Shown: piece by piece, positions 1-64,000 of the stretch | Numbering within the stretch: the first letter of the stretch is position 1 | Layout of the letters: the number at the start of each line of letters is the position of its first letter | Assembly: GCA_002328025.1 (NCBI GenBank) | Contig: DCVE01000013.1 | Span: 42,579-106,578, forward strand | Length of the DNA: 64,000 nt | Source of the DNA: Patescibacteria group bacterium UBA2196 | GTDB lineage: Bacteria; Patescibacteriota; Patescibacteriia; UBA2196 | Reading direction: 5' to 3' | Made by a program: the position numbers and the translations under genes | The notes under the pieces: generated by a model | Database searches by the model: none | Seen by the model: only the letters and a program-made list of their open reading frames with translations | What the model was told of the DNA's origin: nothing

Positions 1-58
1 AGCAATTGTTTATCATGATTATTATTTTCCGACCACTAAAAATAAAAATCGTTATTTT

Positions 59-406
59 TTGATGGAGAAAAACAGGTTGTATATAATTTTAAAATTTTAT
101 AAACTCAAAACTCTATTGTTAATTTGGCCAATGTTGCTTTTTATGGATTTGGGACAACTTTATTTTGCTTTAAAAAGTGGTTATTTTTGGCAGTGGTTAG
201 AGGTTCATTTTTGGTTTTTAATTAATATAAAATCTTGGCTAAAAGCTCGTAAAAAAATTCAAGTGGCAAGAGAAATTGACGACGTTGAGTTGACAAAGAA
301 TTTTGTCAGTCAAATAAAGTTTCAAGAGGTTAGTAATTTTTTGTTAGACAAAATTGCTAATCCAGTTATGAAATTTTATTGGCAGCAGATTAAAAAATTT
401 ATTTAA
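59..406 (+). CDS. hypothetical protein (possibly partial/edge ORF)
   Basis: ORF track; no recognisable motifs; low-complexity AT-rich. Confidence 0.3.
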   Translation: MMEKNRLYIILKFYKLKTLLLIWPMLLFMDLGQLYFALKSGYFWQWLEVHFWFLINIKSWLKARKKIQVAREIDDVELTKNFVSQIKFQEVSNFLLDKIANPVMKFYWQQIKKFI

Positions 407-413
407 TTTTTTT

Positions 414-1529
414 ATGAAAATAGCTCAAATAACGTGTGTTTATCCGCCTTATGGTGGTGGAATTGGAAAAGTTGCCGCCATGCAAAGCAATGGTTTGTCT
501 GAATATGGTGAAAGCGTGGAGGTGTTTACGCCTGACTTTGGTGGTGAAAAAATAACAGGCAAAAATTTTAAAATTAATTACTTGAAGCCGGTTGTCAAAT
601 ATGGTAACGCGGCTTTTTTGCCGCAACTTTTATGGCGACTAAAAGGTTTTGATACAATAATTTTACATTATCCTTTTTTTGGTACACTAGAAATCTTATG
701 GTTTATAAAAAAAATCGGTTTTTGGAGAGGTAAGATTTTTGTTTATTATCACATGGATTTTATACCAACAAATTTATTTTTGAAGTTTTTTTCTTTACCT
801 AGTCGTATGATTTTAAAATCATTTTTAAAAATGGCCGTCAAAATTATGGTGCAGTCACTTGATTATACGATGCATTCTAAATTAAAAAATTTTTATTTGG
901 CGTATAAAGATAAATTTGTAGAAATAGCTTTGGGAGCTGATTTAAAACCAATAGTTTATAAACAACAACAGATGGTCAATGAAAATTTTATTTTGTTTGT
1001 GGGCGGAATGGATCGGGCGCATTATTTTAAAGGGGTGGATGTTTTATTAAACGCATTTAGCCAATTAGTTTTACAACACCAAAAGATAAAACTGTTTTTA
1101 GTTGGCGATGGTGATTTACGGGCAGAATATGAAAAATTAGCTATGGATTTGGGTTTAACAGAAAAAGTAAAATTTTTTGGCAGAGTAAATGATGTAGAAA
1201 AAGAACAGCTTTATAGTGAATGTGAATTTTTAGTTTTACCGTCGATTAATTCCGGTGAGGCATTTGGTATGGTATTGGTGGAGGCCATGACTTATAACAA
1301 AGCAGTTGTGGCAACGGATTTGTCTGGTGTGCGCATGGTGTGTAAAGACGGAATTAATGGGCTTTTAGCGCGGCCTGGAGATATAAAAGATTTAGCAGAA
1401 AAAATGCAGATACTTTTGGCAGATCAAAAATTACGCAGTAGGTTTGGCGAAGCTGGCAGAAAAATGGTAGAAGAAAAATTTAATTGGAAAGCGCATGTTA
1501 ATAAGTTGGAAGAAATTTTAAATTTTTAA
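414..1529 (+). CDS. glycosyltransferase family 1 (GT4-like)
   Basis: C-terminal GT1 motif EAFGMVLVEAM...; typical 370 aa length. Confidence 0.8.
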   Translation: MKIAQITCVYPPYGGGIGKVAAMQSNGLSEYGESVEVFTPDFGGEKITGKNFKINYLKPVVKYGNAAFLPQLLWRLKGFDTIILHYPFFGTLEILWFIKKIGFWRGKIFVYYHMDFIPTNLFLKFFSLPSRMILKSFLKMAVKIMVQSLDYTMHSKLKNFYLAYKDKFVEIALGADLKPIVYKQQQMVNENFILFVGGMDRAHYFKGVDVLLNAFSQLVLQHQKIKLFLVGDGDLRAEYEKLAMDLGLTEKVKFFGRVNDVEKEQLYSECEFLVLPSINSGEAFGMVLVEAMTYNKAVVATDLSGVRMVCKDGINGLLARPGDIKDLAEKMQILLADQKLRSRFGEAGRKMVEEKFNWKAHVNKLEEILNF

Positions 1530-1532
1530 TTT

Positions 1533-2249
1533 ATGGTTTATATTGTTATTCCAACCTATAATGAAAAAGAAAATATTGAAAAATTGGTACGCGAAATTTG
1601 TAAACAACCAATTAGAGGTCTACGTGTTTTAATTGTGGATGACAATTCTCCCGATGGCACCGGTAAAATAGCCGATAAACTAAGTTTAGAATTACCGGTG
1701 GATGTTTTACATCGTGAAAAAAAACAGGGTTTGGGCGTGGCCTATCGAGCGGGATTTAAATATGCTTTGCAAAAAGGCGCTGATTTTATTTTTGAAATGG
1801 ATGCTGATTTTTCGCATCAGCCTCAAGATTTATCGCGGTTGCTTCTAGAATGTCAAAATGGTGCGGCTTTAGCTATTGGTTCACGAAAGGTTAAGGGCGG
1901 CAAGATTATAGGTTGGAATTTTAAAAGAAAATTATACTCCAACGGTGCCATGTGGCTGGCTAAAATTTTATTAGGTTTAAAAACACGTGATATTACGGCT
2001 GGTTTTCGCTGTTTTCGAGCCGAAACTTTAAAAAAGATAGATTATGAGAATATCCAGAGTAATGGCTATGCTTTCCAAGTAGAAATGGTTTATCGTTTAG
2101 AAAAAGCTGGTCTAAAAATTACAGAAGTGCCAGTCGTTTTTCCAGATCGAGAATTTGGAAAATCAAAGTTGAATAGAAAAGATATAATTGAATTTTTTAG
2201 GAAAGTATTTAAACTTTTTTTGTATCGTATTTGTAAAAATAAAGTATGA
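1533..2249 (+). CDS. GT2 polyprenol-phosphate glycosyltransferase (dolichol-P-mannose synthase-like)
   Basis: N-terminal IVIPTYNE...VDDNSPDGT; DxD-type GT-A fold signature; start is 4 bp after the upstream stop. Confidence 0.8.
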   Translation: MVYIVIPTYNEKENIEKLVREICKQPIRGLRVLIVDDNSPDGTGKIADKLSLELPVDVLHREKKQGLGVAYRAGFKYALQKGADFIFEMDADFSHQPQDLSRLLLECQNGAALAIGSRKVKGGKIIGWNFKRKLYSNGAMWLAKILLGLKTRDITAGFRCFRAETLKKIDYENIQSNGYAFQVEMVYRLEKAGLKITEVPVVFPDREFGKSKLNRKDIIEFFRKVFKLFLYRICKNKV

Positions 2250-3601
2250 ATTATTTATTGAAAAACAAATTTAATATTTTATTTGTAGTATTTTTTTTGT
2301 TGCTCTTTGCTTTTCGTTTACATAATGCTATAAATTTTAATTCTTACTGGGGTTATGATGGTGGAGCGCATTTGGAATACATAAAAACTGCGATGCAAAA
2401 CTGGAGACTGCCGACAATGGCAGAAAACTATTTGGCCTGGCATGAGCCGGGTTTTTATTTTTTAAACGCTTTATTGGGGTGGGCAACGCAACCAATTTGT
2501 CAGGCTAACTTTTTGGGTTGTACAATTAAAATTTTACAAATAATCTCTTCTTTTATAAGTGTTTTTTTAATTTTTTTAGTTTATAAAATAGCACAAAAGT
2601 TTTCAAGTGATAAAAAAGTTTGGCTGGCGTCCGTAATTGGTAGCAGTTTAATTTCGGTGATGACCGAAACGGCCAATTATTTGACCAATGAATTATGGGT
2701 GGCTTTTTTAACACTCTTATTAATTTATTATTTTATTATTTTTTCACAAAAAGGCTGGAACAAAAAAAGAATTATTTTAATGGGCATACTTTCTGGTGTG
2801 GCCTTGTTAATAAAATTGTCGGCAGTTATCTTTGTGTTGGCGCTTTTGATATGGTTTGTTTATAAAGCCTTTTATGAGTGCAAAATTAAATGGTTGTGGT
2901 ATGGCTTATTGTTTTTAGTGGTGGCGGGCGGTATTTATGCGCCGTGGATTTTTTATAAACAAAAACATTTTGGGAATGGTTTGTCTATAAATATTTATGA
3001 AGACCAACTTAATGACAAAGGAATTTTATCTAAAAATTTTTTTTTGCACGTTAGTGGTGAGATATTTAGGCAGCCGTTTTGGATGAGTTCAAAAGATTCT
3101 TTTTTTAGTGTGGTGTTTGCCGATGCTTTTAGCGATTATTATACAATTGCCAATAATGTTGATAAAAATAATTTAAATTTTCCAGCCGACCAGAAAATTT
3201 TGACTGAAAGCGGTAATTTGGTAAGTGTTAAAAAATTTCAATTTTCAATTTTATTGTTATATTTTTCTTTGGTGTTTATTTTTATTTTTGCTGCTGGCGT
3301 GCTAGGATTATTTTGGTATTGGATAAAAAATGGTTTTAGACCGAATGTTAACTTTTTCTTTCTAATTTTTATTGGTGGTTCTTTTTTAGCCCTGGCTTTT
3401 AATGTGTACAAATTTCCGTTTTTGGAGCGCGGAACTTTAAAAGCGAGTTTTATTCTGTCAGTTTGGCCGTTACTCATGATTATCAGCTGGGCCTGGCTGA
3501 GTATGGTTTTAAAAAAATTTAAATTTGAATTTTTATGGTTAGCGGTTTGGTTTTTGATTTTAATTTGGTCAGTTTTTTCTGTGGCTATTAATTGGATATA
3601 A
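2246..3601 (+). CDS. integral membrane GT-C fold glycosyltransferase (ArnT/PMT-like)
   Basis: more than 10 predicted TM helices; sits downstream of the GT2 polyprenol-P sugar synthase, the typical pairing. Confidence 0.6.
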   Translation: MNYLLKNKFNILFVVFFLLLFAFRLHNAINFNSYWGYDGGAHLEYIKTAMQNWRLPTMAENYLAWHEPGFYFLNALLGWATQPICQANFLGCTIKILQIISSFISVFLIFLVYKIAQKFSSDKKVWLASVIGSSLISVMTETANYLTNELWVAFLTLLLIYYFIIFSQKGWNKKRIILMGILSGVALLIKLSAVIFVLALLIWFVYKAFYECKIKWLWYGLLFLVVAGGIYAPWIFYKQKHFGNGLSINIYEDQLNDKGILSKNFFLHVSGEIFRQPFWMSSKDSFFSVVFADAFSDYYTIANNVDKNNLNFPADQKILTESGNLVSVKKFQFSILLLYFSLVFIFIFAAGVLGLFWYWIKNGFRPNVNFFFLIFIGGSFLALAFNVYKFPFLERGTLKASFILSVWPLLMIISWAWLSMVLKKFKFEFLWLAVWFLILIWSVFSVAINWI

Positions 3602-3607
3602 TATTTT

Positions 3608-4792
3608 ATGAAAATTTGTTTAATCAATAATTTATACGATCCCTATACCAAAGGTGGGGCAGAAACAGTGGTAAAAGCTACAGCTGATGGTTTGGTTAAA
3701 AACGGACACACCGTCATGATAATTACCGCCGGTAGAAAAGATGAAACAATTGAGCAAGATATTAAAATTTACCGCATCAGGGCGTGGAATTTTTTTTCTT
3801 TTTTTGACATTGATAAAAAACCAGCTTTTCTGCGTTTAGTGTGGTGGTTTTTTAATATTTTTAATTTAAGTGTTGTTAAAAAAGTTGAAAGAATTTTACA
3901 ACAAGAACACCCAGATTTGGTGCATACGCACAACTTAAGTGGTTTGAGTTTTTTATTACCACGCAGTATTAAAAAATTAAAAATAAAACACATCCATACT
4001 TTGCATGATATTCAATTGGTTTATCCGTCTGGGCAATTAATTTATGATCAAGAAAAGAATTTTATTAACACCTTTTTTTTAAGGGTTTGGTATGAAAAAT
4101 TAGTACGTACGTTGTTTAATTCGCCACAAATAATTATTTCACCTTCGCAGTGGCTGTTAGATTTTTATCTGAAAAAGAATTTTTTTACCCACAGTCAAAA
4201 GGAATTGGTTTTAAACCCAAGCACTCAAATTTTTGATGGTCAACTTAGATTACCAAAAATTAAAGTTGATGAATTTAATTTTTTATATGTGGGCAGGGTG
4301 GAAGAATATAAAGGGATTATGTTATTAATACAAGCTTTTAAAAAAATATCCATGAGTGATAAAAAGGTTTTTTTACACATTGCTGGTACTGGACGCGAAA
4401 TGAAAAAAGCACATAGTTTGGCTGCAGAAAGCGAAAATATTTTTTTCTATGGTCAATTAGAAAGAGAACGTTTGACAGATTTGTACGGACAGGCGCAAGT
4501 TTTGATATTACCAACTTTGACCTATGAAAACGCGCCAACAGTTATTGTGGAAGCTTTTAGCCGTGGTTTGCCTGTTATTGCCTCTAATCTTGGCGGGATT
4601 ATTGAATTAGTACAAGAAGATAAGACGGGTTTTTTGTTTAAACCAGGCGACATTGAGGGTTTGGTAAAAACCATGTTGAATGTTTTAGATAATGACAACC
4701 TAAATAATTTAAGTCAGAATTGTTGGCAACGCGCTAAAAAACATAATTTAGACATGTATATAAAAAGGCTGGAAGAAATTTATTTAAGCTAA
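3608..4792 (+). CDS. glycosyltransferase family 1
   Basis: KICLINNLYDPYTKGGAE N-term; C-term E-x7-E GT1 motif (VIVEAFSRGLPVIAS). Confidence 0.75.
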   Translation: MKICLINNLYDPYTKGGAETVVKATADGLVKNGHTVMIITAGRKDETIEQDIKIYRIRAWNFFSFFDIDKKPAFLRLVWWFFNIFNLSVVKKVERILQQEHPDLVHTHNLSGLSFLLPRSIKKLKIKHIHTLHDIQLVYPSGQLIYDQEKNFINTFFLRVWYEKLVRTLFNSPQIIISPSQWLLDFYLKKNFFTHSQKELVLNPSTQIFDGQLRLPKIKVDEFNFLYVGRVEEYKGIMLLIQAFKKISMSDKKVFLHIAGTGREMKKAHSLAAESENIFFYGQLERERLTDLYGQAQVLILPTLTYENAPTVIVEAFSRGLPVIASNLGGIIELVQEDKTGFLFKPGDIEGLVKTMLNVLDNDNLNNLSQNCWQRAKKHNLDMYIKRLEEIYLS

Positions 4793-4829
4793 TTTGCTTA
4801 GATATTTTTTTTGTGTCATAATGTTTTAT

Positions 4830-5501
4830 ATGTCAGATAATAAAGAAAAAACTCAACAGCTTTTGGAAGAAAAAATTAAAGCCTTAAATGAAGCACCAGA
4901 TTTTAAGGAATATTTTAAATTGACGCGCGACATAAATCGCGAGTTTATTGGTACTTGGGAGTTTATAGAAAAATTTTTGGAGCCCGATCCGATTTTATCT
5001 TATAAATTTTTGATTGAAAGTTTTGGTAAAAAAGCTGAATTAGACAAAGAAAATAATAAATTAGAAAAAGATAAAGAAGAAACGATAGAAAAGTTTACTA
5101 AGCAGGTTTTGGATCTTTTTGAAAAACGTGATTTTGAAAAAACTACGCAGCAGCTTTTTTATGTATTACTGGGTAATGTGATGGAACACGTTGGTCAAGC
5201 CGAAACTGATGTAAATAAATTTAATTTAGAAACTGATCTGTACCCAAAATTAAAAATGCCTTTGTCGTTGGCGTTTTTTATGTTTCAAAATTTGGCCTTT
5301 GGGCCAGTCGCTGCCAAAATTAACACCTTAAGTCCAGAGTATTTAAGAAAATATTGCGCATTGGTTTTGGGTTTGTGGCGGACTGTATTTGAACTGATGG
5401 CCTATGAAAGACACATGGCTAAACATGATAAAGGACACCATGCAACCCACCAACATGATGATATGGTGATAAAAAATGATGCACAAAAGGAGCAAGAGTA
5501 A
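4830..5501 (+). CDS. hypothetical protein, His-rich C-terminus
   Basis: ORF track (start moved to internal MSDNK); charged coiled-coil-like; C-term HDKGHHATHQHDD. Confidence 0.5.
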   Translation: MSDNKEKTQQLLEEKIKALNEAPDFKEYFKLTRDINREFIGTWEFIEKFLEPDPILSYKFLIESFGKKAELDKENNKLEKDKEETIEKFTKQVLDLFEKRDFEKTTQQLFYVLLGNVMEHVGQAETDVNKFNLETDLYPKLKMPLSLAFFMFQNLAFGPVAAKINTLSPEYLRKYCALVLGLWRTVFELMAYERHMAKHDKGHHATHQHDDMVIKNDAQKEQE

Positions 5502-5576
5502 GAATAAATGCAATTAATTTTTTGAATTAACTATTACGGATTAGGAAAATAGATTCACTTTTGGGGTGGATCTTTT

Positions 5577-5605
5577 TTGACAAAAACCTTATTTTTTGTT
5601 AATAT
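5577..5605 (+). promoter_or_regulatory. sigma70-like promoter for rnpB
   Basis: TTGACA-17 nt-TAATAT, placing the TSS about 10 nt upstream of the RNase P RNA 5' end. Confidence 0.45.
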
Positions 5606-5616
5606 AAATATTGTCT

Positions 5617-5990
5617 AAGGGGTGGGTGAGCAATCGCCCTAATATCCGCTAATTGGTGGATTGTTGGGGAGGAAAGTCCGGACGCCACACAAAGGATAGT
5701 TCTGAAACAGAACCGAGCATAAGAAATACAAGAAAAATAAGTTACGATCGTTTTATTTTTCTTGGTCAATTTTAAAACTCCGAGCAAGCGCCACAGAAAA
5801 TAAACCGCCTTGTTAGTTAAAAGACTCACGAGGTAAGGATGAAACCGCGGTGTAAGAGACCACGCGCTTCTATGGTGACATAGATTTGGGTAAGCCTTAT
5901 CCGGCGCAAGTCCCTTTAAAAGGACGCGTTAGATAGATGATTGCATTCCGTTTAGACGGAAACAGAATCCGGCTTATGATCCCACCCTTT
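5617..5990 (+). ncRNA. rnpB: RNase P RNA (bacterial type A)
   Basis: conserved P4 strands GGAGGAAAGTCCGGAC and AACAGAATCCGGCTTA; terminal P1 pairing AAGGGGTGGG/CCCACCCTT; GC-rich in an AT-rich background; no ORF. Confidence 0.85.
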
Positions 5991-6012
5991 GGATATATAA
6001 GAATTTTAATTT

Positions 6013-7404
6013 ATGAAAAAAAATGATTTGACCTTTTCAGCTATTTTGGTGCCTTTGGACTATGTTATGTTGATAGCGGCGGCAACAGCTGCCTATTTTT
6101 TGCGTTATGTTTCATGGATCCAGACAATCAGGCCGGTGATTTTTAATTTGGAATTTAATCAATATTTTAATTATGTGTGTTTAATTGCTGTGGGTTGGTT
6201 AGTTATTTTTATTATTGCCGGGTTGTATCAAATTAAGGGTCCGACAAAAATTTTTGACGAGGTAGGTAAAATTTTTTTGGCTTGTTCAACCGGGATGTTG
6301 GCAGTTATTGTTGGAGCGTTTTTTTCGCGTGAACTTTTTAATTCACGTTTTATTTTGTTGGCAGCTTGGATTTTTTCAATTGTGTTTGTGTTATTAGCCA
6401 GATTAATTGTGCGTTTGGTACAATACATTTTGTTGGGTAAGGGTTTGGGAGTCAGGCGGGTGGTAATGATCGGCGCAAACGATTCAGCAGATGATATCGC
6501 TAAGGAAATGTATAGAAATAAACGTTTGGGATATTTGTTGGTGGCTCGTTTTGATGATTTTAATAATGGCACATCAGAAGAATTAGATAAACTTTATCAA
6601 GCTAATAGATTTGATGAAATTATTCAAGCAGATGCCGGTTTGAGTCGTGAACAAAACATGGCATTGTTAGATTTTGCGGACGAAAAACATTTAGTTTTTA
6701 AGTATGCAGCTGATTTTTTTACTACCCAAAGTCCCAGAGTTGATTTGTATACCATTGCTGGTGTACCAGTTGTAGAGGTAAAGCGCACAGTTTTGGATGG
6801 CTGGGGAAAAATTTTAAAACGCGTTTTTGATATTTTTTTTGCCATACTGTCTTTAATTATTTTAATACCGCTGTTTTTGATTATTGCGTTGCTGGTTAAA
6901 GTTGATTCCGTGGGCTCAGTATTTTATGGACAAAAAAGAGTGGGGGTTAAGGGTCAGACGATTATAATTTGGAAGTTCAGATCAATGATAAAAAACGCTG
7001 ATGCTTTGAAAGATAAATTATTGGTGCACAATGAAAGAAAAGATGGTCCGCTTTTTAAAATAACCGATGATCCGCGCTTAACTCGGGTTGGTAAAATTTT
7101 GCGACAATGGAGTCTTGATGAATTACCGCAATTATGGAATGTTTTGCGTGGCAGCATGAGCCTAGTTGGTCCGCGGCCACACTTACCAAAAGAAGTTCAA
7201 AATTATGAAAAACAGCAGAAGAAATTATTAAATATTAAACCGGGTATAACCGGTTTGGCACAGGTTTCCGGTCGTTCAGATTTAGAGTTTGCGGAAGAAG
7301 CGCGTTTGGATATTTTTTATATTGAAAATTGGTCTTTTTGGCTGGACTTAATTATTTTAATTAAAACTCCGTGGGTAGTTTTAGCCCGCAAAGGAGCAAA
7401 ATAA
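6013..7404 (+). CDS. polyprenyl-phosphate sugar phosphotransferase (WbaP/bacterial sugar transferase family)
   Basis: N-terminal TM helices; C-terminal bacterial sugar transferase domain (KFRSM...[21 protein letters not shown]). Confidence 0.85.
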
Positions 7405-7480
7405 ACTTAAAACAGCCGTGGGGCTATTTTTAGTTGGATTTAAGGTTGTGTTTTGGGTATTAAATTGGTAAGATAAAAAA

Positions 7481-8572
7481 ATGAAAATCGCCCTCATTAA
7501 CGACATGTTGGTTCAAGAAGGCGGGCAAGAAAGAGTGTTGCGCGCTTTGCAAGAGCTTTATCCAGAGAGCCCGACTTTTGTTTTAATTTATGATGAACAA
7601 AAAAAAGCCAAGTATTACAGAGAATCAGATTTAAGGGCTTCTTTTTTACAGCACATGCCAGGTATTAAAACAAAGTATCAATGGTATTTACCACTGATGC
7701 CTATGGCCATAGAAGCACATGATTTAAAAGCTTTTGATGTCATTATTTCTTCCAGCTCATCTTTTGCTAAAGGTGTAATTACTAAACCCGAAACCTCCCA
7801 TATTTGTTATTGTCACACACCAACCAGATATTTGTGGTCTGATTTTAAAGGTTATGTAGAAGACCTACCCTATCCTGGTGTAATTAAGAAATTTTTACCA
7901 TTTTATTTATCTTTTTTGCGTAATTGGGATTGGTCAGCGGCACAACGAGTGGATTATTTTTTGAGTAATTCCAAAAACGTGCAAAGTCGTGTTAAAAAAT
8001 ATTATCAAAAAGATTCGACAATAATTTATCCACCAGTTGAGGTGGAGAAATTTTCTATTGCCAATAAAATTAAAGATTACTATTTAATTGGTGGACGGTT
8101 GGTGCCTTATAAGCGTTATGATGTGGCAATTAAGGCTTTTAATAAATTAGATCTACCACTCAAGGTCTTTGGTACTGGGCCAGAAGCGAATAACCTTAGA
8201 AAGATAGCAAAAAATAATATTGAGTTTTTGGGCGAAGTTACAGATGATGAAAAGATGCAACTATATAGTCAAGCGATAGCTTTTATAAATCCACAAGAAG
8301 AAGATTTTGGTATTACAGCCGTGGAAGCGATGGCAGCCGGTCGTCCGGTAATTGCTTATGAAGCCGGAGGTGCCTTAGAGACAGTTGAGCCAAATTTGAG
8401 TGGAGAATTTTTTGAAGATCAAACTTGGGAAAGTTTGGCTAATACAATCATTCATTTTAAACCAGAGAAATATGATGCACAAAAAATACGTGCGCACGCT
8501 GGACAGTTTAGTAAAGAAAATTTTCAGCGTCAAATGATAGAGTTTGTAGATAAAATTAGTAACAAAAAATAG
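7481..8572 (+). CDS. glycosyltransferase family 1
   Basis: GT1 C-terminal motif EDFGITAVEAMAAGRPVIA. Confidence 0.75.
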   Translation: MKIALINDMLVQEGGQERVLRALQELYPESPTFVLIYDEQKKAKYYRESDLRASFLQHMPGIKTKYQWYLPLMPMAIEAHDLKAFDVIISSSSSFAKGVITKPETSHICYCHTPTRYLWSDFKGYVEDLPYPGVIKKFLPFYLSFLRNWDWSAAQRVDYFLSNSKNVQSRVKKYYQKDSTIIYPPVEVEKFSIANKIKDYYLIGGRLVPYKRYDVAIKAFNKLDLPLKVFGTGPEANNLRKIAKNNIEFLGEVTDDEKMQLYSQAIAFINPQEEDFGITAVEAMAAGRPVIAYEAGGALETVEPNLSGEFFEDQTWESLANTIIHFKPEKYDAQKIRAHAGQFSKENFQRQMIEFVDKISNKK

Positions 8573-8576
8573 AAAA

Positions 8577-8612
8577 ACCCTAAGAATAATAATTTTGAGG
8601 GTTTTTATTATT
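8577..8612. terminator. putative bidirectional intrinsic terminator between convergent genes
   Basis: imperfect hairpin AACCCTAAGA...TTTTGAGGGTT flanked by A- and T-runs. Confidence 0.35.
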
Positions 8613-8628
8613 GTGAGAATGTTTTTTA

Positions 8629-10713
8629 TTAATACTTAAAAATCCAGGCTTTGCCGGCCATAATTTCCCAGCTTTCCTTGGCAGTGTTTTTGCCATCAAT
8701 TACAAGTTTTTTGTAGTTAGTCCAATAATCATTAAAGATTAAATATATGTTTTGAACACCGGTAAGCTGTTTAGCAGAGCTAATAAATTTTGGTTGAATA
8801 CCTTGATAAGTAATGTCAAGATAAATTTGATAAAGCGGGGAAGATGTTGGTAGGGGATAATAAAAGAGATTGTTATAATATTTTTTGAAACCAAATTCTT
8901 GTAAAGCAGCAGCCGCAGTTGATTGATTGGCTAGAACCACATAATTATCAGTGATATTTTTTTGTTCAACAAGTTGAACGGCCTGTAGATCGGCTGTGGA
9001 TACGCCGTAGCCTTTGTTTTTTTCTAGACGGTCATAACGCGGATAAGAAAAATAAAAAATTGAGACAGCAATAAAAGATAGTGTAAAAATTAATAAGCTA
9101 ATTTTTTTTGAATCATATTTTTTATCCAGTTTAAAAACAGTGGCTAGATATAATAAAAATGGTAAAGCAAAAAAATAGGCAGCATGTACAAAGCGCATGG
9201 GGAAAATATTTTGTTCGTAACTAATTACAGCACTAAAGTTTAGGCATTTTAATAATAAGGCGTTAAATAATAAAATAAAAATAAGCCAAGGAAAAATAAA
9301 TATTTTTTTATCAGTTATTACGGAATGGGTTTTATAAAATTTCCAAAAACCAAGGCTGCTGCCCAGAATTACTAATAAAATAAAATATTTTTTTAATAAA
9401 TATGGTGCATGTAAAAAAGAGTAAAAAGATAAATAATTGTCTTGCGCCAGCCATGTTTTTAATAATTCTTGGGGCCCATTAAAGTTAAAAGTTAAGTTAA
9501 AATTGGGTAACAAAAAAGTGGCGCTCAAAAAAATTATTGGCAGGATAAAAAGAAATATAAGCACAGAAAAATTAAAGACAAGCTTTTGCTGTGGGCGTGT
9601 TTTAAGCCAACACAACCAACAGCACATTAAAGCCGGCAGGCCTGCTAATGGGTGTATGGCTGTAATGCTAAGGCCCAAAAACCACAATTGGTTAATTTTG
9701 AGGGTTGCGGAATTCAGATTTATGAAAACTAGCCAGACAAAAACAATTAAAAAAAGATTGGCTAAGTGTTGAGGTGTGGTAACAAAAAACGAAAATAAAG
9801 TTAGAAGGGCAGCAAACAAGGCCAAAATTTGGGCCATTTTTTTTTCGGCCATTAATTTTAAAAAAGCAAAATAAGTAACCAACGGTATTAACAATGCACC
9901 CAAAATCGGTGCTAAAAATTTGTCAATAATAGTCAAATTTATGTATGAAATTTTGGCGATAAAAACCGTTAAACCATATTGGCCAATGTAATAGGGTGTT
10001 TGGGGTAAAACAAAACCTTGCGTAAAAATTATTTTTTCGGCAACGCGATGAATAAAAGGGTCAAAGCCGTAGCCAATTTGGTAGATTATAACTGCGACGG
10101 AGGCACTTAAAAAAATTTGTAAGACCACCAGGATGATATTTTTGGAAGAGGGGAATTTAATAATTTCAAATAGCACAAGAAAAGTGGCCAAAAAATAGAG
10201 CAAAAAGAACGGTGTTGGTAAAACTGTCCACGGTGAAACAAGCGCTTCAGAACTACTGTTTATGATTAAAAAGTAAAAGAGTGCAATAAAGAGACCTGAA
10301 TAAATTAGGTTAAGAAAAAAAATAATTTTTTTACTATCTTTTTTATTATTTTCTTCACTACTAATGGATGCAAACGGTTGAGTTGGTGTGGTTTGATTAG
10401 CCGGCAAAAAAATAGTCGTCACCAGCGGCATTAATAACACCAAAAAAATTGAAAAATTAGTTAGCCCCAGAGTATAATAAAGAATTACACTGGACAAGAT
10501 TATCTCAGCTATTAAAAAGATAAAACCTAAAAAAAATCGAAAATATTTTTTTTGACTAAAAAAAATTCGTTGACCAAAATAAAAGCTAAAAAAATAAAAA
10601 TAAATTAAAGTCAGAAGTCCGCCCACAAACGGATTTTTGAATGCCAGCATATTTAACACCAAGACTAAAATTATGAGCAGAGGTTGGATTAAAAATTTGA
10701 TTTTTTGTGACAT
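8629..10713 (-). CDS. large polytopic membrane protein (putative GT-C-like glycosyltransferase/hypothetical)
   Basis: 694 aa, many TM helices, C-terminal soluble domain. Confidence 0.55.
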   Translation of the reverse strand: MSQKIKFLIQPLLIILVLVLNMLAFKNPFVGGLLTLIYFYFFSFYFGQRIFFSQKKYFRFFLGFIFLIAEIILSSVILYYTLGLTNFSIFLVLLMPLVTTIFLPANQTTPTQPFASISSEENNKKDSKKIIFFLNLIYSGLFIALFYFLIINSSSEALVSPWTVLPTPFFLLYFLATFLVLFEIIKFPSSKNIILVVLQIFLSASVAVIIYQIGYGFDPFIHRVAEKIIFTQGFVLPQTPYYIGQYGLTVFIAKISYINLTIIDKFLAPILGALLIPLVTYFAFLKLMAEKKMAQILALFAALLTLFSFFVTTPQHLANLFLIVFVWLVFINLNSATLKINQLWFLGLSITAIHPLAGLPALMCCWLCWLKTRPQQKLVFNFSVLIFLFILPIIFLSATFLLPNFNLTFNFNGPQELLKTWLAQDNYLSFYSFLHAPYLLKKYFILLVILGSSLGFWKFYKTHSVITDKKIFIFPWLIFILLFNALLLKCLNFSAVISYEQNIFPMRFVHAAYFFALPFLLYLATVFKLDKKYDSKKISLLIFTLSFIAVSIFYFSYPRYDRLEKNKGYGVSTADLQAVQLVEQKNITDNYVVLANQSTAAAALQEFGFKKYYNNLFYYPLPTSSPLYQIYLDITYQGIQPKFISSAKQLTGVQNIYLIFNDYWTNYKKLVIDGKNTAKESWEIMAGKAWIFKY

Positions 10714-10836
10714 ATTTTATATGCTAATGATACTTTAAAAAATCATGAAAGGCAAATAATCATAACCAGTAAAAAGTAATAAATTAAAGAAAAAGAGCCT
10801 TTTTATTTTGTTGAGTTAAAATGTTATAATACAACC

Positions 10837-12522
10837 ATGGAGATATTTAATAAAAACAAAGAAATCGTTGTTTTGTCAATTTTGGCGAGTATTTTTTTTG
10901 TATTTTATTCTTTTTTGCCTTTGGCACAGATTATAAAAAGTGAGGTGCCATTTAGTCAAATTGATTTTAAATTCAATACGCCGGATGAAGTGACTAACTA
11001 TTATTTTACTAAACTTTATTCAAAAACTGGTCAGCTGTATTATGTGGAACCATATAGTTTAATGGCGGGTGGGGTGGTCTTTCCACGTTGGGCTAAGCCA
11101 ATGCAAGAAAAAGTGGTGCCGGGAACTTTTCAGGGATTGATGTTGATTTATGGTGCGTTGGCAAAAGTTTTGAGTACTTGGATAATTCTTTTTTTGACAC
11201 CCTTTTTTGCCGTGTTGGGTGTTGTGTTTTTTTATTTATTGCTTAAATTTTGGTTTGAAAAAAAAACGGCTTTTGTGTCGGCTGTTTTAATGTTTTTATT
11301 TCCTGGCTTTTGGTATTATGCTTCACGTACATTGTTTCATAATGTTTTATTTTTGACCTTGCTCTTGGCGGGACTTTATTTTTTGGTTAATTTATTACAG
11401 ACAGATCCTTTGGGTGAGTACAAATTAAAATCAAAACGTAAATTATTTTTAGCCGTGGCAAGTGGTTTATGTATGGGCGGTGCTTTAATTACACGTTCAT
11501 CAGAGTTTGTGTGGGTGTTTTTAATGGTGGTGGGTATTTTAATTTTTTATCGCAAAAATTTTAAACTTAACTTAAAATATTTAGTCTTGTGTTTTTTATT
11601 TTTTTGTTTATGTGGTGTGCCGGTTTTGCATAACAATAAAATTTTATACGGTTCATACTTGGCTAGTGGCTATTCGCAAATGGTAAGCTCTAATTTGGAA
11701 GATTTAGCGCAAATTAGGCCTATTGGTCTAGTACAAGCGTTATTGTTACCGTTTGGTTTTCACCCACAAGTGATGGTAAACCATGTTTTTGTTAAGTATT
11801 TTTGGCAGCTTTTTTGGCCTTGGGTTTTATTTTTTGTTGGTGGAATGGTTGTATTTTTAAAAAATAAAAAAACTAGTGGACAAAAATTATATTTTTATTT
11901 ATTTTTAGTCACTGGATATTTAATGCCATATTATGGGTCTTGGTTTTTTCAAGATAGTGTTAATCCATACTCAGTTAGTATTGGCTCATCTTATATTCGT
12001 TATTTTTTACCACTATTTATTTTGGCTTTGCCATTTGTTGCTTTGATGTTAATTAAGATTTCTGAGATTATAAAAATTAAAAATAAGAAAGTTGTTTTAG
12101 TCGGTTTAATTTTATTCCTGATTGTTTTGGCTGCTAATTTGGTTTATTTTAGTGGGGAAGAAAATTTGATTGCCATAAAAAACAATCTTTTAATTTATCG
12201 TTTACAAGCTCAAGATGTGGTAAATAAAACCCAACCGAGTGATATAATTTTGATGGATGTTTCTAATGATAAAGTTGTTTTTCCAGAAAGACAACATGTG
12301 GTGGTGCCACAGGGTGGGAACGAACTTTTTATGGTGAGCCGTCTTTTAAAAGTAACAGGGGTTTATTTTTTTTATCGTTCGTCCGAAGTCGATCCAACAT
12401 ATTTGAATCAAACGAAGTTTAATCCTTATAATTTAGAAATTTATGATGGGCAAGAAATTAAGGGTGGAGGAATTTTGTTTAAGGTACAACAAAGGGCAGA
12501 ATATTATGTTTTAAATAAGTAG
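10837..12522 (+). CDS. polytopic membrane protein, GT-C fold glycosyltransferase-like
   Basis: 561 aa with more than 10 TM helices; glycosylation-cluster context. Confidence 0.55.
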   Translation: MEIFNKNKEIVVLSILASIFFVFYSFLPLAQIIKSEVPFSQIDFKFNTPDEVTNYYFTKLYSKTGQLYYVEPYSLMAGGVVFPRWAKPMQEKVVPGTFQGLMLIYGALAKVLSTWIILFLTPFFAVLGVVFFYLLLKFWFEKKTAFVSAVLMFLFPGFWYYASRTLFHNVLFLTLLLAGLYFLVNLLQTDPLGEYKLKSKRKLFLAVASGLCMGGALITRSSEFVWVFLMVVGILIFYRKNFKLNLKYLVLCFLFFCLCGVPVLHNNKILYGSYLASGYSQMVSSNLEDLAQIRPIGLVQALLLPFGFHPQVMVNHVFVKYFWQLFWPWVLFFVGGMVVFLKNKKTSGQKLYFYLFLVTGYLMPYYGSWFFQDSVNPYSVSIGSSYIRYFLPLFILALPFVALMLIKISEIIKIKNKKVVLVGLILFLIVLAANLVYFSGEENLIAIKNNLLIYRLQAQDVVNKTQPSDIILMDVSNDKVVFPERQHVVVPQGGNELFMVSRLLKVTGVYFFYRSSEVDPTYLNQTKFNPYNLEIYDGQEIKGGGILFKVQQRAEYYVLNK

Positions 12523-12532
12523 TTTATTTTTT

Positions 12533-13117
12533 ATGATTGTGCGTCTTGTAAAAATATTTTTAATTTTATTTTTTATTGCACTAACCGTTTGGTTGTTGTG
12601 GTTTGATTTTGTACCAGGTAAAAATTTGGTGGTTAATTATGATTTTTGTACCACAAGTCCCATGCTGACAGAATTTTCTCCCGGTGATAGATTGTGGCCA
12701 GTGGAAAAAACCCAAGAAGGGTGTTGGCAAAAAATGGCCAAGAGCCCAGTTTATTTTGATGTACGCACTCCGCAAGTTTTTAAAACAGCTGAAGTTGAAA
12801 TTAAATATAAAAATTTAGGTGAAGAGAAATTTCAAATTGGACCACAAATTATTAAAAATGAGTGGCAGTGGTTTTTGGTTGATATTTTACCAACCGAACA
12901 AACGGGTGAGTGGCAAGTGGTAAAAATTAATTTTAATTTAGAGAATGTTTATCAAGGAGCGCCAATGATGCGTTGGCTTGTTTCGGCGCCCAACCTTGAA
13001 CAAAATCAACAAAGCATTGTAATCGGTGCTATTAAAATTGTTTTTCAAAAAGATCGATTAAGTTTTGTTAACGTCACAGAACAAATAAAAAATTATCTAA
13101 GGAAAATAAAAAGATAA
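12533..13117 (+). CDS. hypothetical protein, N-terminal TM anchor
   Basis: ORF track; single N-terminal TM helix. Confidence 0.5.
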   Translation: MIVRLVKIFLILFFIALTVWLLWFDFVPGKNLVVNYDFCTTSPMLTEFSPGDRLWPVEKTQEGCWQKMAKSPVYFDVRTPQVFKTAEVEIKYKNLGEEKFQIGPQIIKNEWQWFLVDILPTEQTGEWQVVKINFNLENVYQGAPMMRWLVSAPNLEQNQQSIVIGAIKIVFQKDRLSFVNVTEQIKNYLRKIKR

Positions 13118-13120
13118 AAT

Positions 13121-13300
13121 ATGATGAAAGATTTTTTTCAGGATTTTTTTGTTATTAATATGAGTGCTTTTTTCTTTTTTTTCACTTTAGAATTAATTAA
13201 GGAAGGTTTGGTTTCCAATCACTTTAATTTGAATATAATTTTAGTAGTAATTATTTTTTCTGGCTTTTTGGTGCTCATCTATAATTTAAAAAAAAATTAA
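13121..13300 (+). CDS. possible small membrane protein (59 aa)
   Basis: ATG 4 nt after the upstream stop; one hydrophobic helix; below the ORF-track length cutoff. Confidence 0.25.
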   Translation: MMKDFFQDFFVINMSAFFFFFTLELIKEGLVSNHFNLNIILVVIIFSGFLVLIYNLKKN

Positions 13301-13313
13301 TTAAAAAAATTTT

Positions 13314-13733
13314 ATGTCTGACTGCGTTGTTTGTAAAATTATTAATAAAAAAATTCCCGCGGAAATTATTTATGAAGATGATAAATTCATGGCTTTTTTG
13401 GATGTTCATCCTTCGGCGCCAGGTCACACAATGGTGGTGACTAAAAAGCACGTTTCCACCATGTTTGATTTAGAGACAAACAAGCTTGGTGAGTTATATA
13501 AAAAGGTGTGCGAGATTGCCTTGGCGATAAAAAATTCTGAGATTAAAGCGACGGGTTTTAATATCGGAGTGAATCATTGGAAAACAGCTGGGCAAGAATT
13601 AGAACACCTACATGTGCACATTATTCCCCGTTTTGAAGGCGATGGTGGTGGTGCCATACAGTCAATTGTAAACAATGAAAGTAAAGATAGCTTAAGAGAT
13701 ATAGCAGAAAAAATTATAAGCCAGATTGATTAG
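13314..13733 (+). CDS. HIT family protein (histidine triad hydrolase)
   Basis: HIT motif HLHVHIIPR. Confidence 0.85.
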   Translation: MSDCVVCKIINKKIPAEIIYEDDKFMAFLDVHPSAPGHTMVVTKKHVSTMFDLETNKLGELYKKVCEIALAIKNSEIKATGFNIGVNHWKTAGQELEHLHVHIIPRFEGDGGGAIQSIVNNESKDSLRDIAEKIISQID

Positions 13734-15089
13734 TTATTGTATTTGGCTAACAAAAAGACCTTCGGCGGAATTAAACCAATAAAGATTATTACCCTTACTG
13801 TTAATAAGCAGGCGATCGGCTTTTTTGAATTTAGAGAAACTGGTAGTTTCACGGCGATAGTTAATCATCACTAGTTCATTGATGACCAACTCCTCAGTGG
13901 TGAGATACATGATGTGTGTGGGTATTGGATACCAAAGTACGTCTTTAATTTTTGAACCTAATCGTGTAATGAGTTGTTTAGGATTGTCTTTTTTAGCAGT
14001 TTCCCAAATCCAAATTTCATAAGCATTGCCAAAGAGGAAAGAATCTTGCTCTTGACTCCAAGTAATAAAATTGACGTCCGGAATAATCACCTTTTTGGTG
14101 TTGATTTTTTTTTGTTGTGGATCAAAAACGTAGAGCAGTTGATTTTTTTGATCAATTAAATTTATAATACCTGTTGGTGCGGGATAAATTTGATAATTGT
14201 CAGACCACGGTAATGAGCTGACCGGGATTTCTTTGGTTGGATTTGAAGGTGAAAATAATTTTAACTCTATTGCGTTGTCTCTTTCTTTTAGATAGTAGAT
14301 ATCGCCAGTAGAAATAATTTCAAAATCAATAATGTTGTTATTGGAGATTGTTTTGAGGACGACTTGATTGGGAATGATAATTTTATCAATACCAAAACGA
14401 GACAAACCAAGTAGGGTTAGGGGGTTTTGTGGGTCAAAAACAATTTTTTTGTAATTTTCTGGTGCCCAAGCACTAATATTTAAGGTTTGTTGGTTAGAAA
14501 AATCTACCCAATACCAGACGTTGGATACGTTTTTTATTAGCGCTTGATTACCAGATTCGTTAAGGGTAATAGTATTAATTTCTGTACTGTTTATTTTTAC
14601 ACTTTTTAAAGATCCATCTTCAGCATTAAATAGGAAAAGTTCTTTTTTGTTGCCATTTTCATAGGTGGTGGAAAAAGCTAAATGATTTTTTTGTGAGTTA
14701 GAAAAAATTTTAATTTCGGCTTTTAATAAAATTTCTGTAGCTGGATTAGTTTTGAAAAGACGAATATACTGTGCAAAGGCTGTTTCACCAGGGAAAATAC
14801 GCAGATCTTTGGTCCACGGCAGGTAATCCTGTTTTTTGACCTCAACGTGGTATTCGCCGGGGGTCAGGTTTTTTAGACGAGCGGTGGTTTTTTCAGTTAG
14901 CAGCGTTCCATTGAGATAAATATCCGCAGTGTCAGGCTTTGATTCTAAAAATAAAACCCCGGTTTTTTGCCAGGTTTTTTGTTGCCAATTAAATTTATAA
15001 CCTTGAGCCCAAATCAACACTAGGGGCGCAGTGATAAAAAAGACCAAAAAAAATATAATATAAATAATGCGACGGTGGAAAAGAGTCAT
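13734..15089 (-). CDS. hypothetical membrane-anchored protein with PEGA-like domain
   Basis: N-terminal TM helix; PEGA-like LTPGEYHVEV; beta-rich remainder. Confidence 0.5.
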   Translation of the reverse strand: MTLFHRRIIYIIFFLVFFITAPLVLIWAQGYKFNWQQKTWQKTGVLFLESKPDTADIYLNGTLLTEKTTARLKNLTPGEYHVEVKKQDYLPWTKDLRIFPGETAFAQYIRLFKTNPATEILLKAEIKIFSNSQKNHLAFSTTYENGNKKELFLFNAEDGSLKSVKINSTEINTITLNESGNQALIKNVSNVWYWVDFSNQQTLNISAWAPENYKKIVFDPQNPLTLLGLSRFGIDKIIIPNQVVLKTISNNNIIDFEIISTGDIYYLKERDNAIELKLFSPSNPTKEIPVSSLPWSDNYQIYPAPTGIINLIDQKNQLLYVFDPQQKKINTKKVIIPDVNFITWSQEQDSFLFGNAYEIWIWETAKKDNPKQLITRLGSKIKDVLWYPIPTHIMYLTTEELVINELVMINYRRETTSFSKFKKADRLLINSKGNNLYWFNSAEGLFVSQIQ

Positions 15090-15233
15090 GGTGACTTATA
15101 GATTATTTAGATATTAATTTTAATGTTAACAAAAAACCGTTTAAAAATCAATTTTTTGTTTTTTTAAATTGTGCTATAATAAAAAAGTGCTAAGTTTAAT
15201 AAGCATTTTATTTTTTTATATTATTTATATTAT

Positions 15234-16523
15234 ATGGATTATCCGCAACTACACGATGAGGTTAAACAGTCCAATTCAAAAAAAAGGTGGTTGTTTCGTT
15301 TTATAATTGTTATTTTGGTAGGCGTTATAATTTTTATGGCTTTTGGTTTTGGTCGAACGATTGGTAAACGCACCATTACGACACAGGTGCCTGAAACTTC
15401 AGCCAATACCCAGTTTGGCCAAGTGTTGGACAAAGGACAAATACCAGATTATCTAAAAAAAGATGTCAATTTTGATATTTTTTGGCAGGTGTGGAGTAAA
15501 ATTCAAAATGAATACATTGAGCGACCAGTGCCAGAAACAAAACTTTTCTATGGTGCCATGGTGGGTTTGGTGGCGGCACTGGGAGATCCGTACTCTATGT
15601 TTTTAGAGCCGCAAACTTCAAAGGAATTTCAAGCAGAGTTGCAAGGACACTTCGAAGGTATTGGCGCTGAAATTGCTGTAAAAAGTAATCAACTGACAGT
15701 TGTTTCGCCATTGCCAGAATCGCCAGCTGAAAAAGCTGGACTTAAGGCCGGTGATAAGATCGTTTTAATTGACGATTTAACCACGACTGGTCTTGACGCC
15801 AGTCAGGCAGTGCAAAAAATTCGTGGTCCCAAAGGAACTCAGGTGGTTTTGACCATTGCGCGTGGAGATACTTTGGAACAGAAAAAAATTACCATTATTC
15901 GTGATACAATTAAGATTGTTTCTGCATCGTGGAAAATGGAAGAAAAAAATAGTAAAAAAATTGCTGTCATTAAATTATCAAATTTTAATGAAGACACCGA
16001 TAGTCGTCTAATTACGGCAATTAATGAAATTTTAACCAAAAACCCGCAGGGTATTGTATTAGATTTACGTGGCAACCCCGGTGGTTATATAGATCAAGCC
16101 ATTAGCGTTGGTTCGCATTGGGTGAGTGCTGGAAAAACCATTGTGCTGGAAAAGTTTTTTGATAATAAACAAACACAGCATTTGGCCAATGGACGGGCTG
16201 AATTGAAAAATTATAAAACCGTAGTTTTAATTAACAAAGGTTCAGCTTCAGCTTCGGAAATTGTGGCAGGTGCTCTAAAGGACAATCAACTGGCTACCAT
16301 TGTGGGCGAACAAAGTTTTGGTAAGGGTTCAGTCCAAAATTTGGAAGATTTACCAGATGGTTCGGCGATTAAATTAACTGTTGCGCGATGGCTAACGCCC
16401 AACGGTACAACAATTGATAAACAGGGTATTACGCCTGATGTGGTGGTTGAATTAACTGAACAAGATTTTAATGACAATAAAGATCCGCAGTTGGAAAAGG
16501 CGTTGGATTTATTAACACAATAA
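15234..16523 (+). CDS. ctp: carboxyl-terminal processing protease (S41 family, Ctp)
   Basis: PDZ domain plus S41 signature GSASASEIVAGAL; N-terminal TM anchor. Confidence 0.85.
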   Translation: MDYPQLHDEVKQSNSKKRWLFRFIIVILVGVIIFMAFGFGRTIGKRTITTQVPETSANTQFGQVLDKGQIPDYLKKDVNFDIFWQVWSKIQNEYIERPVPETKLFYGAMVGLVAALGDPYSMFLEPQTSKEFQAELQGHFEGIGAEIAVKSNQLTVVSPLPESPAEKAGLKAGDKIVLIDDLTTTGLDASQAVQKIRGPKGTQVVLTIARGDTLEQKKITIIRDTIKIVSASWKMEEKNSKKIAVIKLSNFNEDTDSRLITAINEILTKNPQGIVLDLRGNPGGYIDQAISVGSHWVSAGKTIVLEKFFDNKQTQHLANGRAELKNYKTVVLINKGSASASEIVAGALKDNQLATIVGEQSFGKGSVQNLEDLPDGSAIKLTVARWLTPNGTTIDKQGITPDVVVELTEQDFNDNKDPQLEKALDLLTQ

Positions 16524-16536
16524 TTTTTTAAAAATT

Positions 16537-16995
16537 ATGAAAGTAATATTTTTACAAGACATAAAAAATGTGGCTAAAAAGAATGATATAAAAGAAGTTA
16601 CTGCTGGTTATGCGTTTAATTTTTTATTACCACAAAAAATGGCTGAAGTGGCGACTGATGAGAAAATTAAACAGGCGCAAATAAATAAACAAAAAAATCA
16701 GACTTATGAGAAAAAAGTTAAAACAAAATTACATAAAGGGGCCGCAAAAATTAATAATCAATTAATTCACATTGAAAAAAAAGCCTCTGACAAGGGACAT
16801 TTGTTTGCGGCGGTGTCAGCCGAAGAAGTGGCTGGAGCCATAAAAAATGAATTGGGTTTAGTTTTTGATTCCAAAGATTTAAAAATTAAAGAACACATAA
16901 AAGAAATTGGTACTCACAATGTTGAGGTGGTTTTGGCCAGTCAAAAAATTTTTTTAAAGATTTTAGTGACCGCCACGATTGAAGCGAAGTCTTAA
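16537..16995 (+). CDS. rplI: 50S ribosomal protein L9
   Basis: MKVIFLQDIKNV...AGYAFNFLLPQ L9 N-domain. Confidence 0.85.
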   Translation: MKVIFLQDIKNVAKKNDIKEVTAGYAFNFLLPQKMAEVATDEKIKQAQINKQKNQTYEKKVKTKLHKGAAKINNQLIHIEKKASDKGHLFAAVSAEEVAGAIKNELGLVFDSKDLKIKEHIKEIGTHNVEVVLASQKIFLKILVTATIEAKS

Positions 16996-17002
16996 AAATT
17001 AT

Positions 17003-17030
17003 TGCCGCATTAAAGCGGCTTTTTAAAATA
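17003..17030 (+). terminator. weak intrinsic terminator after rplI
   Basis: GCCGC-ATTAAA-GCGGC followed by TTTTT. Confidence 0.3.
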
Positions 17031-17037
17031 TTTTTTT

Positions 17038-18678
17038 ATGCAGAAGGTTAAAAAATATATTTTTGTGGTGGGCGGTGTGATGTCGTCGGTTGGCAAGGGC
17101 GTGGCAGCCGCTTCGTTGGCTAAAATTTTACAGTCCAAGGGTTATAGTATTGCCAGCATAAAATGTGATATGTATGTAAATGTGGATGCGGGTACCATTC
17201 GGCCGGCAGAGCATGGCGAGGTTTTTGTGGGCGAAGATGGAGTGGAAGCCGACCAGGATTTGGGTAATTATGAAAGGTTTACAAACCAAACTTGCACGCG
17301 TGATAATTATATCACCACGGGCCAGGTTTATCAGGAAGTTATTCGGCGGGAAAGAAATTTGGAATACGATGGCGAGGATGTCGAGGTGGTGCCGGATATT
17401 CCGAATGAAATAATTAGGCGTATTGAGGTTTGTCAAAGAAAAAACAAAGCCGAGGTGACAGTGGTGGAAATTGGTGGCACAGTTGGCGAATATCAAGTTT
17501 TGTTGTTTTTAGAAGCAGCCAGAATGATGAAAGTAAAAAATCCGGCAGATGTGTTTTTTGTCTTGGTTAGTTATTTACCAACCCCAACGATTTTGGGTGA
17601 ACAAAAATCAAAACCAACACAGTATGCCATTCGGACGCTTAATTCAGCTGGTATTATGCCGGATTTTATTTTATGTCGAGCTGATCGAGCGGTTAAAGAA
17701 AATATCAAAAACACCATCAGCACCGTGTGTAGTTTGCCGCACGAACGTATTATTTCTGCGCCAGATGTTTATTCAATTTATGATGTGCCAATTAATTTTG
17801 AAAAAGAAAATTTGGGTCAGGTGATGTTGCAGACCATGGGTTTAAAAGCCAGAACACAAAAACTTGAAGATTGGAAAAAATTAGCTTCTAAAATAAAAAA
17901 AATAAATAAAAAAGTTACTATTGGCATTGTGGGTAAATATTTTAATTTTAAGTCGTGTCGTGATACTTACATTTCTGTTATTGAGGCCATCAACCACGCA
18001 TGTTGGTTTAATAATGTTAAACCAGAAATTTTATGGTTGGATTCAGAAGAATATGAAAAAAATGATAAAAAATTAAAAGAACTAAAAAATGTTGATGGTA
18101 TTATTGTGCCGGGAGGTTTTGGTCAGCGTGGTACAGAAGGTATGCTTTTAGCAGCTCGTTATGCCAGAGAAAATAAAATTCCATATTTTGGTTTGTGTTT
18201 GGGTATGCAAATTATGACCATTGAATTTTCACGGAATGTTTTAAAATTAAAAAAAGCTAATTCAACTGAACTGGATCTAAATACAACCAACCCAGTTATT
18301 GCAACGATGGAAGAGCAAAAGAAAAATATTGCGGAAAAAAATTATGGTGGCACCATGCGTTTGGGTTCTTATAAAGCCAACCTAGAAATAGATTCCTTAA
18401 GTTATAAGGCTTATGGGGAAAAAATAATTTCTGAACGTCATCGCCATCGGTATGAATTTAATAATTATTATCAACAAAGACTAGAAGCAGCTGGTTTAAA
18501 AGTAACTGGTTTCAATCGTGAGCGGGGATTGGTAGAAATTGTGGAGGTAAAAAATCATCCGTGGATGGTGGGTGTACAGTTTCATCCAGAGTTTAAATCG
18601 CGACCGCTTAATCCGCACCCGTTGTTTAAAGATTTTGTCAAAGCTAGTTTAAAGAGAAAAAATAAAATAAAAAAATAG
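17038..18678 (+). CDS. pyrG: CTP synthase
   Basis: YIFVVGGVMSSVGKG N-term; C-terminal glutamine amidotransferase domain (GLCLGMQ). Confidence 0.9.
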   Translation: MQKVKKYIFVVGGVMSSVGKGVAAASLAKILQSKGYSIASIKCDMYVNVDAGTIRPAEHGEVFVGEDGVEADQDLGNYERFTNQTCTRDNYITTGQVYQEVIRRERNLEYDGEDVEVVPDIPNEIIRRIEVCQRKNKAEVTVVEIGGTVGEYQVLLFLEAARMMKVKNPADVFFVLVSYLPTPTILGEQKSKPTQYAIRTLNSAGIMPDFILCRADRAVKENIKNTISTVCSLPHERIISAPDVYSIYDVPINFEKENLGQVMLQTMGLKARTQKLEDWKKLASKIKKINKKVTIGIVGKYFNFKSCRDTYISVIEAINHACWFNNVKPEILWLDSEEYEKNDKKLKELKNVDGIIVPGGFGQRGTEGMLLAARYARENKIPYFGLCLGMQIMTIEFSRNVLKLKKANSTELDLNTTNPVIATMEEQKKNIAEKNYGGTMRLGSYKANLEIDSLSYKAYGEKIISERHRHRYEFNNYYQQRLEAAGLKVTGFNRERGLVEIVEVKNHPWMVGVQFHPEFKSRPLNPHPLFKDFVKASLKRKNKIKK

Positions 18679-18686
18679 AAAAACAA

Positions 18687-18712
18687 AAGACGGCAAAAAA
18701 ATGAGCCGTCTT
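18687..18712. terminator. bidirectional intrinsic terminator between pyrG (+) and rpmA (-)
   Basis: AAGACGGC-loop-GCCGTCTT 8-bp stem flanked by A-run and T-run. Confidence 0.5.
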
Positions 18713-18734
18713 TTGAAATTTGAACTTTATTTTA

Positions 18735-19010
18735 TTATACTAATATACTAACAAATTTTTTCCACTTAAGCTTGCCAACAAAGGTTGTTTTTTTGCGGCG
18801 ATAAAAATGAACCTTACCAGGTTTAATGGCAAACAAGGTATCGTCTTTACCTTTCATGATGTTTTTACCGGGGTTAAACTTGGTGCCACGTTGGCGAATA
18901 ATAATGGCGCCAGCTTTGGCAATTTCGCCTTCATACAACTTAACACCCAAACGCTTAGAGATTGAATCGCGACCCAACTTTGTTGAGCCCTGTGCTTTTC
19001 TATGTGCCAT
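18735..19010 (-). CDS. rpmA: 50S ribosomal protein L27
   Basis: [16 protein letters not shown]...; stands alone without rplU upstream. Confidence 0.9.
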
Positions 19011-19186
19011 ATAAAATAGAAGCGTTAAAATGCAGTTAAGTGCACTAACGCGGAATTAATATTTGTTTTATTCTAACAAATTATAACTTAAGTGTCAAAT
19101 TGTGGAAACAAAGATTATTGTGTATAATGGAGAATGATAACAGTTGGTTTTAAAATTCAAAATTAAGAATTAAAAATTTTAATTGT

Positions 19187-19600
19187 ATGTATAGTTCAAT
19201 AGTTTTAGAGCATTTTAAAAATCCACATAATCAAGGCGTCATTCTTGATGCTGATGCTGTGGGTCAAGTTGGTAATCCAGTGTGCGGTGATATTATGAAG
19301 TTGTATTTAAAATTTAGCGAAGCTGATAAAGATAAGTCCCTTGAAGAAAGGGTGATTGAAGATATAAAGTTTGAAACACTTGGTTGCGGCGCGGCTATTG
19401 CCTCCACTTCCATGCTGACAGATTTGGCCAAAGGCAAAACTGTGGCCGAGGCTTTAAAAATTACTAAACAAAACGTGGCAGATGCTTTGGGCGGTTTGCC
19501 GGCCGTTAAGATTCATTGTTCAATTTTAGCTACAGAGGCTTTAGAAAAAGCAGTAAAAAATTATTCCGCCAGCCTTGAGCGACCGAGCCCCGCAGTATAG
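19187..19600 (+). CDS. iscU: Fe-S cluster assembly scaffold, NifU/IscU N-domain type
   Basis: PVCGDIMKLY...LGCGAAIAS...IHCSILA conserved Cys ligands; last ~10 codons run into a GC-rich repeat element. Confidence 0.8.
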   Translation: MYSSIVLEHFKNPHNQGVILDADAVGQVGNPVCGDIMKLYLKFSEADKDKSLEERVIEDIKFETLGCGAAIASTSMLTDLAKGKTVAEALKITKQNVADALGGLPAVKIHCSILATEALEKAVKNYSASLERPSPAV

Positions 19601-19710
19601 TGGGACGAGGGAGCCGAAAGGTCTTAAATTTAAATTTATAAATCAATCCCTTAAATGAGCCATGGGATCCCTCGGCTCATAGCGACCAAAAAGGCCGCTC
19701 GGGATAAATT
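19580..19710 (+). repeat. GC-rich repeat element region (includes GATCCCTCG...CTCGGGAT copy at 19666-19705)
   Basis: local GC spike; shares terminal motifs with the in-frame insertion in iscS. Confidence 0.4.
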
Positions 19711-19723
19711 ACAAAAAAACATT

Positions 19724-20161
19724 ATGAAAAATCCTATCATACGCACAATTTATTTGTATCTTTTTGCCCTGGTTGGTTTAGCCATGTTAGTCATTGGGCT
19801 TTCTATGATTATTAATTTGGGTTTAAAGACCTGGATTTTTACCCAAGCTGATAGAGTGGATAATTATATGAGCCAGCCAATGCCTCTTTATTTAAACAAA
19901 GAAATGGCTACGGTTGAAAATTTGCAAGCTTGTCAAGATAAATGTTCATTAACAAACGAACAAAAAACTCAAATTGCTAATTGGTTAGCTGATTATGAAA
20001 ATTGGAAAAATACAGAAAAGAATCGTGATCCTAATTTTTATCAAAAACAAAATCGCCAAAGACAAGCCGCTACAGCTATTTCTTTAATTTTGGTTGGTTT
20101 GCCACTTTGGTTATTTCATTGGAGCGTTATAAAAAAAGATAATAAAGAAAAAGAGGTTTAA
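19724..20161 (+). CDS. hypothetical membrane protein (2 TM)
   Basis: ORF track, start moved to internal MKNPII after the repeat element. Confidence 0.5.
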   Translation: MKNPIIRTIYLYLFALVGLAMLVIGLSMIINLGLKTWIFTQADRVDNYMSQPMPLYLNKEMATVENLQACQDKCSLTNEQKTQIANWLADYENWKNTEKNRDPNFYQKQNRQRQAATAISLILVGLPLWLFHWSVIKKDNKEKEV

Positions 20162-20182
20162 TATAATTAAAAATTTAAAAAT

Positions 20183-20413
20183 ATGAATATACAAGAAAAA
20201 ATACAACAAGAGTTAGATTTAATTCGTCCGCATTTACAAATGGATGGGGGAGATGTGGAGCTGGCGGAATTTGACGAAGCTACGGGTGTGTTGAAATTGC
20301 GTTTGCAAGGGCATTGCGCAGGTTGTCCCATGAGTCAAACAACTTTGCAAGAAGGCATTGGCCGGGCCGTGAAAGAGAAAGTTTCGGAAGTTAAAGAAAT
20401 TGTGGCGGTGTAA
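20183..20413 (+). CDS. Nfu/NifU C-terminal-domain Fe-S cluster carrier
   Basis: CAGCPMSQTTL CxxC motif; 76 aa. Confidence 0.7.
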   Translation: MNIQEKIQQELDLIRPHLQMDGGDVELAEFDEATGVLKLRLQGHCAGCPMSQTTLQEGIGRAVKEKVSEVKEIVAV

Positions 20414-20422
20414 AATAATTTT

Positions 20423-21649
20423 ATGCAAAATATATATTTTGATAATGCAGCCACGACGCCAGTAAATAAAAATGTTTTGGAAGTCATGTTGCCATATTTT
20501 TGTGAAATTTATGGCAACGCTTCATCCTTACACTCATTTGGTCAGGAAGCTTTAAAAGCTGTAGATGAAGCGCGCGCTAAAGTGGCAAATTTTTTAGGCT
20601 GTGAGACCAATGAAATAATTTTTACTTCGGGCGCCACAGAAGCGGATAATTTAGCCATTATGGGCGTGGTTTTTGCTAATAATTATTTAGAAAAAAAAAT
20701 ACACATTATCACCACCGAGTTTGAACATCCAGCAGTTTTGGAAACTTGTAAGTATTTGGAAAAACAGGGTGTAGAGGTGAGTTATGTAAAACCAGGTAGT
20801 GATGGGGTTATAAAAGTGGAAGATATTGAAAAAGAAATCAAAGATAATACAATTTTAATTTCGGTGATGTATGTTAATAATGAAATTGGCACCATTCAGC
20901 CAATTAAAGAAATAGGACAATTGGTGAAAAAAATAAATTCAGAGCGTATTACACGAGATCCCTCGACTTCGTCTTCGCTTCGCTCAGACTCTGCTCGGGA
21001 TGACACACTGCGTCAAATTTATTTTCACACCGATGCGGTGCAAGCAGCTTTGTATTGTGAGATGAATGTCGAAAATTTGGGTGTGGATTTGATGGCAATT
21101 TCTGGTCATAAAATTTATGGACCAAAAGGCATTGGTGTTTTGTATATAAAAAAAGGCACGCGCTTGCAAAAAATTCAACACGGTGGTCATCATGAATTTA
21201 ATAAACGCGCTGGTACTTTAAACACGCCTTTAATGGTTGGAATGGGAAAAGCTGTTGAGTTAATTCAAACTAGAGATTTAAATAAAATTAAATTTTTGCG
21301 GGATTATTTGTGGCAAGAGTTGCAAAAAAACATTGTTGATGTTAGTTTAAATGGTTCTTGGGAAGATAGAACGCCCACTAATCTAAATGTTTCTGTGCAA
21401 GGTGTGGAAGGCGAAGCTTTGTTGTTGGGTTTGGATATGGCGGGAATTGCGATTTCCACTGGCTCGGCCTGTTCTTCTGGTTCTCTTGAACCGTCACATG
21501 TATTAATGTCCATTGGTTTGTCGCACGAGGCGGCGCACGGCAGTTTAAGAATAACTTTGGGTGAAGAAAATACAAAAGAAGAGATTGATTATTTTGTGCA
21601 ACAACTTAAGCAGTTGGCGGAAAAGTTTAGACAGATGGCGCCCAAATAA
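20423..21649 (+). CDS. iscS: cysteine desulfurase (IscS/NifS class V aminotransferase)
   Basis: SGHKIYGPKGIG PLP-lysine region; SSGSLEPSHVL active-site Cys loop; ~15-codon GC-rich in-frame insertion. Confidence 0.9.
   Translation: MQNIYFDNAATTPVNKNVLEVMLPYFCEIYGNASSLHSFGQEALKAVDEARAKVANFLGCETNEIIFTSGATEADNLAIMGVVFANNYLEKKIHIITTEFEHPAVLETCKYLEKQGVEVSYVKPGSDGVIKVEDIEKEIKDNTILISVMYVNNEIGTIQPIKEIGQLVKKINSERITRDPSTSSSLRSDSARDDTLRQIYFHTDAVQAALYCEMNVENLGVDLMAISGHKIYGPKGIGVLYIKKGTRLQKIQHGGHHEFNKRAGTLNTPLMVGMGKAVELIQTRDLNKIKFLRDYLWQELQKNIVDVSLNGSWEDRTPTNLNVSVQGVEGEALLLGLDMAGIAISTGSACSSGSLEPSHVLMSIGLSHEAAHGSLRITLGEENTKEEIDYFVQQLKQLAEKFRQMAPK
20957..21001 (+). repeat. in-frame GC-rich insertion element in iscS (GATCCCTCG...CTTCGCTTCGCTCAG...CTCGGGAT)
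   Basis: inserted relative to the conserved IscS core between EIG..KKI and RQIYFHTDA; GC-rich; terminal imperfect inverted repeat. Confidence 0.5.
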
Positions 21650-21728
21650 ATTTTAAAAATGTTTTTCATATAAAACACGTTTTTTTCAAAACAATAGTGA
21701 GTGTGTCATTTACAGGAGGAACCGGATT

Positions 21729-22736
21729 ATGGATATTCTAATAAGTGCACAACAGATTATAAGGCAGGCTAATTTTGTATTACTTCAGAAGGAGTGGCAA
21801 GAAAAGCTTGGCAGAGAATTTGGTCATGTTTTTTTAGCATATGGAACACAAACAGATGTAGAGTATTTTTGTGTTCATGAGGATTGGTATAAATTTAGAG
21901 ACAAAGGACTTTTTGTTTTGGTTGGGGGAAAAATAACTTCTGGCCAAAATGGAAGAGAGGGTCTCTTGTTGGTCACCGGGCTGGAACCAAAGGAACTTTT
22001 TTTTAATACCAGTCTTTTAAAAAAGGTTTTGCATCAGTGTAAAAGGTATGCCGAAAAAATTAATGCTAAATCGATTGGTTTAGCCGGAATGTTACCTAGT
22101 TTTGTTCAAAGAAAAATACAAAAAAGAGAATTAGATTTGCAAAATGATTTTGGGTCTTTGTTTGTCAAGGGCCTAATGGGGAGCACGTGGTTGGTTTGTA
22201 ATTCCGTTTTAGAGTTGGTAGAACCAAGAACAAAAGTAGCCGTTGTCGGGGTTGGATACCTTGGCGAGTTTGTCGCGGATGTGTTAGAAAGAAGAAATTA
22301 TAAAGTAACAAGATGGGACACAAAAAACACTACTAATAATCTAGATGATCTTAGACAGTGTGAACTTATTATAGGGCTTACACCAAATGGAGATGATTTA
22401 TTTGGGTATGCCGAGTTGATGAAGGGCTCTAATGTTAGGAAAGTTTTATTTGACACTCACCCAGTCCCGTCACAACGCACGGTGGATGTTTTAAACCTGG
22501 CTAATATCAAGGTCTTTAAAGCCATAGCTCGTTCTAATGGGGTTGAAACTAGGCCGGCACTTCCAAATTTTGACAAGAAAGACATGCCTGGTTGTATGGT
22601 GGATGGGTATGTGCGTTCGTCAAAAATCGGTGATAATACGGGTGGCGTGAGTTATGACTGTTTTGATCAAGCCGCAAGTCAACTTGGAATTCAAACTCCG
22701 TTACTTGAGCTCACTCCCGAGCTCGAGTTAGTCTAG
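21729..22736 (+). CDS. hypothetical protein with Rossmann NAD(P)-binding motif
   Basis: VAVVGVGYLGEFV...KVTRWD GxGxxG signature; GC-richer codon usage than neighbours. Confidence 0.5.
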   Translation: MDILISAQQIIRQANFVLLQKEWQEKLGREFGHVFLAYGTQTDVEYFCVHEDWYKFRDKGLFVLVGGKITSGQNGREGLLLVTGLEPKELFFNTSLLKKVLHQCKRYAEKINAKSIGLAGMLPSFVQRKIQKRELDLQNDFGSLFVKGLMGSTWLVCNSVLELVEPRTKVAVVGVGYLGEFVADVLERRNYKVTRWDTKNTTNNLDDLRQCELIIGLTPNGDDLFGYAELMKGSNVRKVLFDTHPVPSQRTVDVLNLANIKVFKAIARSNGVETRPALPNFDKKDMPGCMVDGYVRSSKIGDNTGGVSYDCFDQAASQLGIQTPLLELTPELELV

Positions 22737-22758
22737 TGAGTGCATGTAAAAGTTTTTA

Positions 22759-22800
22759 CGCCGTGACCTTACAATTTACAAACAGGTCACGGTTTTTTAT
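22759..22800 (+). terminator. intrinsic terminator
   Basis: CCGTGACC-16 nt loop-GGTCACGG followed by T6. Confidence 0.5.
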
Positions 22801-22828
22801 TTTTTATAAAAATGATATAATATATTTA

Positions 22829-25063
22829 ATGAATTTTATTTTTGATTACAAAAATATAATTTTGGTTGTTATTGCCCTATGCAATTTGATTTTAGGTTTT
22901 TTTGTTTTGTTTAATGGACTAAAAAGAAATAGAAAAATTAATATTTATTATTTTTTACTAAGCATCGTGGTTTCTTTGTGGGCTTTTGGCATGATTATGT
23001 ATCGAGGTTCGGTTGAGGTGGTAGATAAAATTGTGTGGTGCCGGTGGTTATATGTTTTTGCCACATTTATTCCAACCGCATTTATCTTTTTTTGTTATAA
23101 TTTTTCTGGCCGTGAAATAAAATTTCGCTGGTGGTACAAATTAATAATATTGGTGTTAAATTATGGCGTTGTTTGGATCTCTTTGTGGCCAACGGGCGGT
23201 GTAATTATGGATGTCACAAAAAGAGCTTTTTTTGAGGATCAGATTATTTTTGGTCCGTTGTATATGTTGTACAACATTTATGTACCAGCCATGTTCGCGT
23301 GGGGATTTTGGATTTTATATTACAAATATCGTCAGACGGATGGAATTGCCAAGATGCAAATTAAATATGTTTTTTGGGGAACATTTTTATCTTCAGCCTT
23401 GGGCATGAGTACCAATTTAATTTTACCAACCTTTGATTATTTTGAATTGAATTGGTTGGGGCAGGCTTTAACTTTGGTGATGGTGGGATTTATTGCTTAT
23501 GCCATTATTCGCTATCGCCTGATGGATATTAAGATGGTTTTTTCAAAATCCATTATTTATTTTTTCTTGGTTTTGTTTGTGACCGGATTGTTTAGTTTTT
23601 TTACCCTGTGGACTGGGAGCAGTTTAATTCCGAGCTTAAACATAACTCAAAAAGTTTTATTAACGGTGATGATTTCGTTTATGGTGGTGCTAATAATGGA
23701 TCCATTAAAAAAATTATTAGCTAAAATTACTGATAAAATATTTTTTCGAACCAGAATTGACCACATAAAAGTTATTAAAACACTGACGGATATTATTGCT
23801 TCGGAAATTGATAAACGGGTTTTGATAAACAAATTATGTTTTGGTGCCAGGCAAGAATTGCGCGTGACGGCTTTTAAAATATATTTAAAAAATAAAATTA
23901 GTGGCGTGTTTGGACCGGCTGTGGCCTTGGATAAAAAAGAGAATGCGTTTTCGGTTGCTAGCGGCAAAGCCTTGGAAAAATATTTTAATAAAAACAGGCA
24001 GGTAATATTTGTGGAAGAATTTTTATACGAACATAATTTTTTGGGGCATAAAGACGAATTGTTGGAGCGTAAAAAAAATAAAAAAACAAAAGACGATTTG
24101 GTTTTGATGATTGCGCAGATTGATGCCGAATTAATAGTTCCAATTTTTCATGAAGAAGTTTTAACAGCTTTCTTTGTTGTGGGTAAAAAATTATCAGGTG
24201 AGCAGTTTGATAAGCAAGATTTAAATTTGTTAGATTCGGTGGCCAGTCAGTTTTCATCAGCTTTGGAAAAGGCCGAACTGTATAATCAAGCGCAAAAATT
24301 TAGTCAAAAATTGAAACACGAAGTGGAAAAAGCCACCAGTGACTTAAGGCATGCCAATGAACATTTAAAAAAATTGGATGAAGCAAAAACCGAATTTATT
24401 TCCGTGGCATCGCATCAGTTGCGTACTCCACTTTCTGGAATTAAGGGCTATCTGTCTATGCTAAAAGATGGTGACTTTGGAGTTTTGGAACCGAAAAAGA
24501 AAAAAATTGTCAGTGATGTTTTGGTTAATACCGAGCGTATGGTGCGCTTGGTAAACATTTTTCTCAATATTTCTCGCATTGAATCTGGTCGTTTAAAACT
24601 GGAAAAAACCAAATTTGATATTACAAACATGACCAAAGAAACTTTGCGTGAACTAAAAACCGATGCTGAGAGTAAGGGTCTAAAATTAGAATTTGCTGGC
24701 GTTCAGGAAAAGATAATGGTGAATGCCGACTGCGATAAATTACATGACGTGTTGATGAACTTGGTGGATAACAGTATAAAATATACAGAAAAGGGCGGGG
24801 TGACGGTTGAGTTACATAAAAAGAATGGTTTAGTCAGAGTCATGGTTAGCGATACTGGCATTGGAATTACTAAAGATGACATTGATGGTTTGTTTATCAA
24901 ATTTGGACGGGGTAAAAAAATTGCCCAAATTAATACCGCTGGTTCTGGATTGGGATTATTTATTGCTAAAAAAATAGTTGAACTGCACAATGGAAAAATT
25001 TGGGCAGAATCAGACGGCGAGGGAAAGGGTAGCGCGTTTAGTTTTGAAATTCCGGTTGAGTAG
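22829..25063 (+). CDS. sensor histidine kinase with multi-TM N-terminal sensor domain
   Basis: HisKA H-box SHQLRTPL; HATPase_c N/G boxes (DTGIGI, GSGLGL); start placed after the terminator at MNFIF. Confidence 0.8.
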   Translation: MNFIFDYKNIILVVIALCNLILGFFVLFNGLKRNRKINIYYFLLSIVVSLWAFGMIMYRGSVEVVDKIVWCRWLYVFATFIPTAFIFFCYNFSGREIKFRWWYKLIILVLNYGVVWISLWPTGGVIMDVTKRAFFEDQIIFGPLYMLYNIYVPAMFAWGFWILYYKYRQTDGIAKMQIKYVFWGTFLSSALGMSTNLILPTFDYFELNWLGQALTLVMVGFIAYAIIRYRLMDIKMVFSKSIIYFFLVLFVTGLFSFFTLWTGSSLIPSLNITQKVLLTVMISFMVVLIMDPLKKLLAKITDKIFFRTRIDHIKVIKTLTDIIASEIDKRVLINKLCFGARQELRVTAFKIYLKNKISGVFGPAVALDKKENAFSVASGKALEKYFNKNRQVIFVEEFLYEHNFLGHKDELLERKKNKKTKDDLVLMIAQIDAELIVPIFHEEVLTAFFVVGKKLSGEQFDKQDLNLLDSVASQFSSALEKAELYNQAQKFSQKLKHEVEKATSDLRHANEHLKKLDEAKTEFISVASHQLRTPLSGIKGYLSMLKDGDFGVLEPKKKKIVSDVLVNTERMVRLVNIFLNISRIESGRLKLEKTKFDITNMTKETLRELKTDAESKGLKLEFAGVQEKIMVNADCDKLHDVLMNLVDNSIKYTEKGGVTVELHKKNGLVRVMVSDTGIGITKDDIDGLFIKFGRGKKIAQINTAGSGLGLFIAKKIVELHNGKIWAESDGEGKGSAFSFEIPVE

Positions 25064-25191
25064 CTTATAAAATAAAAGTTTAACTGTTTTTTATATTGAG
25101 AGTGTTGGAATTGAGATTTTATGACTTGCAAACATCAAAATTGGCAGGTTTTTTTATTTGGTTTTTAAAGTATGGTATAATATAAGTAATT

Positions 25192-26193
25192 ATGTTTAGA
25201 CAATCATTGCTTAAAAAAATTAAAAAAAGTGGTTTAATCGGTCGTGGCTGCAATAATTTTTTGGTGGCTGAAAAATGGGAAATGGTAAAGCGTGTAAAAG
25301 GCGCGGAAAAGTTCGTGGTGTGTAATATTTCCGAATCAGAGCCGGGTATATTTAAAGATAAATATATTTTGGAAAAATGGCCACAATTGGTGTTGGATGG
25401 TATTAATTTAGCCATGCATGAAATTAAAGCTAAAAAAGGTTTTGTCTATCTAAATCCACTGTATTATGGTGAATTTCAAGCCAGTCTGGAACAAATAATT
25501 TTAAAAAATAATTATAGTATCGAATTATTTGAGAAGCCCTTGCACGACTATGTGGGTGGAGAAGAAACAGCGGTTTTAAACTCTATGCAAGGTTTGAGAG
25601 TTGAGCCGCGCTTAAAACCACCCTATCCAACCAAAGTTGGTTTTTATGGTGCGCCGACACTAATTCACAACTGTGAAACTTTTTATGCCGTGTCTCTAAC
25701 AAATTCTGGTGTTTATAAAAATACTCGTTTTTATTGTTTGTCTGGTGTTGATAGAGCAAATGATGTAAAAGAATTAGCAACTGATTTAACGGTTCGTGCG
25801 GTTTTACAAGAATTTGATCATACACCAAGCGTTGATTTTTTTTATCAAGTTGGCGGAGGAGCGGCTGGTTTTTGTTATAATTACAAGCAATTGAATCGTA
25901 AATTTGAAGGCTCTCCAGCCATTATTATTTATAAAAACAATGATTCTGAACAGGCAATTGTGATGAAATGGTTGGATTTTTTTCGTAAAGAATCTTGTGG
26001 TCAGTGTGTGCCATGTCGGGAGGGAACTTTTCGTTTGCGTAATTTGATGTATACATATTATCAAGGTGGAAAACTTGATAAAAAAGCTTTTGATGATTTA
26101 ATTTTGTCATTACAAAAAACTAGCTTATGTGCTTTGGGAAGAACTGCTACAAATGCCGTGGTTTCGTATTTTAAAAACGTAAAAGGAATATGA
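25192..26193 (+). CDS. NuoF-like flavoprotein subunit (hydrogenase diaphorase-type, short)
   Basis: GGEETAVLNSMQG (NuoF GEETALL motif); CGQCVPCREG N3 4Fe-4S motif; FMN motif degenerate (GRGCNNF); translationally coupled to hydA. Confidence 0.75.
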   Translation: MFRQSLLKKIKKSGLIGRGCNNFLVAEKWEMVKRVKGAEKFVVCNISESEPGIFKDKYILEKWPQLVLDGINLAMHEIKAKKGFVYLNPLYYGEFQASLEQIILKNNYSIELFEKPLHDYVGGEETAVLNSMQGLRVEPRLKPPYPTKVGFYGAPTLIHNCETFYAVSLTNSGVYKNTRFYCLSGVDRANDVKELATDLTVRAVLQEFDHTPSVDFFYQVGGGAAGFCYNYKQLNRKFEGSPAIIIYKNNDSEQAIVMKWLDFFRKESCGQCVPCREGTFRLRNLMYTYYQGGKLDKKAFDDLILSLQKTSLCALGRTATNAVVSYFKNVKGI

Positions 26194-28139
26194 AAAAAAT
26201 AAAATTTTATATTAATAATAAAGAATATACTGCTTTGGAAAATGATTCTGTTTTGGACGTGGCTTTACGAGAAGGACTAAATGTTCCGCATTTGTGTAAA
26301 CATCCGGATTTGGCCATTAAAGGTAATTGTCGTTTGTGTTTGGTACAAGTGGAAAATAAAGGTGTGGTGACAGCCTGTTCGACTGTGGTGGAAAAAGGGA
26401 TGCAAATTTTTTTAGAAACCGAAGAAGTTAAAAGCTTACGCAAGACAAATTTGGAGCTTATTTTTTCTGAACATCAGGAAAAGTGTGCCACTTGTTTGTA
26501 CCAAGATAATTGTCAAATATTAAAATATGCAGCTGAATTTGGTATAAAAATTTCGCGTTTTGAAGACAGAAAAAAACATTATTCAACCTGGCAGTTTGGT
26601 GATTCCATACGGTTTGATAGTTCTAAATGTATTGATTGTCGAAATTGTGTGGAAGTTTGCGATAAACAAGCCTGTAGTTTTTATGAAATTGCAGAAAGAG
26701 GAGTTGAAACAATCATTAAACCCAAAGGAGAAGTTGGTGGAATTACCTCCCCCCACCCCCTCCTTCTAAAGGAGGGGAGCTTAGATCTGTTAAAAAATGA
26801 TGTAGATAAATTTGATTGTACTTATTGTGGGCAATGTGTGACACATTGTCCGGTGGGAGCAATTAGCGGGGTATCGCATTGGGAGGAAGTTGAAAAATTA
26901 TTAAAAGATCGAGCTGGAAAAATTTTGGTTGTTGAAATTGCTCCGTCTATTCGTGTCTCTATTGGTGAAGAGTTTAATGAACCATACGGTAAGATTGTGA
27001 CTGGGCAATTAGCGGCTTCTATGAAAGCTTTGGGGTTTGATTATGCTTTTGATGTCAATTTGGGTGCCGATTTTACCACTTATGAGGAAGCACAAGAAGT
27101 GGTGGAAATGGTTTTGAATAATAAATCGCGTCCATTATTTACTTCGTGTTGTCCGGCGTGGGTAAAATTTGTTGAATTTTATTATCCGGAATTTATTGCC
27201 CATTTGACTAGTGCTAATTCACCGCACATGTGTTCTGGACCAATTATTAAAACCTATTTTGCCGATTATTTAAAAAAAGATCCACGCGATATTGTGGTGG
27301 TTTCAATTATGCCGTGTACCTCAAAAAAACATGAAATTAATTTAGAGACGCACACCATTGATTTGGGTTGGTGTTTGGAAAGATTGGATTTACCTAACAT
27401 TAAAAATATTTGTCCGGATAGAAAACAACTACAGGGCGTAAAAATAAAAGCCGTGGATTATGTTTTAACCACGCGTGAATACGCCCATCTTTTGCATAAA
27501 CACAAGATTGATTTATCAAAACTTAAAGCAGAAAAATTAGACAAACCTTTGGGCGTCTATTCTGGTGCCGGAGCAATTTATGGCGCGACCGGTGGAGTTA
27601 TGGAATCAGCTCTTAGAAGCGCGGATTATTTTTTCCGAGTCTGGGATGAAACCGATTCATTAAAATCAGTGGTCAAAGGAGAAAATTATAAATTGAAAAA
27701 GAAAAGATTTTCTAAATTATTACAAAGTCGCATTGAGTTTAAAGAAGTGCGTGGTCAAAATGGAATTAAAGAAGCCAGGGTAAAGGTGGGGGGGCGTAAG
27801 TTAAATGTTGCGGTCGTTAATGGTTTGGGTAATGCTAAAAAAATTTTGGATGACCTTAAAGCCGGTAAGGTAAAATATGATTATGTGGAGGTTATGGCCT
27901 GCCCGGGTGGTTGTATTGGTGGTGGTGGTCAGCCCATTCCGACTAATTCAAAAATTAGAGCCCAACGCGCCAACGCAGTTTATGAAATTGATAAAAACTT
28001 AGCCATTCGTACAGCTCACGAAAATCCAAGTCTTTTGGAGGTGTATAATAAATATTTTAAGGGTGATAAAGAAATAATTGAAAAAGTTTTACACAGTAAA
28101 TTTAAGGTTAAACAAAAAACAGGATATACGATAGTATAA
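26190..28139 (+). CDS. hydA: [FeFe] hydrogenase catalytic subunit with N-terminal 2Fe-2S and 4Fe-4S ferredoxin domains
   Basis: H-cluster motifs TSCCPAW (L1), MPCTSKKHE (L2), EVMACPGGCIGGGGQP (L3); CIDCRNCVEVC and CTYCGQCVTHCP ferredoxin motifs. Confidence 0.85.
   Translation: MKKIKFYINNKEYTALENDSVLDVALREGLNVPHLCKHPDLAIKGNCRLCLVQVENKGVVTACSTVVEKGMQIFLETEEVKSLRKTNLELIFSEHQEKCATCLYQDNCQILKYAAEFGIKISRFEDRKKHYSTWQFGDSIRFDSSKCIDCRNCVEVCDKQACSFYEIAERGVETIIKPKGEVGGITSPHPLLLKEGSLDLLKNDVDKFDCTYCGQCVTHCPVGAISGVSHWEEVEKLLKDRAGKILVVEIAPSIRVSIGEEFNEPYGKIVTGQLAASMKALGFDYAFDVNLGADFTTYEEAQEVVEMVLNNKSRPLFTSCCPAWVKFVEFYYPEFIAHLTSANSPHMCSGPIIKTYFADYLKKDPRDIVVVSIMPCTSKKHEINLETHTIDLGWCLERLDLPNIKNICPDRKQLQGVKIKAVDYVLTTREYAHLLHKHKIDLSKLKAEKLDKPLGVYSGAGAIYGATGGVMESALRSADYFFRVWDETDSLKSVVKGENYKLKKKRFSKLLQSRIEFKEVRGQNGIKEARVKVGGRKLNVAVVNGLGNAKKILDDLKAGKVKYDYVEVMACPGGCIGGGGQPIPTNSKIRAQRANAVYEIDKNLAIRTAHENPSLLEVYNKYFKGDKEIIEKVLHSKFKVKQKTGYTIV
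26757..26777 (+). repeat. perfect 9-bp palindrome CCCCTCCTT-CTA-AAGGAGGGG inside hydA (in-frame)
   Basis: seen directly; same element as at 41611-41631 in alaS. Confidence 0.6.
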
Positions 28140-28146
28140 ATTTTAA

Positions 28147-29436
28147 ATGTTTAAGATTATGGCGTACCTAGAATCAATTAAATTTGTTAAAAACAAATCC
28201 GCCGACTGGCGGAATAAAACTGTTTTAGTTCGTTGTGATTTTGATGTGCCTTTAGATGCCGACAAAATTAAAGACGACAGCCGATTAAAAGCGAGTCTTT
28301 TGACAATTAAATTTTTATTAAAAAATAAATGCCAGATAATTTTAATGGGACATTTGGGTCGGCCAAATGGAAAGGTTGTTTTGGAATTAGGTTTAAAGCC
28401 AGTCCAGCAACGTTTGGAAGAATTGTTAAAAACAAAAATTGAATTAGTTAAGTTTGGTGAAATTAGTCCTTCGGTAAAAAATAAACGAGATGAAAAAAAC
28501 AAGATTATAATGTTAGAAAATCTACGTTTTTGGTTGGGTGAAGAAAAGAATGATAAAAATTTTGCACGACAATTGGCGAGTTTGGCTGATATATATGTAA
28601 ATGAAGCGTTTGCTGTGTCGCATCGTGCGTGTGCATCGGTGGATGCCATAAAAAATTATTTACCCAGTTATGCCGGATTTAATTTAACCAAAGAAATTGA
28701 AAAATTGTCACAAGTTTTAAATCGACCACCCAGACCTTTGGTGGCTATTATTGGTGGAGCAAAAATTGAAACCAAACTACCGGTTTTGGATAAATTTTTG
28801 GCTAAAGCTGATTATTTATTGGTGGGTGGGGCGATTGCCAATAATTTTTTTAAAATTTTGAATTATGAAGTCGGCCAGTCTTTGATTGATCGAGAGTATT
28901 TACCAGCAGCTAAAAAATTGTGGCAAAAATCAAAGAGTGGTGCGCTTAATTTTGTGGTAAAGGATAAACAGTTGGTTGTTGATAACGAGCTTATTGGCAG
29001 TAAATTAGATTTAGCAACAATAAAAAATTTACGTCACAAAATAGTTTTACCAATTGACGTGGCAGTTAAAAATTTAAAAACACAAGAAAAAGAAATAAAA
29101 ACACCAAATCAAGTTAATTTAAATGATAAAATTTTGGATATTGGACCGCAAACACTGGAGTTTTATGGACGTATAATAAAAGGCGCTCGTTGTGTTGTTT
29201 GGAATGGACCTATGGGGCAGTTTGAAGCACCAGAATTTGCTTTAGGAACTTTTGGTGTGGCCGAGTTAATTATTAAGTCGCGTGCGCGCGCAGTTATGGG
29301 TGGTGGAGAGACCGAGGAAGCCTTAAAAGGTGTTTTACATAATAAAGAATTACCCAGAAGAATTTTCGTTTCCACTGGTGGCGGGGCGATGTTAGAATTT
29401 TTAGGTGGTAAGAAATTACCGGGACTAGAAAAATAA
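28147..29436 (+). CDS. pgk: phosphoglycerate kinase
   Basis: VLVRCDFDVPLD N-term; GGGA...GG C-terminal motifs. Confidence 0.9.
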   Translation: MFKIMAYLESIKFVKNKSADWRNKTVLVRCDFDVPLDADKIKDDSRLKASLLTIKFLLKNKCQIILMGHLGRPNGKVVLELGLKPVQQRLEELLKTKIELVKFGEISPSVKNKRDEKNKIIMLENLRFWLGEEKNDKNFARQLASLADIYVNEAFAVSHRACASVDAIKNYLPSYAGFNLTKEIEKLSQVLNRPPRPLVAIIGGAKIETKLPVLDKFLAKADYLLVGGAIANNFFKILNYEVGQSLIDREYLPAAKKLWQKSKSGALNFVVKDKQLVVDNELIGSKLDLATIKNLRHKIVLPIDVAVKNLKTQEKEIKTPNQVNLNDKILDIGPQTLEFYGRIIKGARCVVWNGPMGQFEAPEFALGTFGVAELIIKSRARAVMGGGETEEALKGVLHNKELPRRIFVSTGGGAMLEFLGGKKLPGLEK

Positions 29437-29473
29437 ATTTAATCGTTAGTTTAAAATTTAAAAATAAAAATAT

Positions 29474-30757
29474 ATGAAAAAAAATACCATTGCTAAACTT
29501 TATGCGCGCGAGATTCTTGATTCACGTGGCAACCCAACCTTAGAAACAGAAGTAACTTTGGATTGTGGTTTAAAGGCCAAAGCCAGCGTACCAGCTGGCG
29601 CGTCAATTGGCGAACACGAAGCTGTTGAACTGCGCGATATGGATAAAAAAAGATATGGCGGTCAGGGTGTTTTAAAAGCCGTTGAAAATGTGAATAAAAA
29701 AATAGCCAAAAAAGTTTTTGGTTTGGAAATTTTAAAACAACAAGAAATTGATCGCGCCATGCTTAAACTGGATGGTACCAGTGGTAAAGCATATTTGGGT
29801 GCCAATGCTATTTTGTCAGTTTCTTTGGCATGTGCCAGGGCCGGGGCTTTGATGGAAAATTTAGAACTTTATGCTTATCTAAGAAAAATTTATCAACTAC
29901 CAACAACCAGTCGTCAGTTGCCGGTGCCAATGTTTAATATTTTTAATGGTGGTAAACATGCGGATACAAATTTGAATTTGCAGGAATTTATGATTGTGCC
30001 GTTTGGAATAAAAGGTTTGGGTGAGCAGGTGAGAGCTGGCGCCGAAATTTTTCATGCTTTGGGTGAGGTGTTACGCAGTAACTATTTTGATACTGATGTG
30101 GGCAATGAGGGCGGCTATGCGCCGAACCTAGATTCAACCGTGCAAGCGTTTGACATGATTATGGAAGCGATTGACAAAGCGGGTTATCACGCCGGCAATC
30201 AGGTGGGTTTGGCTTTGGATGTGGGTGCTTCAGAACTTTATGATCCGCAAAAAAGATTATATGTTTTTGACCTTGATGATCATTATTTTATTACTGATCA
30301 ATTAATTTCTTTGTACCGTGATTGGGCACATAAGTATCCAATTTTTTCCATTGAAGACGGATTGGCAGAAAACGATTGGGAGGGGTGGGAAGATTTAACC
30401 AATGAATTTAAACGTTTTAAACCCCTAGCTTCCAGACAAAAAATGTTTTTGGTGGGTGATGATCTTTTTACGACTAACTCGGAAAGATTAAAAGCTGGGA
30501 TAAAGCGCGGTGTGGGTAACGCGGTTATTTTAAAACCCAATCAAATTGGAACTTTGTCAGAGAGTGTGGAATTTGCTAAAATAGCTCAAGCTGCCGGTTA
30601 TACCATTGTGACTTCGCATCGCTCTGGCGAGACAACAGATGATTTTGTGGCTGATTTAGCGGTGGCTTTAAATTCTGATTTTGTAAAATTTGGTTCACTG
30701 GCACGTGGAGAAAGGGTGGTAAAATATAATCGTTTAATGGAGATAGAAAATAAATAG
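29474..30757 (+). CDS. eno: enolase
   Basis: AREILDSRGNPT N-term; SHRSGETTD motif. Confidence 0.9.
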   Translation: MKKNTIAKLYAREILDSRGNPTLETEVTLDCGLKAKASVPAGASIGEHEAVELRDMDKKRYGGQGVLKAVENVNKKIAKKVFGLEILKQQEIDRAMLKLDGTSGKAYLGANAILSVSLACARAGALMENLELYAYLRKIYQLPTTSRQLPVPMFNIFNGGKHADTNLNLQEFMIVPFGIKGLGEQVRAGAEIFHALGEVLRSNYFDTDVGNEGGYAPNLDSTVQAFDMIMEAIDKAGYHAGNQVGLALDVGASELYDPQKRLYVFDLDDHYFITDQLISLYRDWAHKYPIFSIEDGLAENDWEGWEDLTNEFKRFKPLASRQKMFLVGDDLFTTNSERLKAGIKRGVGNAVILKPNQIGTLSESVEFAKIAQAAGYTIVTSHRSGETTDDFVADLAVALNSDFVKFGSLARGERVVKYNRLMEIENK

Positions 30758-30764
30758 AGGATAT

Positions 30765-32384
30765 ATGTCGCATAAAAATTTAAAACAATTCAAACAAAGT
30801 CCGCTAGTGATGGTAATTTTAGATGGCTGGGGAATTAATAAGGCCTATAACGGGAATGCCATTACTGGGGCTAGTGTACCAGTATTTGATACACTCTGGA
30901 AAAATTATCCACACACGGAGTTGTGTGCCTCTGGCAGGTGTGTGGGCTTGCCAGCCATGCAGGATGGTAATTCAGAAGCTGGTCATTTTAATTTGGGTGC
31001 GGGTCGAATTGTTGATCAAGATACTCTGATGGTTTCTAAGGCTATTAGCAGTGGACTTTTTTTTAAAAATCCAGCCCTTAAAGCCAGTCTTAAACATTTA
31101 AAAAGAACTGGTGGTAGTTTGCATTTAATGGGATTGCTATCAGGTTGGCAATCGGCGCACGCGGATCCAGATCATCTTTTGGCATTGCTGACATTTTATC
31201 GCCAAGAAGGTGTAAAGGAAATTTTTTTACATCTTTTTACTGACGGTCGTGATTCTTATCGTTTTGGTGCGTTAGATTTTTTAAAAAAGATAAGAAAAGA
31301 AATGCGTGGTGGTGAAAAAATTGCTACAATTTGTGGTCGTTATTATGCCATGGATAGAAAAAAACAATGGGATCGTATAGAAAAGACATATCAGGCCATA
31401 GTTGCAGGTAAAGCTGTATATTATTCCAAAACAGCTGAAGAAGCCATTAAGCAGGCTTATGATCGTGGTGAGAGTGATGAATTTATTGTGCCAACCGTGA
31501 TGGTTACTGGTGGTAAATGTGATAGTAAGGGTGTGTGTACGGGTGGTAAACCAATTACGGAAATTAAAAACGGTGATGCTGTAGTTTTTTTTAACCTAAG
31601 ATCTGATCGCGCCAGAGAGCTAACTAAGACTTTTGTACAAGCGGATTTTAATAAGATGAATGTGGGGTCTTTTGTACGTACTCGGATTTTGAAAGATTTA
31701 TTGTTTGTTTCCATGACTGATTTTGGACCTGATTTAGACAGTATCTTAACTGCTTTTCCGTCGCAAAATTTAAAAAATACATTACCCATGGTTTTGGCTG
31801 ATATGCGACAACTGTATATTGCGGAAAATGAAAAATACGCCCATGTAACATATTTTTTTAATGGTGGTTATGCTGATCCACTGAATGGTGAAGATAGAAT
31901 AATGATTCCGTCGTTAGATGTATCATCATATGATTTACAACCAGAAATGTCAGCTTTGAAGATCACTGAAAAAGTTGTGAGTGATTTGAAAAATAATAAA
32001 TATGATTTTATTTTAGTTAATTTTGCCAATCCAGATATGGTGGGGCACACTGGTAATTTGGCTGCCGGTATTAAGGCTTGTGAAACAGTGGATACTTGTG
32101 TGGGTAAGATTTTAAAAATTTTGACAGAAAAAGAAGGTATTTTATTAGTGACGGCAGATCATGGTAATGTGGAAGAAATGATTGATGAAAAAACAGGCAA
32201 GATAGACACCCAGCATTCTTCTTTCCCTGTACCGTTTATTATTGCTGACAAAAGAATAAAAAATATAAAAAATTATAAGTTAAAAAATAAAGGTATTTTG
32301 GCCAATGTGGCGCCGACAATTTTAGATTTATTGGGTAAAACGAAACCCAGAGAGATGACAGAAACCTCACTTATAGTTCATTAA
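30765..32384 (+). CDS. gpmI: 2,3-bisphosphoglycerate-independent phosphoglycerate mutase (copy 1)
   Basis: MVILDGWG...GNSEAGH (catalytic Ser); ADHGN C-terminal metal site. Confidence 0.85.
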   Translation: MSHKNLKQFKQSPLVMVILDGWGINKAYNGNAITGASVPVFDTLWKNYPHTELCASGRCVGLPAMQDGNSEAGHFNLGAGRIVDQDTLMVSKAISSGLFFKNPALKASLKHLKRTGGSLHLMGLLSGWQSAHADPDHLLALLTFYRQEGVKEIFLHLFTDGRDSYRFGALDFLKKIRKEMRGGEKIATICGRYYAMDRKKQWDRIEKTYQAIVAGKAVYYSKTAEEAIKQAYDRGESDEFIVPTVMVTGGKCDSKGVCTGGKPITEIKNGDAVVFFNLRSDRARELTKTFVQADFNKMNVGSFVRTRILKDLLFVSMTDFGPDLDSILTAFPSQNLKNTLPMVLADMRQLYIAENEKYAHVTYFFNGGYADPLNGEDRIMIPSLDVSSYDLQPEMSALKITEKVVSDLKNNKYDFILVNFANPDMVGHTGNLAAGIKACETVDTCVGKILKILTEKEGILLVTADHGNVEEMIDEKTGKIDTQHSSFPVPFIIADKRIKNIKNYKLKNKGILANVAPTILDLLGKTKPREMTETSLIVH

Positions 32385-32395
32385 TTTTAATTTTT

Positions 32396-33994
32396 ATGCA
32401 TGTAGATAATAATTTAAAAGATACAAGACCCAAACCGGTGATGCTTGTAATTTTGGATGGTTGGGGTGTGGCGCCAGCTTTAATTAGTAATGCTATTACG
32501 CAGGCTAAAACACCCAATTTTAATAAATACGTGCAACAGTATTTTAGTACGACCTTGCAAGCTTCAGGTGAAGCGGTGGGTTTGCCGTTTGGTGAAATGG
32601 GTAATTCCGAGGTCGGTCATTTAAATATTGGTGCTGGCAAAATTGTATTTCAAGAATTACCACGCATAAATAAAGCTATTTTGGAAGGCAAATTTTTTGA
32701 AAATTCAATTTTAATTAAAGCTTGTTTAGCCGCTAAAAAAAATAAAAGTACTTTGCATATAGTTGGTTTAATCTCAACTGGTGGGGTGCATGCTTCAGTA
32801 GATCATCTTTATGCGTTGTTGGAGCTTGCTAAAAAACAACAGCTAAAAAATGTTTTTGTACATGCTATTTTGGATGGACGTGATATGGGTTATAATTCTG
32901 GTTTAGATTTATTGCGTCAGGTGAAAAAAAAAATGCAGGAGATTGGCGTAGGTAAAATTGCCACAGTGTGCGGTCGTTTTTGGGCCATGGATCGTGATAA
33001 CCATTGGGAACGTATAAGTGAAGCCTACCAGGCCATGGTTTATGGAATGGCAGAATTTAAGGGCGAGGATATCTTTGAAATTATACAAACAGCATATGAA
33101 GGTGGGGTTTATGATGAAGAATTAAAACCAATAGTGTGTTTGGACACAATTGCTCAACCTTTGGCCACAATTAAAGATAAAGATGCGGTGATATTTTTTA
33201 ATTTTCGTGCTGATCGTGCTAGAGAATTGACGCGTGCTTTTGTGTTGCCGGGTTTTGAAAAATTTAGGCGTGTGGAGTATCTAGCCAATTTATATTTTGT
33301 GACCATGACACAATATGAAAAACAATTACCTGTGGATGTGGCTTTTCCACCCGAGCATATTACTATGCCGCTGGCAAAAGTTTTAAGTGGACAGGGTTTG
33401 AAACAGTTACACATAGCCGAGACTGAAAAATACGCGCACGTAACATGTTTTTTTAACGGCGGCTTAGAAGAGACGTTGCCGGGTGAATATAGAATTTTAG
33501 TTCCATCACCGCGAGTGGAAAGTTATGCTGAAAAACCAGAAATGTCCGCTGGCGAAATAAAAAACAATTTAATTAAGGAAATCGCTAACAATAAGTTTGA
33601 TTTTATAGTTGTTAATTTTGCCAATCCGGATATGGTCAGTCATACAGGTGATCAAAAAGCTACTGTCAAAGCTTTGGAAAAAGTTGATAAATGTGTGGGT
33701 GAAATTGTGGAGGCGGTTTTAGCTTATGGCGGCGTGACTTTAATAACCGCAGACCATGGTAACGCCGAGTGTTTGGTGAATGATAAAACTGGTGAAATTA
33801 ATAAAGAACACTCTACCGCCCCAGTGCCTTTTTTAATTGTTGGGCAGGCCTTCAAAAGTCAATATATTGGTGAAGAAACAGTGGATTTGACATTACTAAC
33901 ACCTTCAGGGGTGTTGGCCGATATCGCGCCGACCATTTTAAAAATTATGCAAATTGAACAACCTAAAGAAATGACCGGTAGAAGTTTAATTTAG
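32396..33994 (+). CDS. gpmI: 2,3-bisphosphoglycerate-independent phosphoglycerate mutase (copy 2, tandem paralog)
   Basis: LVILDGWG...GNSEVGH; ADHGN; clearly homologous to copy 1 but divergent. Confidence 0.85.
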   Translation: MHVDNNLKDTRPKPVMLVILDGWGVAPALISNAITQAKTPNFNKYVQQYFSTTLQASGEAVGLPFGEMGNSEVGHLNIGAGKIVFQELPRINKAILEGKFFENSILIKACLAAKKNKSTLHIVGLISTGGVHASVDHLYALLELAKKQQLKNVFVHAILDGRDMGYNSGLDLLRQVKKKMQEIGVGKIATVCGRFWAMDRDNHWERISEAYQAMVYGMAEFKGEDIFEIIQTAYEGGVYDEELKPIVCLDTIAQPLATIKDKDAVIFFNFRADRARELTRAFVLPGFEKFRRVEYLANLYFVTMTQYEKQLPVDVAFPPEHITMPLAKVLSGQGLKQLHIAETEKYAHVTCFFNGGLEETLPGEYRILVPSPRVESYAEKPEMSAGEIKNNLIKEIANNKFDFIVVNFANPDMVSHTGDQKATVKALEKVDKCVGEIVEAVLAYGGVTLITADHGNAECLVNDKTGEINKEHSTAPVPFLIVGQAFKSQYIGEETVDLTLLTPSGVLADIAPTILKIMQIEQPKEMTGRSLI

Positions 33995-34011
33995 AATTTA
34001 AATTATTTGAT

Positions 34012-34872
34012 ATGCCCGAACTACCAGAGGTGGAAACAATAAAATTAGATCTGTACAAGCTGATTGTTAATAGAAAAATTGTGGCAGTCGAAGTCAGTTT
34101 GCTCAAACAGATAAAAAATCCTTTGAAGTATTTTTTAAAAAATATTGTTGGTGTCAAAATTAAACAAATCAAACGGCGAGCTAAAAATTTATTTTTGGAG
34201 TTGGATAATGGGTATTTTTTGGTTTTTCACCTTAAAATGACTGGTCAATTAATTTATCGTTCAAAAAAAGGTTGGCTGGCTGGTGGCGGGCATTCCATTA
34301 GACAAGATTTAAAAAAATTGCCGAATAAATATTCACATGTTATATTTACTTTTGAAAATGGTGCTAGGTTGTTTTTTAACGACATGCGCCAGTTTGGGTG
34401 GGTAAAATTAGTTGATAAAAAAGAATTGGAACAAATGTTTAAAAAAATAGGTCCTGAGCCATTGGACAAGGGTTTAACAGCTGATAAATTTATGGCATTG
34501 CTGGTTAAGAAAAAAACAGCCATAAAATCGTTGTTAATGGAGCAGGACTTTGTGGCTGGGGTTGGTAATATCTATGCCTCAGAAGCCTGCTTTTGTGCTG
34601 GCATTGCACCAATCCGACAGGCAAATTCTTTAAGCCCCAGCGAAGCAAAAAAATTATTATTATGTTTAAAGAAGATTCTAAGGTTGGCTATTGAAAAAAA
34701 GGGCACTTCGGTGGTTGACTATGTGGATGCTTTTGGTGAACGGGGGCAGATGTCAAGGTTTTTAAAAGTTTATGGTCGTGTTAGTCAGCCATGTCTTAAA
34801 TGTGGTATACCTTTAAAAATCATGAGGCAGGCTCAACGCACAACAGTGTTTTGCTCTCATTGTCAAAAATAA
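34012..34872 (+). CDS. mutM: formamidopyrimidine-DNA glycosylase
   Basis: MPELPEVET N-terminal catalytic Pro; C-terminal CxxC...CxxC zinc finger. Confidence 0.85.
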   Translation: MPELPEVETIKLDLYKLIVNRKIVAVEVSLLKQIKNPLKYFLKNIVGVKIKQIKRRAKNLFLELDNGYFLVFHLKMTGQLIYRSKKGWLAGGGHSIRQDLKKLPNKYSHVIFTFENGARLFFNDMRQFGWVKLVDKKELEQMFKKIGPEPLDKGLTADKFMALLVKKKTAIKSLLMEQDFVAGVGNIYASEACFCAGIAPIRQANSLSPSEAKKLLLCLKKILRLAIEKKGTSVVDYVDAFGERGQMSRFLKVYGRVSQPCLKCGIPLKIMRQAQRTTVFCSHCQK

Positions 34873-34890
34873 TTTTTTATTGTTTAATTT

Positions 34891-35442
34891 ATGTGGTTTT
34901 TAGGTTTTGATTATAAAATTTTTACGGTCATTAATTCTTTAGCTGGTAAATATCACTGGCTGGATTTAGTCGCCATTATTTGTGCCAAGTATTTAGTTTT
35001 TGTAATTTTTGGCGCGGCACTGGGTTGGTGGATTAGTTTGCATAAATCTAAGGCGACTTCTGCTTGGCCAGTTCAAGGTAAAAAGAAATGGTTGGCTTTG
35101 GGTCATTTGGGCTTGACCGCGGTGGGTGTTTATTTAATAAATAATTTAATAGCCTTAATTCATTTTCGCGAGCGACCTTTTTTACACGAAGGTGTCAAAC
35201 AGATGGTTAATCCAATGTCAGAGAAATCTTTTCCCTCTGATCATGCAGCAGCTTCTTTTGCTGTGGCCGCAGTGATATTTTTTTATAATAAAGCTTTGGG
35301 CGGTTTTTTATTTGTTTTGGCAATTTTGGTAGGCTTAGGTAGAATTTATACCGGTGTGCATTACCCCTTGGATGTTTTGGGTGGAGCGGTGGTGGGTATT
35401 TTAGCCGCTGTTATTATTAAGATGGTTTTGAAGAGAAAATAA
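34891..35442 (+). CDS. PAP2 family phosphatase (undecaprenyl-diphosphatase-like)
   Basis: PAP2 motifs SFPSDHAAASFA and GVHYPLDVLGG. Confidence 0.75.
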   Translation: MWFLGFDYKIFTVINSLAGKYHWLDLVAIICAKYLVFVIFGAALGWWISLHKSKATSAWPVQGKKKWLALGHLGLTAVGVYLINNLIALIHFRERPFLHEGVKQMVNPMSEKSFPSDHAAASFAVAAVIFFYNKALGGFLFVLAILVGLGRIYTGVHYPLDVLGGAVVGILAAVIIKMVLKRK

Positions 35443-35461
35443 AAATTAAATTTTTTTCAAC

Positions 35462-35493
35462 AAAAACAGATTTAGGGTCTGTTTTTGTTTTTT
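35462..35493 (+). terminator. intrinsic terminator
   Basis: AAACAGA-TTTAGGG-TCTGTTT followed by T-run. Confidence 0.5.
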
Positions 35494-35494
35494 T

Positions 35495-35580
35495 GGTGGA
35501 TAAGTGGTGGTTGTTGATTGGGTAAAATTGGTATATAATAGTAGTAGAGTGGTGCAAAGTGGGATAAAGTGGATAACTAT
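35495..35580 (+). promoter_or_regulatory. mraZ promoter with phased GTGG direct repeats (putative MraZ operator)
   Basis: TTGTTG-17-TATAAT (35511-35539); GTGG at 35549, 35559, 35569 (exact 10-bp phasing) plus 35496 and 35504. Confidence 0.5.
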
Positions 35581-35593
35581 TAAATTCTAAATT

Positions 35594-36025
35594 ATGTTTA
35601 TTGGCGAGTACCAACATAATCTCGACGATAAAAATCGTCTAGCCATACCCGCCAAATTTCGGTTGAGTTTAAAGCAGGGTGCATATGTAACCAGAGGATT
35701 TGATAATTGTCTATTTTTATTAACAACCAAAGAGTGGCAAAAATTGGTGGACAAATTGGCAGCTTTACCAATTGGTAAAGCCGAGGCCAGAGGTTTTTCA
35801 CGTATTATGTTGGCAGGTGCCATGGATGTTAAACCAGACAACTTGGGACGGATTTTAATTCCGGATTATTTAAAAAAATATGCGGGCATTGATAAGAAAG
35901 TAATAGTGGCGGGATTAAACAGTCGTTTAGAAATTTGGGATGAAAATAAGTGGCAGACCTATAAAACACAGATTGAAAAACAGGCTGATAAATTGGCTGA
36001 GACGATGGGGGAGATGGGAATTTAA
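35594..36025 (+). CDS. mraZ: transcriptional regulator MraZ
   Basis: MFIGEYQHNLDDKNRLAIPAKFR; two DxxxR repeats. Confidence 0.9.
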   Translation: MFIGEYQHNLDDKNRLAIPAKFRLSLKQGAYVTRGFDNCLFLLTTKEWQKLVDKLAALPIGKAEARGFSRIMLAGAMDVKPDNLGRILIPDYLKKYAGIDKKVIVAGLNSRLEIWDENKWQTYKTQIEKQADKLAETMGEMGI

Positions 36026-36054
36026 TATTATTAATTTTAAAAAAGCAAGGCACA

Positions 36055-36939
36055 ATGTCAGTTCATATTCCAGTTTTAGTTAAAGAAGTTTTGGAATACT
36101 TAAATCCGCAAGCGGGGCAAAAATTTATTGATGCTACTTTGGGTGGTGGCGGACATACACAGGAAATTTTGCAACGGATTGGAGCAAATGGAAAAATATT
36201 AGCCTTGGATGCTGACTGTGGAGCGGTTGAAAAAGGTATAAAATTATTTTCTGGTAAGAATTTAAGTATAGTCAATGCTAATTTTGGAAATCTAAAAGAA
36301 GTAGCTGAAAAATATGGTTTTTTGCAGGTGGATGGAATTTTGGCCGATTTGGGATTATCTTCAGATCAGCTGGAAAATTCAGGTCGTGGTTTTACTTTTC
36401 AAAAAGATGAACCGTTGGATATGCGTTTTGACACAGGATTGGAGATCAGCGCGGCTGATATTCTCAATTTTTATAGTCAGGATGAATTAAAGATTATTTT
36501 TGAAAATTATGGCGAATATCGTTTGGCAGGTCAGCTAGCCGTTCAGATTAGAAAAATTAGAAAGAAAAAGCCCTTTAAAACAACGTTTGATTTAGTGGAA
36601 GCGGTTCGTCAGGTACAGACTTATCAAGGACGTGGCAGGATTCATCCAGCTACGTTGGTATTTCAAGCTTTGCGGGTAGCGGTTAATCAAGAATTGGAAG
36701 TTTTGGCCAATTTTTTGCCGCAAGCCATTGATTTGTTGGTATCTGGCGGTCGTTTGGCAGTCATAGCTTTTCAGGGCGCGGAAGACAGGATGGTGAAAGT
36801 TTTTTTTCGGACTAATGCAAGAAAAGAAAATCCAAATTTAAAAATTTTAACTAAAAAGCCAATTATGCCGACCTTTGATGAAATAAAAAATAATCTTCGT
36901 GGTCGCAGTGCAAAGCTACGTGTGGTGGAGAAAATATAA
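36055..36939 (+). CDS. rsmH: 16S rRNA (cytosine1402-N4)-methyltransferase
   Basis: DATLGGGGH SAM motif; dcw position after mraZ. Confidence 0.9.
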   Translation: MSVHIPVLVKEVLEYLNPQAGQKFIDATLGGGGHTQEILQRIGANGKILALDADCGAVEKGIKLFSGKNLSIVNANFGNLKEVAEKYGFLQVDGILADLGLSSDQLENSGRGFTFQKDEPLDMRFDTGLEISAADILNFYSQDELKIIFENYGEYRLAGQLAVQIRKIRKKKPFKTTFDLVEAVRQVQTYQGRGRIHPATLVFQALRVAVNQELEVLANFLPQAIDLLVSGGRLAVIAFQGAEDRMVKVFFRTNARKENPNLKILTKKPIMPTFDEIKNNLRGRSAKLRVVEKI

Positions 36940-36969
36940 TTTTAATATTACAAAATAAAAATAAAAATT

Positions 36970-37341
36970 ATGTCTAAATATTTCTCTTTGTGTGCCAGAC
37001 GGGAAAAAAATATTAAAACCAAGCAAACCACGAAAGATAGAACCAAGAGAGTGGTTAATCTTTTTAATGTGGGGCGTGTTTTTTTGGTAATTTCTATTGT
37101 TGGTTTGGCGGGATTGTATGTTTTTTCAGTCAATAATGATTCGGCTAAGGGTTTTGAATTATCACGTTTGGAAAACCAACAAAAGATTTTGATGGAACAA
37201 AATAAACAAATGGAAGACAAGTTACAACAATCAAAATCATTAGTCAAGGTACAAGAGAAGGTGAGTGTTTTAAATATGGTGAATGTCGAGGCAATTGAAT
37301 ATTTACAATTGGACAATAATACCGTTGCTTTAGCCAAATAA
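36970..37341 (+). CDS. ftsL: FtsL-like cell division protein (TM plus coiled coil)
   Basis: single TM and coiled-coil between rsmH and ftsI. Confidence 0.5.
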   Translation: MSKYFSLCARREKNIKTKQTTKDRTKRVVNLFNVGRVFLVISIVGLAGLYVFSVNNDSAKGFELSRLENQQKILMEQNKQMEDKLQQSKSLVKVQEKVSVLNMVNVEAIEYLQLDNNTVALAK

Positions 37342-37352
37342 TTTATAATGTC

Positions 37353-39101
37353 ATGACACGGTTTCGCGGTTCGACAAAAAACAACGAAGAGCGTGCGGGG
37401 AGCACTGCCAGAATAAAATTCATAGCCGTGCTCTTTTTAGTTTTAGCGGCTGTTTTTTTGGCTCGACTTTTTTATTTACAAGTTTTTAAACATAATGTAT
37501 ATAAAAAACTGGCCACAGCCCAACATGAAAACACACAAAAACTTTTGCCGGCCCGTGGCATGATTTATGCCACTGATAAGGATGGACGTGATTTTTGTAT
37601 TGCTGATAATCAGGATTTGTATTTATTGTTTGCAGTGCCAGTTGAAATTGAAAATGCCAGTGAGACAGTGGACAAAATTATTACGGTTTTAAGCCTTGAG
37701 CAAAAAGAAAAAGATAAAATTTTAGCTCAATTAAAAAAAAATAACGATCCTTATGAACCATTAAAACACTATTTAAATGAAGAAGAAAAAGATAAACTGA
37801 AAGATTTAAATATTACGGGTTTGGGTTTTTCACGAGAGACCAAGAGATATTATCCAGAGGGAGATGTGTTTGCCCATCTGAATGGTTTTGTCGGTTTTAG
37901 TGAAGACAAAACAGTTGGACAGTATGGTCTAGAGGAATATTTTGAATCCGAACTAAAGGGCAAAAATGGGATTTTAAAATCAGAGACCGACCCAGCTGGA
38001 CGTTTAATTGCTGTGGGTGAATATGATATGACACCAGCGGAAGATGGAGCAAACCTATATCTTAATATTGATCTGGCGATGCAATTTAAAGCTTGTGAAA
38101 CTTTAAAAAAAGCTGTAAAAAATTATGAAGCACAGGGTGGAGTAGTAATTATTCAAAATCCCAATGATGGTGCTATTTTGGCTTTGTGTGTGGAGCCAAG
38201 CTTTGATCCAAATAATTATGGTCAGGTTAAAAATGTTAATTTTTTTATCAACCAAGCCGTTAGTTCTTTATATGAACCGGGTTCAATTTTTAAACCAATT
38301 ACCATGGCAGCAGCTTTGGATACTTTAAGCGTGGAGCCTGATACGACCTATGAAGACAAGGGGTTTTTAATATATGGTAAAGATAAAATTACCAACGCCA
38401 TGGATAAAAAATACGGGGTGGTTAATATGACACAGGTTTTGGAAAATTCAATAAACACTGGTGCGGTTTTTGTGGCAATTGCGGCAGGTCGAGAAAATAT
38501 GAAAAAATATGTCAGTGATTTTGGTTTTGGCACACACTTAGGAATTGATTTACCCAGAGAAGCTAAGGGCGACATAAGTTCATTAGATAGAAAAAGCGAG
38601 ATATATTTGGCCACTGCATCTTTTGGACAAGGTGTTGCAGTGACACCGCTACAAATGGTAAATGCTTTTTCTGCTATTGCTAATGGTGGTATGTTGTATA
38701 AACCATGGGTGGTAAAAAAAATAGTTAAGGTTAATGGGGAAATTGAGGAATTCAAAGCCCAACAGATTCGGCGGGTTATTAGTTCAAAAAGCGCCAATGT
38801 GTTAAGGGCTATGCTAGTTTCAGTGGTTAAAAACAGTCATTCGGGCGTGGCAAAAATTCCAGGCTATTTTGTAGCTGGTAAGACTGGTACGGCACAAATT
38901 CCGGCCAAAAGTGGGGGGTATTTAAATGCTTATAACCATTCTTTTGTGGGTTTTGCTCCGGCCACTAAGCCCAGATTTACGTTGTTTGTTAAAATTACTA
39001 ATCCGGCTAAGGGCGCCTTTGCTGAATCCACAGCCGGGCCGGTGTTTGCGGAAGTTATGAGATATCTGTTAAACTATTATCAAGTTCCAACTGATGAATA
39101 A
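37353..39101 (+). CDS. ftsI: penicillin-binding protein (FtsI/PBP2-type transpeptidase)
   Basis: SIFK (SxxK), SIN (SxN), KTGT motifs; N-terminal TM. Confidence 0.85.
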   Translation: MTRFRGSTKNNEERAGSTARIKFIAVLFLVLAAVFLARLFYLQVFKHNVYKKLATAQHENTQKLLPARGMIYATDKDGRDFCIADNQDLYLLFAVPVEIENASETVDKIITVLSLEQKEKDKILAQLKKNNDPYEPLKHYLNEEEKDKLKDLNITGLGFSRETKRYYPEGDVFAHLNGFVGFSEDKTVGQYGLEEYFESELKGKNGILKSETDPAGRLIAVGEYDMTPAEDGANLYLNIDLAMQFKACETLKKAVKNYEAQGGVVIIQNPNDGAILALCVEPSFDPNNYGQVKNVNFFINQAVSSLYEPGSIFKPITMAAALDTLSVEPDTTYEDKGFLIYGKDKITNAMDKKYGVVNMTQVLENSINTGAVFVAIAAGRENMKKYVSDFGFGTHLGIDLPREAKGDISSLDRKSEIYLATASFGQGVAVTPLQMVNAFSAIANGGMLYKPWVVKKIVKVNGEIEEFKAQQIRRVISSKSANVLRAMLVSVVKNSHSGVAKIPGYFVAGKTGTAQIPAKSGGYLNAYNHSFVGFAPATKPRFTLFVKITNPAKGAFAESTAGPVFAEVMRYLLNYYQVPTDE

Positions 39102-39116
39102 AAATAATTTTAAAAT

Positions 39117-40400
39117 ATGTCTTTTTTGAAAGAAATTATTGATAATCTTTTAGCCTTTATGGCGCGTAAGATTATTAAAAAATATAAACCAAAGATTATT
39201 GGTATTACTGGCAGTTTTGGTAAAACCTCAACCAAAGAAGCTGTTTTTCATGTATTAAAAAATAGTTATAGGGTTAGAAGCAACATCAAAAACTATAACA
39301 CGGAAATTGGTTTACCTTTGACCATTATTGATGCCCATGCTGGTGGAAAAAACCCTTTAGTTTGGTTGGCAATTTTTATTCAAGCAAGCTGGCTTTTACT
39401 TTTTAGGGATAAAAATTATCCCAAGGTTTTGATTTTAGAAATGGGTGCGGATCATCCGGGTGATATAGGACACCTTATAACCATCGCACCATGCGATATT
39501 GCAGTGGTGACGACGGTTGGTGAGACGCATCTGGAATTTTTTGGAGACATAGATAATGTCAAAGCAGAAAAAGAAGTTATAGTCACACATTTAAATTCTA
39601 AAGCGGTGGCCATTTTAAACCACGATGATGAGTTGGTATGGGACATGCGGCGATCTACGCGAGCCAAAATTTTATCTTTTGGTTTTGTGGATCAGGCAGA
39701 TTTTAGAGCCAGTGGTTTAATTTATGCAGAAGATGAGGCGGGACAATTTTCTCATTTGAGTTTTAAAATTTTTTATCAAGGTAAAACAGTTTTAGTTAAT
39801 ACAAGACATTGCATGGCCAGGTCGCATGTCTGTGCTTTTTTGGCTGGTGTGGCTGTGGGCGTGGCTGGTGGCCTTGATTTTAATGAAGCAGTAAATAAAT
39901 TAGAGGATTTTAAGCCACCAAAGGGTAGAATGAATTTGATTGCTGGGATAAAAGGAACAAAAATTATTGATGATACCTATAATTCTTCTCCCCAAGCGGC
40001 TGTGTCAGCCTTGGAAGTTTTAAAACAGTTACCAGCACTTGGCAGAAAAATTGCTGTTCTGGGTGATATGTTGGAATTGGGCGTGGCGTCGGAAACCTTA
40101 CACGAGATGGTGGGGGTTAAGGCTGGAGAAATAAAATTAGATTTGCTAATAACTTTTGGTGAACGAGCGCGCGCAATAGGACATGGCGCAAAAGAAGCCG
40201 GTTTGGCAATAAATAATATATTTAGTTTTACAGATCAAGAGCAAGCCGGTCGTTTTGTACAGGATAAAATTGTGACCAATGATTTAATTTTGGTTAAGGG
40301 TTCACAGGGTATGCGCATGGAAAAAATAGTCAAAGAAATCATGGCCGAACCTTTGTTGGCCAGTCAGCTTTTAGTGCGACAAGAAGATGAATGGATTTAA
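39117..40400 (+). CDS. murF: UDP-N-acetylmuramoyl-tripeptide--D-alanyl-D-alanine ligase
   Basis: GITGSFGKTSTKE P-loop; DDTYNSSPQAA (MurF DDSYNANP-type motif). Confidence 0.8.
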   Translation: MSFLKEIIDNLLAFMARKIIKKYKPKIIGITGSFGKTSTKEAVFHVLKNSYRVRSNIKNYNTEIGLPLTIIDAHAGGKNPLVWLAIFIQASWLLLFRDKNYPKVLILEMGADHPGDIGHLITIAPCDIAVVTTVGETHLEFFGDIDNVKAEKEVIVTHLNSKAVAILNHDDELVWDMRRSTRAKILSFGFVDQADFRASGLIYAEDEAGQFSHLSFKIFYQGKTVLVNTRHCMARSHVCAFLAGVAVGVAGGLDFNEAVNKLEDFKPPKGRMNLIAGIKGTKIIDDTYNSSPQAAVSALEVLKQLPALGRKIAVLGDMLELGVASETLHEMVGVKAGEIKLDLLITFGERARAIGHGAKEAGLAINNIFSFTDQEQAGRFVQDKIVTNDLILVKGSQGMRMEKIVKEIMAEPLLASQLLVRQEDEWI

Positions 40401-40403
40401 AAT

Positions 40404-40431
40404 TTGACAAGTTTTTTAGAATCATTATAAT
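40404..40431 (+). promoter_or_regulatory. sigma70-like promoter
   Basis: TTGACA-16-TATAAT immediately after the murF stop. Confidence 0.45.
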
Positions 40432-40526
40432 GAAAATTGAAAAATATATTATATAAAATTTTTAAGTTTGCTTTTGATATTTTTTGAGATATAAAAAAAC
40501 AAAAAGTAAACTCGTCAAAAAAGTCT

Positions 40527-40665
40527 TATGAAAGAATGTAAATATTGCGGCATGCCACTTAATGACAATGCGCAAGAAAACGTTTGTGACTTTTGTGCGA
40601 ATGACGATGGTAAAGAAATGTTGGCGGTAAATGTGGAAGAGGAAGATTTGGCCGAAGAATTTTAG
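40527..40665 (+). pseudogene. small CxxC...CxxC zinc-ribbon-like ORF interrupted by a 1-nt frameshift (A-run at 40560-40562)
   Basis: frame 0 gives MKECKYCGMPLK*; a +1 shift continues ...NDNAQENVCDFCANDDGKEMLAVNVEEEDLAEEF* ending 9 nt before a strong terminator; bracketed by promoter and terminator. Confidence 0.3.
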
Positions 40666-40676
40666 TCAGGATTTTG

Positions 40677-40710
40677 AAAAGCCCTTTATTTTAGTAAAGG
40701 GCTTTTATGT
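40677..40710 (+). terminator. intrinsic terminator
   Basis: AAAGCCCTTTA-TTTTAG-TAAAGGGCTTT followed by a T-rich run. Confidence 0.55.
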
Positions 40711-40765
40711 TTGCTTTATTGATTTTTTTTTGTTAAAATAGTCAATAGAAAGGGATGATTTTAGT

Positions 40766-42751
40766 ATGACTTCCAAAGAATTGCGTCAAAGATATATTGA
40801 GTTTTTTAAAAAAAATGGGCATGTAGAAATTCCCAGTGCTTCTTTGATTCCGGAAAATGACCCTTCTATTCTTTTTACCACTGCTGGTATGAGTCCACTC
40901 GTGCCATTTCTTTTAGGTGAAAAACATCCGGCTGGCAATAAATTAGTTAATTCGCAAAAATGTATTAGAACAGGTGACATTGATGGTGTTGGTGATGCTT
41001 GCCACCATACTTTTTTTGAAATGTTGGGTCATTGGAGTTTGAATGATTATTTTAAAACTGAAGCCATTGAATTGACTTATAAATTTATTACTGAAGATTT
41101 AAAAATAGATCAAAAATATCTGGCCGTTTCTGTTTTTGTTGGAGATAATGATGCGCCGTTTGATGCCGAAAGTTATCAAAAATGGCAAGAGCTGGGTTTT
41201 TCTGAAAAAAGAATTACTAAATTACCCAAAAAAGATAATTGGTGGGAATTGCCTGGAAATTCTGGGCCGTGTGGGCCAGATACAGAAATGTTTTATTGGA
41301 CTGGGGACAAAAATTCTGTGCCAGAAGTTTTTGATCCGCAAAATAAAAATTGGGTAGAAATTGGCAATGATGTTTTGATGCAATATGAAAAAATTGGCGA
41401 AAACAAATATCAACCTGCCAAACAAAAAAATATTGATAATGGCACAGGTTTGGAAAGACTTTTAGCAGTTATGAACGGTCTTGATGATAATTATCAAACA
41501 GATTTATTTTTACCAATAATTGAGGAAATTGAAAAGTTAAGCGGGAAAAAATATACCCCTCTGTCCGCAGTAGCGGACTCCTCCCCTTATCAAGGGGAGG
41601 ATAAGAACATCCCCTCCTTTCTAAGGAGGGGCCTCACGACGGAGTCGGAGGGGGAGATAAAATCAATGCGTATTATCGCCGACCATTTGCGCGCGGCCAC
41701 TTTTATCATGGCTGATCCGGCTGGTATTGCGCCTTCAAACACAGATCAAGGCTATGTGGTTAGAAAGTTAATTCGTCGAGCTATTCGTCATGGTAAATTA
41801 ATTGGCATTGATCAGAATTTTTGTGTTGAAATTGCTGAAGTAGTAATTAATAATATGCAGGATATTTATGCAGAACTAGAAACTAATAAAAAATTTGTTT
41901 TAGATAATATAAATTTAGAAGAAGAAAAATTTAGAAAAACATTGCAAGACGGAGAAAAGAAATTAAATAAAATTTTTGATAAGGTTGAAATATTTGAAGA
42001 AATGGAGGAAGGTGACAAACTAGAAACTTATAATTTTGCTGATTACAGTGGTTTAGGTAAAGACTTTTTTGTCTTATCTTCCGAATATGGTTATCCTTTG
42101 GAATTAAGTTTAGAAGCTTTGGATGAAAAAAAAGAGAGATTAGGTGATGGTAAAATACCAAAAGAGGAAAAAGAAAAAATACAACGGAAATTTGATGATT
42201 TTAAAGAAAAAGTGATTAAAAGTTATAATATTGAAATGCAAAAACATCAAGATCTTTCGCGCACTGCCAGCGCTGGCAAATTTAAAGGTGGCTTAGCCAA
42301 TCAAAGCGAAATGGCTGTTAAATACCATACTGTTTCGCATTTATTATTGCAAGCTTTAAGAATGGTCTTGGGCGAACATGTTTTTCAAAAAGGTTCTAAC
42401 ATTACCGACGAAAGATTGCGTTCAGATTTTTCTCATGGGGGAAAAATGACACCAGAACAAATTGTCCAAGTTGAAAACATAGTTAATGAACAAATACAAA
42501 AAAATTTAACAGTCGAATGTAATGAAATGAGTTTAGATGAAGCTAAAAATCAAGGCGCCATGGGAGTTTTTGCCAATAAATATGGTGAGCGAGTTAAGGT
42601 ATACACAGTTGGCGATGACCATTTTTGTTTTTCTAAAGAAATTTGTGGCGGACCACATGTAAAGAATACTGGCGAATTAGGCCATTTAAAAATAATAAAA
42701 GAGGAGGCCAGTTCAGCGGGCGTCAGAAGAATTAAAGCAATTTTAGAATAA
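40766..42751 (+). CDS. alaS: alanine--tRNA ligase (short form: catalytic plus editing domains, no C-Ala domain)
   Basis: class II motifs (FTTAGM, HHTFFEMLGHWS); editing-domain HxxxH / CGGPHV; only 661 aa; ~100-nt GC-rich palindromic insertion. Confidence 0.85.
   Translation: MTSKELRQRYIEFFKKNGHVEIPSASLIPENDPSILFTTAGMSPLVPFLLGEKHPAGNKLVNSQKCIRTGDIDGVGDACHHTFFEMLGHWSLNDYFKTEAIELTYKFITEDLKIDQKYLAVSVFVGDNDAPFDAESYQKWQELGFSEKRITKLPKKDNWWELPGNSGPCGPDTEMFYWTGDKNSVPEVFDPQNKNWVEIGNDVLMQYEKIGENKYQPAKQKNIDNGTGLERLLAVMNGLDDNYQTDLFLPIIEEIEKLSGKKYTPLSAVADSSPYQGEDKNIPSFLRRGLTTESEGEIKSMRIIADHLRAATFIMADPAGIAPSNTDQGYVVRKLIRRAIRHGKLIGIDQNFCVEIAEVVINNMQDIYAELETNKKFVLDNINLEEEKFRKTLQDGEKKLNKIFDKVEIFEEMEEGDKLETYNFADYSGLGKDFFVLSSEYGYPLELSLEALDEKKERLGDGKIPKEEKEKIQRKFDDFKEKVIKSYNIEMQKHQDLSRTASAGKFKGGLANQSEMAVKYHTVSHLLLQALRMVLGEHVFQKGSNITDERLRSDFSHGGKMTPEQIVQVENIVNEQIQKNLTVECNEMSLDEAKNQGAMGVFANKYGERVKVYTVGDDHFCFSKEICGGPHVKNTGELGHLKIIKEEASSAGVRRIKAILE
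41560..41660 (+). repeat. GC-rich palindromic insertion in alaS (hairpins at 41564-41577, 41580-41600, 41611-41631)
   Basis: CCTCCCCTT-ATC-AAGGGGAGG and CCCCTCCTT-TCT-AAGGAGGGG perfect 9-bp stems; in-frame (…SAVADSSPYQGEDKNIPSFLRRGLTTESEGEIKS…). Confidence 0.55.
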
Positions 42752-42761
42752 ATTTAAAAAT

Positions 42762-43970
42762 ATGGATTTTAAAAATATACACCCACAAAATAGTTATCGC
42801 ACTTTTACTCCAGCACCAACACCTCCAAGACGGTGGAAAAAAAAGTTGGCTTTTTTGGTTTTTTTGGCAGCGGTATTTTATGTTCTATTTGTATATATTT
42901 TACCAAGTGTAGAAGTGACAGTTTTTTTATCAGCGGAAAATTTTGATAAAGAATATGATATAACTTTGGATCAAAACGTAAGTGGTGAGGTAACGGCTGG
43001 GAATGTTTTTCCAGCTAAGTTTTATCAAGTTTCTGGTGAAGATCGGGGTAACTTTAAGGCCACAGGACAAAAAAATACCGGTGATAAAGCCAGTGGTAAT
43101 GTTACTTTTTATAATTTTACTGGACGCTCACAACCAGTTACCAAAGAAATGGAGCTTAAACACAGTTCTGGTCAGATTTATTTTTTAAAAAATGAATTGA
43201 CTATTCCAGCCGCTCAAATTTCTGATCTGGGAGAAATAGTCGCTGGCAAGATTATTGGTGAGATTGAAGCCCAAGAGGCTGGTGAAGTTTACAATCAAAA
43301 ACCAGGTCGGGTGGTCATTCCCATTGTGGCCAATGAAATTCAGGATAAAATTTATGGTGAAACAGATGACTTGGGTGGCGGAACATCAAAAATTACTCAG
43401 GTTGTTTCACAGGAAGATTTAAACAACGCGCAAATTGATTTATCTAATAGACTGTCACCTAAATTAAAAGATAAAATTAAAAATCAAATTAAAAAAGACA
43501 GTGAGATAATGCGCAACGAATTAACGATCTTGGAGATAGATAATGTGGATAAAAGCACTGAAATTAATAAGGAAGTGTCTGACTTTGAAATGAAAATTAA
43601 TGCGACACTTAAGGCCTTGGTTTATGATGAAGTGGTATTAAAAAAATACTTGAAATCTAAAATACTTTTGGATTTACCAGATAATAAGATGGTGGCTGAA
43701 GACGATTTAGGACAATTGGAAATTACAGTCAAGGAGATGGATCTGGCTTTGGGGGTGGTAAAAATTAAGGTTAGGGCGCAACATAAAGTTTTACCCAAGA
43801 CGGATGTAAGCGTTATCAAGGACAGTATAAAAGGCTTAAAAGAGCAGGATGCGCGTCGTTATGTGTTAAGTTTGCCGAACGTGCGCGATGCGCGGTTTGT
43901 GTTCACTTATAATTTACTTGACAAAATACCCAATAATTTGAATAAAATTAAGATAAAGGTTGGAAATTAA
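42762..43970 (+). CDS. hypothetical protein, N-terminal TM anchor
   Basis: ORF track; Pro-rich N-term then TM, then soluble domain. Confidence 0.5.
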   Translation: MDFKNIHPQNSYRTFTPAPTPPRRWKKKLAFLVFLAAVFYVLFVYILPSVEVTVFLSAENFDKEYDITLDQNVSGEVTAGNVFPAKFYQVSGEDRGNFKATGQKNTGDKASGNVTFYNFTGRSQPVTKEMELKHSSGQIYFLKNELTIPAAQISDLGEIVAGKIIGEIEAQEAGEVYNQKPGRVVIPIVANEIQDKIYGETDDLGGGTSKITQVVSQEDLNNAQIDLSNRLSPKLKDKIKNQIKKDSEIMRNELTILEIDNVDKSTEINKEVSDFEMKINATLKALVYDEVVLKKYLKSKILLDLPDNKMVAEDDLGQLEITVKEMDLALGVVKIKVRAQHKVLPKTDVSVIKDSIKGLKEQDARRYVLSLPNVRDARFVFTYNLLDKIPNNLNKIKIKVGN

Positions 43971-43977
43971 AGCCCTC

Positions 43978-44006
43978 TTGACAGATATTTAACCATACTT
44001 TATAAT
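43978..44006 (+). promoter_or_regulatory. consensus sigma70 promoter of the infA-ribosomal protein operon
   Basis: TTGACA-17-TATAAT; ~125-nt 5' UTR. Confidence 0.55.
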
Positions 44007-44134
44007 AAAACTATATTAAAAAGCTAACTAACAATGGAATATTTATCTAAACTATCAAGAATTGTGAGTAATTCTAATTTTTAGAGTTATCTCATATTTT
44101 TTTATGCTTTGGATAAAAATAGACTAATAAAATA

Positions 44135-44491
44135 ATGTCAGAAAACACACTTAGTCAAAACGTTAATAATCAAGTTGATGAAACGCCAGAAATCCCGGCG
44201 GCAGAAGTTTTGCCGGTTGTTGAACCTAATCAGGTTCAAAATCAGACACCCCAAGATAGTTTTAATAATTTTAAAGTTAACAAAAAGGGTTTTATTGAGG
44301 TGGACGGTGAGGTGATAGAAACCTTGCCCAGTATTACCTTTAGGGTGCGTTTGGAAAATAATTATCAAGTGGTGGCCAGATTATCCGGTCGCATGCGGAT
44401 GAATAAAATTATGCTTTTGCCGGGTGATAAAGTTAAAGTGGAACTAACACTCTACGATTTGACAAAAGGCAGAATAACTTATCGTTATTAA
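44135..44491 (+). CDS. infA: translation initiation factor IF-1 with ~45 aa N-terminal extension
   Basis: S1-like core [22 protein letters not shown]...KGRITYRY. Confidence 0.8.
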
Positions 44492-44497
44492 ATTTTT

Positions 44498-44614
44498 ATG
44501 AAGGTAAAATCTTCGGTTAAAAAAATTTGTAAAGATTGTCAAACTGTACGTCGTAAAAACAGAGTTTTTGTGGTGTGCAAAAAAAATCCTAAACACAAAC
44601 AAAGACAGGGTTAA
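44498..44614 (+). CDS. rpmJ: 50S ribosomal protein L36
   Basis: [38 protein letters not shown] (38 aa); found manually, below the ORF-track cutoff. Confidence 0.85.
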
Positions 44615-44626
44615 TTATATTTTTTT

Positions 44627-45016
44627 ATGGCTAGAATTGCCGGTATCAATTTACCTAATGATAAGAAAGTTGAATACGCCTTGCCGTATCTTTATGGCAT
44701 TGGTTTAACAATTTCAAAGAAAATTTTAAAGGAATTAAAAATTGATGACAACAAACGAGTCAAAGATCTTTCTGAAGAGGAGGTTAATTCTTTGCGGGTG
44801 GAAATTGAAAAAAAATATCGCGTGGAAGGTGAGCTACGCCGTGAAGTAATTTCTAATATCAAAAGATTAAAAGAAATTAATTCTTATCGTGGTTCAAGAC
44901 ACGCCAAGAATTTACCAGCCAGAGGTCAACGCACCAAAACCAATTGCCGGACCGTCAAAGGTAATGTGCGCAAAACCATGGGTTCGGGTCGCAAAACTTC
45001 GGCGCAGAAAACCTAA
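44627..45016 (+). CDS. rpsM: 30S ribosomal protein S13
   Basis: [10 protein letters not shown]. Confidence 0.9.
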
Positions 45017-45047
45017 TTAGTATACTTATTTAATAAATATCAATACA

Positions 45048-45587
45048 ATGTCTACTGATGATAATAAAATTATAACTGATGAATTAGCTCAGCCAAAAGA
45101 TTCTATCAATGAGGTTGATTTAGAACAGGTGGCTCAAGATGGGGACGTGGCTGTTGAGGTTGTTGATGATAATGGAATTGTAGAAGAAAAAACCGTTGTT
45201 ACCAAAGGGAGAAAAAAGAAAAAGAAAGAACCTTTTTTGCGTGGTGGACGTGGTCAAATTCATATTAAATCATCTTATAACAACACCATTGTTACCATTA
45301 CTGATTTAAATGGTTCGGTTTTAGCTTGGTCTTCAGCTGGTAAGTGTGGTTTTAAGGGTCCTAAAAAATCAACACCATACGCGGCTGGTGTGATTGTTAA
45401 ATCTTTGGTTGATAAAATTAAAGCTTTGGGCATTAAAGAAACTGACGTCGAAGTTAAAGGTGTTGGTATGGGTCGTGAGGCAGCGGTGCGCGCTTTGGGC
45501 GCAAATGGCGTGCAGGTGGTGTCAGTAAAAGATGTAACACCGGTCAAACACGGTGGTGTAAGATCAAAACGTCCCAGAAGAGTTTAA
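45048..45587 (+). CDS. rpsK: 30S ribosomal protein S11 (N-terminal acidic extension)
   Basis: GQIHIKSSYNNTIVTITDLNG core. Confidence 0.9.
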   Translation: MSTDDNKIITDELAQPKDSINEVDLEQVAQDGDVAVEVVDDNGIVEEKTVVTKGRKKKKKEPFLRGGRGQIHIKSSYNNTIVTITDLNGSVLAWSSAGKCGFKGPKKSTPYAAGVIVKSLVDKIKALGIKETDVEVKGVGMGREAAVRALGANGVQVVSVKDVTPVKHGGVRSKRPRRV

Positions 45588-45613
45588 TTATTTTGTGATT
45601 TAATTTTTTATTT

Positions 45614-46246
45614 ATGTCTCATTTTTCTGGTGCACAATGCAAAAGATGTCGTAGATTGGGAGTCAAGCTTTGCTCTAAAGGCGAGCGTGGTTTGGGTTCT
45701 AAATGTGCTTTGGCCAGAAGAAATTATCCACCTGGTGTGCATGGTCCAAAGGGTTATGGTCGAATTAGCGATTATGGTTTGCATTTGCAAGAAAAACAAA
45801 AATTAAGAGTGATTTACGGAATTATGGAAAAACAGTTGCGTAAGTATTTTGAGGAAGCCAAAAGAGAAAAAACCAACACCGGTTTTAAATTATTAGAATT
45901 ATTAGAAAGACGTTTTGATAATATTATTTATCGTTTAGGTTTGGCATCTTCCAGACGTCAGGCTAGGCAGATGGTGGGGCATAATCATTTTAAAGTTAAT
46001 GGCAAAAAAATGAATATTCCCTCTTACACAGTCAAAAGAGGCGATGTAATTAGTATTGCCAAAGAAAAATCTTTAACCAAGGGTCAAATTGCCGAGAACA
46101 TAAAGACAATGGCCAAAAAAGAAATTCCAGTTTGGTTATTTTGGGATGAACAAAATAAAAAAGGCCAAGTTGTCGAATTACCGCAAAATAATGATTTGGA
46201 TGTTGGTGTGGACACCCGTTTAATTGTGGAATTTTATTCACGCTAA
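45614..46246 (+). CDS. rpsD: 30S ribosomal protein S4
   Basis: CxxC zinc motif near N-terminus; S4 domain. Confidence 0.9.
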   Translation: MSHFSGAQCKRCRRLGVKLCSKGERGLGSKCALARRNYPPGVHGPKGYGRISDYGLHLQEKQKLRVIYGIMEKQLRKYFEEAKREKTNTGFKLLELLERRFDNIIYRLGLASSRRQARQMVGHNHFKVNGKKMNIPSYTVKRGDVISIAKEKSLTKGQIAENIKTMAKKEIPVWLFWDEQNKKGQVVELPQNNDLDVGVDTRLIVEFYSR

Positions 46247-46269
46247 ATTTATAAAATAAATATAAATAT

Positions 46270-47109
46270 ATGGAAAACATCCCATTGGCAAAAAAAATAA
46301 CTTTTCATCCTGATACGGAAAACTATGCCAAAAACAAAGGTTATTTTACTATTGAACCGCTGTTTCCCGGTTATGGTTTAACTTTGGGTAATGTTTTAAG
46401 ACGAGTGTTGCTATCATCTTTATCAGGCGCGGCCATTGTGGCGGTTAAAATTAATGGTGTTAGTCATGAATTTTCCACAATTGATTGGATCAAAGAGGAT
46501 GTCTTGGATATTATTTTAAATTTAAAACAGATTAGAATTAAGGTTGGTCCAGAGGTGGATTTTCCGCTCAAATTAACTTTGAGCGTCAAGGGTCAAAAAG
46601 AAGTTACGGCCGGTGATTTTGAAAAAATGGCCGGACTTGAAGTTATTAATACAGATCAAAAAATTGCCACCCTAACCGACCACGCGGCACGTTTAGAAAT
46701 GGAAGTTTATGTGGATTATGGTCGGGGTTATTTACCAACCGAAGCCAGAGAAAATAAAAATTATGAAATTAACACTATGATGGTGGATGCAATTTTTACA
46801 CCCATAAAAAGAGTTGGTTATGATATTGAAAATGTGCGTGTTTTGCAGATGACCAACTGGGATAAATTAATTTTAAAAATTGAAACTGACGGTACCATAA
46901 CCTGTGAAGACGCGTTTAAACAGGCGGTCAACATTATCTTGGAACAATTTTCTGGTTTATTAAATAAAGAAATAGCTGAGGATAATCACAAAAAAACAGT
47001 TGAAGCGCAAGCCCCAGACATGGTTGAAGATGAATCAGTGGATGACAACGAGTCAGATTCTGAAGAAAAGCCTAAAAAAAGAGGTAAAAAAAAGAAAGAT
47101 GAAGTTTAA
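46270..47109 (+). CDS. rpoA: DNA-directed RNA polymerase subunit alpha (NTD only; acidic/basic tail replaces alpha-CTD)
   Basis: alpha-NTD conserved; 279 aa; C-terminus ...DESVDDNESDSEEKPKKRGKKKKDEV with no helix-hairpin-helix. Confidence 0.8.
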   Translation: MENIPLAKKITFHPDTENYAKNKGYFTIEPLFPGYGLTLGNVLRRVLLSSLSGAAIVAVKINGVSHEFSTIDWIKEDVLDIILNLKQIRIKVGPEVDFPLKLTLSVKGQKEVTAGDFEKMAGLEVINTDQKIATLTDHAARLEMEVYVDYGRGYLPTEARENKNYEINTMMVDAIFTPIKRVGYDIENVRVLQMTNWDKLILKIETDGTITCEDAFKQAVNIILEQFSGLLNKEIAEDNHKKTVEAQAPDMVEDESVDDNESDSEEKPKKRGKKKKDEV

Positions 47110-47134
47110 TATAAAATTTAGTTAAAGAATTAAT

Positions 47135-47485
47135 ATGCGACACCAAAACAGTCAAAAAACACTGGATAGAAAAAGTGGTCCGCGCACAGCTTTGTTAAAA
47201 GGTTTGGCGCAGAGTTTAATTTTGTATGAAAAAATTCAAACCACCGAAGCCAAAGCCAAGGTTATAAAACCAGTGGTGGAAAAAATGATTACGCGCGCCA
47301 AGGTTGATTCATTGCACAATCGGCGTGAATTGATGAAGTTTTTACCAACCCAAAATGCAGTCAGAAAAATATTTGATGTTTTGGGCCCACGTTTTAAAGA
47401 ACGTAAGGGCGGTTATTTAAGAATTACTAAATTAGGTGCGCGTCAGGGTGATGCCGCACAAATGGCACAAATAGAATTTGTATAA
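47135..47485 (+). CDS. rplQ: 50S ribosomal protein L17
   Basis: MRHQNSQKTLDRKSGPR. Confidence 0.9.
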   Translation: MRHQNSQKTLDRKSGPRTALLKGLAQSLILYEKIQTTEAKAKVIKPVVEKMITRAKVDSLHNRRELMKFLPTQNAVRKIFDVLGPRFKERKGGYLRITKLGARQGDAAQMAQIEFV

Positions 47486-47490
47486 AATAT

Positions 47491-47838
47491 ATGGCAGAAA
47501 ACATTTACACAATTGATGCAACCAATAAAGCCGTGGGACGTTTGGCGACAGAAATCGCTATAATTTTGCGTGGTAAAAACAAGCCCACCTTTGCTCCCAA
47601 CATGGAAAGTGATAACATGGTAGTGGTTAAGAATATAAAGTTTTTGAAATTTACTGGTAAAAAATTACAGCAAAAGGTTTACAAACACCACACCAACTAT
47701 CCGGGTCATCTAAGAAGTATCAAGATGTCTGATATTCAAAAAGAAAACCCAGCCAAAGTTTTAGAAATGGCAGTTTTACGTATGTTACCTGCAGTAAAAT
47801 TTAGAAAAAAAATGATGCAGAAATTGAGTTTTGAATAA
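47491..47838 (+). CDS. rplM: 50S ribosomal protein L13 (short)
   Basis: ATNKAVGRLATEIA...GKNKPTF. Confidence 0.85.
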   Translation: MAENIYTIDATNKAVGRLATEIAIILRGKNKPTFAPNMESDNMVVVKNIKFLKFTGKKLQQKVYKHHTNYPGHLRSIKMSDIQKENPAKVLEMAVLRMLPAVKFRKKMMQKLSFE

Positions 47839-47857
47839 TTAAAAGTAAGCAATAAAT

Positions 47858-48271
47858 ATGTCAGAAAATAAATTAACTACAAAAGAATATTTTCAAGGTT
47901 TGGGTCGCCGCAAAGCAGCCATTGCTCAAGTTAGACTATATGCAGAAGGCACAGGCGAAACAACCATTAACGGTAAACAGGCTGATGTGTTTTTTCCTTA
48001 TTTTGAATTTAAAGATCAGGCTTTTTCTCCACTCAAAATTTTAGGTTTGGAAAAAAAGTTTGATATGTCAGTTAAAGTTGCGGGTGGCGGTTATAGAGGT
48101 CAGGCTGAAGCAATTAAATTGGGGGTGGCCAGAGCTTTGGTGGTTTTTAATGAAGAGAACAAAAAAGTTTTACGTGCCAGCGGATTTTTAAGTCGTGACC
48201 CCAGAATTAAAGAACGTAAGAAGCCGGGCTTGAAGCGCGCACGTCGTGCGCCACAGTGGGCAAAACGTTAA
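47858..48271 (+). CDS. rpsI: 30S ribosomal protein S9
   Basis: GLGRRKAAIAQVRL...C-terminal KRARRAPQWAKR. Confidence 0.9.
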   Translation: MSENKLTTKEYFQGLGRRKAAIAQVRLYAEGTGETTINGKQADVFFPYFEFKDQAFSPLKILGLEKKFDMSVKVAGGGYRGQAEAIKLGVARALVVFNEENKKVLRASGFLSRDPRIKERKKPGLKRARRAPQWAKR

Positions 48272-48296
48272 TTTATTGGTTTATATACTTTTTAAA

Positions 48297-48322
48297 AGCC
48301 CTGTTGTGTACAGGGTTTTTAT
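48297..48322 (+). terminator. intrinsic terminator ending the ribosomal operon
   Basis: CCCTGT-TGTGT-ACAGGG followed by T5. Confidence 0.5.
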
Positions 48323-48324
48323 AT

Positions 48325-48353
48325 TTGACATTTTTATTAAACTGTGTTATAAT
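48325..48353 (+). promoter_or_regulatory. consensus sigma70 promoter (extended -10) driving the GC-rich island
   Basis: TTGACA-17-TGtTATAAT. Confidence 0.5.
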
Positions 48354-48402
48354 ATATTTAGCTAATATAAACAAAAATTCCTTTAAAATGAGTTGAGAGG
48401 AG

Positions 48403-49585
48403 GTGATTTCTTTGTCTCGTCAGATGAATTGCATTCAGTGGGTTCTGGTAGTTTTGGTGGTTGGATTGTTTATCTTTAACCACCGGGAAGTTATCGTAAA
48501 GCAGTACCGTGATAACACGCCCGTATTGACGAGCGAAGAAATCACGGAATTGGAAAACAATGTGGAAAAAGTATATGCCACGGCCAAAGAAAAAATAGAT
48601 GCCGAGACATATACACCGCTGGATTGGCAGCGGGATATCTATTTTTTAAAGTTAAAAATTATTCGTACCATGGGGGGGCACGTACAGCTCTGGGAGCTAT
48701 CGTTTCTATGAGCTGGCTGAAGAAGCCTATCAGTATACCATTGATAGGTATTACACCCCCAAGAGTGATGATCCAAAAAGAACATTGTTTTTTCAGCAAG
48801 AGGTTAACAATGCTCAGGCTCAAGTCATGGCGGAAAACAATGAAAGGGTTGACTGGGCTAAAATATTTAGCCAGCTTCATCTGTTCATGCTGGCTTTTCT
48901 GCCATATTCTTTGCTGATCGTCCTTATTCGCCGTTCAGCAAGATATAAATTATGGCAGATATATTCGGCCGGAGATATCGTCTGGGTCATAATTGCGATT
49001 GGCTTGAGCGTTTTTGGGGCCATCGCTTACCGCCCCGACAATTTCATCCAGAAGCGCGTTGATTCGCAACTGCAAATCTGGAAGGAAAGAATCGGTGCAA
49101 GAGGTTGGCGTTTGGCTTTGGCGTATTTGGTGGCGATTGTTATTTCTTTGGCCACTTTATTTCGCCCGGCCAAATCGCAGGCCCAGACAGTAGTCGAGAC
49201 CAAGATTGTTAGTATGGTCCCAGCTGCCACCATCGCCAATCAACAGGAAGAATCCGACGAGCAGCAAGTTTTTTTCCCAGAAAAGATCGTCGGATTTTTG
49301 CGGAGATTTTTTGAAGAAATTATGAAGGGGATTGAGACTGTTGTTTACAGTTTATTTTCTCTTCTTATTATCCATTTTTTTTCTCCTCCGCTAGAGTTTG
49401 TCTGGGGGATGTGGGCCAGGCCACCAGATGATATTCGTCTTTGGACGATCCGAGCCCTTGGTTCTCGCGCTCCTGCGAATTTTGTTCAATTTAATTCACG
49501 AATTAATTGGACAAAAAACAAAGGAGTTTATCATGAGAACCAAAATTGTAGTTTTTATAATCTTGGCGCTTTTTGCTGTAGCTAG
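48403..49585 (+). pseudogene. polytopic membrane protein gene split by a frameshift at a G7 tract (48670-48676); GC-rich island
   Basis: frame 1 ORF 48403-48711 and frame 2 ORF (open from 48656 to 49585) join across GGGGGGG; both halves carry TM helices; the intermediate ORF 48624-48917 is an out-of-frame artefact. Confidence 0.45.
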
Positions 49586-50132
49586 CGCCAAAGACCCGTC
49601 CAACACTGTGAAGTTTAATGTCGCCACAAGCGGCGGTAAAAACAGTGTTTCGGTAATTGTTTTCCATCTACGGGAAAATACTGGTTTTTTAAGTATTATT
49701 CCTCAGAACGGGATTCAAGCCGGGGTTGGACCAAATTTTTGGATAAACACGCGAGGAGTTAAGGGCTGTCTTTTTACCCCCTTGGCTCTTTGCTCTGTGC
49801 AGGACGATCAAGAAGGAATCGGGGTAGGCGAGGTAAGACTTTGGAACATCTTTTTGGCCTCAAGCGGGTCAGTAAAGGTAAGTTCATTGTCTTATTATTC
49901 CTGGCCTTTGATTCAATCCAAAACCAGGAGTTTTTATACAAAAGACCAGGTTACTTTTAGTAATTTTGGTCTGCGGATTGAGAGCGCTTGGCTTAAAGAT
50001 TGGTCCAACTTGGTCGGACCTGTATATCAATTTAACATCCATCCCAAGTTGAACATGCTTTTCTTCTTAAACCTGAATAAGGAAGTTAAAGAAAAGCGTT
50101 CACTGAAGATGGAGATGAGTGTTAGTTTCTAA
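49533..50132 (+). CDS. secreted beta-rich protein with signal peptide and C-terminal aromatic beta-signal-like motif
   Basis: RBS AAAGGAG 7 nt upstream; signal peptide MRTKIVVFIILALFAVASA; C-terminal ...LKMEMSVSF (alternating hydrophobics, terminal Phe); ~180 aa. Confidence 0.5.
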   Translation: MRTKIVVFIILALFAVASAKDPSNTVKFNVATSGGKNSVSVIVFHLRENTGFLSIIPQNGIQAGVGPNFWINTRGVKGCLFTPLALCSVQDDQEGIGVGEVRLWNIFLASSGSVKVSSLSYYSWPLIQSKTRSFYTKDQVTFSNFGLRIESAWLKDWSNLVGPVYQFNIHPKLNMLFFLNLNKEVKEKRSLKMEMSVSF

Positions 50133-50138
50133 TCAATT

Positions 50139-50170
50139 GCGGGTCGCCGAAAGGACGACCCGTTTTTTAT
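50139..50170 (+). terminator. intrinsic terminator closing the GC-rich island
   Basis: CGGGTCG-CCGAAAGGA-CGACCCG followed by T6. Confidence 0.6.
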
Positions 50171-50212
50171 TTTTGTAAAATTGGTATTTTTTTGCTATAA
50201 TCCATATAAAAT

Positions 50213-51691
50213 ATGGTGGCACAAAAAACCTTAACTCAAAATGCGACCTATTACACCGGAGCGCTAATATTACAAAAGATTTTAGCGTTTGTTTATTTTA
50301 CTTTTTTAGCGCGCGGACTTGGAGTAGAAGATTTGGGCAAATACAGTTTTGCCTTTTCTTTTACCACTATTTTTAGCGTGTTTGTGGATGTGGGTTTAAA
50401 TTCTGTTTTGACCCGCGAGATTGCCAAGGATAGAAATAAAACCCAAGAAATTTTGGCCAATGTTTTGGGGGTAAAAACAGTTTTAAGTTTTTTCACCTAT
50501 GCATTGATTGTGGCTTTGGTAAATTTTATGGGCTATCCAGAGTTGACCAAAAATTTGGTATATTTGACCGGCTTAATTATGTTGTTGGATACTTTTTCTG
50601 CCACTTTTTGGGGTGTGCTGCGAGGTAATCAAAATTTAAAATATGAAAGCATTGGCATAGTTTTATTTCAATTTTTGGTGGTGGGCATGGGCATGGTTTT
50701 GTTGGCGGCTGGCGTCGGGGTGGTGCCACAGGTGTTGGCAGTCGTGGTTGGCAGTTCATTTTTATTTGTTTATTCTTTTTTAGAAATGCGTCGTCGCCTA
50801 CATGTGCCGTTTAAAATTAGTTGGAATAAAAAATTGGTAAAAGAATTGTTAAAAATTTCTATACCTTTTGCTTTAACAGGAATTTTAGCGCGTCTTAATA
50901 CGCAGGTGGACACCATTTTTTTATCAAAGGTTGGTTGTGCCACGCAAGCTGTGTGTGATTCAAATGTGGGTATTTATTCGGTGGCGACCAAAATTACTTT
51001 AGCTTTGCATTTTATTCCTTTGGCCTTTGTAGCCGCGCTTTTTCCGGCTTTTTCTGAATATTATGCCACTAATAAAGAAAAATTGGCGCGCACTTTTGAA
51101 AAATCAATGCGTTATTTGATGTTGGTTAGTATCCCCATGGCGTTGGGAATTTTGGTCTTGGCGTCAGATTTCGTGCCAAAAGTTTTTGGAGTCGAATATG
51201 CGGCCGCGGTGTTACCTTTGCAAATTTTAATGGTTTCTTTGGTTTTTTTATTTTTAACTTTTCCAGTTGGTTCACTGTTAAACGCAACTTCCAGGCAAAT
51301 TGATAATACCAAGCAAATTGCCATTGCCGCGCTTATTAATTTTTTATTAAATTTATTTTTAGTTCCCAAGATGACCTATGTTGGCGGTGCTTTGTCTTCA
51401 TTAATTAGCACTTTGGTCTTATTTTATCTGGGTATAAGGATTTCTAATCAGGTTTTGAATTATGATAAAAAATATTTATTAAAAAGTTTTTTTCTGTGTT
51501 TGGTGGCGGGTCTGCTGATGAGCTTGGTTTTGTGGCTGTTGCTGTTTAAGATTAATTTTATAATTTTAATTGCTTTGGGCGTTGTAATTTATTTTGTTTT
51601 ATTATTATTTTTTAAGGTTTTGACAAAAGACGATATTAATGAAATACTGCTGTCTTTGAAACTAAAAAAGTCATTTTATGACAAAGGATAA
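50213..51691 (+). CDS. polysaccharide/O-antigen flippase (Wzx, MOP superfamily)
   Basis: 12-14 TM helices; polysaccharide biosynthesis protein pattern; preceded by TTGTAA-17-TGcTATAAT promoter. Confidence 0.8.
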   Translation: MVAQKTLTQNATYYTGALILQKILAFVYFTFLARGLGVEDLGKYSFAFSFTTIFSVFVDVGLNSVLTREIAKDRNKTQEILANVLGVKTVLSFFTYALIVALVNFMGYPELTKNLVYLTGLIMLLDTFSATFWGVLRGNQNLKYESIGIVLFQFLVVGMGMVLLAAGVGVVPQVLAVVVGSSFLFVYSFLEMRRRLHVPFKISWNKKLVKELLKISIPFALTGILARLNTQVDTIFLSKVGCATQAVCDSNVGIYSVATKITLALHFIPLAFVAALFPAFSEYYATNKEKLARTFEKSMRYLMLVSIPMALGILVLASDFVPKVFGVEYAAAVLPLQILMVSLVFLFLTFPVGSLLNATSRQIDNTKQIAIAALINFLLNLFLVPKMTYVGGALSSLISTLVLFYLGIRISNQVLNYDKKYLLKSFFLCLVAGLLMSLVLWLLLFKINFIILIALGVVIYFVLLLFFKVLTKDDINEILLSLKLKKSFYDKG

Positions 51692-52748
51692 AACACTATT
51701 AGTCACTTTGGATTTTCCTCCGCTTCTCGGCGGTGTAGCAAATTATTATTTTGAACGGGTGAAAGCAATGTCAAAAGATGAGATTGTGGTTTTGGTTGAT
51801 GAATTAAAAACTGAGGGTTTAAAACTGGAAATGGGAGCAAAAATTTATCGTTTTAAGTTTTTGCAGCGATTTATTTGGCCGCATTGGTTATTTTTAATTT
51901 GGTATATTTATAAAATAGTAAAAAAAGAAAAAATAAATAAAATTTGGGTCGGGCAAGTTTTGCCAGTTGGCACGGCCGTGTGGGTGGTGAGTAAAATTTT
52001 AAATATTCCATATTTTGTTTCATGTCATGGCAATGACCTACTTAGGGCTAAAAAAAATAAGCGCAAATTTAAATTAGCCAAGAAAATTTTAGCTGACGCT
52101 GAATTTGTGGAAGCCAATACGGAATTTACTAAAAATATTTTAGTTAACGATTTTGAAATTTCAGCAGAAAGAATAAAAATTGTTTACCCAATTAATACTT
52201 TAAAAAAGGCAATGGTGGATTTACAAAAAGTGGGGGAGTTAAAGGAAAAATATAATTTAAAAGATAAAAAAGTTTTATTAACTGTGGGGCGTCTGGTGGA
52301 ATCCAAAGGCATTGATTTAGTTTTGCAAGCTTTGCCAAAAGTTTGGCAAAGTGTGCCAAACCTGGTTTATTTAGTTATTGGCGATGGACCAGATAAAAAC
52401 AGATTAATGCAAATTGTTAATAAATTGCCGCAGAATATAAAACCAAATATTGTCTTTGTTGGTGCAGTACCATATCTTGAACTGCCAAATTATTATGCCT
52501 TGGCGAGTGCCTTTATTTTAACTCCGCGTTCCACCCCTCTCATTTATAAGGAGAGGAAGGGAGAGGTAAACACAGATACAGAGAGTTTTGGGGTGGTTTA
52601 TTTGGAGGCTCAAGAGTTTGGTTTGCCAGTTGTGGCTGGCAAGGTGGGTGGAGCTTTAGAAATTGCTAAAAATTATAACCAAATGCATTTAATTGATTCT
52701 GAAAATAATAATGAAATTATTGAGAAGATAATAGAAATAATAAAATAA
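51678..52748 (+). CDS. glycosyltransferase family 1 with in-frame palindromic insertion before the E-x7-E motif
   Basis: ESFGVVYLEAQEFGLPVVAG GT1 motif; insertion RSTPLIYKERKGEVNTDT encoded by 52534-52580. Confidence 0.75.
   Translation: MTKDKTLLVTLDFPPLLGGVANYYFERVKAMSKDEIVVLVDELKTEGLKLEMGAKIYRFKFLQRFIWPHWLFLIWYIYKIVKKEKINKIWVGQVLPVGTAVWVVSKILNIPYFVSCHGNDLLRAKKNKRKFKLAKKILADAEFVEANTEFTKNILVNDFEISAERIKIVYPINTLKKAMVDLQKVGELKEKYNLKDKKVLLTVGRLVESKGIDLVLQALPKVWQSVPNLVYLVIGDGPDKNRLMQIVNKLPQNIKPNIVFVGAVPYLELPNYYALASAFILTPRSTPLIYKERKGEVNTDTESFGVVYLEAQEFGLPVVAGKVGGALEIAKNYNQMHLIDSENNNEIIEKIIEIIK
52534..52580 (+). repeat. GC-rich palindromic in-frame insertion in GT1 gene (CCCTCTC-loop-GAGAGG...)
   Basis: CCTCTC/GAGAGG inverted repeat with 9-nt loop; GC spike inside an AT-rich gene. 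Confidence 0.4.
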
Positions 52749-52754
52749 AAAAAA

Positions 52755-52776
52755 ACGGCGACCTGGCGATCGCCGT
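52755..52776. terminator. bidirectional hairpin terminator between convergent genes
   Basis: ACGGCGA-CCTGGCGA-TCGCCGT flanked by A-run and T/A-run. Confidence 0.45.
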
Positions 52777-52793
52777 AACGCAAAAAATGTAGA

Positions 52794-52985
52794 CTAAAAA
52801 ACCAGCTCGAAGAGGTCCAAGAACTGGTCTTCTAATCTTGAAGCGGTCGTGTTTTTAACACCAACACCAAGGTGGCGATAGTAAACCTTTTTGGTGTTTA
52901 CGTTAAAATGTTGGACGATGACATGTAGGTCTGGTCGCACTCCAATGCCCTTACCTACAAATAGATCACCCTTGGAAATAATCAC
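52794..52985 (-). CDS. small hypothetical protein (63 aa)
   Basis: ORF track; GC-richer than surroundings; no recognisable family. Confidence 0.35.
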   Translation of the reverse strand: MIISKGDLFVGKGIGVRPDLHVIVQHFNVNTKKVYYRHLGVGVKNTTASRLEDQFLDLFELVF

Positions 52986-53039
52986 AATTCCTCCTTGTGG
53001 ATATGAATATTTTTTTATATTATACGCTATTTAAAAATT

Positions 53040-53759
53040 ATGTCAAGACTATCTGTTATCATTCCGGTTTATAATAATGCAAAAAATTTGTTAAAGTGTC
53101 TGCAAAGTTTGCAACAGCAGACAATTTTTGGTTTGTGGCCACAACAGGTGGAAATAATAGTTGTGGATGATGGAAGTATTTCTCCAATTGTCATTCCAGA
53201 TTTTATTCTGGATGATAAAATAAAAACATATCACATTGCACACGCGGGTGCAGCCAAGGCCAGAAATTTTGGTTTTGCCAAATCCACTGGCCAATATATT
53301 TTTTTCTGTGACAGCGATGTGGTTTTTTTAAAAAATAATGCTTTAGAAAAAATGCTAGCCATGTTGGAAACACACACAGACAAAGGATATTGTTATGCAG
53401 CTTTTAAATATGGTTTAAAAACTTTTCCTCTTTTTCCATTTGACGCAGAAAAATTAAAACACAATAATTATATTTCCACCATGACTTTGGTTCGTCGTAG
53501 CGCTTTAGAAAAATTAGTTTTTCCCAATTTGCCTTTTGACGAAGCTTTAAAAAGATTTCAGGACTGGGATTTGTGGCTGGCTTTATTGGAAAAAGGGGAG
53601 ACAGGTGTTTTTTTAGATGAAGTTTTGTGGCAGGCGCAGGTTGGCGGTTCCATGAGCAAGTGGTTGCCAAAAATATTTTATAAATTATTTAAAAATAATT
53701 TAAAGGTGCAAGAGTATCAAAAAGCCAAAGCAACGATGGAAAAGAAATATGGTTTATAA
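53040..53759 (+). CDS. glycosyltransferase family 2
   Basis: LSVIIPVYNNAKNL...IIVVDDGS GT-A N-terminus; DSD motif. Confidence 0.75.
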   Translation: MSRLSVIIPVYNNAKNLLKCLQSLQQQTIFGLWPQQVEIIVVDDGSISPIVIPDFILDDKIKTYHIAHAGAAKARNFGFAKSTGQYIFFCDSDVVFLKNNALEKMLAMLETHTDKGYCYAAFKYGLKTFPLFPFDAEKLKHNNYISTMTLVRRSALEKLVFPNLPFDEALKRFQDWDLWLALLEKGETGVFLDEVLWQAQVGGSMSKWLPKIFYKLFKNNLKVQEYQKAKATMEKKYGL

Positions 53760-53819
53760 AATTAGATTATTTTTTTTGGCTAACGTTAAATGAAATTATG
53801 GCTTAAAAACTTTATTTAC

Positions 53820-53848
53820 TTGACTTTTTTAAAATCTTTAAATATAAT
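53820..53848 (+). promoter_or_regulatory. consensus sigma70 promoter for the candidate ncRNA
   Basis: TTGACT-17-TATAAT. Confidence 0.45.
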
Positions 53849-53854
53849 AATTAT

Positions 53855-54224
53855 GCAAGGTCTTGGAGCGACCTTTGCACATTGCAGGGCTTTTTAACAC
53901 AAAACGGGAGGATGGGAATGCAACTCAAATTTGAAATATGAGTTACATAGAGGTCGACTGCCTGAAATAAAGTTTCAAGGACGCGGGAAACTGCGATCCG
54001 AAACTTCAGGTGGTTTTTCCTCACCCGGCGACATTTCAGGGGATTTTTAATCCCCTCCCTCACACCCATACCACACCGAAAAGTCTCATTGAGACGCTAA
54101 GCTCACGGCACTATTGAGAGCACAGCGTTTTCATACATACGGACCTAGTAAGTTTCTGTGGGTCGGGTTGATTTTAAGGGCTAGAACTCTGCTGTACCTC
54201 GGTACACAGTTCAGCCCTTTTTTT
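53855..54224 (+). ncRNA. candidate structured non-coding RNA of unknown class (~370 nt)
   Basis: bracketed by a consensus promoter and a strong terminator (GGGCT.GAACT...AGTTC.AGCCC plus T7 at 54178-54224); GC ~48% in a 30% GC genome; only tiny ORFs; 5' hairpin AAGGTC/GACCTT; internal GGGGATTTTTAATCCCC hairpin. Confidence 0.35.
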
Positions 54225-54325
54225 ATTTGCTTTATATTGTTTTTTCTTTTAAAATTAGAGTGTATTTTGGGTTATTTGTTGGTTGGCCAGCGATATATAT
54301 TTAATAGTTAATTATTCATCTTTTT

Positions 54326-54397
54326 GCCCCCATCGTCTAATGGTTAGGACACATGGTTCTCAGCCATGTAATTGGGGTTCGATTCCCCATAGGGGTA
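54326..54397 (+). tRNA. tRNA-Glu (anticodon CUC)
   Basis: cloverleaf by eye: D-stem GTCT/GGAC; anticodon stem CATGG/CCATG with loop TTCTCAG; T-arm TGGGG-TTCGATT-CCCCA; acceptor has one C-A mismatch and a G-U pair; CCA not encoded. Confidence 0.65.
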
Positions 54398-54452
54398 AGA
54401 AGATGAATAGTTAATTGGGTGGTGTGAATTTTATTATCCGTGAATATTATTT

Positions 54453-55586
54453 ATGAGAAAGAAATTACCTTTTTTGCAAGCCATTGCAGTTTTGGTGGGC
54501 ACCACAGTCGGCGCTGGAATTTTGGGTTTGCCGTATGTTTTTGCGCAGGCTGGTTTTTGGACTGGCTTTTTGGTTTTAGTTGTGGTTGGCTTGGCCATGC
54601 TGTGTTTAAATTTAATGTTTGGTGAAATTGTTTTAAGAACAAGCGGTCAGCATCAAATTTCGGGTTATGTGGAAAAATATTTAGGCAAATTTTGGAAAAG
54701 ATTTGTGTCCGTATTTTTAGCCATAACTTTGTTTGGCGCTTTGCTGGCTTATTTTGTGGCCATTGGTCAGGCCTTGGCTGCCATTATTGGCGGACCAGCT
54801 TTGATGTTTAGTTTATTATTTTATGTTGTTTTTGCCGCTTTGGTTTTTAAAGGTGTGGGCGTGATTAAAAATGCAGAATTTATCTTGGGCTGTCTGGTGT
54901 GGTTGGTGTTTTTTGTGTTAATTATTTTTTCGTGGCCGCACGTAAAAACCAGTCACATAACCGTTTTTAATTTTAAAAATATCCTGGCGCCTTTGGGGGT
55001 GTTGTTGTTTGCTTATTCGGGTAGTATTTCTATTCCAGCCATGAAAGAAATTTTGGTGGGTAAAGAAAAATTATTTAAAAAAGCAATTCTAATTGGAGTT
55101 TTAATCCCGGGGATTTTTTATGCCATTTTTTCTTGGGCTGTAGTTGGCGCGACTGGCCTTAATACAAGCGAAGTTGCCACCATTGGTTTGGGCCAACTAG
55201 TTGGACCTTTTATTTTGGTCGTCGGAAATATTTTTGCTTGTTTAACCATGAGCACGGGATTTTTGGCTGTTGGTTTAACACTAAAAGGAATGTTTAATTA
55301 TGACTATAAAATAAAACATTTTTGGGCCTGGCTTTTGACTATGGCTGTGCCATTGGTGATTTATTTTTTAGGTTTACATGATTTTATTAACATTCTCGGT
55401 TTGGCTGGCGCCCTTGGTTTTGGTGTGGAGGGCGTGGTTTACGTGTTAACATTTTGGTATGCGCGTAAAAAAAGTGAACGTCAGCCAGAATATGTTTTGT
55501 CAACTGTTTTTGCTGTTATGGCCTCATTTTTTTTATTTTTAGTTTTTGGCAGTGGATTATTTTATACTTTAACTAATATTTTTTAA
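54453..55586 (+). CDS. amino acid permease (aromatic amino acid/TyrP-Mtr-like family)
   Basis: 11 TM helices; N-terminal VGTTVGAGILGLPY motif. Confidence 0.65.
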   Translation: MRKKLPFLQAIAVLVGTTVGAGILGLPYVFAQAGFWTGFLVLVVVGLAMLCLNLMFGEIVLRTSGQHQISGYVEKYLGKFWKRFVSVFLAITLFGALLAYFVAIGQALAAIIGGPALMFSLLFYVVFAALVFKGVGVIKNAEFILGCLVWLVFFVLIIFSWPHVKTSHITVFNFKNILAPLGVLLFAYSGSISIPAMKEILVGKEKLFKKAILIGVLIPGIFYAIFSWAVVGATGLNTSEVATIGLGQLVGPFILVVGNIFACLTMSTGFLAVGLTLKGMFNYDYKIKHFWAWLLTMAVPLVIYFLGLHDFINILGLAGALGFGVEGVVYVLTFWYARKKSERQPEYVLSTVFAVMASFFLFLVFGSGLFYTLTNIF

Positions 55587-55595
55587 TTTTATTAT

Positions 55596-56264
55596 ATGTC
55601 AAAAGTTGTTTTTGATATTGAAACCCGTGGTTTTGAGGGTGATGAGTTGGATCCAATTATAAAAGAAAACCTGCTCAAAAACGTTGTTACAGAAGAAGAA
55701 CAAGTAGATGTTTTGGCACGCAGCGGACTTTTGCCAATTAGCGGGGAAGTGGTGGCGATTGCCATGTTAAATCCAGACACCAACAAGGGTAAAATTTATT
55801 TTCAGGCGCCGGAATTGGAAAATAAAAATTATGAGCAGAATGGGGTGGAATTTATAGTGGCGACAGAAAAAGAAATTTTAGAAAAATTTTGGTTGGATAT
55901 AAAATTTTATGATCAAATCATAACCTATAACGGTCGTGGTTTTGATGTGCCGTTTATTATTTTTCGTTCCATTGCTTTGGGGATCAAACCAACCAAAAAT
56001 TTAATGCCATATCGTTACAGTTCAAAGGACCATTTTGATATTTTGGATCAATTAACTTTTTATGGCGCGTTTAGAAAATTTTCTTTGGAAGTTTTGTGTC
56101 GTGCGTTTGGGATAAAAAATCCCAAAGAAGAAGGCGTGTCTGGCCTGGCTATTAATGATTTGTTTAAAAGCAAAGACTATCAAACCATTGCCGAATATTG
56201 CATGCGTGATGTGGTGGCGACCAAAGATTTGTACGAAAAAGTGAAATCTTTTATAGAAATTTAA
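55596..56264 (+). CDS. DnaQ-fold 3'-5' exonuclease related to PolB exonuclease domain
   Basis: Exo I FDIET, Exo II YNGRGFDVPF, Exo III YCMRD motifs. Confidence 0.7.
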   Translation: MSKVVFDIETRGFEGDELDPIIKENLLKNVVTEEEQVDVLARSGLLPISGEVVAIAMLNPDTNKGKIYFQAPELENKNYEQNGVEFIVATEKEILEKFWLDIKFYDQIITYNGRGFDVPFIIFRSIALGIKPTKNLMPYRYSSKDHFDILDQLTFYGAFRKFSLEVLCRAFGIKNPKEEGVSGLAINDLFKSKDYQTIAEYCMRDVVATKDLYEKVKSFIEI

Positions 56265-56268
56265 AATT

Positions 56269-57357
56269 ATGAAAATTTTATTTGCTGGCGGCGGAACCAT
56301 GGGTTCGGTATCACCACTGCTGGCTATGGGTCAAAAAATTAAAACAGAACTTAATCAGCGCAATCAAGTTGCGGAATTTTTGTGGTTGGGAACCAAAAAC
56401 GGGCCCGAGAGGGAAGTGGTAGAAAAAAATAATATACGATTTTTGGTCATAGCGGCCGGCAAATTGCGACGTTATTTTGATTGGCGTAATGTGTTGGATG
56501 GTTTTAATATTTTTATGGCTATGTGGCAAAGTTTTTTTATTTTAATAAAATTTCGGCCGCAAGTTATTTTAACAGCTGGTTCTTTTGTGGCTGTGCCAGT
56601 GGCGGTGGTGGGTTGGATTTTGGGCATCCCAGTTTTTGTGCACCAGCAAGATGTTGAGTTTGGTTTGGCTAATAAAATTATGGCTTTTTTTGCCAAGAAA
56701 ATTACCGTGGCTTTGGAAAAATCTAGATGTGATTTTCCAGCTAGGAAAACATTTTTGGTTGGAAATCCTATTCGTCAATTTTCAAATAAATTTCAAATTT
56801 TAAATCTAAAATTTCAAAACACCTTGCCAACCATTTTAATTCTTGGTGGCGGAACCGGGGCTTTAGCTGTTAATGAACTGGTTTGGAATTCTTTAGAAGA
56901 ATTAACAAAATTTTGTAATATAATTCATGTAACTGGAAAATACAAAGCAATTAATAATGAGTCTGAAATTACCTGCCTTGCCGGTAGGCAGGTGAATTAT
57001 AAAGAAAATTATAAATCTTTTGAATTTTTAAATGAAGAAATGTTTGAAGTCATGCAAAATTCTGAACTGGTAATTTCTCGTGCTGGCATGGGTTTTTTAA
57101 CCGAGCTAGCATATTTTAGTAAGCCAACCATTATTATCCCGATGCCCAAGACGCACCAAGAAGCCAATGCAAAATATTTTGACGCTAAAAATGCGGGCGT
57201 ATATTTGCGACAGACAGAATTGACACCAAAAATTTTTGTGACGGAAATACACACTCTGTTAGATGATGAAAATAAGAAAAAAGATATGGGGAAAAATATG
57301 CATAATATTTTTATTGATTATAGTGGAGAAAAATTTTTGGCAGAAATTTTAAATTAA
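56269..57357 (+). CDS. murG: undecaprenyldiphospho-muramoylpentapeptide beta-N-acetylglucosaminyltransferase
   Basis: MKILFAGGGTMGSVSPLLA; GGGTGA C-terminal motif; GT28 architecture. Confidence 0.85.
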   Translation: MKILFAGGGTMGSVSPLLAMGQKIKTELNQRNQVAEFLWLGTKNGPEREVVEKNNIRFLVIAAGKLRRYFDWRNVLDGFNIFMAMWQSFFILIKFRPQVILTAGSFVAVPVAVVGWILGIPVFVHQQDVEFGLANKIMAFFAKKITVALEKSRCDFPARKTFLVGNPIRQFSNKFQILNLKFQNTLPTILILGGGTGALAVNELVWNSLEELTKFCNIIHVTGKYKAINNESEITCLAGRQVNYKENYKSFEFLNEEMFEVMQNSELVISRAGMGFLTELAYFSKPTIIIPMPKTHQEANAKYFDAKNAGVYLRQTELTPKIFVTEIHTLLDDENKKKDMGKNMHNIFIDYSGEKFLAEILN

Positions 57358-57361
57358 AATT

Positions 57362-58792
57362 ATGTTAGAACAAGAATTACTTAAAAAATTATTCCAACAA
57401 CATTTTAATGAAGAAGCCTTGGAAATAAAAGCTCTAAAAGGCGATGGCTCGGATCGCACTGTTTATCGTCTAACCAGTCAAAATAATACAGCCATTGGTG
57501 TGCATGGTAAAAATCGTAAAGAAAACGAAGCTTTTATTTCTTTTTCCAAAACACTGGCCGCACAAAAAATAAATGTGCCAGAAATTTATCTTTCAGATTT
57601 AGATCAGCATGTTTATTTAGAAGAAGATTTGGGTGATGAACTTTTGTTTACTTGGTTGGATAAAATTAGAAAAGAACAAAACAGTTTTAGTCCAGAGATA
57701 ATTGAAATGTATAAAAAGGTTTTAACGATTTTACCAACCATGCAAGCTGTGGCTGGACAAAAAATCAATTATGGATTGTGTTATCAGCACATAGAATTTG
57801 CGCACGAATCCATGTTGTGGGATATGCATTATTTTAAGTGGAATTTTTTAAATTTATTTTATAAAGATAATATTGATAATGAATTGTTGGAAAAAGATTT
57901 TAATGCTTTGGCCGATGTTTTAATACAGGAAGACAGAAATTTTTTTATGTACCGTGATTTTCAGTCAAGAAATATCATGCTAAAAAATAACGAACCATAT
58001 TTTATAGATTATCAATCTGGCCGGCGTGGCGCTTTGCAATATGATTTAGCCTCTTTGTTGTATGATGCCAAAGCTAAAATTCCACAAGAAACCAGAGAGG
58101 AGTTGTTAAATTTTTATTTGGGCGAGGTTAATAAGATCATCAAAGTTGAACCCGAAAGATTTAAAAAATATTTTTATGGTTTTGTCTTAATTCGTATTAT
58201 GCAGGCTTTGGGCGCGTATGGTTTTTTAGGTATTGTTAAAAATAAACCAAATTTTTTAAGCAGTATTCCTTTGGCCATTGAAAATTTAAAAACTATACAA
58301 AAACAGTGTTCTTTTTTGGCCGATTTACCCAGTCTAAATAAAATTATTAGTAGATTGTGTGAAATAGATAGTTGGCAAGAAAGCATGCCAGAAAATAAAA
58401 AATTAACTGTAAAGATATTTAGTTTTGGTTTTAAATATCCAGAACGCCCATTGGACGAAGCGGGTAATGGTGGGGGATTTGTTTTTGATTGTCGTGGTTT
58501 GGCCAACCCTTTTTGGGAAGAAAAATTAAAAAAATTAAGCGGTTTGGATGATGATATTAAGATTTTTTTAGATAGCAAAGAAAGAGTGCGGAATTTTTTA
58601 TTGCATGTTTACGAGTTGATAGATTTAACGATTTTAAGCTATCAAACCAAAGGTTACACAGATTTAATGGTTTCTTTTGGTTGCACTGGTGGTTTGCATC
58701 GTTCGGTTTATTGTGCAGAAAGATTAGCTGAGCATTTAAAAAACAAGGGTATTAAAGTTAGCGTAGAACATTTAGCTTTAAAAAATTTATGA
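57362..58792 (+). CDS. APH-fold sugar kinase (AmgK-like) fused to a RapZ C-terminal-like domain
   Basis: kinase motifs YRDFQSRNIML / IDYQ; C-terminal ~140 aa aligns by eye with the RapZ CTD (FSFGFKYP...FVFDCRGLANPFW...FGCTGGLHRSVY vs RapZ ESFGFKHGIP...YVFDVRFLPNPHW...IGCTGGKHRSVY). Confidence 0.6.
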   Translation: MLEQELLKKLFQQHFNEEALEIKALKGDGSDRTVYRLTSQNNTAIGVHGKNRKENEAFISFSKTLAAQKINVPEIYLSDLDQHVYLEEDLGDELLFTWLDKIRKEQNSFSPEIIEMYKKVLTILPTMQAVAGQKINYGLCYQHIEFAHESMLWDMHYFKWNFLNLFYKDNIDNELLEKDFNALADVLIQEDRNFFMYRDFQSRNIMLKNNEPYFIDYQSGRRGALQYDLASLLYDAKAKIPQETREELLNFYLGEVNKIIKVEPERFKKYFYGFVLIRIMQALGAYGFLGIVKNKPNFLSSIPLAIENLKTIQKQCSFLADLPSLNKIISRLCEIDSWQESMPENKKLTVKIFSFGFKYPERPLDEAGNGGGFVFDCRGLANPFWEEKLKKLSGLDDDIKIFLDSKERVRNFLLHVYELIDLTILSYQTKGYTDLMVSFGCTGGLHRSVYCAERLAEHLKNKGIKVSVEHLALKNL

Positions 58793-59526
58793 AAGCTTTG
58801 ATTTTGGCTGCCGGTTTCGGTACTCGGCTTAGACCTTTGACCGACACGATACCCAAGCCTTTGGTTCAAATTGGTTCTCTAACTTTTTTAGAGAGAGCGA
58901 TTAATTATTTAAAAAATTTTGGTGTTCAAGAAATAGCCATCAACAGTCATTATTTGGCTGAAAAATTGGAAAATTTTATTAAACAAAAAAAAGATTGGGG
59001 CGTGCCAATAAAAATATTTTTTGAACCAGAAATATCGGGTGTTGGTGGTGCTATAAAAAATGCAGCCAATTTTTTAAAAGATTCTGATCCTTTCATTGTT
59101 TTTAATGCTGATATTTTGACAGATATTGATTTAAATTTAGCTTTCAATTTTTTTAAAAAAAGTCAAAGTTTGGCAACTTTATTAGTTAATAATAGAAAAA
59201 CACAAAGACCTCTTTTGGTTGATAAAAATAATTATTTGGTGGGGCATTTGGATAAAACAACAAAGGTTCAAAAATTGGCCGTGACTAATTACGAAAAACC
59301 TTTAAAGGAAGTTGGTTTTACAGGTATACATATTGTTTCGCCAAAAATTTTTGATTTAATGCCCAAAAGCGCTAAATTTAGCGTAGTGGATTTTTATTTA
59401 GATTTGGTTATCCAGGCACATTTAATTAATGTTTTAGAATTTAATGAGGCTTATTGGCAAGATGTGGGAACTTTTGAGCGTTTAAAACAGACAGAAGCAG
59501 ACATCAGAAGTGGTAAAATAAAATAA
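58789..59526 (+). CDS. sugar-1-phosphate nucleotidyltransferase (MurU-like)
   Basis: MKALILAAGFGTRLRPLT nucleotidyltransferase motif; overlaps the upstream kinase gene by 4 nt. Confidence 0.7.
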   Translation: MKALILAAGFGTRLRPLTDTIPKPLVQIGSLTFLERAINYLKNFGVQEIAINSHYLAEKLENFIKQKKDWGVPIKIFFEPEISGVGGAIKNAANFLKDSDPFIVFNADILTDIDLNLAFNFFKKSQSLATLLVNNRKTQRPLLVDKNNYLVGHLDKTTKVQKLAVTNYEKPLKEVGFTGIHIVSPKIFDLMPKSAKFSVVDFYLDLVIQAHLINVLEFNEAYWQDVGTFERLKQTEADIRSGKIK

Positions 59527-59559
59527 TTTATTTAATCCAGTGATTAATAAAAAAGATAA

Positions 59560-59592
59560 TTCTCGGTGCTTTTTAGCACAGAGTTTTTAGTT
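59560..59592 (+). terminator. weak intrinsic terminator
   Basis: CTCGGTGC-TTTTTA-GCACAGAG followed by T5; then TTGACT-17-TAAGAT promoter for mreB. Confidence 0.35.
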
Positions 59593-59654
59593 GGTCGTAT
59601 TTTTGACTTAATCGGGCATAATTGGTAAGATTGAGTTGATTTTAAGTAGTTTTT

Positions 59655-60662
59655 ATGTTTATAAAAAAGATTGCCATTGACTTGGGTACAACTTACACCT
59701 TAGTTTTTTTACCTGGCAAGGGCATTATTATTAATGAACCTTCGGTGGTGGCTTATAGCACCAGTGATAAAAAAGTTTTGGCAGTTGGTGATGAAGCTAA
59801 AGAAATGTTGGGACGCACTCCTGATACTATTATGGCTGCGCGACCGTTAAAGGATGGTGTAATTGCTGATTATAAAACCACGGAAGCCATGTTAAGATAT
59901 TTTATTAACAAAGCGCTGGGTGGTGTGCGTTTATTTCGACCAGAAGTGATGGTGGCGGTACCGGCCGGCATTACATCCACCGAAAAAAGGGCTGTAGTTG
60001 ACGCTACGCTGTCGGCAGGCGCAAAAGCGGCTTATATTATAAAAGAACCGATTGCGGCCGCTATTGGGGCCAATGTGCCGATTGGTTCAGCTTCTGGACA
60101 CATGATTGTGGATATGGGTGGTGGAACCTCAGAAGTGGCAGTTATTTCTCTGGGTGGTATTGTGGCCAACACTTCGGTGCGTATTGGTGGTAATAAAATT
60201 GACGCGGCTATTCAAGAATTTATTCGACGCAAATATAATTTGGCAATTGGTGAGCGCACAGCTGAAGACATAAAAATTCAAGTTGGTTCAGCATTATTTT
60301 TGGATAAACCTTTAAAAATGGAAGCCAAGGGCCGTGACATGATTTCGGGTTTACCGCGCATGATAGAAGTTACATCCAATGATGTGACCGAAGCAGTGCA
60401 AGATGAATTGATTGGTATTGTGGGCGCGGTCAAAGACGTTTTGTATAAAACTCCACCTGAACTTTCGGCTGATGTGATGGACAAGGGCATGGTGCTTTCT
60501 GGTGGCACATCACTTTTAAGAAATATGGATAAACTGTTGTCTCAAGCTACAGGTATTCCGGCTTATAATGCCGAAGATGGATTGTTGTGCGTGGCCAAGG
60601 GAACTGGCATTGCTTTAGATAATTTGGAGGCTTATAAACGTAGTATTTTGGCAACCAAATAA
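59655..60662 (+). CDS. mreB: rod shape-determining protein MreB
   Basis: IDLGTTYTLV, DMGGGTSEVAV actin-fold motifs. Confidence 0.9.
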   Translation: MFIKKIAIDLGTTYTLVFLPGKGIIINEPSVVAYSTSDKKVLAVGDEAKEMLGRTPDTIMAARPLKDGVIADYKTTEAMLRYFINKALGGVRLFRPEVMVAVPAGITSTEKRAVVDATLSAGAKAAYIIKEPIAAAIGANVPIGSASGHMIVDMGGGTSEVAVISLGGIVANTSVRIGGNKIDAAIQEFIRRKYNLAIGERTAEDIKIQVGSALFLDKPLKMEAKGRDMISGLPRMIEVTSNDVTEAVQDELIGIVGAVKDVLYKTPPELSADVMDKGMVLSGGTSLLRNMDKLLSQATGIPAYNAEDGLLCVAKGTGIALDNLEAYKRSILATK

Positions 60663-60670
60663 AACTATTT

Positions 60671-61768
60671 ATGAAAATTTTAATTGTCCATGATCGTTTT
60701 ATGTTTCGCGGTGGTGCCGAACGTTTAGTTTTGATTATGGCTAAAGCTTTGCAGGCTGATTTGATGACTGAATTTTGGATAGACGGCGAAACATTTGAAC
60801 GGGCTGAAGCGCCCGGTAAGCTGTTTGTTTTGGATAAAGGTAATCCAGCTTATGAGGTTTTACGATATTTTCGTGCACAATTTAATTTTTTATTTAAGAC
60901 CAGAAAAATTGTTCGTCGGTATGACGTGGTGATTTTTTCTGGTAATAATTGTTTGATTGCAAATTGGCATTTAAAAAGAAATCAAAAAAGATTTATTTAT
61001 TGCCATTCGCCAGTCAGACATGTTTTTGATTTGTATAAAAAATTTCGTGCTCAAAGGCCGGAACTGTGGAAAAAAATTATTTATTATGACATTGGCGCCT
61101 GGGGTATCCGATTAATTTATTGGTTTAATTTAATGTCTTTTAAAAAAGTTATTGCTAATTCAAAAAATACTCAGGCGCGTCTGTGGAAATATTGCCGAAA
61201 AAAATCTGAGGTTATTTGGCCGCCCATTCAAACTAACAAATTCAAATGGATTTCCTGTGGCGATTATTATTTATCTTTTGCGCGAGTTGATAAATTAAAA
61301 AGAGTGGGGGACATTGTTAAAGCTTTTCAAAAAATGCCAAATAAAAAATTGGTTGTTTGCTCAGCTGGCGATGATTTTGAAAATGTAAAAAGTTTAGCTA
61401 GAGGTTTTAATAATATTGAAATTAGGGGCTGGCAAAGCGACGAAGAACTTAGGTTGCTCATTGGTAATTGTATTGCCACGCTTTATATTCCTATTGATGA
61501 AGATTTTGGTATGACGCCTTTGGAGGCGATGTCGGCCGGCAAACCTTGCATCGGAGTTTTTGATGGGGGATTAAAGGAAACCATTGTTGATGAAAAAACC
61601 GGTAAGTTTATAACGGCAGATTATATACTTGATGATATTATTAAAGTTGTAGAATGGCTATCACCAGAGCAAGCTTTAAAAATGCGTGCGAATTGTGAAA
61701 CTCAAGCTGAAAAGTTTAGCGAAGATAAATTTATAGACAAGATACAAAAAGTAATTAGTGAATTATAA
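60671..61768 (+). CDS. glycosyltransferase family 1
   Basis: EDFGMTPLEAMSAGKPCIGV motif. Confidence 0.75.
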   Translation: MKILIVHDRFMFRGGAERLVLIMAKALQADLMTEFWIDGETFERAEAPGKLFVLDKGNPAYEVLRYFRAQFNFLFKTRKIVRRYDVVIFSGNNCLIANWHLKRNQKRFIYCHSPVRHVFDLYKKFRAQRPELWKKIIYYDIGAWGIRLIYWFNLMSFKKVIANSKNTQARLWKYCRKKSEVIWPPIQTNKFKWISCGDYYLSFARVDKLKRVGDIVKAFQKMPNKKLVVCSAGDDFENVKSLARGFNNIEIRGWQSDEELRLLIGNCIATLYIPIDEDFGMTPLEAMSAGKPCIGVFDGGLKETIVDEKTGKFITADYILDDIIKVVEWLSPEQALKMRANCETQAEKFSEDKFIDKIQKVISEL

Positions 61769-61905
61769 ACTTATAATTGGTAATTATCGTATTGGCATCA
61801 TCCAAAGTTACGATAGCAATTTGGGCGGAGGCTTTTTAAAAAAGCCGTAACCAGATATGCGCTGTTATCTGGTGTTTTATTTTTAAATTTCCCCCCTTCC
61901 TTATT

Positions 61906-62569
61906 TTATTTTATCAACAGCATCGTATTGAATCTGTAATGGTTTATTTTATCCTCTAACACTCCGGCTCTTTGGTCGACTAGTTTCAAAGGTTTCAATA
62001 CGGATTTAAGTTCAAACATGGAGTATGCTTTTGAATAATGCCCGTTTTGAATCTTATATTTCTTGCCCTTAAAGAGACCTGGTAGCGATTCATCAAATTC
62101 AGAAAAAATGGTATACCCCATGGCTTTTAATAGCACCCTTTACATTTTCCAAATAAGTCTTTTTATATTGACTTCTGATGTGATCCAAAACGCTCCAATC
62201 AATAACGATATCGAAAGCCCCTAGGTCTTTTAAAATATTTTTTACCGTGAGATCGGCAATTTTCAAATGCACTTTTTTGTCACCCCTGAATCTTTTTCGA
62301 CAAAGTTTTATGGCCTCTTTGGAAAAATCAACCCCCCAAACTTCAAATCCGAGTTTGCGAAAATATTCCATATGTCTTCCGTCGCCGCATCCGACATCCA
62401 AAATCCTCTTGGCAGAAGTATTTTTTGCTAGCTTATTTTTCTTGACAATATCAACCACGGATCTGCTCGGCGCGTATTCCCAGCTAAATTTTCGCTCGCG
62501 CCGTTTCTCATTGTTCGAAAAAGCTTTTCTGTAAAATGCCAGCTCATTTATTAAATGTTCCTTTTTCAT
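61906..62569 (-). pseudogene. class I SAM-dependent methyltransferase, frameshifted at a C4/G4 run (~62119-62122)
   Basis: ILDVGCGDGRHMEYF SAM motif in ORF 62099-62569; MTase C-terminus (..YTIFSEFDESLPGLF..) continues in ORF 61906-62136 in another frame. Confidence 0.55.
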
Positions 62570-62772
62570 TTTTTGTAAAAAATATTTTAATAAATAGAAA
62601 AAAAGGGGGGGATTTAAAAATATAATTTTACTTAATGGCGGAGACTATGGGAAGTTTGGTGGCGGTATAATTTGCGTCCAAGCACTCACCGCCAACAAAT
62701 TTGGGTGAATGACTGAGCGAAGCGAAGGAGTGAACTTCATGGTTTCTGTTAGCTGATGTTGGGCTGTTTTTT

Positions 62773-63387
62773 TTAATTAAGCTTTAATGTTGGTTCAACA
62801 ACATCTCTTATTTCTTGGCATCCAATTGCTTTGCCCGAGCCATCATCAAAGCCACTCCCGCAAGAATTTACAAAGAGGAGCCAACGGCTATTAAGCTTTG
62901 TTGGGTAGGCGTCTCCGCCTGCAGCGCAAATGTCAAAATCTTTCTTGAATTGGTCGAGTGAAGTGTATTCAGCTTTGTTGGGCAGAAGCGTTACGACAAA
63001 AGTGTCAGATTCTTGACTTGCACCAGTGTACTTGAAGTTATAGACGGTTTTGGTTGCACCGCTGAATTTTGAAACCAAGCTGTTAAAATAACTTGCCGTC
63101 CGTTCATTACCACATTCTTGAGCCATTGAAACCAGTTGGTCAGCGGTGTAACCAAATGGTGCTGTTGTTTTGGAAACAGAAGCGGAGACGCCACTTGTTG
63201 AATAAGCGAGAGGTTCCTTTGGATCCTCTTTGTCTGCAGTTGTTGTCTTGGTTGTGTCAGTTGTTATATTAGCGACTTCTTCTTGAATAACCTTGTTTTG
63301 TTGCCACCAATAAATTCCACCACCGACAACAACTGCGGTGACGAGGATGGCGAGGGCGATTGCCCACACATTGCTTTTTGATTCCAT
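62773..63387 (-). CDS. membrane-anchored Cys-containing extracellular protein (hypothetical)
   Basis: N-terminal TM anchor; Thr/Lys-rich linker; 6 Cys; GC ~45%. Confidence 0.5.
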   Translation of the reverse strand: MESKSNVWAIALAILVTAVVVGGGIYWWQQNKVIQEEVANITTDTTKTTTADKEDPKEPLAYSTSGVSASVSKTTAPFGYTADQLVSMAQECGNERTASYFNSLVSKFSGATKTVYNFKYTGASQESDTFVVTLLPNKAEYTSLDQFKKDFDICAAGGDAYPTKLNSRWLLFVNSCGSGFDDGSGKAIGCQEIRDVVEPTLKLN

Positions 63388-63737
63388 AGTGATTTGGGTT
63401 AATTAGTAAATAAATTATATGTTAAGTGTTTGGATAAAAACAGCCCAATTTCCGCACAACGTTTGCTTGTATGCGATGTTTTGCACCGATTCAAGCGGTA
63501 ATTACTTTCAGTTTAGCAGATTTGTTTTTAGATTTGAAGACTTTGTATTATCGCCATTCAGAGGTGCAAAATATGGGTGGAGTAAAAATGACATTCCATA
63601 AAATTACAAAGAGTCATTTTTACGGAACCGCATACAAGCTGTTAAACGATGTAATTAAAAATCAATTCCTTATTATTCTTTTGCCAAGACACTTTTTTGG
63701 TTTTTCAAATGTAATGAATTTTATTTTTTTCGTTTTT

Positions 63738-63780
63738 GGCTTTCGACAAGAGGGGATTAAGGGGTGAATTGTCGAAAGCC
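63738..63780. repeat. perfect 12-bp inverted repeat GGCTTTCGACAA...TTGTCGAAAGCC with 19-nt G-rich loop
   Basis: seen directly; lies between a partial minus-strand gene and the next minus gene; no adjacent U-run in either orientation. Confidence 0.4.
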
Positions 63781-63791
63781 AAAAACACCTT

Positions 63792-64000
63792 TTATTCTTC
63801 AAGTAATCTGTTTATTGTTTTTGGCCATTCCGCTAATGATTTATCTGTTAGTAAAGCAATTAATTCTTGACTGTCCATTTTTCTTTTTTTGCGAAACAAC
63901 CTAAAACTCTCAACAGCATTCGATATTATTTTCTTATACTTATTCTCAAAAAGTTCTCTAAGTGTATTTTGATATAATTCATCATCTTTCTTTGGTTCAA
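63792..64000 (-). CDS. partial CDS (C-terminal end; continues beyond window edge)
   Basis: open minus-strand frame from the window end to stop at 63792-63794 (...MDSQELIALLTDKSLAEWPKTINRLLEE*); not in the ORF track because it is incomplete. Confidence 0.4.
   Translation of the reverse strand, partial: EPKKDDELYQNTLRELFENKYKKIISNAVESFRLFRKKRKMDSQELIALLTDKSLAEWPKTINRLLEE

Follow-up and report, generated by a model that had tools for sequence, protein, structure and literature searches.

A likely triplex-type repeat inserted in frame in a PimB'-like glycosyltransferase gene of a Patescibacteria genome

A glycosyltransferase (GT) gene in a 64 kb stretch of DNA from a Patescibacteria (CPR) genome, hereafter the window, contains a short, translated repeat copy just ahead of its catalytic motif. 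We consider it likely that this is one copy of a dispersed class II triplex-type repeat, and that it entered a tolerant loop after the window lineage had split from its closest sampled relative. Judged by its sequence, the copy is more than a palindrome: it has three parts, a pyrimidine (Y) arm, a purine (R) arm and a mirror image of the R arm. The arm order identifies an element kind that is already known, the BoxC/PIT/TM intrastrand triplex motifs. That such a repeat lies in frame within genes and recurs in a single loop among CPR genomes appears to be undescribed. Feature coordinates are collected in Table 1.

Table 1. Coordinates in the window of the repeat copy, its host gene and the related copies
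Feature	Position	Strand	Basis or remark
Host gene, PimB'-like GT4 glycosyltransferase, 356 aa	51678..52748	+	ORF translation, Pfam
Expanded loop, codons S285-T299	52530..52574	+	15 codons vs 5 (K-N-x-F-G) in empty-site orthologues
Whole repeat copy, 33 nt, CCTCTCATT-TAT-AAGGAGAGG-AAG-GGAGAGGTA	52536-52568	+	Sequence
Pyrimidine (Y) arm CCTCTCATT	52536..52544	+	Pairs with 52548-52556, single mismatch at A52542
Loop 1, TAT	52545..52547	+	
Purine (R) arm AAGGAGAGG	52548..52556	+	Watson-Crick partner of Y arm
Loop 2, AAG	52557..52559	+	
Third arm GGAGAGGTA	52560..52568	+	Mirror of R arm; candidate reverse-Hoogsteen strand
E-x7-E catalytic motif, E302 to E310 (ESFGVVYLE)	52581..52607	+	Translation, orthologue conservation
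hydA copy TCCCCTCCTT-TAG-AAGGAGGGGG-TG-GGGGGAGGTA	26744..26778	-	10 triads, 1 mismatch; encodes TSPHPLLLKEGS
alaS composite insert	41556..41660	+	Two homopyrimidine/homopurine hairpins, extra hairpin, distant purine or pyrimidine runs

Pfam assigns Glycos_transf_1 (E 4.9e-31) and Glyco_transf_4 domains to the host protein, whose ORF translation includes FILTPRSTPLIYKERKGEVNTDTESFGVVYLEAQEFG. The label 'GT1' in an earlier, sequence-only reading of this DNA denotes the Pfam 'group 1' domain, which corresponds to CAZy family GT4. Among solved structures, C. glutamicum PimB' (3OKA/3OKC, E 2e-21), a phosphatidylinositol mannoside mannosyltransferase, is the nearest; this match, the Pfam pair and the motif identify a GT-B two-domain architecture with a C-terminal E-x7-E. 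Approximately 39 close orthologues were found, in Patescibacteria/CPR, and both glutamates of the motif are invariant in the 52 orthologues compared. Independently assembled contigs from five samples encode an identical protein, so the repeat copy is not an assembly artefact. In an AlphaFold model of the protein (pLDDT 92, pTM 0.87), pLDDT drops below 50 only at residues 288-298, which are the inserted residues. Their effect on catalysis is most likely slight.

Is the segment truly an insertion? Between (A)FILTP and LEA the window protein has 34 residues, compared with 23-24 in 35 of the 52 orthologues, and an empty site is found in P0002 and P0003, the closest orthologues, which are syntenic. 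The sequence-only reading's placement of an intragenic insertion just upstream of E-x7-E is thereby upheld. When the DNA was aligned with the empty-site orthologues L006, L138 and L012, conserved flanks enclosed 46 nt in the window versus 16 nt, so that the net gain is 30 nt (10 codons, 10 aa). The paralogue alignment proposed in that reading agrees that the segment is missing, with 13-16 residues absent at this position from the four GT paralogues in the window, but the predicted size of 15-20 residues must be lowered to approximately 10; orthologues provide the better insertion test. The short loop likewise prevails farther afield, in nearly all of 80 more distant homologues. A metagenome scan for relatives of the gene returned mostly distant homologues at 30-40% identity and added one close relative (L138). 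Since these distant metagenome homologues have the short loop, we regard it as the general state; class II motifs are rare at their loci (4 in 588 kb). Within the family the loop varies, and some orthologues have unrelated inserts there, such as GFKPVQ-type segments.

The Y and R arms, CCTCTCATT and AAGGAGAGG, form a 9-nt inverted repeat with one mismatch and a 3-nt loop, which is the palindromic core that had been reported. The third arm is placed as in a class II purine-motif intrastrand triplex, with 8 of 9 triads canonical and loops of 3 and 3 nt; the repeated purine run (aagggagagg) had already been quoted in the sequence-only reading, without recognising that this run forms the third arm in a motif of three parts. 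The window was scanned with ITxF-like rules (stems of 6-15 nt, at most one mismatch in those longer than 7, loops of 1-6 nt), accepting G*G:C, A*A:T or T*A:T triads with the third arm antiparallel to the purine arm. The scan reported the GT copy in an 8-triad version (52536-52567, loops 5 and 3) and found exactly two class II motifs in the 64 kb, in the GT gene and in hydA, against a mean of 0.017 in 60 shuffles. The pattern CCTCTC-N3-15-GAGAGG has a single match in the window and none in 100 shuffles, and homopyrimidine/homopurine hairpins occur at 5 window loci versus ~0.31 pattern matches in shuffles. Across copies, the third arm yields canonical triads at 87 of 97 positions when read as a mirror repeat and at 47 of 97 as a direct repeat. 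When third arms were exchanged between copies (2000 permutations), the mean fraction was 0.73 and the maximum 0.863, compared with 0.897 observed. Paired Y and R arms, a mirror third arm and an excess over scrambled sequence characterize the GT copy as a class II triplex (ITxF) motif.

The GT copy, which lies five codons upstream of E-x7-E, is the weakest of the set, with short arms, one mismatch and a hairpin not above shuffled stability (DNA fold -5.2 kcal/mol, z = -0.9; ViennaRNA, hairpin only). Its GC content of 0.48 justifies the earlier description as GC-rich relative to the window mean (0.354), but not relative to the adjoining catalytic-motif DNA (0.47-0.48). The frame in use is the only open one on this strand, as the other two run into TAA. 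Rfam returned no match at the site.

The hydA copy has in common with the GT copy a CCCCTC start, a TT-TAx-AAGGAG centre and an AGGTAA tail. Since the window also has no other class II motif, the family relationship suggested by the sequence-only reading stands. Relative to the hydA copy, the GT copy has one uncompensated change, C to A in the Y arm, which leaves the stem mismatch, and one that is compensated in all three arms, from C:G*G to T:A*A. The term 'degenerate' that had been applied to the GT copy fits the former change but not the latter, and the GGAGAGG arm variant exists as a perfect copy between genes in another CPR genome (L011 2735-2769). The encoded peptide depends on orientation and site, reading PLIYKERKGEV in GT and TSPHPLLLKEGS in hydA. 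Compared with HydA1 (8a6t), the hydA product has approximately 21 extra residues, and that of alaS has approximately 28 relative to AlaRS 1riq. The alaS insert combines the hairpins TCCTCCCCT-TATCA-AGGGGAGGA and CCCCTCCTT-TCT-AAGGAGGGG with an additional one, GTCCGC-AGTA-GCGGAC, and the composite folds at -33 kcal/mol (z -6.8). Its third arms are distant or degenerate, so that it fails the strict triplex scan; on that ground we class it as related to the class II triplex set but not a member, a looser kinship than had been proposed. The alaS copy also contains CCTCCTTTCTAAGGAGG, which is presumably similar to the 16S rRNA 3' terminus and the adjoining spacer; we dropped this as a 16S rRNA match, since it is likely a coincidence of an SD/anti-SD-like palindrome.

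Class II motifs occur in four more CPR genomes (L007, L009, L010 and L011), in the same loop and on the coding strand, with 9-11 triads each. Including the window, five orthologues bear a motif in this loop; they belong to separate, well-supported clades, and their nearest relatives are short-looped. The peptides (PLIYKERKGE, LPIFKGEIKRG, LPLSKGEVRRG, PTLTKGGIKGG and PPINKGRKKEG) are read in a single orientation and frame, and the insert position varies by 0-2 codons between lineages, with L007 and L009 at the same codon offset. In bootstrapped neighbor-joining trees of 323 columns, which are not maximum-likelihood trees, the window sequence pairs with P0002 in 200 of 200 replicates, the insert bearers are monophyletic in 0 of 200, and P0012 and P0031 are each nested in a 200/200 clade of short-loop sequences. 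These relationships show that other CPR lineages gained such inserts independently at this loop.

Copies within one genome are more alike than same-site copies of different genomes. L007 and L011 have two strong class II copies each in 9-13 kb; those of L007 share ATTTTCAA and a GGGGGTTAATAAA tail, and those of L011, one of which is intergenic, share TTAATAAGG and GGTCGTTT. Likewise, TT-TAx-AAGGAG and AGGTAA are common to the GT and hydA copies and to the copy of the sister lineage, whose GT gene bears three further small repeats in different loops. A near-identical element, CCCTCTCC-TTAATAA-GGAGAGGG-TA-GGGAGAGG, is present in another CPR genome. Overall, copies are found in both orientations, in genes and between genes, several per genome. 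A bolder proposal, which we hold only tentatively and think rather doubtful, is that triplex-type mini-repeats in this CPR clade may be mobile and site-directed, having hit the same loop at least four independent times. If this is true, ultrasmall genomes would regularly gain new protein-loop sequence from them, and they would provide a natural system in which to find how BoxC/PIT/TM-type elements spread.

How does the element compare with known families? To our knowledge, BoxC/PIT/TM triplex repeats have been known for more than 20 years with no spreading route or function established, and they have been described as intergenic. The GT copy resembles BoxC/PIT/TM-ECO (Hoyne et al. 2000; Holder et al. 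2015, PMC4666352) in its 5'-to-3' arm order and triad rules, in its size (~33-37 nt), and in being multi-copy, variably present or absent locally and without an associated transposase. Class II motifs and the TM-ECO pattern are described in PMC4666352, together with CD and NMR evidence that TM-ECO folds into a triplex in vitro. Unlike TM-ECO, the GT copy departs from the consensus CCCTCNCCC-N3-6-GGGNGAGGG-N3-GGGNGAGGG: its arms CCTCTC(ATT), (AAG)GAGAGG and GGAGAGG(TA) do not fit the 9-nt G/C arms, as A/T triads lengthen their shorter G/C portions, and the loops are A/T-rich. Such loops and triads suit a 35% GC genome. Moreover, the TM-ECO copies of E. coli K-12 are 'always located intergenically' (PMC4666352), whereas the GT copy is intragenic, in frame and translated.

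A second likeness is to the Rickettsia palindromic elements (RPE; Ogata et al. 2000), which the summary in PMC10969869 presents as in-frame, translated, palindromic and selfish-type, occupying fold-tolerated sites in unrelated housekeeping genes of a reduced-genome bacterium. In that summary, RPE measure ~100-150 bp and encode a conserved peptide, whereas the GT element has 33 nt, a variable peptide and a third mirror arm, and it shows no sequence relationship to RPE. REP/REPIN elements (RAYT, IS200/IS605-like) are similarly short (20-40 nt), dispersed hairpins with G/C stems and without target-site duplications. PMC3733652 gives GTAG or CGTC at an end of the palindrome as their hallmark. The GT copy and its 12-nt flanks contain neither tetranucleotide, and no RAYT was found among window ORFs of at least 120 aa, so we rejected this assignment; in addition, the GT copy, unlike REP, is intragenic and has a third arm. 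We rejected a MITE as well, because no direct repeat flanks any of 10 copies and their ends are not inverted repeats. In the literature, we found nothing joining CPR/Patescibacteria with MITE, REP or RPE elements. The small dispersed repeats (SDR) of heterocyst-forming cyanobacteria, reportedly described by Elhai et al. in 2008, are said to be ~21-27 nt long, mobile-looking and able to be intragenic; their tiny size and possible intragenic location make them a lead only, by description.

Could the inserted residues themselves be what is selected? A K/R/G/E-rich peptide beside E-x7-E might make the enzyme work better, perhaps by aiding membrane or acceptor binding; the symmetry of the DNA would then be a vehicle or a by-product of co-option. 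Five lineages have similar peptides in the same loop, and their common orientation and frame fit protein-level selection as well as neutrality. PimB', the nearest solved homologue, is a phosphatidylinositol mannoside mannosyltransferase acting on a membrane lipid, where basic loops could assist. However, the same DNA element is intergenic in L011, is reversed in hydA and occurs at other sites of the GT gene, with other peptides; for this reason we take the DNA to be the conserved entity. The frame is forced by TAA in the other two, the codons AAG, GGN, GAG and AGG simply yield K, G, E and R, and the inserted residues are absent from the closest relatives and predicted to be disordered. We therefore judge an adaptive loop to be unlikely. 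A single ancient insertion in the ancestor of the GT clade, inherited by the window and precisely lost many times, strikes us as very improbable. Hairpin- and triplex-forming repeats are indeed often deleted (Holder et al., PMC4666352), and the similar elements of L007 and L009 at equal codon offset suggest that some copies may share descent. Nevertheless, the bearers never form a clade and are each nested in a well-supported short-loop clade, nearly all distant homologues are short-looped, copies best match others in their own genome rather than same-site ones elsewhere, and insert offsets vary by up to 2 codons.

The weak hairpin (z -0.9) and the family's variable loop with its unrelated inserts would both fit an ordinary indel in which a 6-9 bp inverted repeat arose by chance. 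This is already disfavoured, and we give it almost no credence: the window has two three-arm motifs where 0.017 are expected, the core pattern is found once against none in 100 shuffles, the homopyrimidine/homopurine hairpins occupy 5 loci against ~0.31 pattern matches in shuffles, and a near-identical element is present in another CPR genome. Similarly far-fetched is a function in RNA or as a G-quadruplex (G4), whether as a hairpin that affects mRNA pausing or stability and hides the SD-like AAGGAG, or as a G4. The R arms of window-clade copies do begin with AAGGAG, which the Y arm can mask, and GC-rich relatives from other phyla have four G-tracts. On the other hand, the window copy, as read from its sequence, has no G3 tract, which makes a canonical G4 impossible, and its hairpin energy is no better than that of shuffled sequence; on these two grounds we rejected the G-quadruplex and the RNA hairpin regulator, respectively. 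Furthermore, RNA reportedly does not adopt purine-motif triplexes (PMC4666352), and copies lie in both orientations relative to transcription.

Our preferred reading remains the tolerated insertion of a dispersed DNA repeat, which is probably selfish or neutral. A copy would have entered a surface loop of the PimB'-like GT4 in the window lineage, after the split from the closest sampled relative, and would be translated into approximately ten disordered, K/E/R/G-rich residues five codons before E-x7-E. Why does it survive within a gene? The gain (+30 nt) is a multiple of three, the open frame is the one in use, and the loop is tolerant. The element may spread as DNA, either mobilised in trans or copied in connection with replication or repair via a single-strand fold, with the triplex or hairpin forming transiently in single-stranded DNA. 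Holder et al. (2015) saw no in vivo triplex footprint in E. coli (PMC4666352), so the triplex fold may never form in cells. Neither a target-site duplication nor a common target sequence was found at the copies, so transposition is not demonstrated; within the window, 64 kb of the source genome, no ORF of at least 120 aa has a transposase or RAYT domain. We know of no mobilising enzyme for this kind of intrastrand triplex element. The repeat itself would be selfish or neutral rather than adaptive.

The same architecture thus resides, translated, within essential-type genes (hydA, alaS and the GT4 transferase) of a 35% GC CPR genome. The filled-site/empty-site pairs are clean and datable, and they offer a means of studying how triplex repeats insert. 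Part of the loop-length variation of CPR proteins reflects repeat DNA and not protein-level selection, which affects annotation, alignment and structure prediction, and PLxxKGExxG-like peptides in metagenomic proteins should be treated with caution as repeat footprints. For the glycosyltransferase itself, the consequence is most likely little.

The hairpin type is widespread. A genome-collection scan for CCCCTCC-N7-GGAGGGG, which is not a measure of enrichment, recovered at least 120 loci in many phyla. Among the matches listed, the third arm is mirror-only at 48 loci and direct-only at 2. At these same loci, the third-arm base opposite an R-arm A is T in 84 cases, A in 74, C in 6 and G in 4, an excess of T and A that is consistent with purine-motif rules.

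The palindromic segment quoted for 52530-52585 in the sequence-only reading is correct and lies within the open reading frame of a PimB'-like GT4 glycosyltransferase gene (GT). None of the four GT paralogues in the window has an equivalent segment, as had been proposed; they align 13-16 residues shorter at the insert point. Orthologues provide a better test of insertion. We retrieved about 39 close relatives from Patescibacteria/CPR, at 52-77% identity, along with many others at about 40%. The loop from FILTP to LEA spans 23-24 residues in 35 of 52 aligned orthologue sequences versus 34 in the window protein. The closest relative, P0002, reads TPRKNSFGDTESFG at this site, and its locus is syntenic with the window, with a Polysacc_synt gene upstream and a 63-aa ORF and GT2 gene downstream in both. 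When the window DNA was aligned with three orthologues possessing an empty site (a loop without the element), the flanks TTTATTTTAACTCCGCG ... GATACAGAAAGTTTTGG were well conserved, with 46 nt between them in the window and 16 nt in the orthologues. This net gain of 30 nt, or 10 codons, supports the proposed insertion but not its proposed size of about 15-20 residues. A short loop is also found in almost all of 80 additional metagenome homologues (mostly 30-40% identical), so the short state is ancestral. Contigs assembled independently from five samples encode an identical GT protein; therefore, the insert is not an assembly error.

Among solved structures, the closest is that of the Corynebacterium glutamicum mannosyltransferase PimB' (3OKA/3OKC, E 2e-21), in which the equivalent loop has 8 residues. 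In an AlphaFold model built from a 52-sequence alignment (mean pLDDT 92, pTM 0.87), residues 288-298, corresponding to the insert, form the sole segment with pLDDT below 50. The segment is flanked by strand 278-281 on one side and, on the other, by helix 306-313, the helix bearing the E-x7-E motif.

What has been inserted? The inverted repeat noticed earlier, CCTCTCATT / AAGGAGAGG, is real (52536-52544 and 52548-52556; 9 nt, one mismatch, 3-nt loop), and its CCTCTC-N3-15-GAGAGG core occurs once in the window and in none of 100 shuffles. The purine arm AAGGAGAGG is followed by AAG and then by GGAGAGGTA, the purine arm in reverse except that one A is replaced by T. From 5' to 3', a pyrimidine arm is followed by its complementary purine arm and then by a mirror purine arm, with loops separating successive arms. 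One DNA strand would require this order to fold as a purine-motif triple helix (G*G:C, A*A:T, T*A:T), and the GT element falls within the definition of a class II intrastrand triplex motif. With a scanner built on the published ITxF rules (stems of 6-12 nt, short loops, at least half G/C triads, and at most one mismatch, in stems of 8 or longer only), the 64 kb window yielded exactly two motifs of this kind, in GT and hydA. The mean in 60 window shuffles was 0.017, and two never occurred in one shuffle. Five window loci have homopyrimidine/homopurine hairpins: one each in hydA and GT, two in alaS, and one in an intergenic RNA-like region, against a shuffle expectation of about 0.31 pattern matches in all.

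The GT element had been proposed as a possible degenerate relative of the palindromic segments in hydA and alaS. Kinship with hydA is upheld by the scan; relative to the hydA copy, degeneracy applies to one uncompensated change, which gives the stem mismatch, and the other change is compensated, C:G*G to T:A*A in all three arms. The alaS insert is related but is not a clean member of the family. Two homopyrimidine/homopurine hairpins arranged head to head make up this composite together with an additional hairpin, GTCCGC-AGTA-GCGGAC. Its computed DNA fold is very stable (-33 kcal/mol, z -6.8). It does not pass the strict triplex scan because the third arms lie far off or have degenerated. Relative to HydA1 8a6t, the hydA protein is longer by about 21 residues between its ferredoxin-like cluster motifs, and AlaRS exceeds 1riq by about 28. 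The purine arms of every copy in the window clade (26748-26776, 41611-41631, 52548-52556) start with AAGGAG, which is Shine-Dalgarno-like, inside coding regions; the pyrimidine arms are anti-SD-like.

Features located in the window and in loci of GT orthologues (L and P numbers denote orthologue DNA loci and proteins)
Feature	Location	Strand	Description
Host GT gene	51678..52748	+	356 aa; Pfam Glycos_transf_1 (E 4.9e-31) and Glyco_transf_4
GT class II motif	52536-52567	+	ITxF-type scanner
hydA class II motif	26744-26778	-	ITxF-type scanner; 10 triads, one mismatch
alaS composite insert	41556-41660 (ORF 40766..42751)		about 105 nt, GC-rich
Possible structured RNA	53850-54230	+	about 380 nt, GC-richer than surroundings
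Class II triplex motif within IKLPPLAPPYKGGDGEAPHFRSNVLVENGTGGAG of P0002	L006 3878-3911 (minus strand)		
Second insert type in GT loop	L133 2178-2288; L134 10964-11071		GGTTTTAAACC-type palindrome

Orthologue DNA was fetched for sequences with long loops. In the same GT loop, four loci (L007, L009, L010, L011) each carry a class II motif with 9-11 triads, located on the coding strand and in the frame seen in the window, and L135 has an apparent decayed copy there. The remaining two frames of the element's strand meet TAA inside it or shortly past its end; therefore, the common frame in all lineages is forced and not informative. Arms vary by lineage (CCTCTC, CTCCCC, CCTCCC, CCCACCC), and all three agree within each copy. 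Over ten copies, 87/97 triads are canonical with the third arm read as a mirror versus 47/97 as a direct repeat. When third arms were swapped among copies (2000 permutations), the canonical fraction averaged 0.73 and reached at most 0.863, compared to 0.897 observed. Two copies in one gene of L007 have a common loop, ATTTTCAA, and tail, GGGGGTTAATAAA. One copy in the gene of L011 and one in the downstream spacer both contain TTAATAAGG and GGTCGTTT, and the intergenic copy, CCCTCTCC-TTAATAA-GGAGAGGG-TA-GGGAGAGG, closely resembles the window GT element. The window GT and hydA copies share TT-TAx-AAGGAG and an AGGTAA tail with a sister-lineage copy (L006, L138) at a different site of the GT gene, on the minus strand. 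The encoded peptides differ (PLIYKERKGEV in GT, TSPHPLLLKEGS in hydA), and copies are found intergenically and in both orientations. What is conserved is thus DNA rather than peptide.

How many times was this loop entered? In a bootstrapped, distance-based neighbor-joining tree (323 columns, insert left out, 200 replicates), the window GT paired with empty-site P0002 in 200/200 replicates. Both belong to a clade with P0003, P0005, and P0007 (179/200) in which only the window member has the element. P0012 lies inside a 200/200 clade whose remaining members read KTGI, and P0031 inside a 200/200 clade of short loops. Orthologues bearing the insert were monophyletic in 0/200 replicates, and the element's place in the loop varies by 0-2 codons among lineages. 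The economical reading is at least four gains, though L007 and L009 may share one. Five other orthologues (P0004, P0005, P0013, P0030, P0033) have a second, unrelated insert type in this loop, with peptides ending in GFKPV[PQ] or LQPVR and palindromic DNA. P0002 (L006 3001-4245) has no window-type insert and three others at other loops, PFVIPAKAGIQVKKKWIPDQVGDDKKE, FNRRDPSTSASPCSAYAQDDKKRPLS, and IKLPPLAPPYKGGDGEAPHFRSNVLVENGTGGAG. A few loops of this GT family thus repeatedly gather small repeats. PFVIPAKAGIQVKKKWIPDQVGDDKKE and FNRRDPSTSASPCSAYAQDDKKRPLS resemble other small repeat families recurring in several orthologues.

The best-supported reading takes the GT element as a small repeat, selfish or neutral, which entered a loop able to tolerate it and has since been carried along in frame. 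It may spread as DNA via its single-strand fold. No target-site duplication was seen at element copies and no REP-type head at the GT copy, and no transposase was found among window ORFs of 120 aa or more. Maintenance of basic residues near the active site for function is improbable, and the data can be explained without it. A single ancient insertion followed by many precise losses is a still weaker candidate, fitting poorly both the tree and the genome-specific likeness of copies. A chance palindrome was ruled out by statistics, and an RNA hairpin or G-quadruplex does not fit the window GT copy.

The element's architecture has been described previously. Class II intrastrand triplex motifs entered the literature as BoxC and were subsequently called PIT elements (Hoyne et al. 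2000); a survey by Holder et al. 2015 (PMC4666352) covered 5246 genomes. The E. coli motif, CCCTCNCCC-N3-6-GGGNGAGGG-N3-GGGNGAGGG, forms a stable triplex in vitro, gives no footprint in vivo, lacks promoter or terminator activity, has no link to transposons, and marks variable loci (PMC4666352). The GT element departs from this consensus and is intragenic, whereas the E. coli motif is "always located intergenically" (PMC4666352). A genome-collection scan for the hairpin CCCCTCC-N7-GGAGGGG detected at least 120 loci. Among the 120 listed, a flanking third arm was mirror-only in 48 and direct-only in 2, and the third-arm base opposite A was T (84), A (74), C (6), or G (4), in agreement with the published class II description. 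In-frame palindromic repeats within genes are also described for Rickettsia (PMC10969869), but these are about 150 bp and unrelated. No paper was found that connects repeats of the REP, MITE, or RPE type with CPR bacteria.

Other features of the window were also detected. The stretch at 53850-54230, between the GT2 gene and tRNA-Glu(CTC) (54325-54398), has a computed RNA fold much more stable than that of shuffled sequence (-128.8 kcal/mol, z -5.6), and at its end is a hairpin resembling a terminator, with a T-run. Rfam gave no match even at E<=1 and ARAGORN called no tmRNA; the stretch may be an undescribed structured RNA. Pfam matches to Aminotran_5 in an IscS-like gene (20423..21649) and to PGK in the PGK gene (28147..29436) each fall in two separate stretches, and these genes may hold further inserts. 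Tandem full-length paralogues of 2,3-bisphosphoglycerate-independent phosphoglycerate mutase (30765..32384 and 32396..33994) adjoin PGK and enolase. Ribosomal protein S11 (45048..45587) is 179 aa long, and its Pfam domain spans residues 69-178 only, which implies about 68 additional residues at the N-terminus.

Follow-up and report, generated by a model that had tools for sequence, protein, structure and literature searches.

The stretch of about 370 nt that separates a glycosyltransferase operon from tRNA-Glu(CUC) in the window (the whole 64-kb stretch of DNA analysed here) is predicted, with moderate confidence, to be a lineage-specific, independently transcribed gene for a modular, multi-hairpin, non-coding sRNA. 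A sequence-only reading of the same DNA had offered three options, namely a lineage-specific sRNA, a riboswitch or attenuator for the downstream permease, or a decayed remnant of foreign DNA, and the first of these fits best: the locus is non-coding and structured, its promoter and terminator are conserved, and it belongs to no Rfam family. We found the general features of an sRNA gene here, with a promoter and a terminator of its own, no conserved long open reading frame (ORF), and helices conserved above the neutral rate. It would count as an orphan bacterial sRNA.

The locus fills the gap between the stop codon of the glycosyltransferase operon and the intrinsic terminator of that operon (T), with a flippase, a GT4 glycosyltransferase and a GT2 glycosyltransferase upstream and tRNA-Glu(CUC), an aromatic-amino-acid-type permease, an exonuclease and MurG downstream (Table 1). 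The promoter described in the sequence-only reading is present and ranks second among the promoter-like sites in the 2 kb scanned; its transcript is predicted to start at about 53853-53856 and to run for about 370 nt from promoter to terminator. The terminator hairpin and its T7 run were also confirmed, with 16 pairs counted in place of the 15 bp first given. The hairpin (54178-54217) reads GGGCTAGAACTCTGCTGTACC-TCGG-GTACACAGTTCAGCCC, also given as the long interrupted pairing GGGCUAGAACUCUGCUGUACC/GGUACACAGUUCAGCCC, followed by seven T at 54218-54224, and has a folding energy of -18.6 kcal/mol; because the stem is interrupted, a simple terminator scan overlooked it. T doubles as the terminator of the upstream glycosyltransferase operon. 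A plus-strand promoter scan between T and the tRNA returned no site scoring at least 9/12. The sole promoter-like site in the spacer between them is weak (TTGCTT-17-TAAAAT, about 8/12 by eye), and the spacer itself is about 90-95% identical across three close genomes, well over the neutral rate.

Table 1. Features of the candidate sRNA locus and its surroundings. Positions refer to the window; identity is that between the window and the close relative L023.
Feature	Position	Strand	Identity to L023	Description
Promoter	53820-53848	+	0.90 (26/29)	Sigma-70-type, TTGACT-17-TATAAT, score 11/12
Module A	53855-54058			H1 to H4
H1	53855-53878	+	0.96	5'-terminal hairpin, GCAAGGUC-UUGGAGC-GACCUUUGC, 8 bp, 7-nt loop
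Linker	53879-53917	+	0.38 (53879-53904; 10-nt indel)	Fast-evolving; ends in G-rich GGGAGG (53906-53911)
H2	53918-53948	+	0.64 (53905-53949)	Hairpin enclosing the whole 7-codon ORF
7-codon ORF	53918-53941	+		ATG CAA CTC AAA TTT GAA ATA TGA, MQLKFEI
H3	53950-54022	+	0.93	73-nt four-helix hairpin, GAGG/CCUC - GACUGCCUGA/UCAGGUGGUU - AGUUUC/GAAACU - GGACGC/GCGaUCC
H4	54039-54055	+	0.94	Hairpin, GGGGAUU-UUU-AAUCCCC; DNA GGGGATTTTTAATCCCC
C-rich linker	54056-54091	+		UCCCUCACACCCAUACCACACCG..., mostly window-specific
Module B	~54092-54165			H6 and H7
H6	54092-54130	+	Absent in L023	Two-tier hairpin, in window and L011
H7	54135-54163	+		Weaker hairpin, 8 RNAalifold consensus pairs
T	54178-54224	+	0.96	Intrinsic terminator, interrupted 16-pair hairpin and U7
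Spacer, T to tRNA-Glu	54225-54324	+		100 nt, conserved
tRNA-Glu(CUC)	54325-54398	+		By ARAGORN, anticodon CTC in DNA; Rfam 54326-54397
Permease gene	54453-55586	+		3' of tRNA-Glu(CUC)

At 46.8% GC, positions 53855-54224 are far richer than the window as a whole (35.4%) and resemble rnpB (44.8%) and the tRNA (51%); the rnpB-like GC enrichment noted earlier was upheld, at a value slightly below the 48% or so first given. With the RNase P locus set aside, this is the sole large GC-rich stretch of the window that lacks a long ORF. Another GC-rich gap that appeared intergenic in the ORF screen, 20184-20414, is a 76-codon gene and not an RNA, and its product looks NifU-like with a CxxC motif. The minimum free energy (MFE) of the approximately 370 nt is -125.9 kcal/mol against a mean of -97.3 for shuffled sequences (z = -5.8), and the three genome versions of the locus gave z values of -5.8, -4.0 and -5.6. 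Since the reverse strand folds almost equally well (z = -5.5), the strand is assigned from the promoter and terminator alone.

We compared the window with Rfam 15 (4227 models) at gathering thresholds, and positions 53700-54330 at E <= 10 with permissive filters. Across the whole window, the gathering thresholds yielded RNase P (5618-5992) and the tRNA only, and in 53700-54330 nothing credible was obtained at E <= 10, the three matches to unrelated families being at chance level (14-19 bits). Among the loci of relatives, Rfam identified the tRNA only. ARAGORN detected tRNA-Glu(CTC) alone in the window, with no tmRNA, standard or permuted, and no second tRNA. These results agree with the earlier reading, which could not match the locus to RNase P, tmRNA, the SRP domain IV motif or a T-box. 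As specific candidates, a tmRNA was rejected, with neither an ARAGORN nor an Rfam match and, by eye, no T-loop and no CCA-proximal acceptor, as was a tRNA carrying a group I intron, with the Intron_gpI model absent at E <= 10 and no tRNA exon in 53855-54224. H3 and the C-rich linker resemble, by eye, the 3' end of 16S rRNA (helix 45 and the 1400 region), a likeness that we regard as coincidence because the elements come in the wrong order and SSU models give no match.

The gene order GT4, GT2, tRNA-Glu, permease is kept down to a permease identity of about 51-57%, and the nearest named homologues of the permease come from Patescibacteria/Parcubacteria MAGs. Six Logan assemblies (SRR943330-34 and SRR942941) contain contigs identical to the window. 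Close lineages at species level number three only, namely the window, L011 (SRR32414324) and L023 (GenBank DAOOQN010000001), with 93-94% permease identity; L100, from activated sludge, is identical to L023 in the RNA region. The tree of flanking genes is (window,(L011,L023)), and flanking nucleotide identity is about 88-89% between the window and either sister and about 92-93% between L011 and L023. Each of the three lineages has its own architecture: the window carries promoter, module A, module B and T; L023 and L100 carry promoter, module A and T, with module B absent; L011 carries a diverged copy of module B and T, with promoter and module A absent. Given this tree and module pattern, parsimony makes the arrangement A+B+T ancestral, with the sisters having lost different modules.

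Permease homologues were used to reach 80 genome loci by synteny, and these were searched with nhmmer and a covariance model of H2-H4; the RNA was found in L023 and L100 only, and the covariance model detected nothing in 30 other Patescibacteria loci. A metagenome scan with a two-block H3 pattern gave three matches, of which two were chance hits on unrelated GC-rich contigs and the other was L100. The RNA is seen in two species-level lineages only, within one small clade. In L012, L025 and L027, the tRNA lies 70-110 nt past the GT2 gene and the RNA is absent.

Another cassette occupies the interval between GT2 and tRNA-Glu in two more distant relatives (L015:2745-3066 and L021:4083-4605). It comprises a promoter of consensus type, a hairpin at the 5' end, a mini-ORF led by GGAGG (11 and 17 codons, respectively), GC-rich hairpins and an intrinsic terminator. 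We rejected it as a homologue, with no convincing alignment, no nhmmer match at E <= 1 and no covariance model match. Small transcription units that evolve fast seem to occupy the position between GT2 and tRNA-Glu time and again. In L011, approximately 400 nt between tRNA-Glu and the permease (1039-1430) hold three GC-rich perfect hairpins, GGTCGCCGCAAGCGGCGACC, GCGGGCTTTGCCCGC and GGCCGCCAAAGGCGGCC, and are followed by two extra genes (1431-3854) encoding a 226-aa protein without assigned function and a TPP-dependent enzyme; the whole of L011:1039-3854 looks like an islet inserted beside the tRNA.

To set a neutral yardstick, we used the four-fold degenerate sites of the flanking genes, which are about 66% identical between the window and L023. 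Both promoter hexamers, and the distance between them, are unchanged at the homologous L023 site, and L011 has no promoter-like site on the same strand. H1, which corresponds to the AAGGTC/GACCTT hairpin first noticed at the start of the region, is identical to its L023 counterpart at 23 of 24 positions, the single change turning a U-A pair into U-G. H3 is the most conserved part (66/71 identical; P = 8e-8 at the neutral rate), includes a 38-nt block that is identical in the two genomes, and differs only in loops, internal loops and wobble positions; we presume it to be the functional core. In H4, 16 of 17 positions are shared and the sole change is in the loop. T matches at 48 of 50 bases in 54175-54224 (P = 3e-7 under the neutral rate), its hairpin and T-run show no difference among the window, L023 and L011, and the block of T, spacer and tRNA is about 95% identical in all three. 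The identity of T and of the 38-nt H3 block exceeds what a plain terminator or helix needs, in carriers that differ at about one-third of neutral sites. The linkers behave otherwise, at 38-64% identity: over 53879-53904 the first falls to 38%, with GGAGG kept in both genomes, and the C-rich linker cannot be aligned to L023 or L011, L023 diverging after its first few bases. Conserved helices joined by freely diverging linkers are what a functional structured RNA should show, and not what decaying foreign DNA should show. In the SRR943334 assembly, one contig stops at 53987 and a second begins at 53985, so that the break falls inside the terminal loop of H3. Window and L023 also differ in this loop, a hint of strain-level polymorphism at that point.

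The substitutions also leave base pairing in place. With RNAalifold, which favours pairs that fit both input sequences, module A has 55 pairs, none of which is broken, with four one-sided changes that still pair and two compensatory changes; when the window's own MFE structure was applied to module A, broken pairs arose in the divergent linker only. Module B and T together, compared between the window and L011, have 39 RNAalifold pairs with none broken and two compensatory. Within module B, H6 keeps all 13 pairs at about 70% identity, two through compensatory changes and four through one-sided changes that still pair, and H7 has one-sided changes in four of its eight consensus pairs, some of which break under the window's own MFE structure. 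Because each module is represented by only two distinct sequences, covariation has no statistical power, and with two sequences per module the retention of pairs is suggestive of structure.

The mini-ORF encoding MQLKFEI does exist, at 53918-53941 and not at 53925 as originally placed, and it is preserved in L023 as GTG CAG CTT AAA TTT CTT ATT TAA (MQLKFLI), with 6 of 7 residues kept despite 8 differences in 24 nt, of which 3 are synonymous. The hairpin that surrounds it accounts for these changes as well: H2 pairs the start codon with CAU at 53946-53948 and places the stop codon in its 3' arm, no pair is broken in 53905-53949, and the paired positions show two changes that are wobble-compatible and one that is compensatory (C-G to U-A), the same changes being synonymous or stop-to-stop when read as codons. 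The ribosome-binding site that the sequence-only reading had counted as evidence carries little weight in a host whose genes do without Shine-Dalgarno (SD) sequences, which are absent from 46 of the 49 long ORFs of the window. Many window ORFs have TATAAT 5-11 nt before the ATG (for example at 22829, 50213, 10837 and 3608), which suggests that most mRNAs may be leaderless or nearly so. The SD-less genes of the window fit the reported loss of the anti-SD from 16S rRNA in a subgroup of Parcubacteria (PMC9297842). Since the substitutions maintain H2, the start codon is tied up in a helix and initiation in this host is not SD-led, the 7-codon ORF is probably a by-product of hairpin H2.

Longer reading frames fared no better, and the earlier claim that the region has no ORF is supported. 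Indels of 10, 2 and 1 nt relative to L023 and of 3 and 1 nt relative to L011 break every longer ORF on both strands. Among those rejected were a 72-aa reverse-strand ORF (53851-54069) and a 65-aa ORF (54114-54311), both disrupted by frameshifting indels in relatives, and a leaderless ORF starting at ATG 53852 (14-residue peptide MQGLGATFAHCRAF), whose ATG is AAG in L023.

Other explanations have to be weighed against an sRNA gene. That the locus is functionless, being either a long, hairpin-rich 3' UTR of the glycosyltransferase operon or a decaying remnant with a fortuitous promoter match, we judge unlikely. Such a reading would draw on the deletion of different parts in the two sister lineages, the confinement to one small clade, the near-neutral sequence evolution of module B and the chance promoter matches that AT-rich DNA gives (12 observed against 6.1 expected in 2 kb), but H1, H3 and H4 (93-96%) and the promoter (90%) lie far above the neutral level of about 66% while adjacent linkers diverge, and no supported helix carries a disruptive substitution. 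The same conservation speaks against the earlier suggestion of decayed foreign DNA, as do the searches for a source: the 64-kb window holds no second copy, distant blastn against phage and plasmid collections returned only chance matches to the AT-rich promoter, and two exact-pattern scans of viral contigs (H3 and T) gave 0 matches. A mobile element, MITE or phage remnant was rejected on the single copy, the lack of similarity to mobile DNA and the L023-type locus in the same context. It is quite unlikely that the region is instead a cis-acting leader in which transcripts from the 53820 promoter are stopped or passed at T to set expression of tRNA-Glu(CUC) and the permease, a control that might resemble a riboswitch or a T-box or depend on a leader peptide. 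As in known attenuation leaders, promoter, structured RNA, terminator, tRNA and amino-acid transporter follow each other on one strand, and the elements keep strand and order in three genomes; the conserved T-spacer-tRNA block, the lack of a plus-strand promoter of at least 9/12 between T and the tRNA, and the short ORF inside a hairpin would also suit this reading. However, pairing of the upstream RNA with the 5' arm of T was no better than for shuffled sequences (RNAduplex; window, L023 and L011), leaving the locus without an antiterminator; the distance from the conserved core to T differs by about 115 nt (about 155 nt in the window, about 40 nt for L023); and L011 retains T, tRNA and permease without promoter or core, features that together speak against the riboswitch or attenuator first proposed for the permease. 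Further differences from attenuation leaders are the 100-nt spacer and tRNA gene that separate the terminator from the first coding sequence and the lack of any family match, no T-box or riboswitch being detected at E <= 10, and in L012, L025 and L027 the tRNA follows the glycosyltransferase closely with no such RNA between them. The sixth codon of the mini-ORF specifies Glu (GAA) in the window but Leu in L023, and SD sites are unused in the genome. A T-box was rejected specifically, with RF00230 nil at E <= 10, no antiterminator, and a candidate GAG specifier (53950-53952) that is GGG in L023; so was a leader-peptide attenuator, in which the ORF is conserved but the antiterminator and SD-led initiation are absent and the ORF-to-T distance shifts by about 115 nt.

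We also considered it very improbable that the 7-codon ORF is translated, as a micro-peptide gene, part of a dual-function RNA or a regulatory leader peptide. Its length, a valid start (ATG/GTG), a stop (TGA/TAA) and six of seven residues are all retained, and GGAGG stands 5-6 nt 5' of the ORF in both genomes; yet every substitution is equally explained by H2 (two A-U pairs become G-U, one C-G pair becomes U-A, and the remaining changes are in the loop), the start codon takes part in a helix, most long ORFs of the window lack an SD-like sequence and many are apparently leaderless, and seven residues are at the extreme low end for functional peptides. RNAIII/hld, SgrS/SgrT and SR1/SR1P are dual-function sRNAs, and the locus shares with them a long multi-hairpin RNA bearing a short conserved ORF; it differs in that the ORF is limited to 7 codons, all of them within one hairpin, in a host without SD-led initiation, and that base pairing fully explains its conservation. 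Least credible of all, to the point of being nearly negligible, is a strongly diverged universal RNA missed by covariance models, such as 6S RNA, tmRNA, SRP RNA or an intron-split tRNA. The size of about 370 nt and the GC enrichment recall rnpB and tmRNA, and Patescibacteria tRNA genes are rich in group I introns overlooked by annotation tools (PMC13011429). Against this, models of 6S, tmRNA, SRP and introns gave zero matches even at E <= 10, ARAGORN found neither a tmRNA nor a second tRNA, and no T-arm, 5'/3' acceptor pairing or SRP domain IV motif was seen; the absence of promoter and core in L011 and of a module in L023 would be unexpected for a universal RNA, and the RNA of the window was also not found in the 30 other Patescibacteria loci. 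Like RNase P, tmRNA, 6S, OLE, ROOL, GOLLD, HEARO and raiA RNAs, the locus stands out from an AT-rich genome as a strongly folding, GC-rich island, but unlike the large GC-rich RNAs of Rfam it matches no covariance model and occurs in two species-level lineages and not across a phylum.

For the favoured sRNA gene, we propose the following model. Transcription from the 53820-53848 promoter would begin at about 53855 and end at the shared terminator, yielding an RNA built as a string of independent hairpins, H1-H4 of module A, H6-H7 of module B, and T. The RNA may act in trans through H3 and its neighbouring helices, which would form a binding platform for a protein or another RNA partner, while module B and the linkers may be dispensable spacers or stabilisers and the 7-codon ORF a by-product of H2 that is presumably not translated. 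The function would be accessory, because each sister has deleted one module and L011 the promoter as well. That L011 has lost promoter and core, and L023 module B, shows the RNA to be dispensable, and it may be heading for decay.

The closest parallels are sRNAs embedded in 3' UTRs with a promoter of their own, of the enterobacterial MicL and DapZ type, which measure about 80-300 nt. The locus resembles these in having its promoter at or just past the end of the upstream operon, in sharing the operon terminator, in the terminator hairpin being the best-conserved element, and in its restriction to a lineage. It differs in being longer (370 nt), in a promoter that lies after the stop codon and not within the coding sequence, and in its host, an uncultured Patescibacteria-type bacterium.

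The wider importance of the RNA is, for now, limited, because it was seen in a single small clade whose other close members each lack some of its parts. Patescibacteria genomes are tiny and hold little non-coding DNA; a dedicated 370-nt RNA gene is therefore costly and probably does something. To our knowledge, next to nothing is known of regulatory RNAs in Patescibacteria (CPR). The three close genomes, with their three architectures, offer a tidy case of module-by-module sRNA evolution. A more far-reaching proposal, which we regard as a long shot, is that H3 is bound sequence-specifically, as a platform, by a protein or by the ribosome and, together with T, defines a new class of Patescibacteria-specific regulatory RNA. 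If this were true, other members of the class would have diverged past sequence recognition, with the L015 and L021 cassettes as functional counterparts, and the RNA would be a regulator tied to a cell-envelope glycosylation cluster or to the supply of tRNA-Glu in an organism with SD-less translation.

Follow-up and report, generated by a model that had tools for sequence, protein, structure and literature searches.

An AmgK-like kinase joined to a RapZ-type C-terminal domain, encoded with a MurU-like nucleotidyltransferase next to murG: a candidate MurNAc salvage cassette

Results

Organization of the locus

The DNA analyzed here, referred to as the window, is a stretch of 64 kb from a 281-kb contig of Patescibacteria group bacterium UBA2196. 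Within it, murG is the first cell-wall gene of a tightly packed, co-directional block. The murG stop is separated by 4 nt from the start of an ORF encoding a two-domain protein of 476 aa, and the stop of this ORF overlaps the start of a nucleotidyltransferase gene in the sequence ATGA (4 nt). The features are as follows.

56269 to 57357, plus strand: murG, 362 aa (Pfam Glyco_transf_28 and Glyco_tran_28_C; NCBIfam TIGR01133)
57362 to 58792 including the stop codon, plus strand: ORF of 476 aa with two domains, an AmgK-like APH-fold kinase and a RapZ C-terminal domain (Pfam, NCBIfam, phmmer, AlphaFold2)
57362 to 58375, plus strand: kinase module, residues 1 to ~338, APH/protein-kinase-like fold (Pfam APH)
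57953 to 57973, plus strand: catalytic loop R198-D199-F-Q-S-R-N204, at the position of HxDxxxxN with R replacing H
58007 to 58015, plus strand: D216-Y-Q218, metal-binding "DFG-like" Asp motif (alignment, n=62)
58397 to 58789, plus strand: RapZ-type C-terminal domain (CTD), residues 346-476
58679 to 58705, plus strand: anion-binding loop G440-C-T-G-G-L-H-R-S448 (C-x5-R-S; alignment, n=62, and RapZ alignment)
58789 to 59526, plus strand: MurU-like sugar-1-phosphate nucleotidyltransferase, 245 aa (PF00483; NCBIfam MurU NF045761)
59566 to 59579, plus strand: weak terminator-like hairpin with a T-rich tail, 3' of the transferase gene (consensus scan alone)

The best NCBIfam model for the murG product was TIGR01133, at 232 bits slightly below its cut-off of 250.25 bits. 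The hairpin at 59566 to 59579 is the probable end of the transcription unit. A scan for promoters returned no more sites than in shuffled sequence, so that the start of the operon is not definable. A weak promoter-like site with an extended -10 element was seen by consensus scan at 59603-59631, ahead of mreB. An assembly artifact can be dismissed as the source of the fused reading frame, because the best 120 homologues of the 476-aa protein all contain both domains and are about 470-490 aa long.

The initial annotation, made from the sequence, had described this arrangement of ORFs after murG, the 4-nt overlap, and a set of motif strings. All were present as described, with YRDFQSRNIML at residues 197-207, IDYQ at residues 215-218, FVFDCRGLANPFW at residues 373-385, and FGCTGGLHRSVY at residues 439-450 of the 476-aa protein. 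It had also proposed a kinase fused to a RapZ CTD and followed by a MurU-like transferase, and the domain searches agreed with both proposals, as detailed below.

The kinase module is AmgK-like

In the N-terminal part of the 476-aa protein, Pfam identified an APH domain (PF01636) at residues 22-253 (E 8.6e-12). Both NCBIfam kinase matches above noise were AmgK models, NF045759 with 62.3 bits and NF045698 with 36.9 bits, far below the respective equivalog cut-offs of 550 and 500. The sole PDB sequence match of the kinase module, 3csv, was also its top Foldseek match (TM 0.77 on target), with MTR, choline, and aminoglycoside kinases ranking next. The 3csv protein is itself AmgK-like, AmgK being its best model (229 bits to NF045698), and it has the motifs RDFxxxN, IDxQ, and YDLxSLLxDA in common with the kinase module. 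HRDFHAQN of 3csv aligns at the catalytic loop, and IDFQ of 3csv aligns with D216-Y-Q218. Among 62 aligned family members, R198, D199, Q201, S202, R203, and N204 are invariant, and D216-Y-Q218 is likewise invariant in 62/62 sequences. The AlphaFold2 model of the full-length protein had a mean pLDDT of 92.4; at a pTM of 0.73, the predicted orientation of the kinase relative to the CTD is only moderately supported.

The C-terminal domain retains the RapZ fold and phosphate-binding loop

RapZ is the RNase adaptor and glucosamine 6-phosphate (GlcN6P) sensor of Escherichia coli, and YvcJ is its UDP-GlcNAc-binding counterpart in Bacillus subtilis. The Pfam RapZ C-terminal domain (PF22740) matched residues 349-472 of the 476-aa protein (E 1.3e-33), and phmmer against the PDB aligned residues 330-474 with E. 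coli RapZ (E 2.5e-22). In 62/62 sequences, the loop (GCTGGxHRS) has invariant G, C, T, G, G, H, R, and S residues, and it aligns with RapZ C247-T248-G249-G250-K251-H252-R253-S254. It is placed by the AlphaFold2 model between a strand (434-441) and a helix (447-461). Further invariant positions in the 62-member alignment are S354-F355, F375-D376-x-R378, and N382-P383, D376 being the counterpart of RapZ D182. All-pairs identity amounts to 55% in the CTD, 56% in the kinase, and 40% in the linker, which indicates that the CTD is under selection and conserved as strongly as the kinase.

The RapZ CTD by itself binds GlcN6P (PMC7073468), and the RapZ pocket is composed of H190, T248, G249, H252, and R253, with the CT..RS loop forming a sulphate/malonate pocket (PMC5737377). 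The counterparts T442, G443, H446, and R447 are invariant across the family. The position of RapZ H190 is occupied by F384 in the 476-aa protein and by G in 56/62 relatives. The pocket is thus less basic in the UBA2196 subclade, because the residue after F384 is W where 54/62 relatives have R. The CTD most likely binds a phosphosugar.

The N-terminal 338 residues adopt the APH fold, and the Walker-A P-loop domain found in RapZ and YvcJ is missing. The RapZ equivalog model NF003828, whose cut-off is 244 bits, scored 116.5 bits, its match being confined to model positions 121-275. The protein ends in ...KGIKVSVEHLALKNL, the tails of the family are variable and non-basic, and there is no equivalent of the basic sRNA-binding tail of RapZ (K270, K281, R282, K283). 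The domain evidence thus gives no support to the name "RNase adapter RapZ" used in public databases, there being neither a P-loop domain nor a basic RNA-binding tail. Regarding the glmS or GlmZ-like RNA that the initial annotation had raised, no GlmZ, GlmY, or glmS element was found in the window at Rfam gathering thresholds; the Rfam matches in the window were RNase P RNA and one tRNA, and nothing else.

A true RapZ-type regulator, controlling amino-sugar synthesis post-transcriptionally through a bound small RNA or signaling partner, could account for the NCBI naming of many members, for the preservation of the CTD fold and of four pocket residues out of five (residues that in E. coli touch the GlmZ backbone as well), and for the RapZ-like W-E-E-K-L-K loop kept after N382-P383 in the UBA2196 subclade. 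Against it stand the missing P-loop domain, the partial match to NF003828, the lack of a conserved basic tail, the Rfam result, and the company of metabolic enzymes that the CTD keeps in three architectures (see below), so that we regard such a role as extremely improbable and do not think that the CTD is an RNase adaptor.

The loop C441-TGGLH-R447-S448 meets the C-x5-R-[ST] pattern of cysteine phosphatases and, as in these, lies between a beta-strand and an alpha-helix. The CTD fold, however, resembles PTP, LMW-PTP, or rhodanese no more than it does other alpha/beta folds. Identity of the CTD to the fructose-6-phosphate-binding subdomain of phosphofructokinase amounts to no more than 11-15% across some 85 residues, and the authors of the RapZ work stated that the phosphofructokinase binding pocket is not conserved (PMC5737377).

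The nucleotidyltransferase is MurU-like

The NTP_transferase domain (PF00483) covers residues 2-239 of the 245-aa ORF (E 7.8e-30, Pfam). The protein is a minimal single domain without a C-terminal left-handed beta-helix domain, and it contains the N-terminal G-x-G-T-R...K signature as AAGFGTRLRPLTDTIPKPL, in which G9, G11, R13, and K23 are invariant across the family. The best of 34 NCBIfam models was MurU (NF045761) with 137.4 bits, short of its cut-off of 250, ahead of mannose-1-phosphate guanylyltransferase with 102.9 bits. In line with the MurU-like assignment of the initial annotation, MurU was also the best NCBIfam model for 18/18 family members tested. A profile built from these 18 members and searched against the PDB placed two MurU structures on top (4y7t, 136.7 bits; 8hhd, 124.7 bits), by a small margin over a UDP-glucose enzyme (120.9) and ManC (110). 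Since neither enzyme reaches an equivalog score, the substrate assignment is based on best-match ranking and gene context.

The choline kinase LicA (4r77) was among the Foldseek matches of the kinase module (TM 0.68 on target) and LicC (1jyk) among the PDB matches of the transferase, as would be expected of a LicA/LicC-type pair, in which a choline or amino-alcohol kinase and a cytidylyltransferase serve phosphocholine-like decoration of surface polymers. We consider such a pair very unlikely, given that the match to LicC (74 bits) was confined to the ~70 N-terminal residues, compared with a full-length match to MurU at 136.7 bits, that no choline-kinase NCBIfam model passes, and that the neighboring genes are peptidoglycan genes.

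Three architectures with a constant module order

The fusion of the kinase to the CTD had been put forward as a novel architecture. This was not borne out, as public databases already contain a very large family of this type: clustering at 90% identity gives more than 8000 protein clusters, and the architecture is found in at least 596 species-representative genomes belonging to about ten phyla. Its members are labeled "RNase adapter RapZ", "RapZ C-terminal domain-containing protein", or "phosphotransferase". We found no publication describing a fusion of a kinase with a RapZ CTD. The cassette thus occurs in hundreds of bacterial species and is apparently undescribed functionally.

Of 80 loci, drawn from about ten phyla, 70 have an orthologue of the transferase gene directly downstream on the same strand, and 24 of these 70 linked loci also have the ATGA overlap. 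Eight loci, mostly from Bacteroidota, contain a kinase-CTD gene without an adjoining transferase gene. In addition, there are single polypeptides comprising kinase, CTD, and transferase, as well as a family of ~380-aa proteins made of CTD and transferase, whose genes follow that of a kinase lacking the CTD, with the kinase stop abutting the start of the CTD-transferase gene. All three parts of this split version are homologous to the modules of the window; for example, the stand-alone kinase of locus L087 aligns to residues 5-338 with 38% identity (E 5e-69). The RapZ-type CTD can therefore be attached to either enzyme, kinase or transferase, and the order kinase, CTD, transferase is constant in all three architectures.

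Gene neighborhoods

In 4/4 Patescibacteria loci, including the window, murG is immediately upstream of the fusion gene. In Acidobacteriota, the cassette has MurA and MurQ genes as neighbors, both scoring above equivalog cut-offs, and a GH3/PBP4B-like fusion (NagZ/PBP4B-like gene). In the UASB14 genome (L015), murA and the kinase gene overlap at the start of the latter, and a KSB1 locus contains a beta-lactamase-family gene downstream of the cassette with Amidase_3 nearby. When all ORFs of the 80 loci were clustered, no neighbor beyond the transferase was shared across phyla. The murG, murA, murQ, and NagZ/PBP4B-like neighbors support MurNAc salvage to UDP-MurNAc.

The initial annotation had suggested an AmgK/MurU-like salvage route that bypasses MurA and MurB. 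Neighborhoods in several phyla lend support to the salvage part. The bypass part would go beyond the evidence: neither gene was seen in the window, which is 64 kb of a 281-kb contig, and cassettes are located beside murA in Acidobacteriota and at L015. The murA/murB Pfam families had no match among ORFs of at least 120 aa at 1-18.7 kb and 51.7-61.8 kb of the window, and the ORFs at 19-51.7 kb were mostly judged by eye. By tblastn with MurA and MurQ of locus L005, no match was obtained in the window or in four Patescibacteria loci.

The same chemistry could act on another substrate, with GlcNAc, GalNAc, or another hexosamine or sugar converted to a UDP- or NDP-sugar that serves as the MurG donor UDP-GlcNAc or as a precursor for nearby glycosyltransferases. 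The adjacency to murG fits production of UDP-GlcNAc equally well, because UDP-GlcNAc is the donor of MurG. In Patescibacteria, the cassette is part of a flippase-GT4-GT2-murG-cassette block, and GT2/GT4 genes are numerous in the window. NCBIfam names the P. putida AmgK an N-acetylmuramate/N-acetylglucosamine kinase, kinase and transferase are both far below equivalog cut-offs, and UDP-glucose and mannose-1-phosphate transferases score only slightly below MurU. We nevertheless judge another substrate to be unlikely, because MurU ranks first for every transferase tested and in the PDB profile search, and because the neighbors elsewhere are specific to MurNAc (MurQ) or commit to UDP-MurNAc (MurA).

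Discussion

We consider it moderately likely that the two ORFs constitute a three-module cassette consisting of a MurNAc C1 kinase, a phosphosugar-binding CTD, and a UDP-MurNAc-forming transferase. Like AmgK, the APH-fold kinase would place a phosphate on the anomeric C1, and the translationally coupled MurU-like enzyme would convert the sugar 1-phosphate and UTP to UDP-MurNAc, which would then feed MurC-F, MraY, and the MurG protein encoded just upstream. The CTD is an obligatory middle module, in which the RapZ fold and the invariant phosphate-binding loop are kept. We infer MurNAc as the substrate of the cassette and, as a candidate ligand of the CTD, a phosphosugar, for example an intermediate of the pathway or the 6-phosphate of an amino sugar. 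Its binding may tie salvage to the condition of the pool of cell-wall precursors, in whichever direction any regulation would act. A role of the CTD as an amino-sugar-phosphate sensing module, as initially suggested, is plausible and is the reading that we prefer.

Alternatively, the CTD could be catalytic instead of a sensor and carry out cysteine-dependent phosphoryl transfer, for instance as a MurNAc-6-phosphate phosphatase in place of MupP. MurNAc-6-phosphate arising from AnmK, MurK, or a PTS would then be processed via MurNAc and MurNAc-1-phosphate to UDP-MurNAc. The C-x5-R-S loop would suit this chemistry, and the lack of a specific fold relationship to cysteine phosphatases argues against it; we find both the activity and the route decidedly doubtful. 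Equally speculative is the extension of this idea to the whole RapZ family, according to which the CTD began not as an RNA-binding domain but as an enzyme, or a module handling substrates, in amino-sugar salvage, its Cys-x5-Arg loop acting independently of MupP on a derivative of muramic acid or glucosamine phosphorylated at position 6, and the enterobacterial sRNA-adaptor role was a late co-option of the pocket.

The AmgK-MurU pathway operates in Pseudomonas putida and P. aeruginosa, and amgK-murU of P. putida has served in E. coli to test rescue from fosfomycin with MurNAc. As in these Pseudomonas species, an APH-fold kinase gene has as its neighbor a gene for a small NTP_transferase of one domain; the nearest characterized families of the two proteins are AmgK and MurU, and the peptidoglycan gene context matches. 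Unlike AmgK, the kinase of the window has an extra RapZ-type domain of ~130 aa, which is absent from 3csv (333 aa) and from the AmgK models (324 and 360 positions), and the transferase has extra residues around positions 125-170 by comparison to P. putida MurU. Similarity of the pair to AmgK-MurU is far below equivalog cut-offs. Anabolic MurNAc recycling by AmgK-MurU is present in Caulobacter, too (PMC13046382). Tannerella forsythia is a MurNAc auxotroph, and its AmgK/MurU enabled E. coli to incorporate MurNAc probes (PMC10941766, PMC7670621). The cassette would resemble the T. forsythia enzymes as a salvage route supplying UDP-MurNAc, and the kinase-CTD family is common in Bacteroidota, the phylum of T. 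forsythia. By contrast to RapZ and YvcJ, with which the protein shares the PF22740 fold, its partner genes are metabolic and no GlmZ/GlmY-type RNA was detected in the window.

RapZ and YvcJ proteins are widespread, and both their role outside the enterobacterial GlmY/GlmZ circuit and the function of the CTD pocket are unsettled. The cassette provides an RNA-free system in which the ligand or chemistry of a RapZ-type CTD can be tested, and it suggests that the original job of this domain was in cell-wall sugar metabolism. It also exposes an annotation problem, as many kinase-CTD proteins carry the name "RNase adapter RapZ". A divergent AmgK/MurU-type route is defined here in Patescibacteria, Acidobacteriota, Bacteroidota, Calditrichota, and other phyla. 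In the reduced genomes of Patescibacteria, the cassette, in an operon-like arrangement with murG, could be a main source of UDP-MurNAc, and if so, it would bear on the host dependence of these bacteria.

A kinase fused to a RapZ-type domain and its adjacent transferase

Two co-directional ORFs, joined by an ATGA overlap, follow murG, which ends at 57357, 4 nt upstream of the first. From the ORF listing and the sequence, they are:

57362-58792, + strand: kinase-CTD ORF, 476 aa
58789-59526, + strand: transferase ORF, 245 aa

In Pfam, the kinase-CTD ORF matches APH (PF01636; residues 22-253, E 8.6e-12) and the RapZ C-terminal domain, here CTD (PF22740; residues 349-472, E 1.3e-33), the transferase ORF matches NTP_transferase (PF00483; E 7.8e-30), and the upstream murG gene matches both GT28 domains. 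Residues 330-474 also align to E. coli RapZ (phmmer against the PDB, E 2.5e-22). The domain matches of both ORFs are far beyond chance. The initial annotation had described an APH kinase fused to a RapZ-type CTD, directly after murG and overlapping by 4 nt with a gene for a 245-aa nucleotidyltransferase; since the Pfam and phmmer matches are present, the coordinates agree and every motif string that it quoted occurs in the translation, this observation is confirmed.

An AlphaFold2 model of the kinase-CTD protein, built on an alignment of 62 homologues, is confident (mean pLDDT 92.4, pTM 0.73). Its N-terminal ~340 residues match APH-fold small-molecule kinases (Foldseek against the PDB), with 3csv as best match (TM 0.77 on target), ahead of methylthioribose, choline and aminoglycoside kinases. 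By sequence, too, 3csv is the sole PDB match, and the best model for its aligned region is AmgK NF045698 (229 bits).

Breadth of the family and arrangement of its modules

A search of 5.8 billion proteins returned at least 8000 candidate homologues of the fusion protein. The best 120 of these all contain both Pfam domains, are ~470-490 aa long, and come from Patescibacteria, KSB1, Marinimicrobia, Bacteroidota, Calditrichota, Elusimicrobiota, Ignavibacteria and Acidobacteriota. Scanning one genome per species gave at least 596 loci with the fusion, and members from other phyla are 42-53% identical to the window protein. The architecture, initially proposed as novel, is thus common. Public entries, such as Calab_1713 of Caldithrix abyssi, are named 'RNase adapter RapZ', 'RapZ C-terminal domain-containing protein', 'phosphotransferase' or 'hypothetical protein'; the fusion is a member of a large, database-resident and often mislabelled family. 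In the searchable literature no paper combines AmgK and RapZ and, as judged by titles and abstracts, none of the three papers mentioning both RapZ and MurNAc concerns the fusion; the family apparently lacks a description.

Of 80 fetched loci, 70 have a homologue of the window's transferase immediately after the kinase-CTD gene, in the same orientation, and two of the remaining 10 are cut by a contig end; 24 loci have the same 4-nt overlap. Among the 80, no further neighbour is shared across phyla. Seven Bacteroidota loci (L016, L019, L027, L034, L048, L073 and L080), including Bacteroidales, Prolixibacteraceae, Draconibacterium and Sunxiuqinia, have no adjacent transferase; any partner lies at another genomic position.

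When 1.84 billion representative proteins were searched with the CTD alone, 3638 matches were obtained. They include single polypeptides ordered kinase, CTD, transferase (P0192, P0199, P0209, P0221); a family of ~380-aa proteins is ordered CTD, transferase. The latter proteins are complete rather than fragmentary: their contigs reach 5.4 Mb, and a kinase gene stands directly before them. This gene encodes a CTD-less APH kinase, the stop of which abuts or overlaps the CTD-transferase start. In pairwise comparisons with the window's proteins, identity is 38% for the CTD-less kinase (over residues 5-338), 42% for the CTD (345-473) and 36% for the transferase part. Each piece is homologous to its window counterpart, and the order is constant; three modules are thus divided among genes in three ways. 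Such module shuffling argues strongly that the CTD serves the process in which both the kinase and transferase act.

Another CTD match, P0157 (718 aa), has an N-terminal DNA_pol_A_exo1 3'-5' exonuclease domain followed by APH and RapZ_C. It is notable because a different, PolB-like exonuclease gene lies two genes upstream of the window's cassette; alternatively, it could be a mis-joined gene call.

Gene context and candidate pathway

The cassette closes a tightly packed block preceded by a tRNA gene:

54326-54397: tRNA
54453-59526, co-directional: five genes, in order a Trp_Tyr_perm/Aa_trans-family permease, a PolB-like 3'-5' exonuclease (PF10108), murG, kinase-CTD and transferase, with gaps of 9, 4, 4 and -4 nt

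Recurrence of the order permease...exonuclease-murG-kinase in L083, the locus of a 58%-identity relative, suggests that the block is co-transcribed. One Patescibacteria relative carries, inserted between the two cassette genes, a 159-aa ORF (L083 11483-11962, L084 5876-6355) without Pfam match. In the other Patescibacteria relatives (L081, L083 and L085), the genes after the transferase are one for PRPP synthetase, in convergent orientation, and a short MFS_1 gene (191-203 aa); in the window they are mreB and a GT4 gene.

Gene context supports a peptidoglycan role of the cassette. The order flippase, GT4, GT2, murG, kinase-CTD, transferase is shared by the window and relatives at 75%, 73% and 58% identity. 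Around ten Acidobacteriota loci have MurA (549 bits, cut-off 392.7) and MurQ (360 bits, cut-off 302) as divergent neighbours, with a GH3 and PBP4B-like fusion nearby. In L015, murA and the start of the kinase gene overlap; the transferase of a KSB1 locus is followed by a beta-lactamase-family gene, with an Amidase_3 gene nearby. Neither murA nor murB was found within the 64-kb window, which is a minor part of the contig.

The initial suggestion of an AmgK/MurU-like pair holds for best models and gene context, but scores are far under the NCBIfam cut-offs. Two AmgK models are the only ones matched above noise by the kinase (62 and 37 bits, cut-offs 550 and 500); MurU is the best model for the transferase (137 bits, cut-off 250) and for all 18 transferase family members tested. 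Against the PDB, the transferase family profile ranks two solved MurU proteins on top (136.7 and 124.7 bits), with a UDP-glucose enzyme (120.9 bits) and mannose-1-phosphate guanylyltransferases (110 bits) narrowly lower. MurNAc-6-phosphate is the substrate of MurQ, and MurA commits UDP-GlcNAc to UDP-MurNAc. Based on these roles we favour salvage of MurNAc to UDP-MurNAc, which would resemble the AmgK/MurU route; GlcNAc is a credible additional or alternative substrate.

Other features of the window

Within a long glycosyltransferase/sugar-transferase gene cluster (414-8572), Rfam finds an RNase P RNA of bacterial class A (5618-5992; 169.6 bits). Three sizeable ORFs within 8629-13117, of 694 aa (-), 561 aa (+) and 194 aa (+), lack Pfam matches (E up to 1e-5). 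A tandem pair of paralogous genes for 2,3-bisphosphoglycerate-independent phosphoglycerate mutase (iPGM_N and Metalloenzyme; 30765-32384, 32396-33994) directly follows pgk and eno, both identified by eye. After rpsI, a region of ~1.9 kb (48272-50212) has a G+C of 0.42 versus about 0.35 and contains solely two overlapping TTG-start ORFs without Pfam match; Rfam, too, gives nothing there (E up to 0.1). Over 62 kb, with nearly all genes on the + strand, the window shows a strongly positive GC skew (0.14-0.29); it drops to ~0 over the final 2 kb, in which genes turn to the minus strand (62099-63387), and this may mark a strand-bias boundary.

Discussion

The gene pair is real and well conserved; the description that suits it best is a divergent salvage cassette of AmgK/MurU type into which a RapZ-type domain is built. 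All-pairs identity is 55% in the CTD, 56% in the kinase and 40% in the linker; by this measure the CTD and the kinase are equally constrained. Residues S354-F355, F375-D376-x-R378, N382-P383, G440-C-T-G-G-x-H-R-S448 and H470 are invariant in 62 of 62 sequences, and the GCTGGxHRS loop aligns with RapZ C247-S254 (phmmer). In RapZ crystals, sulphate or malonate is held by the T248/G249 backbone and the H252, R253 and H190 side chains (PMC5737377), and the isolated RapZ-CTD binds GlcN6P (PMC7073468). At the H190 position the window protein has F384, followed by W; most family members have G-R at these two positions. The Walker-A domain of RapZ is absent from the fusion protein, and whereas RapZ has a basic tail, none is conserved across the fusion family. 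No GlmZ, GlmY or glmS RNA was found in the window at Rfam thresholds. Our preferred reading is that the CTD would bind a phosphosugar and thereby tune the salvage enzymes or feed them. The fusion is of interest mainly as an RNA-free setting for studying what the RapZ C-terminal domain does.
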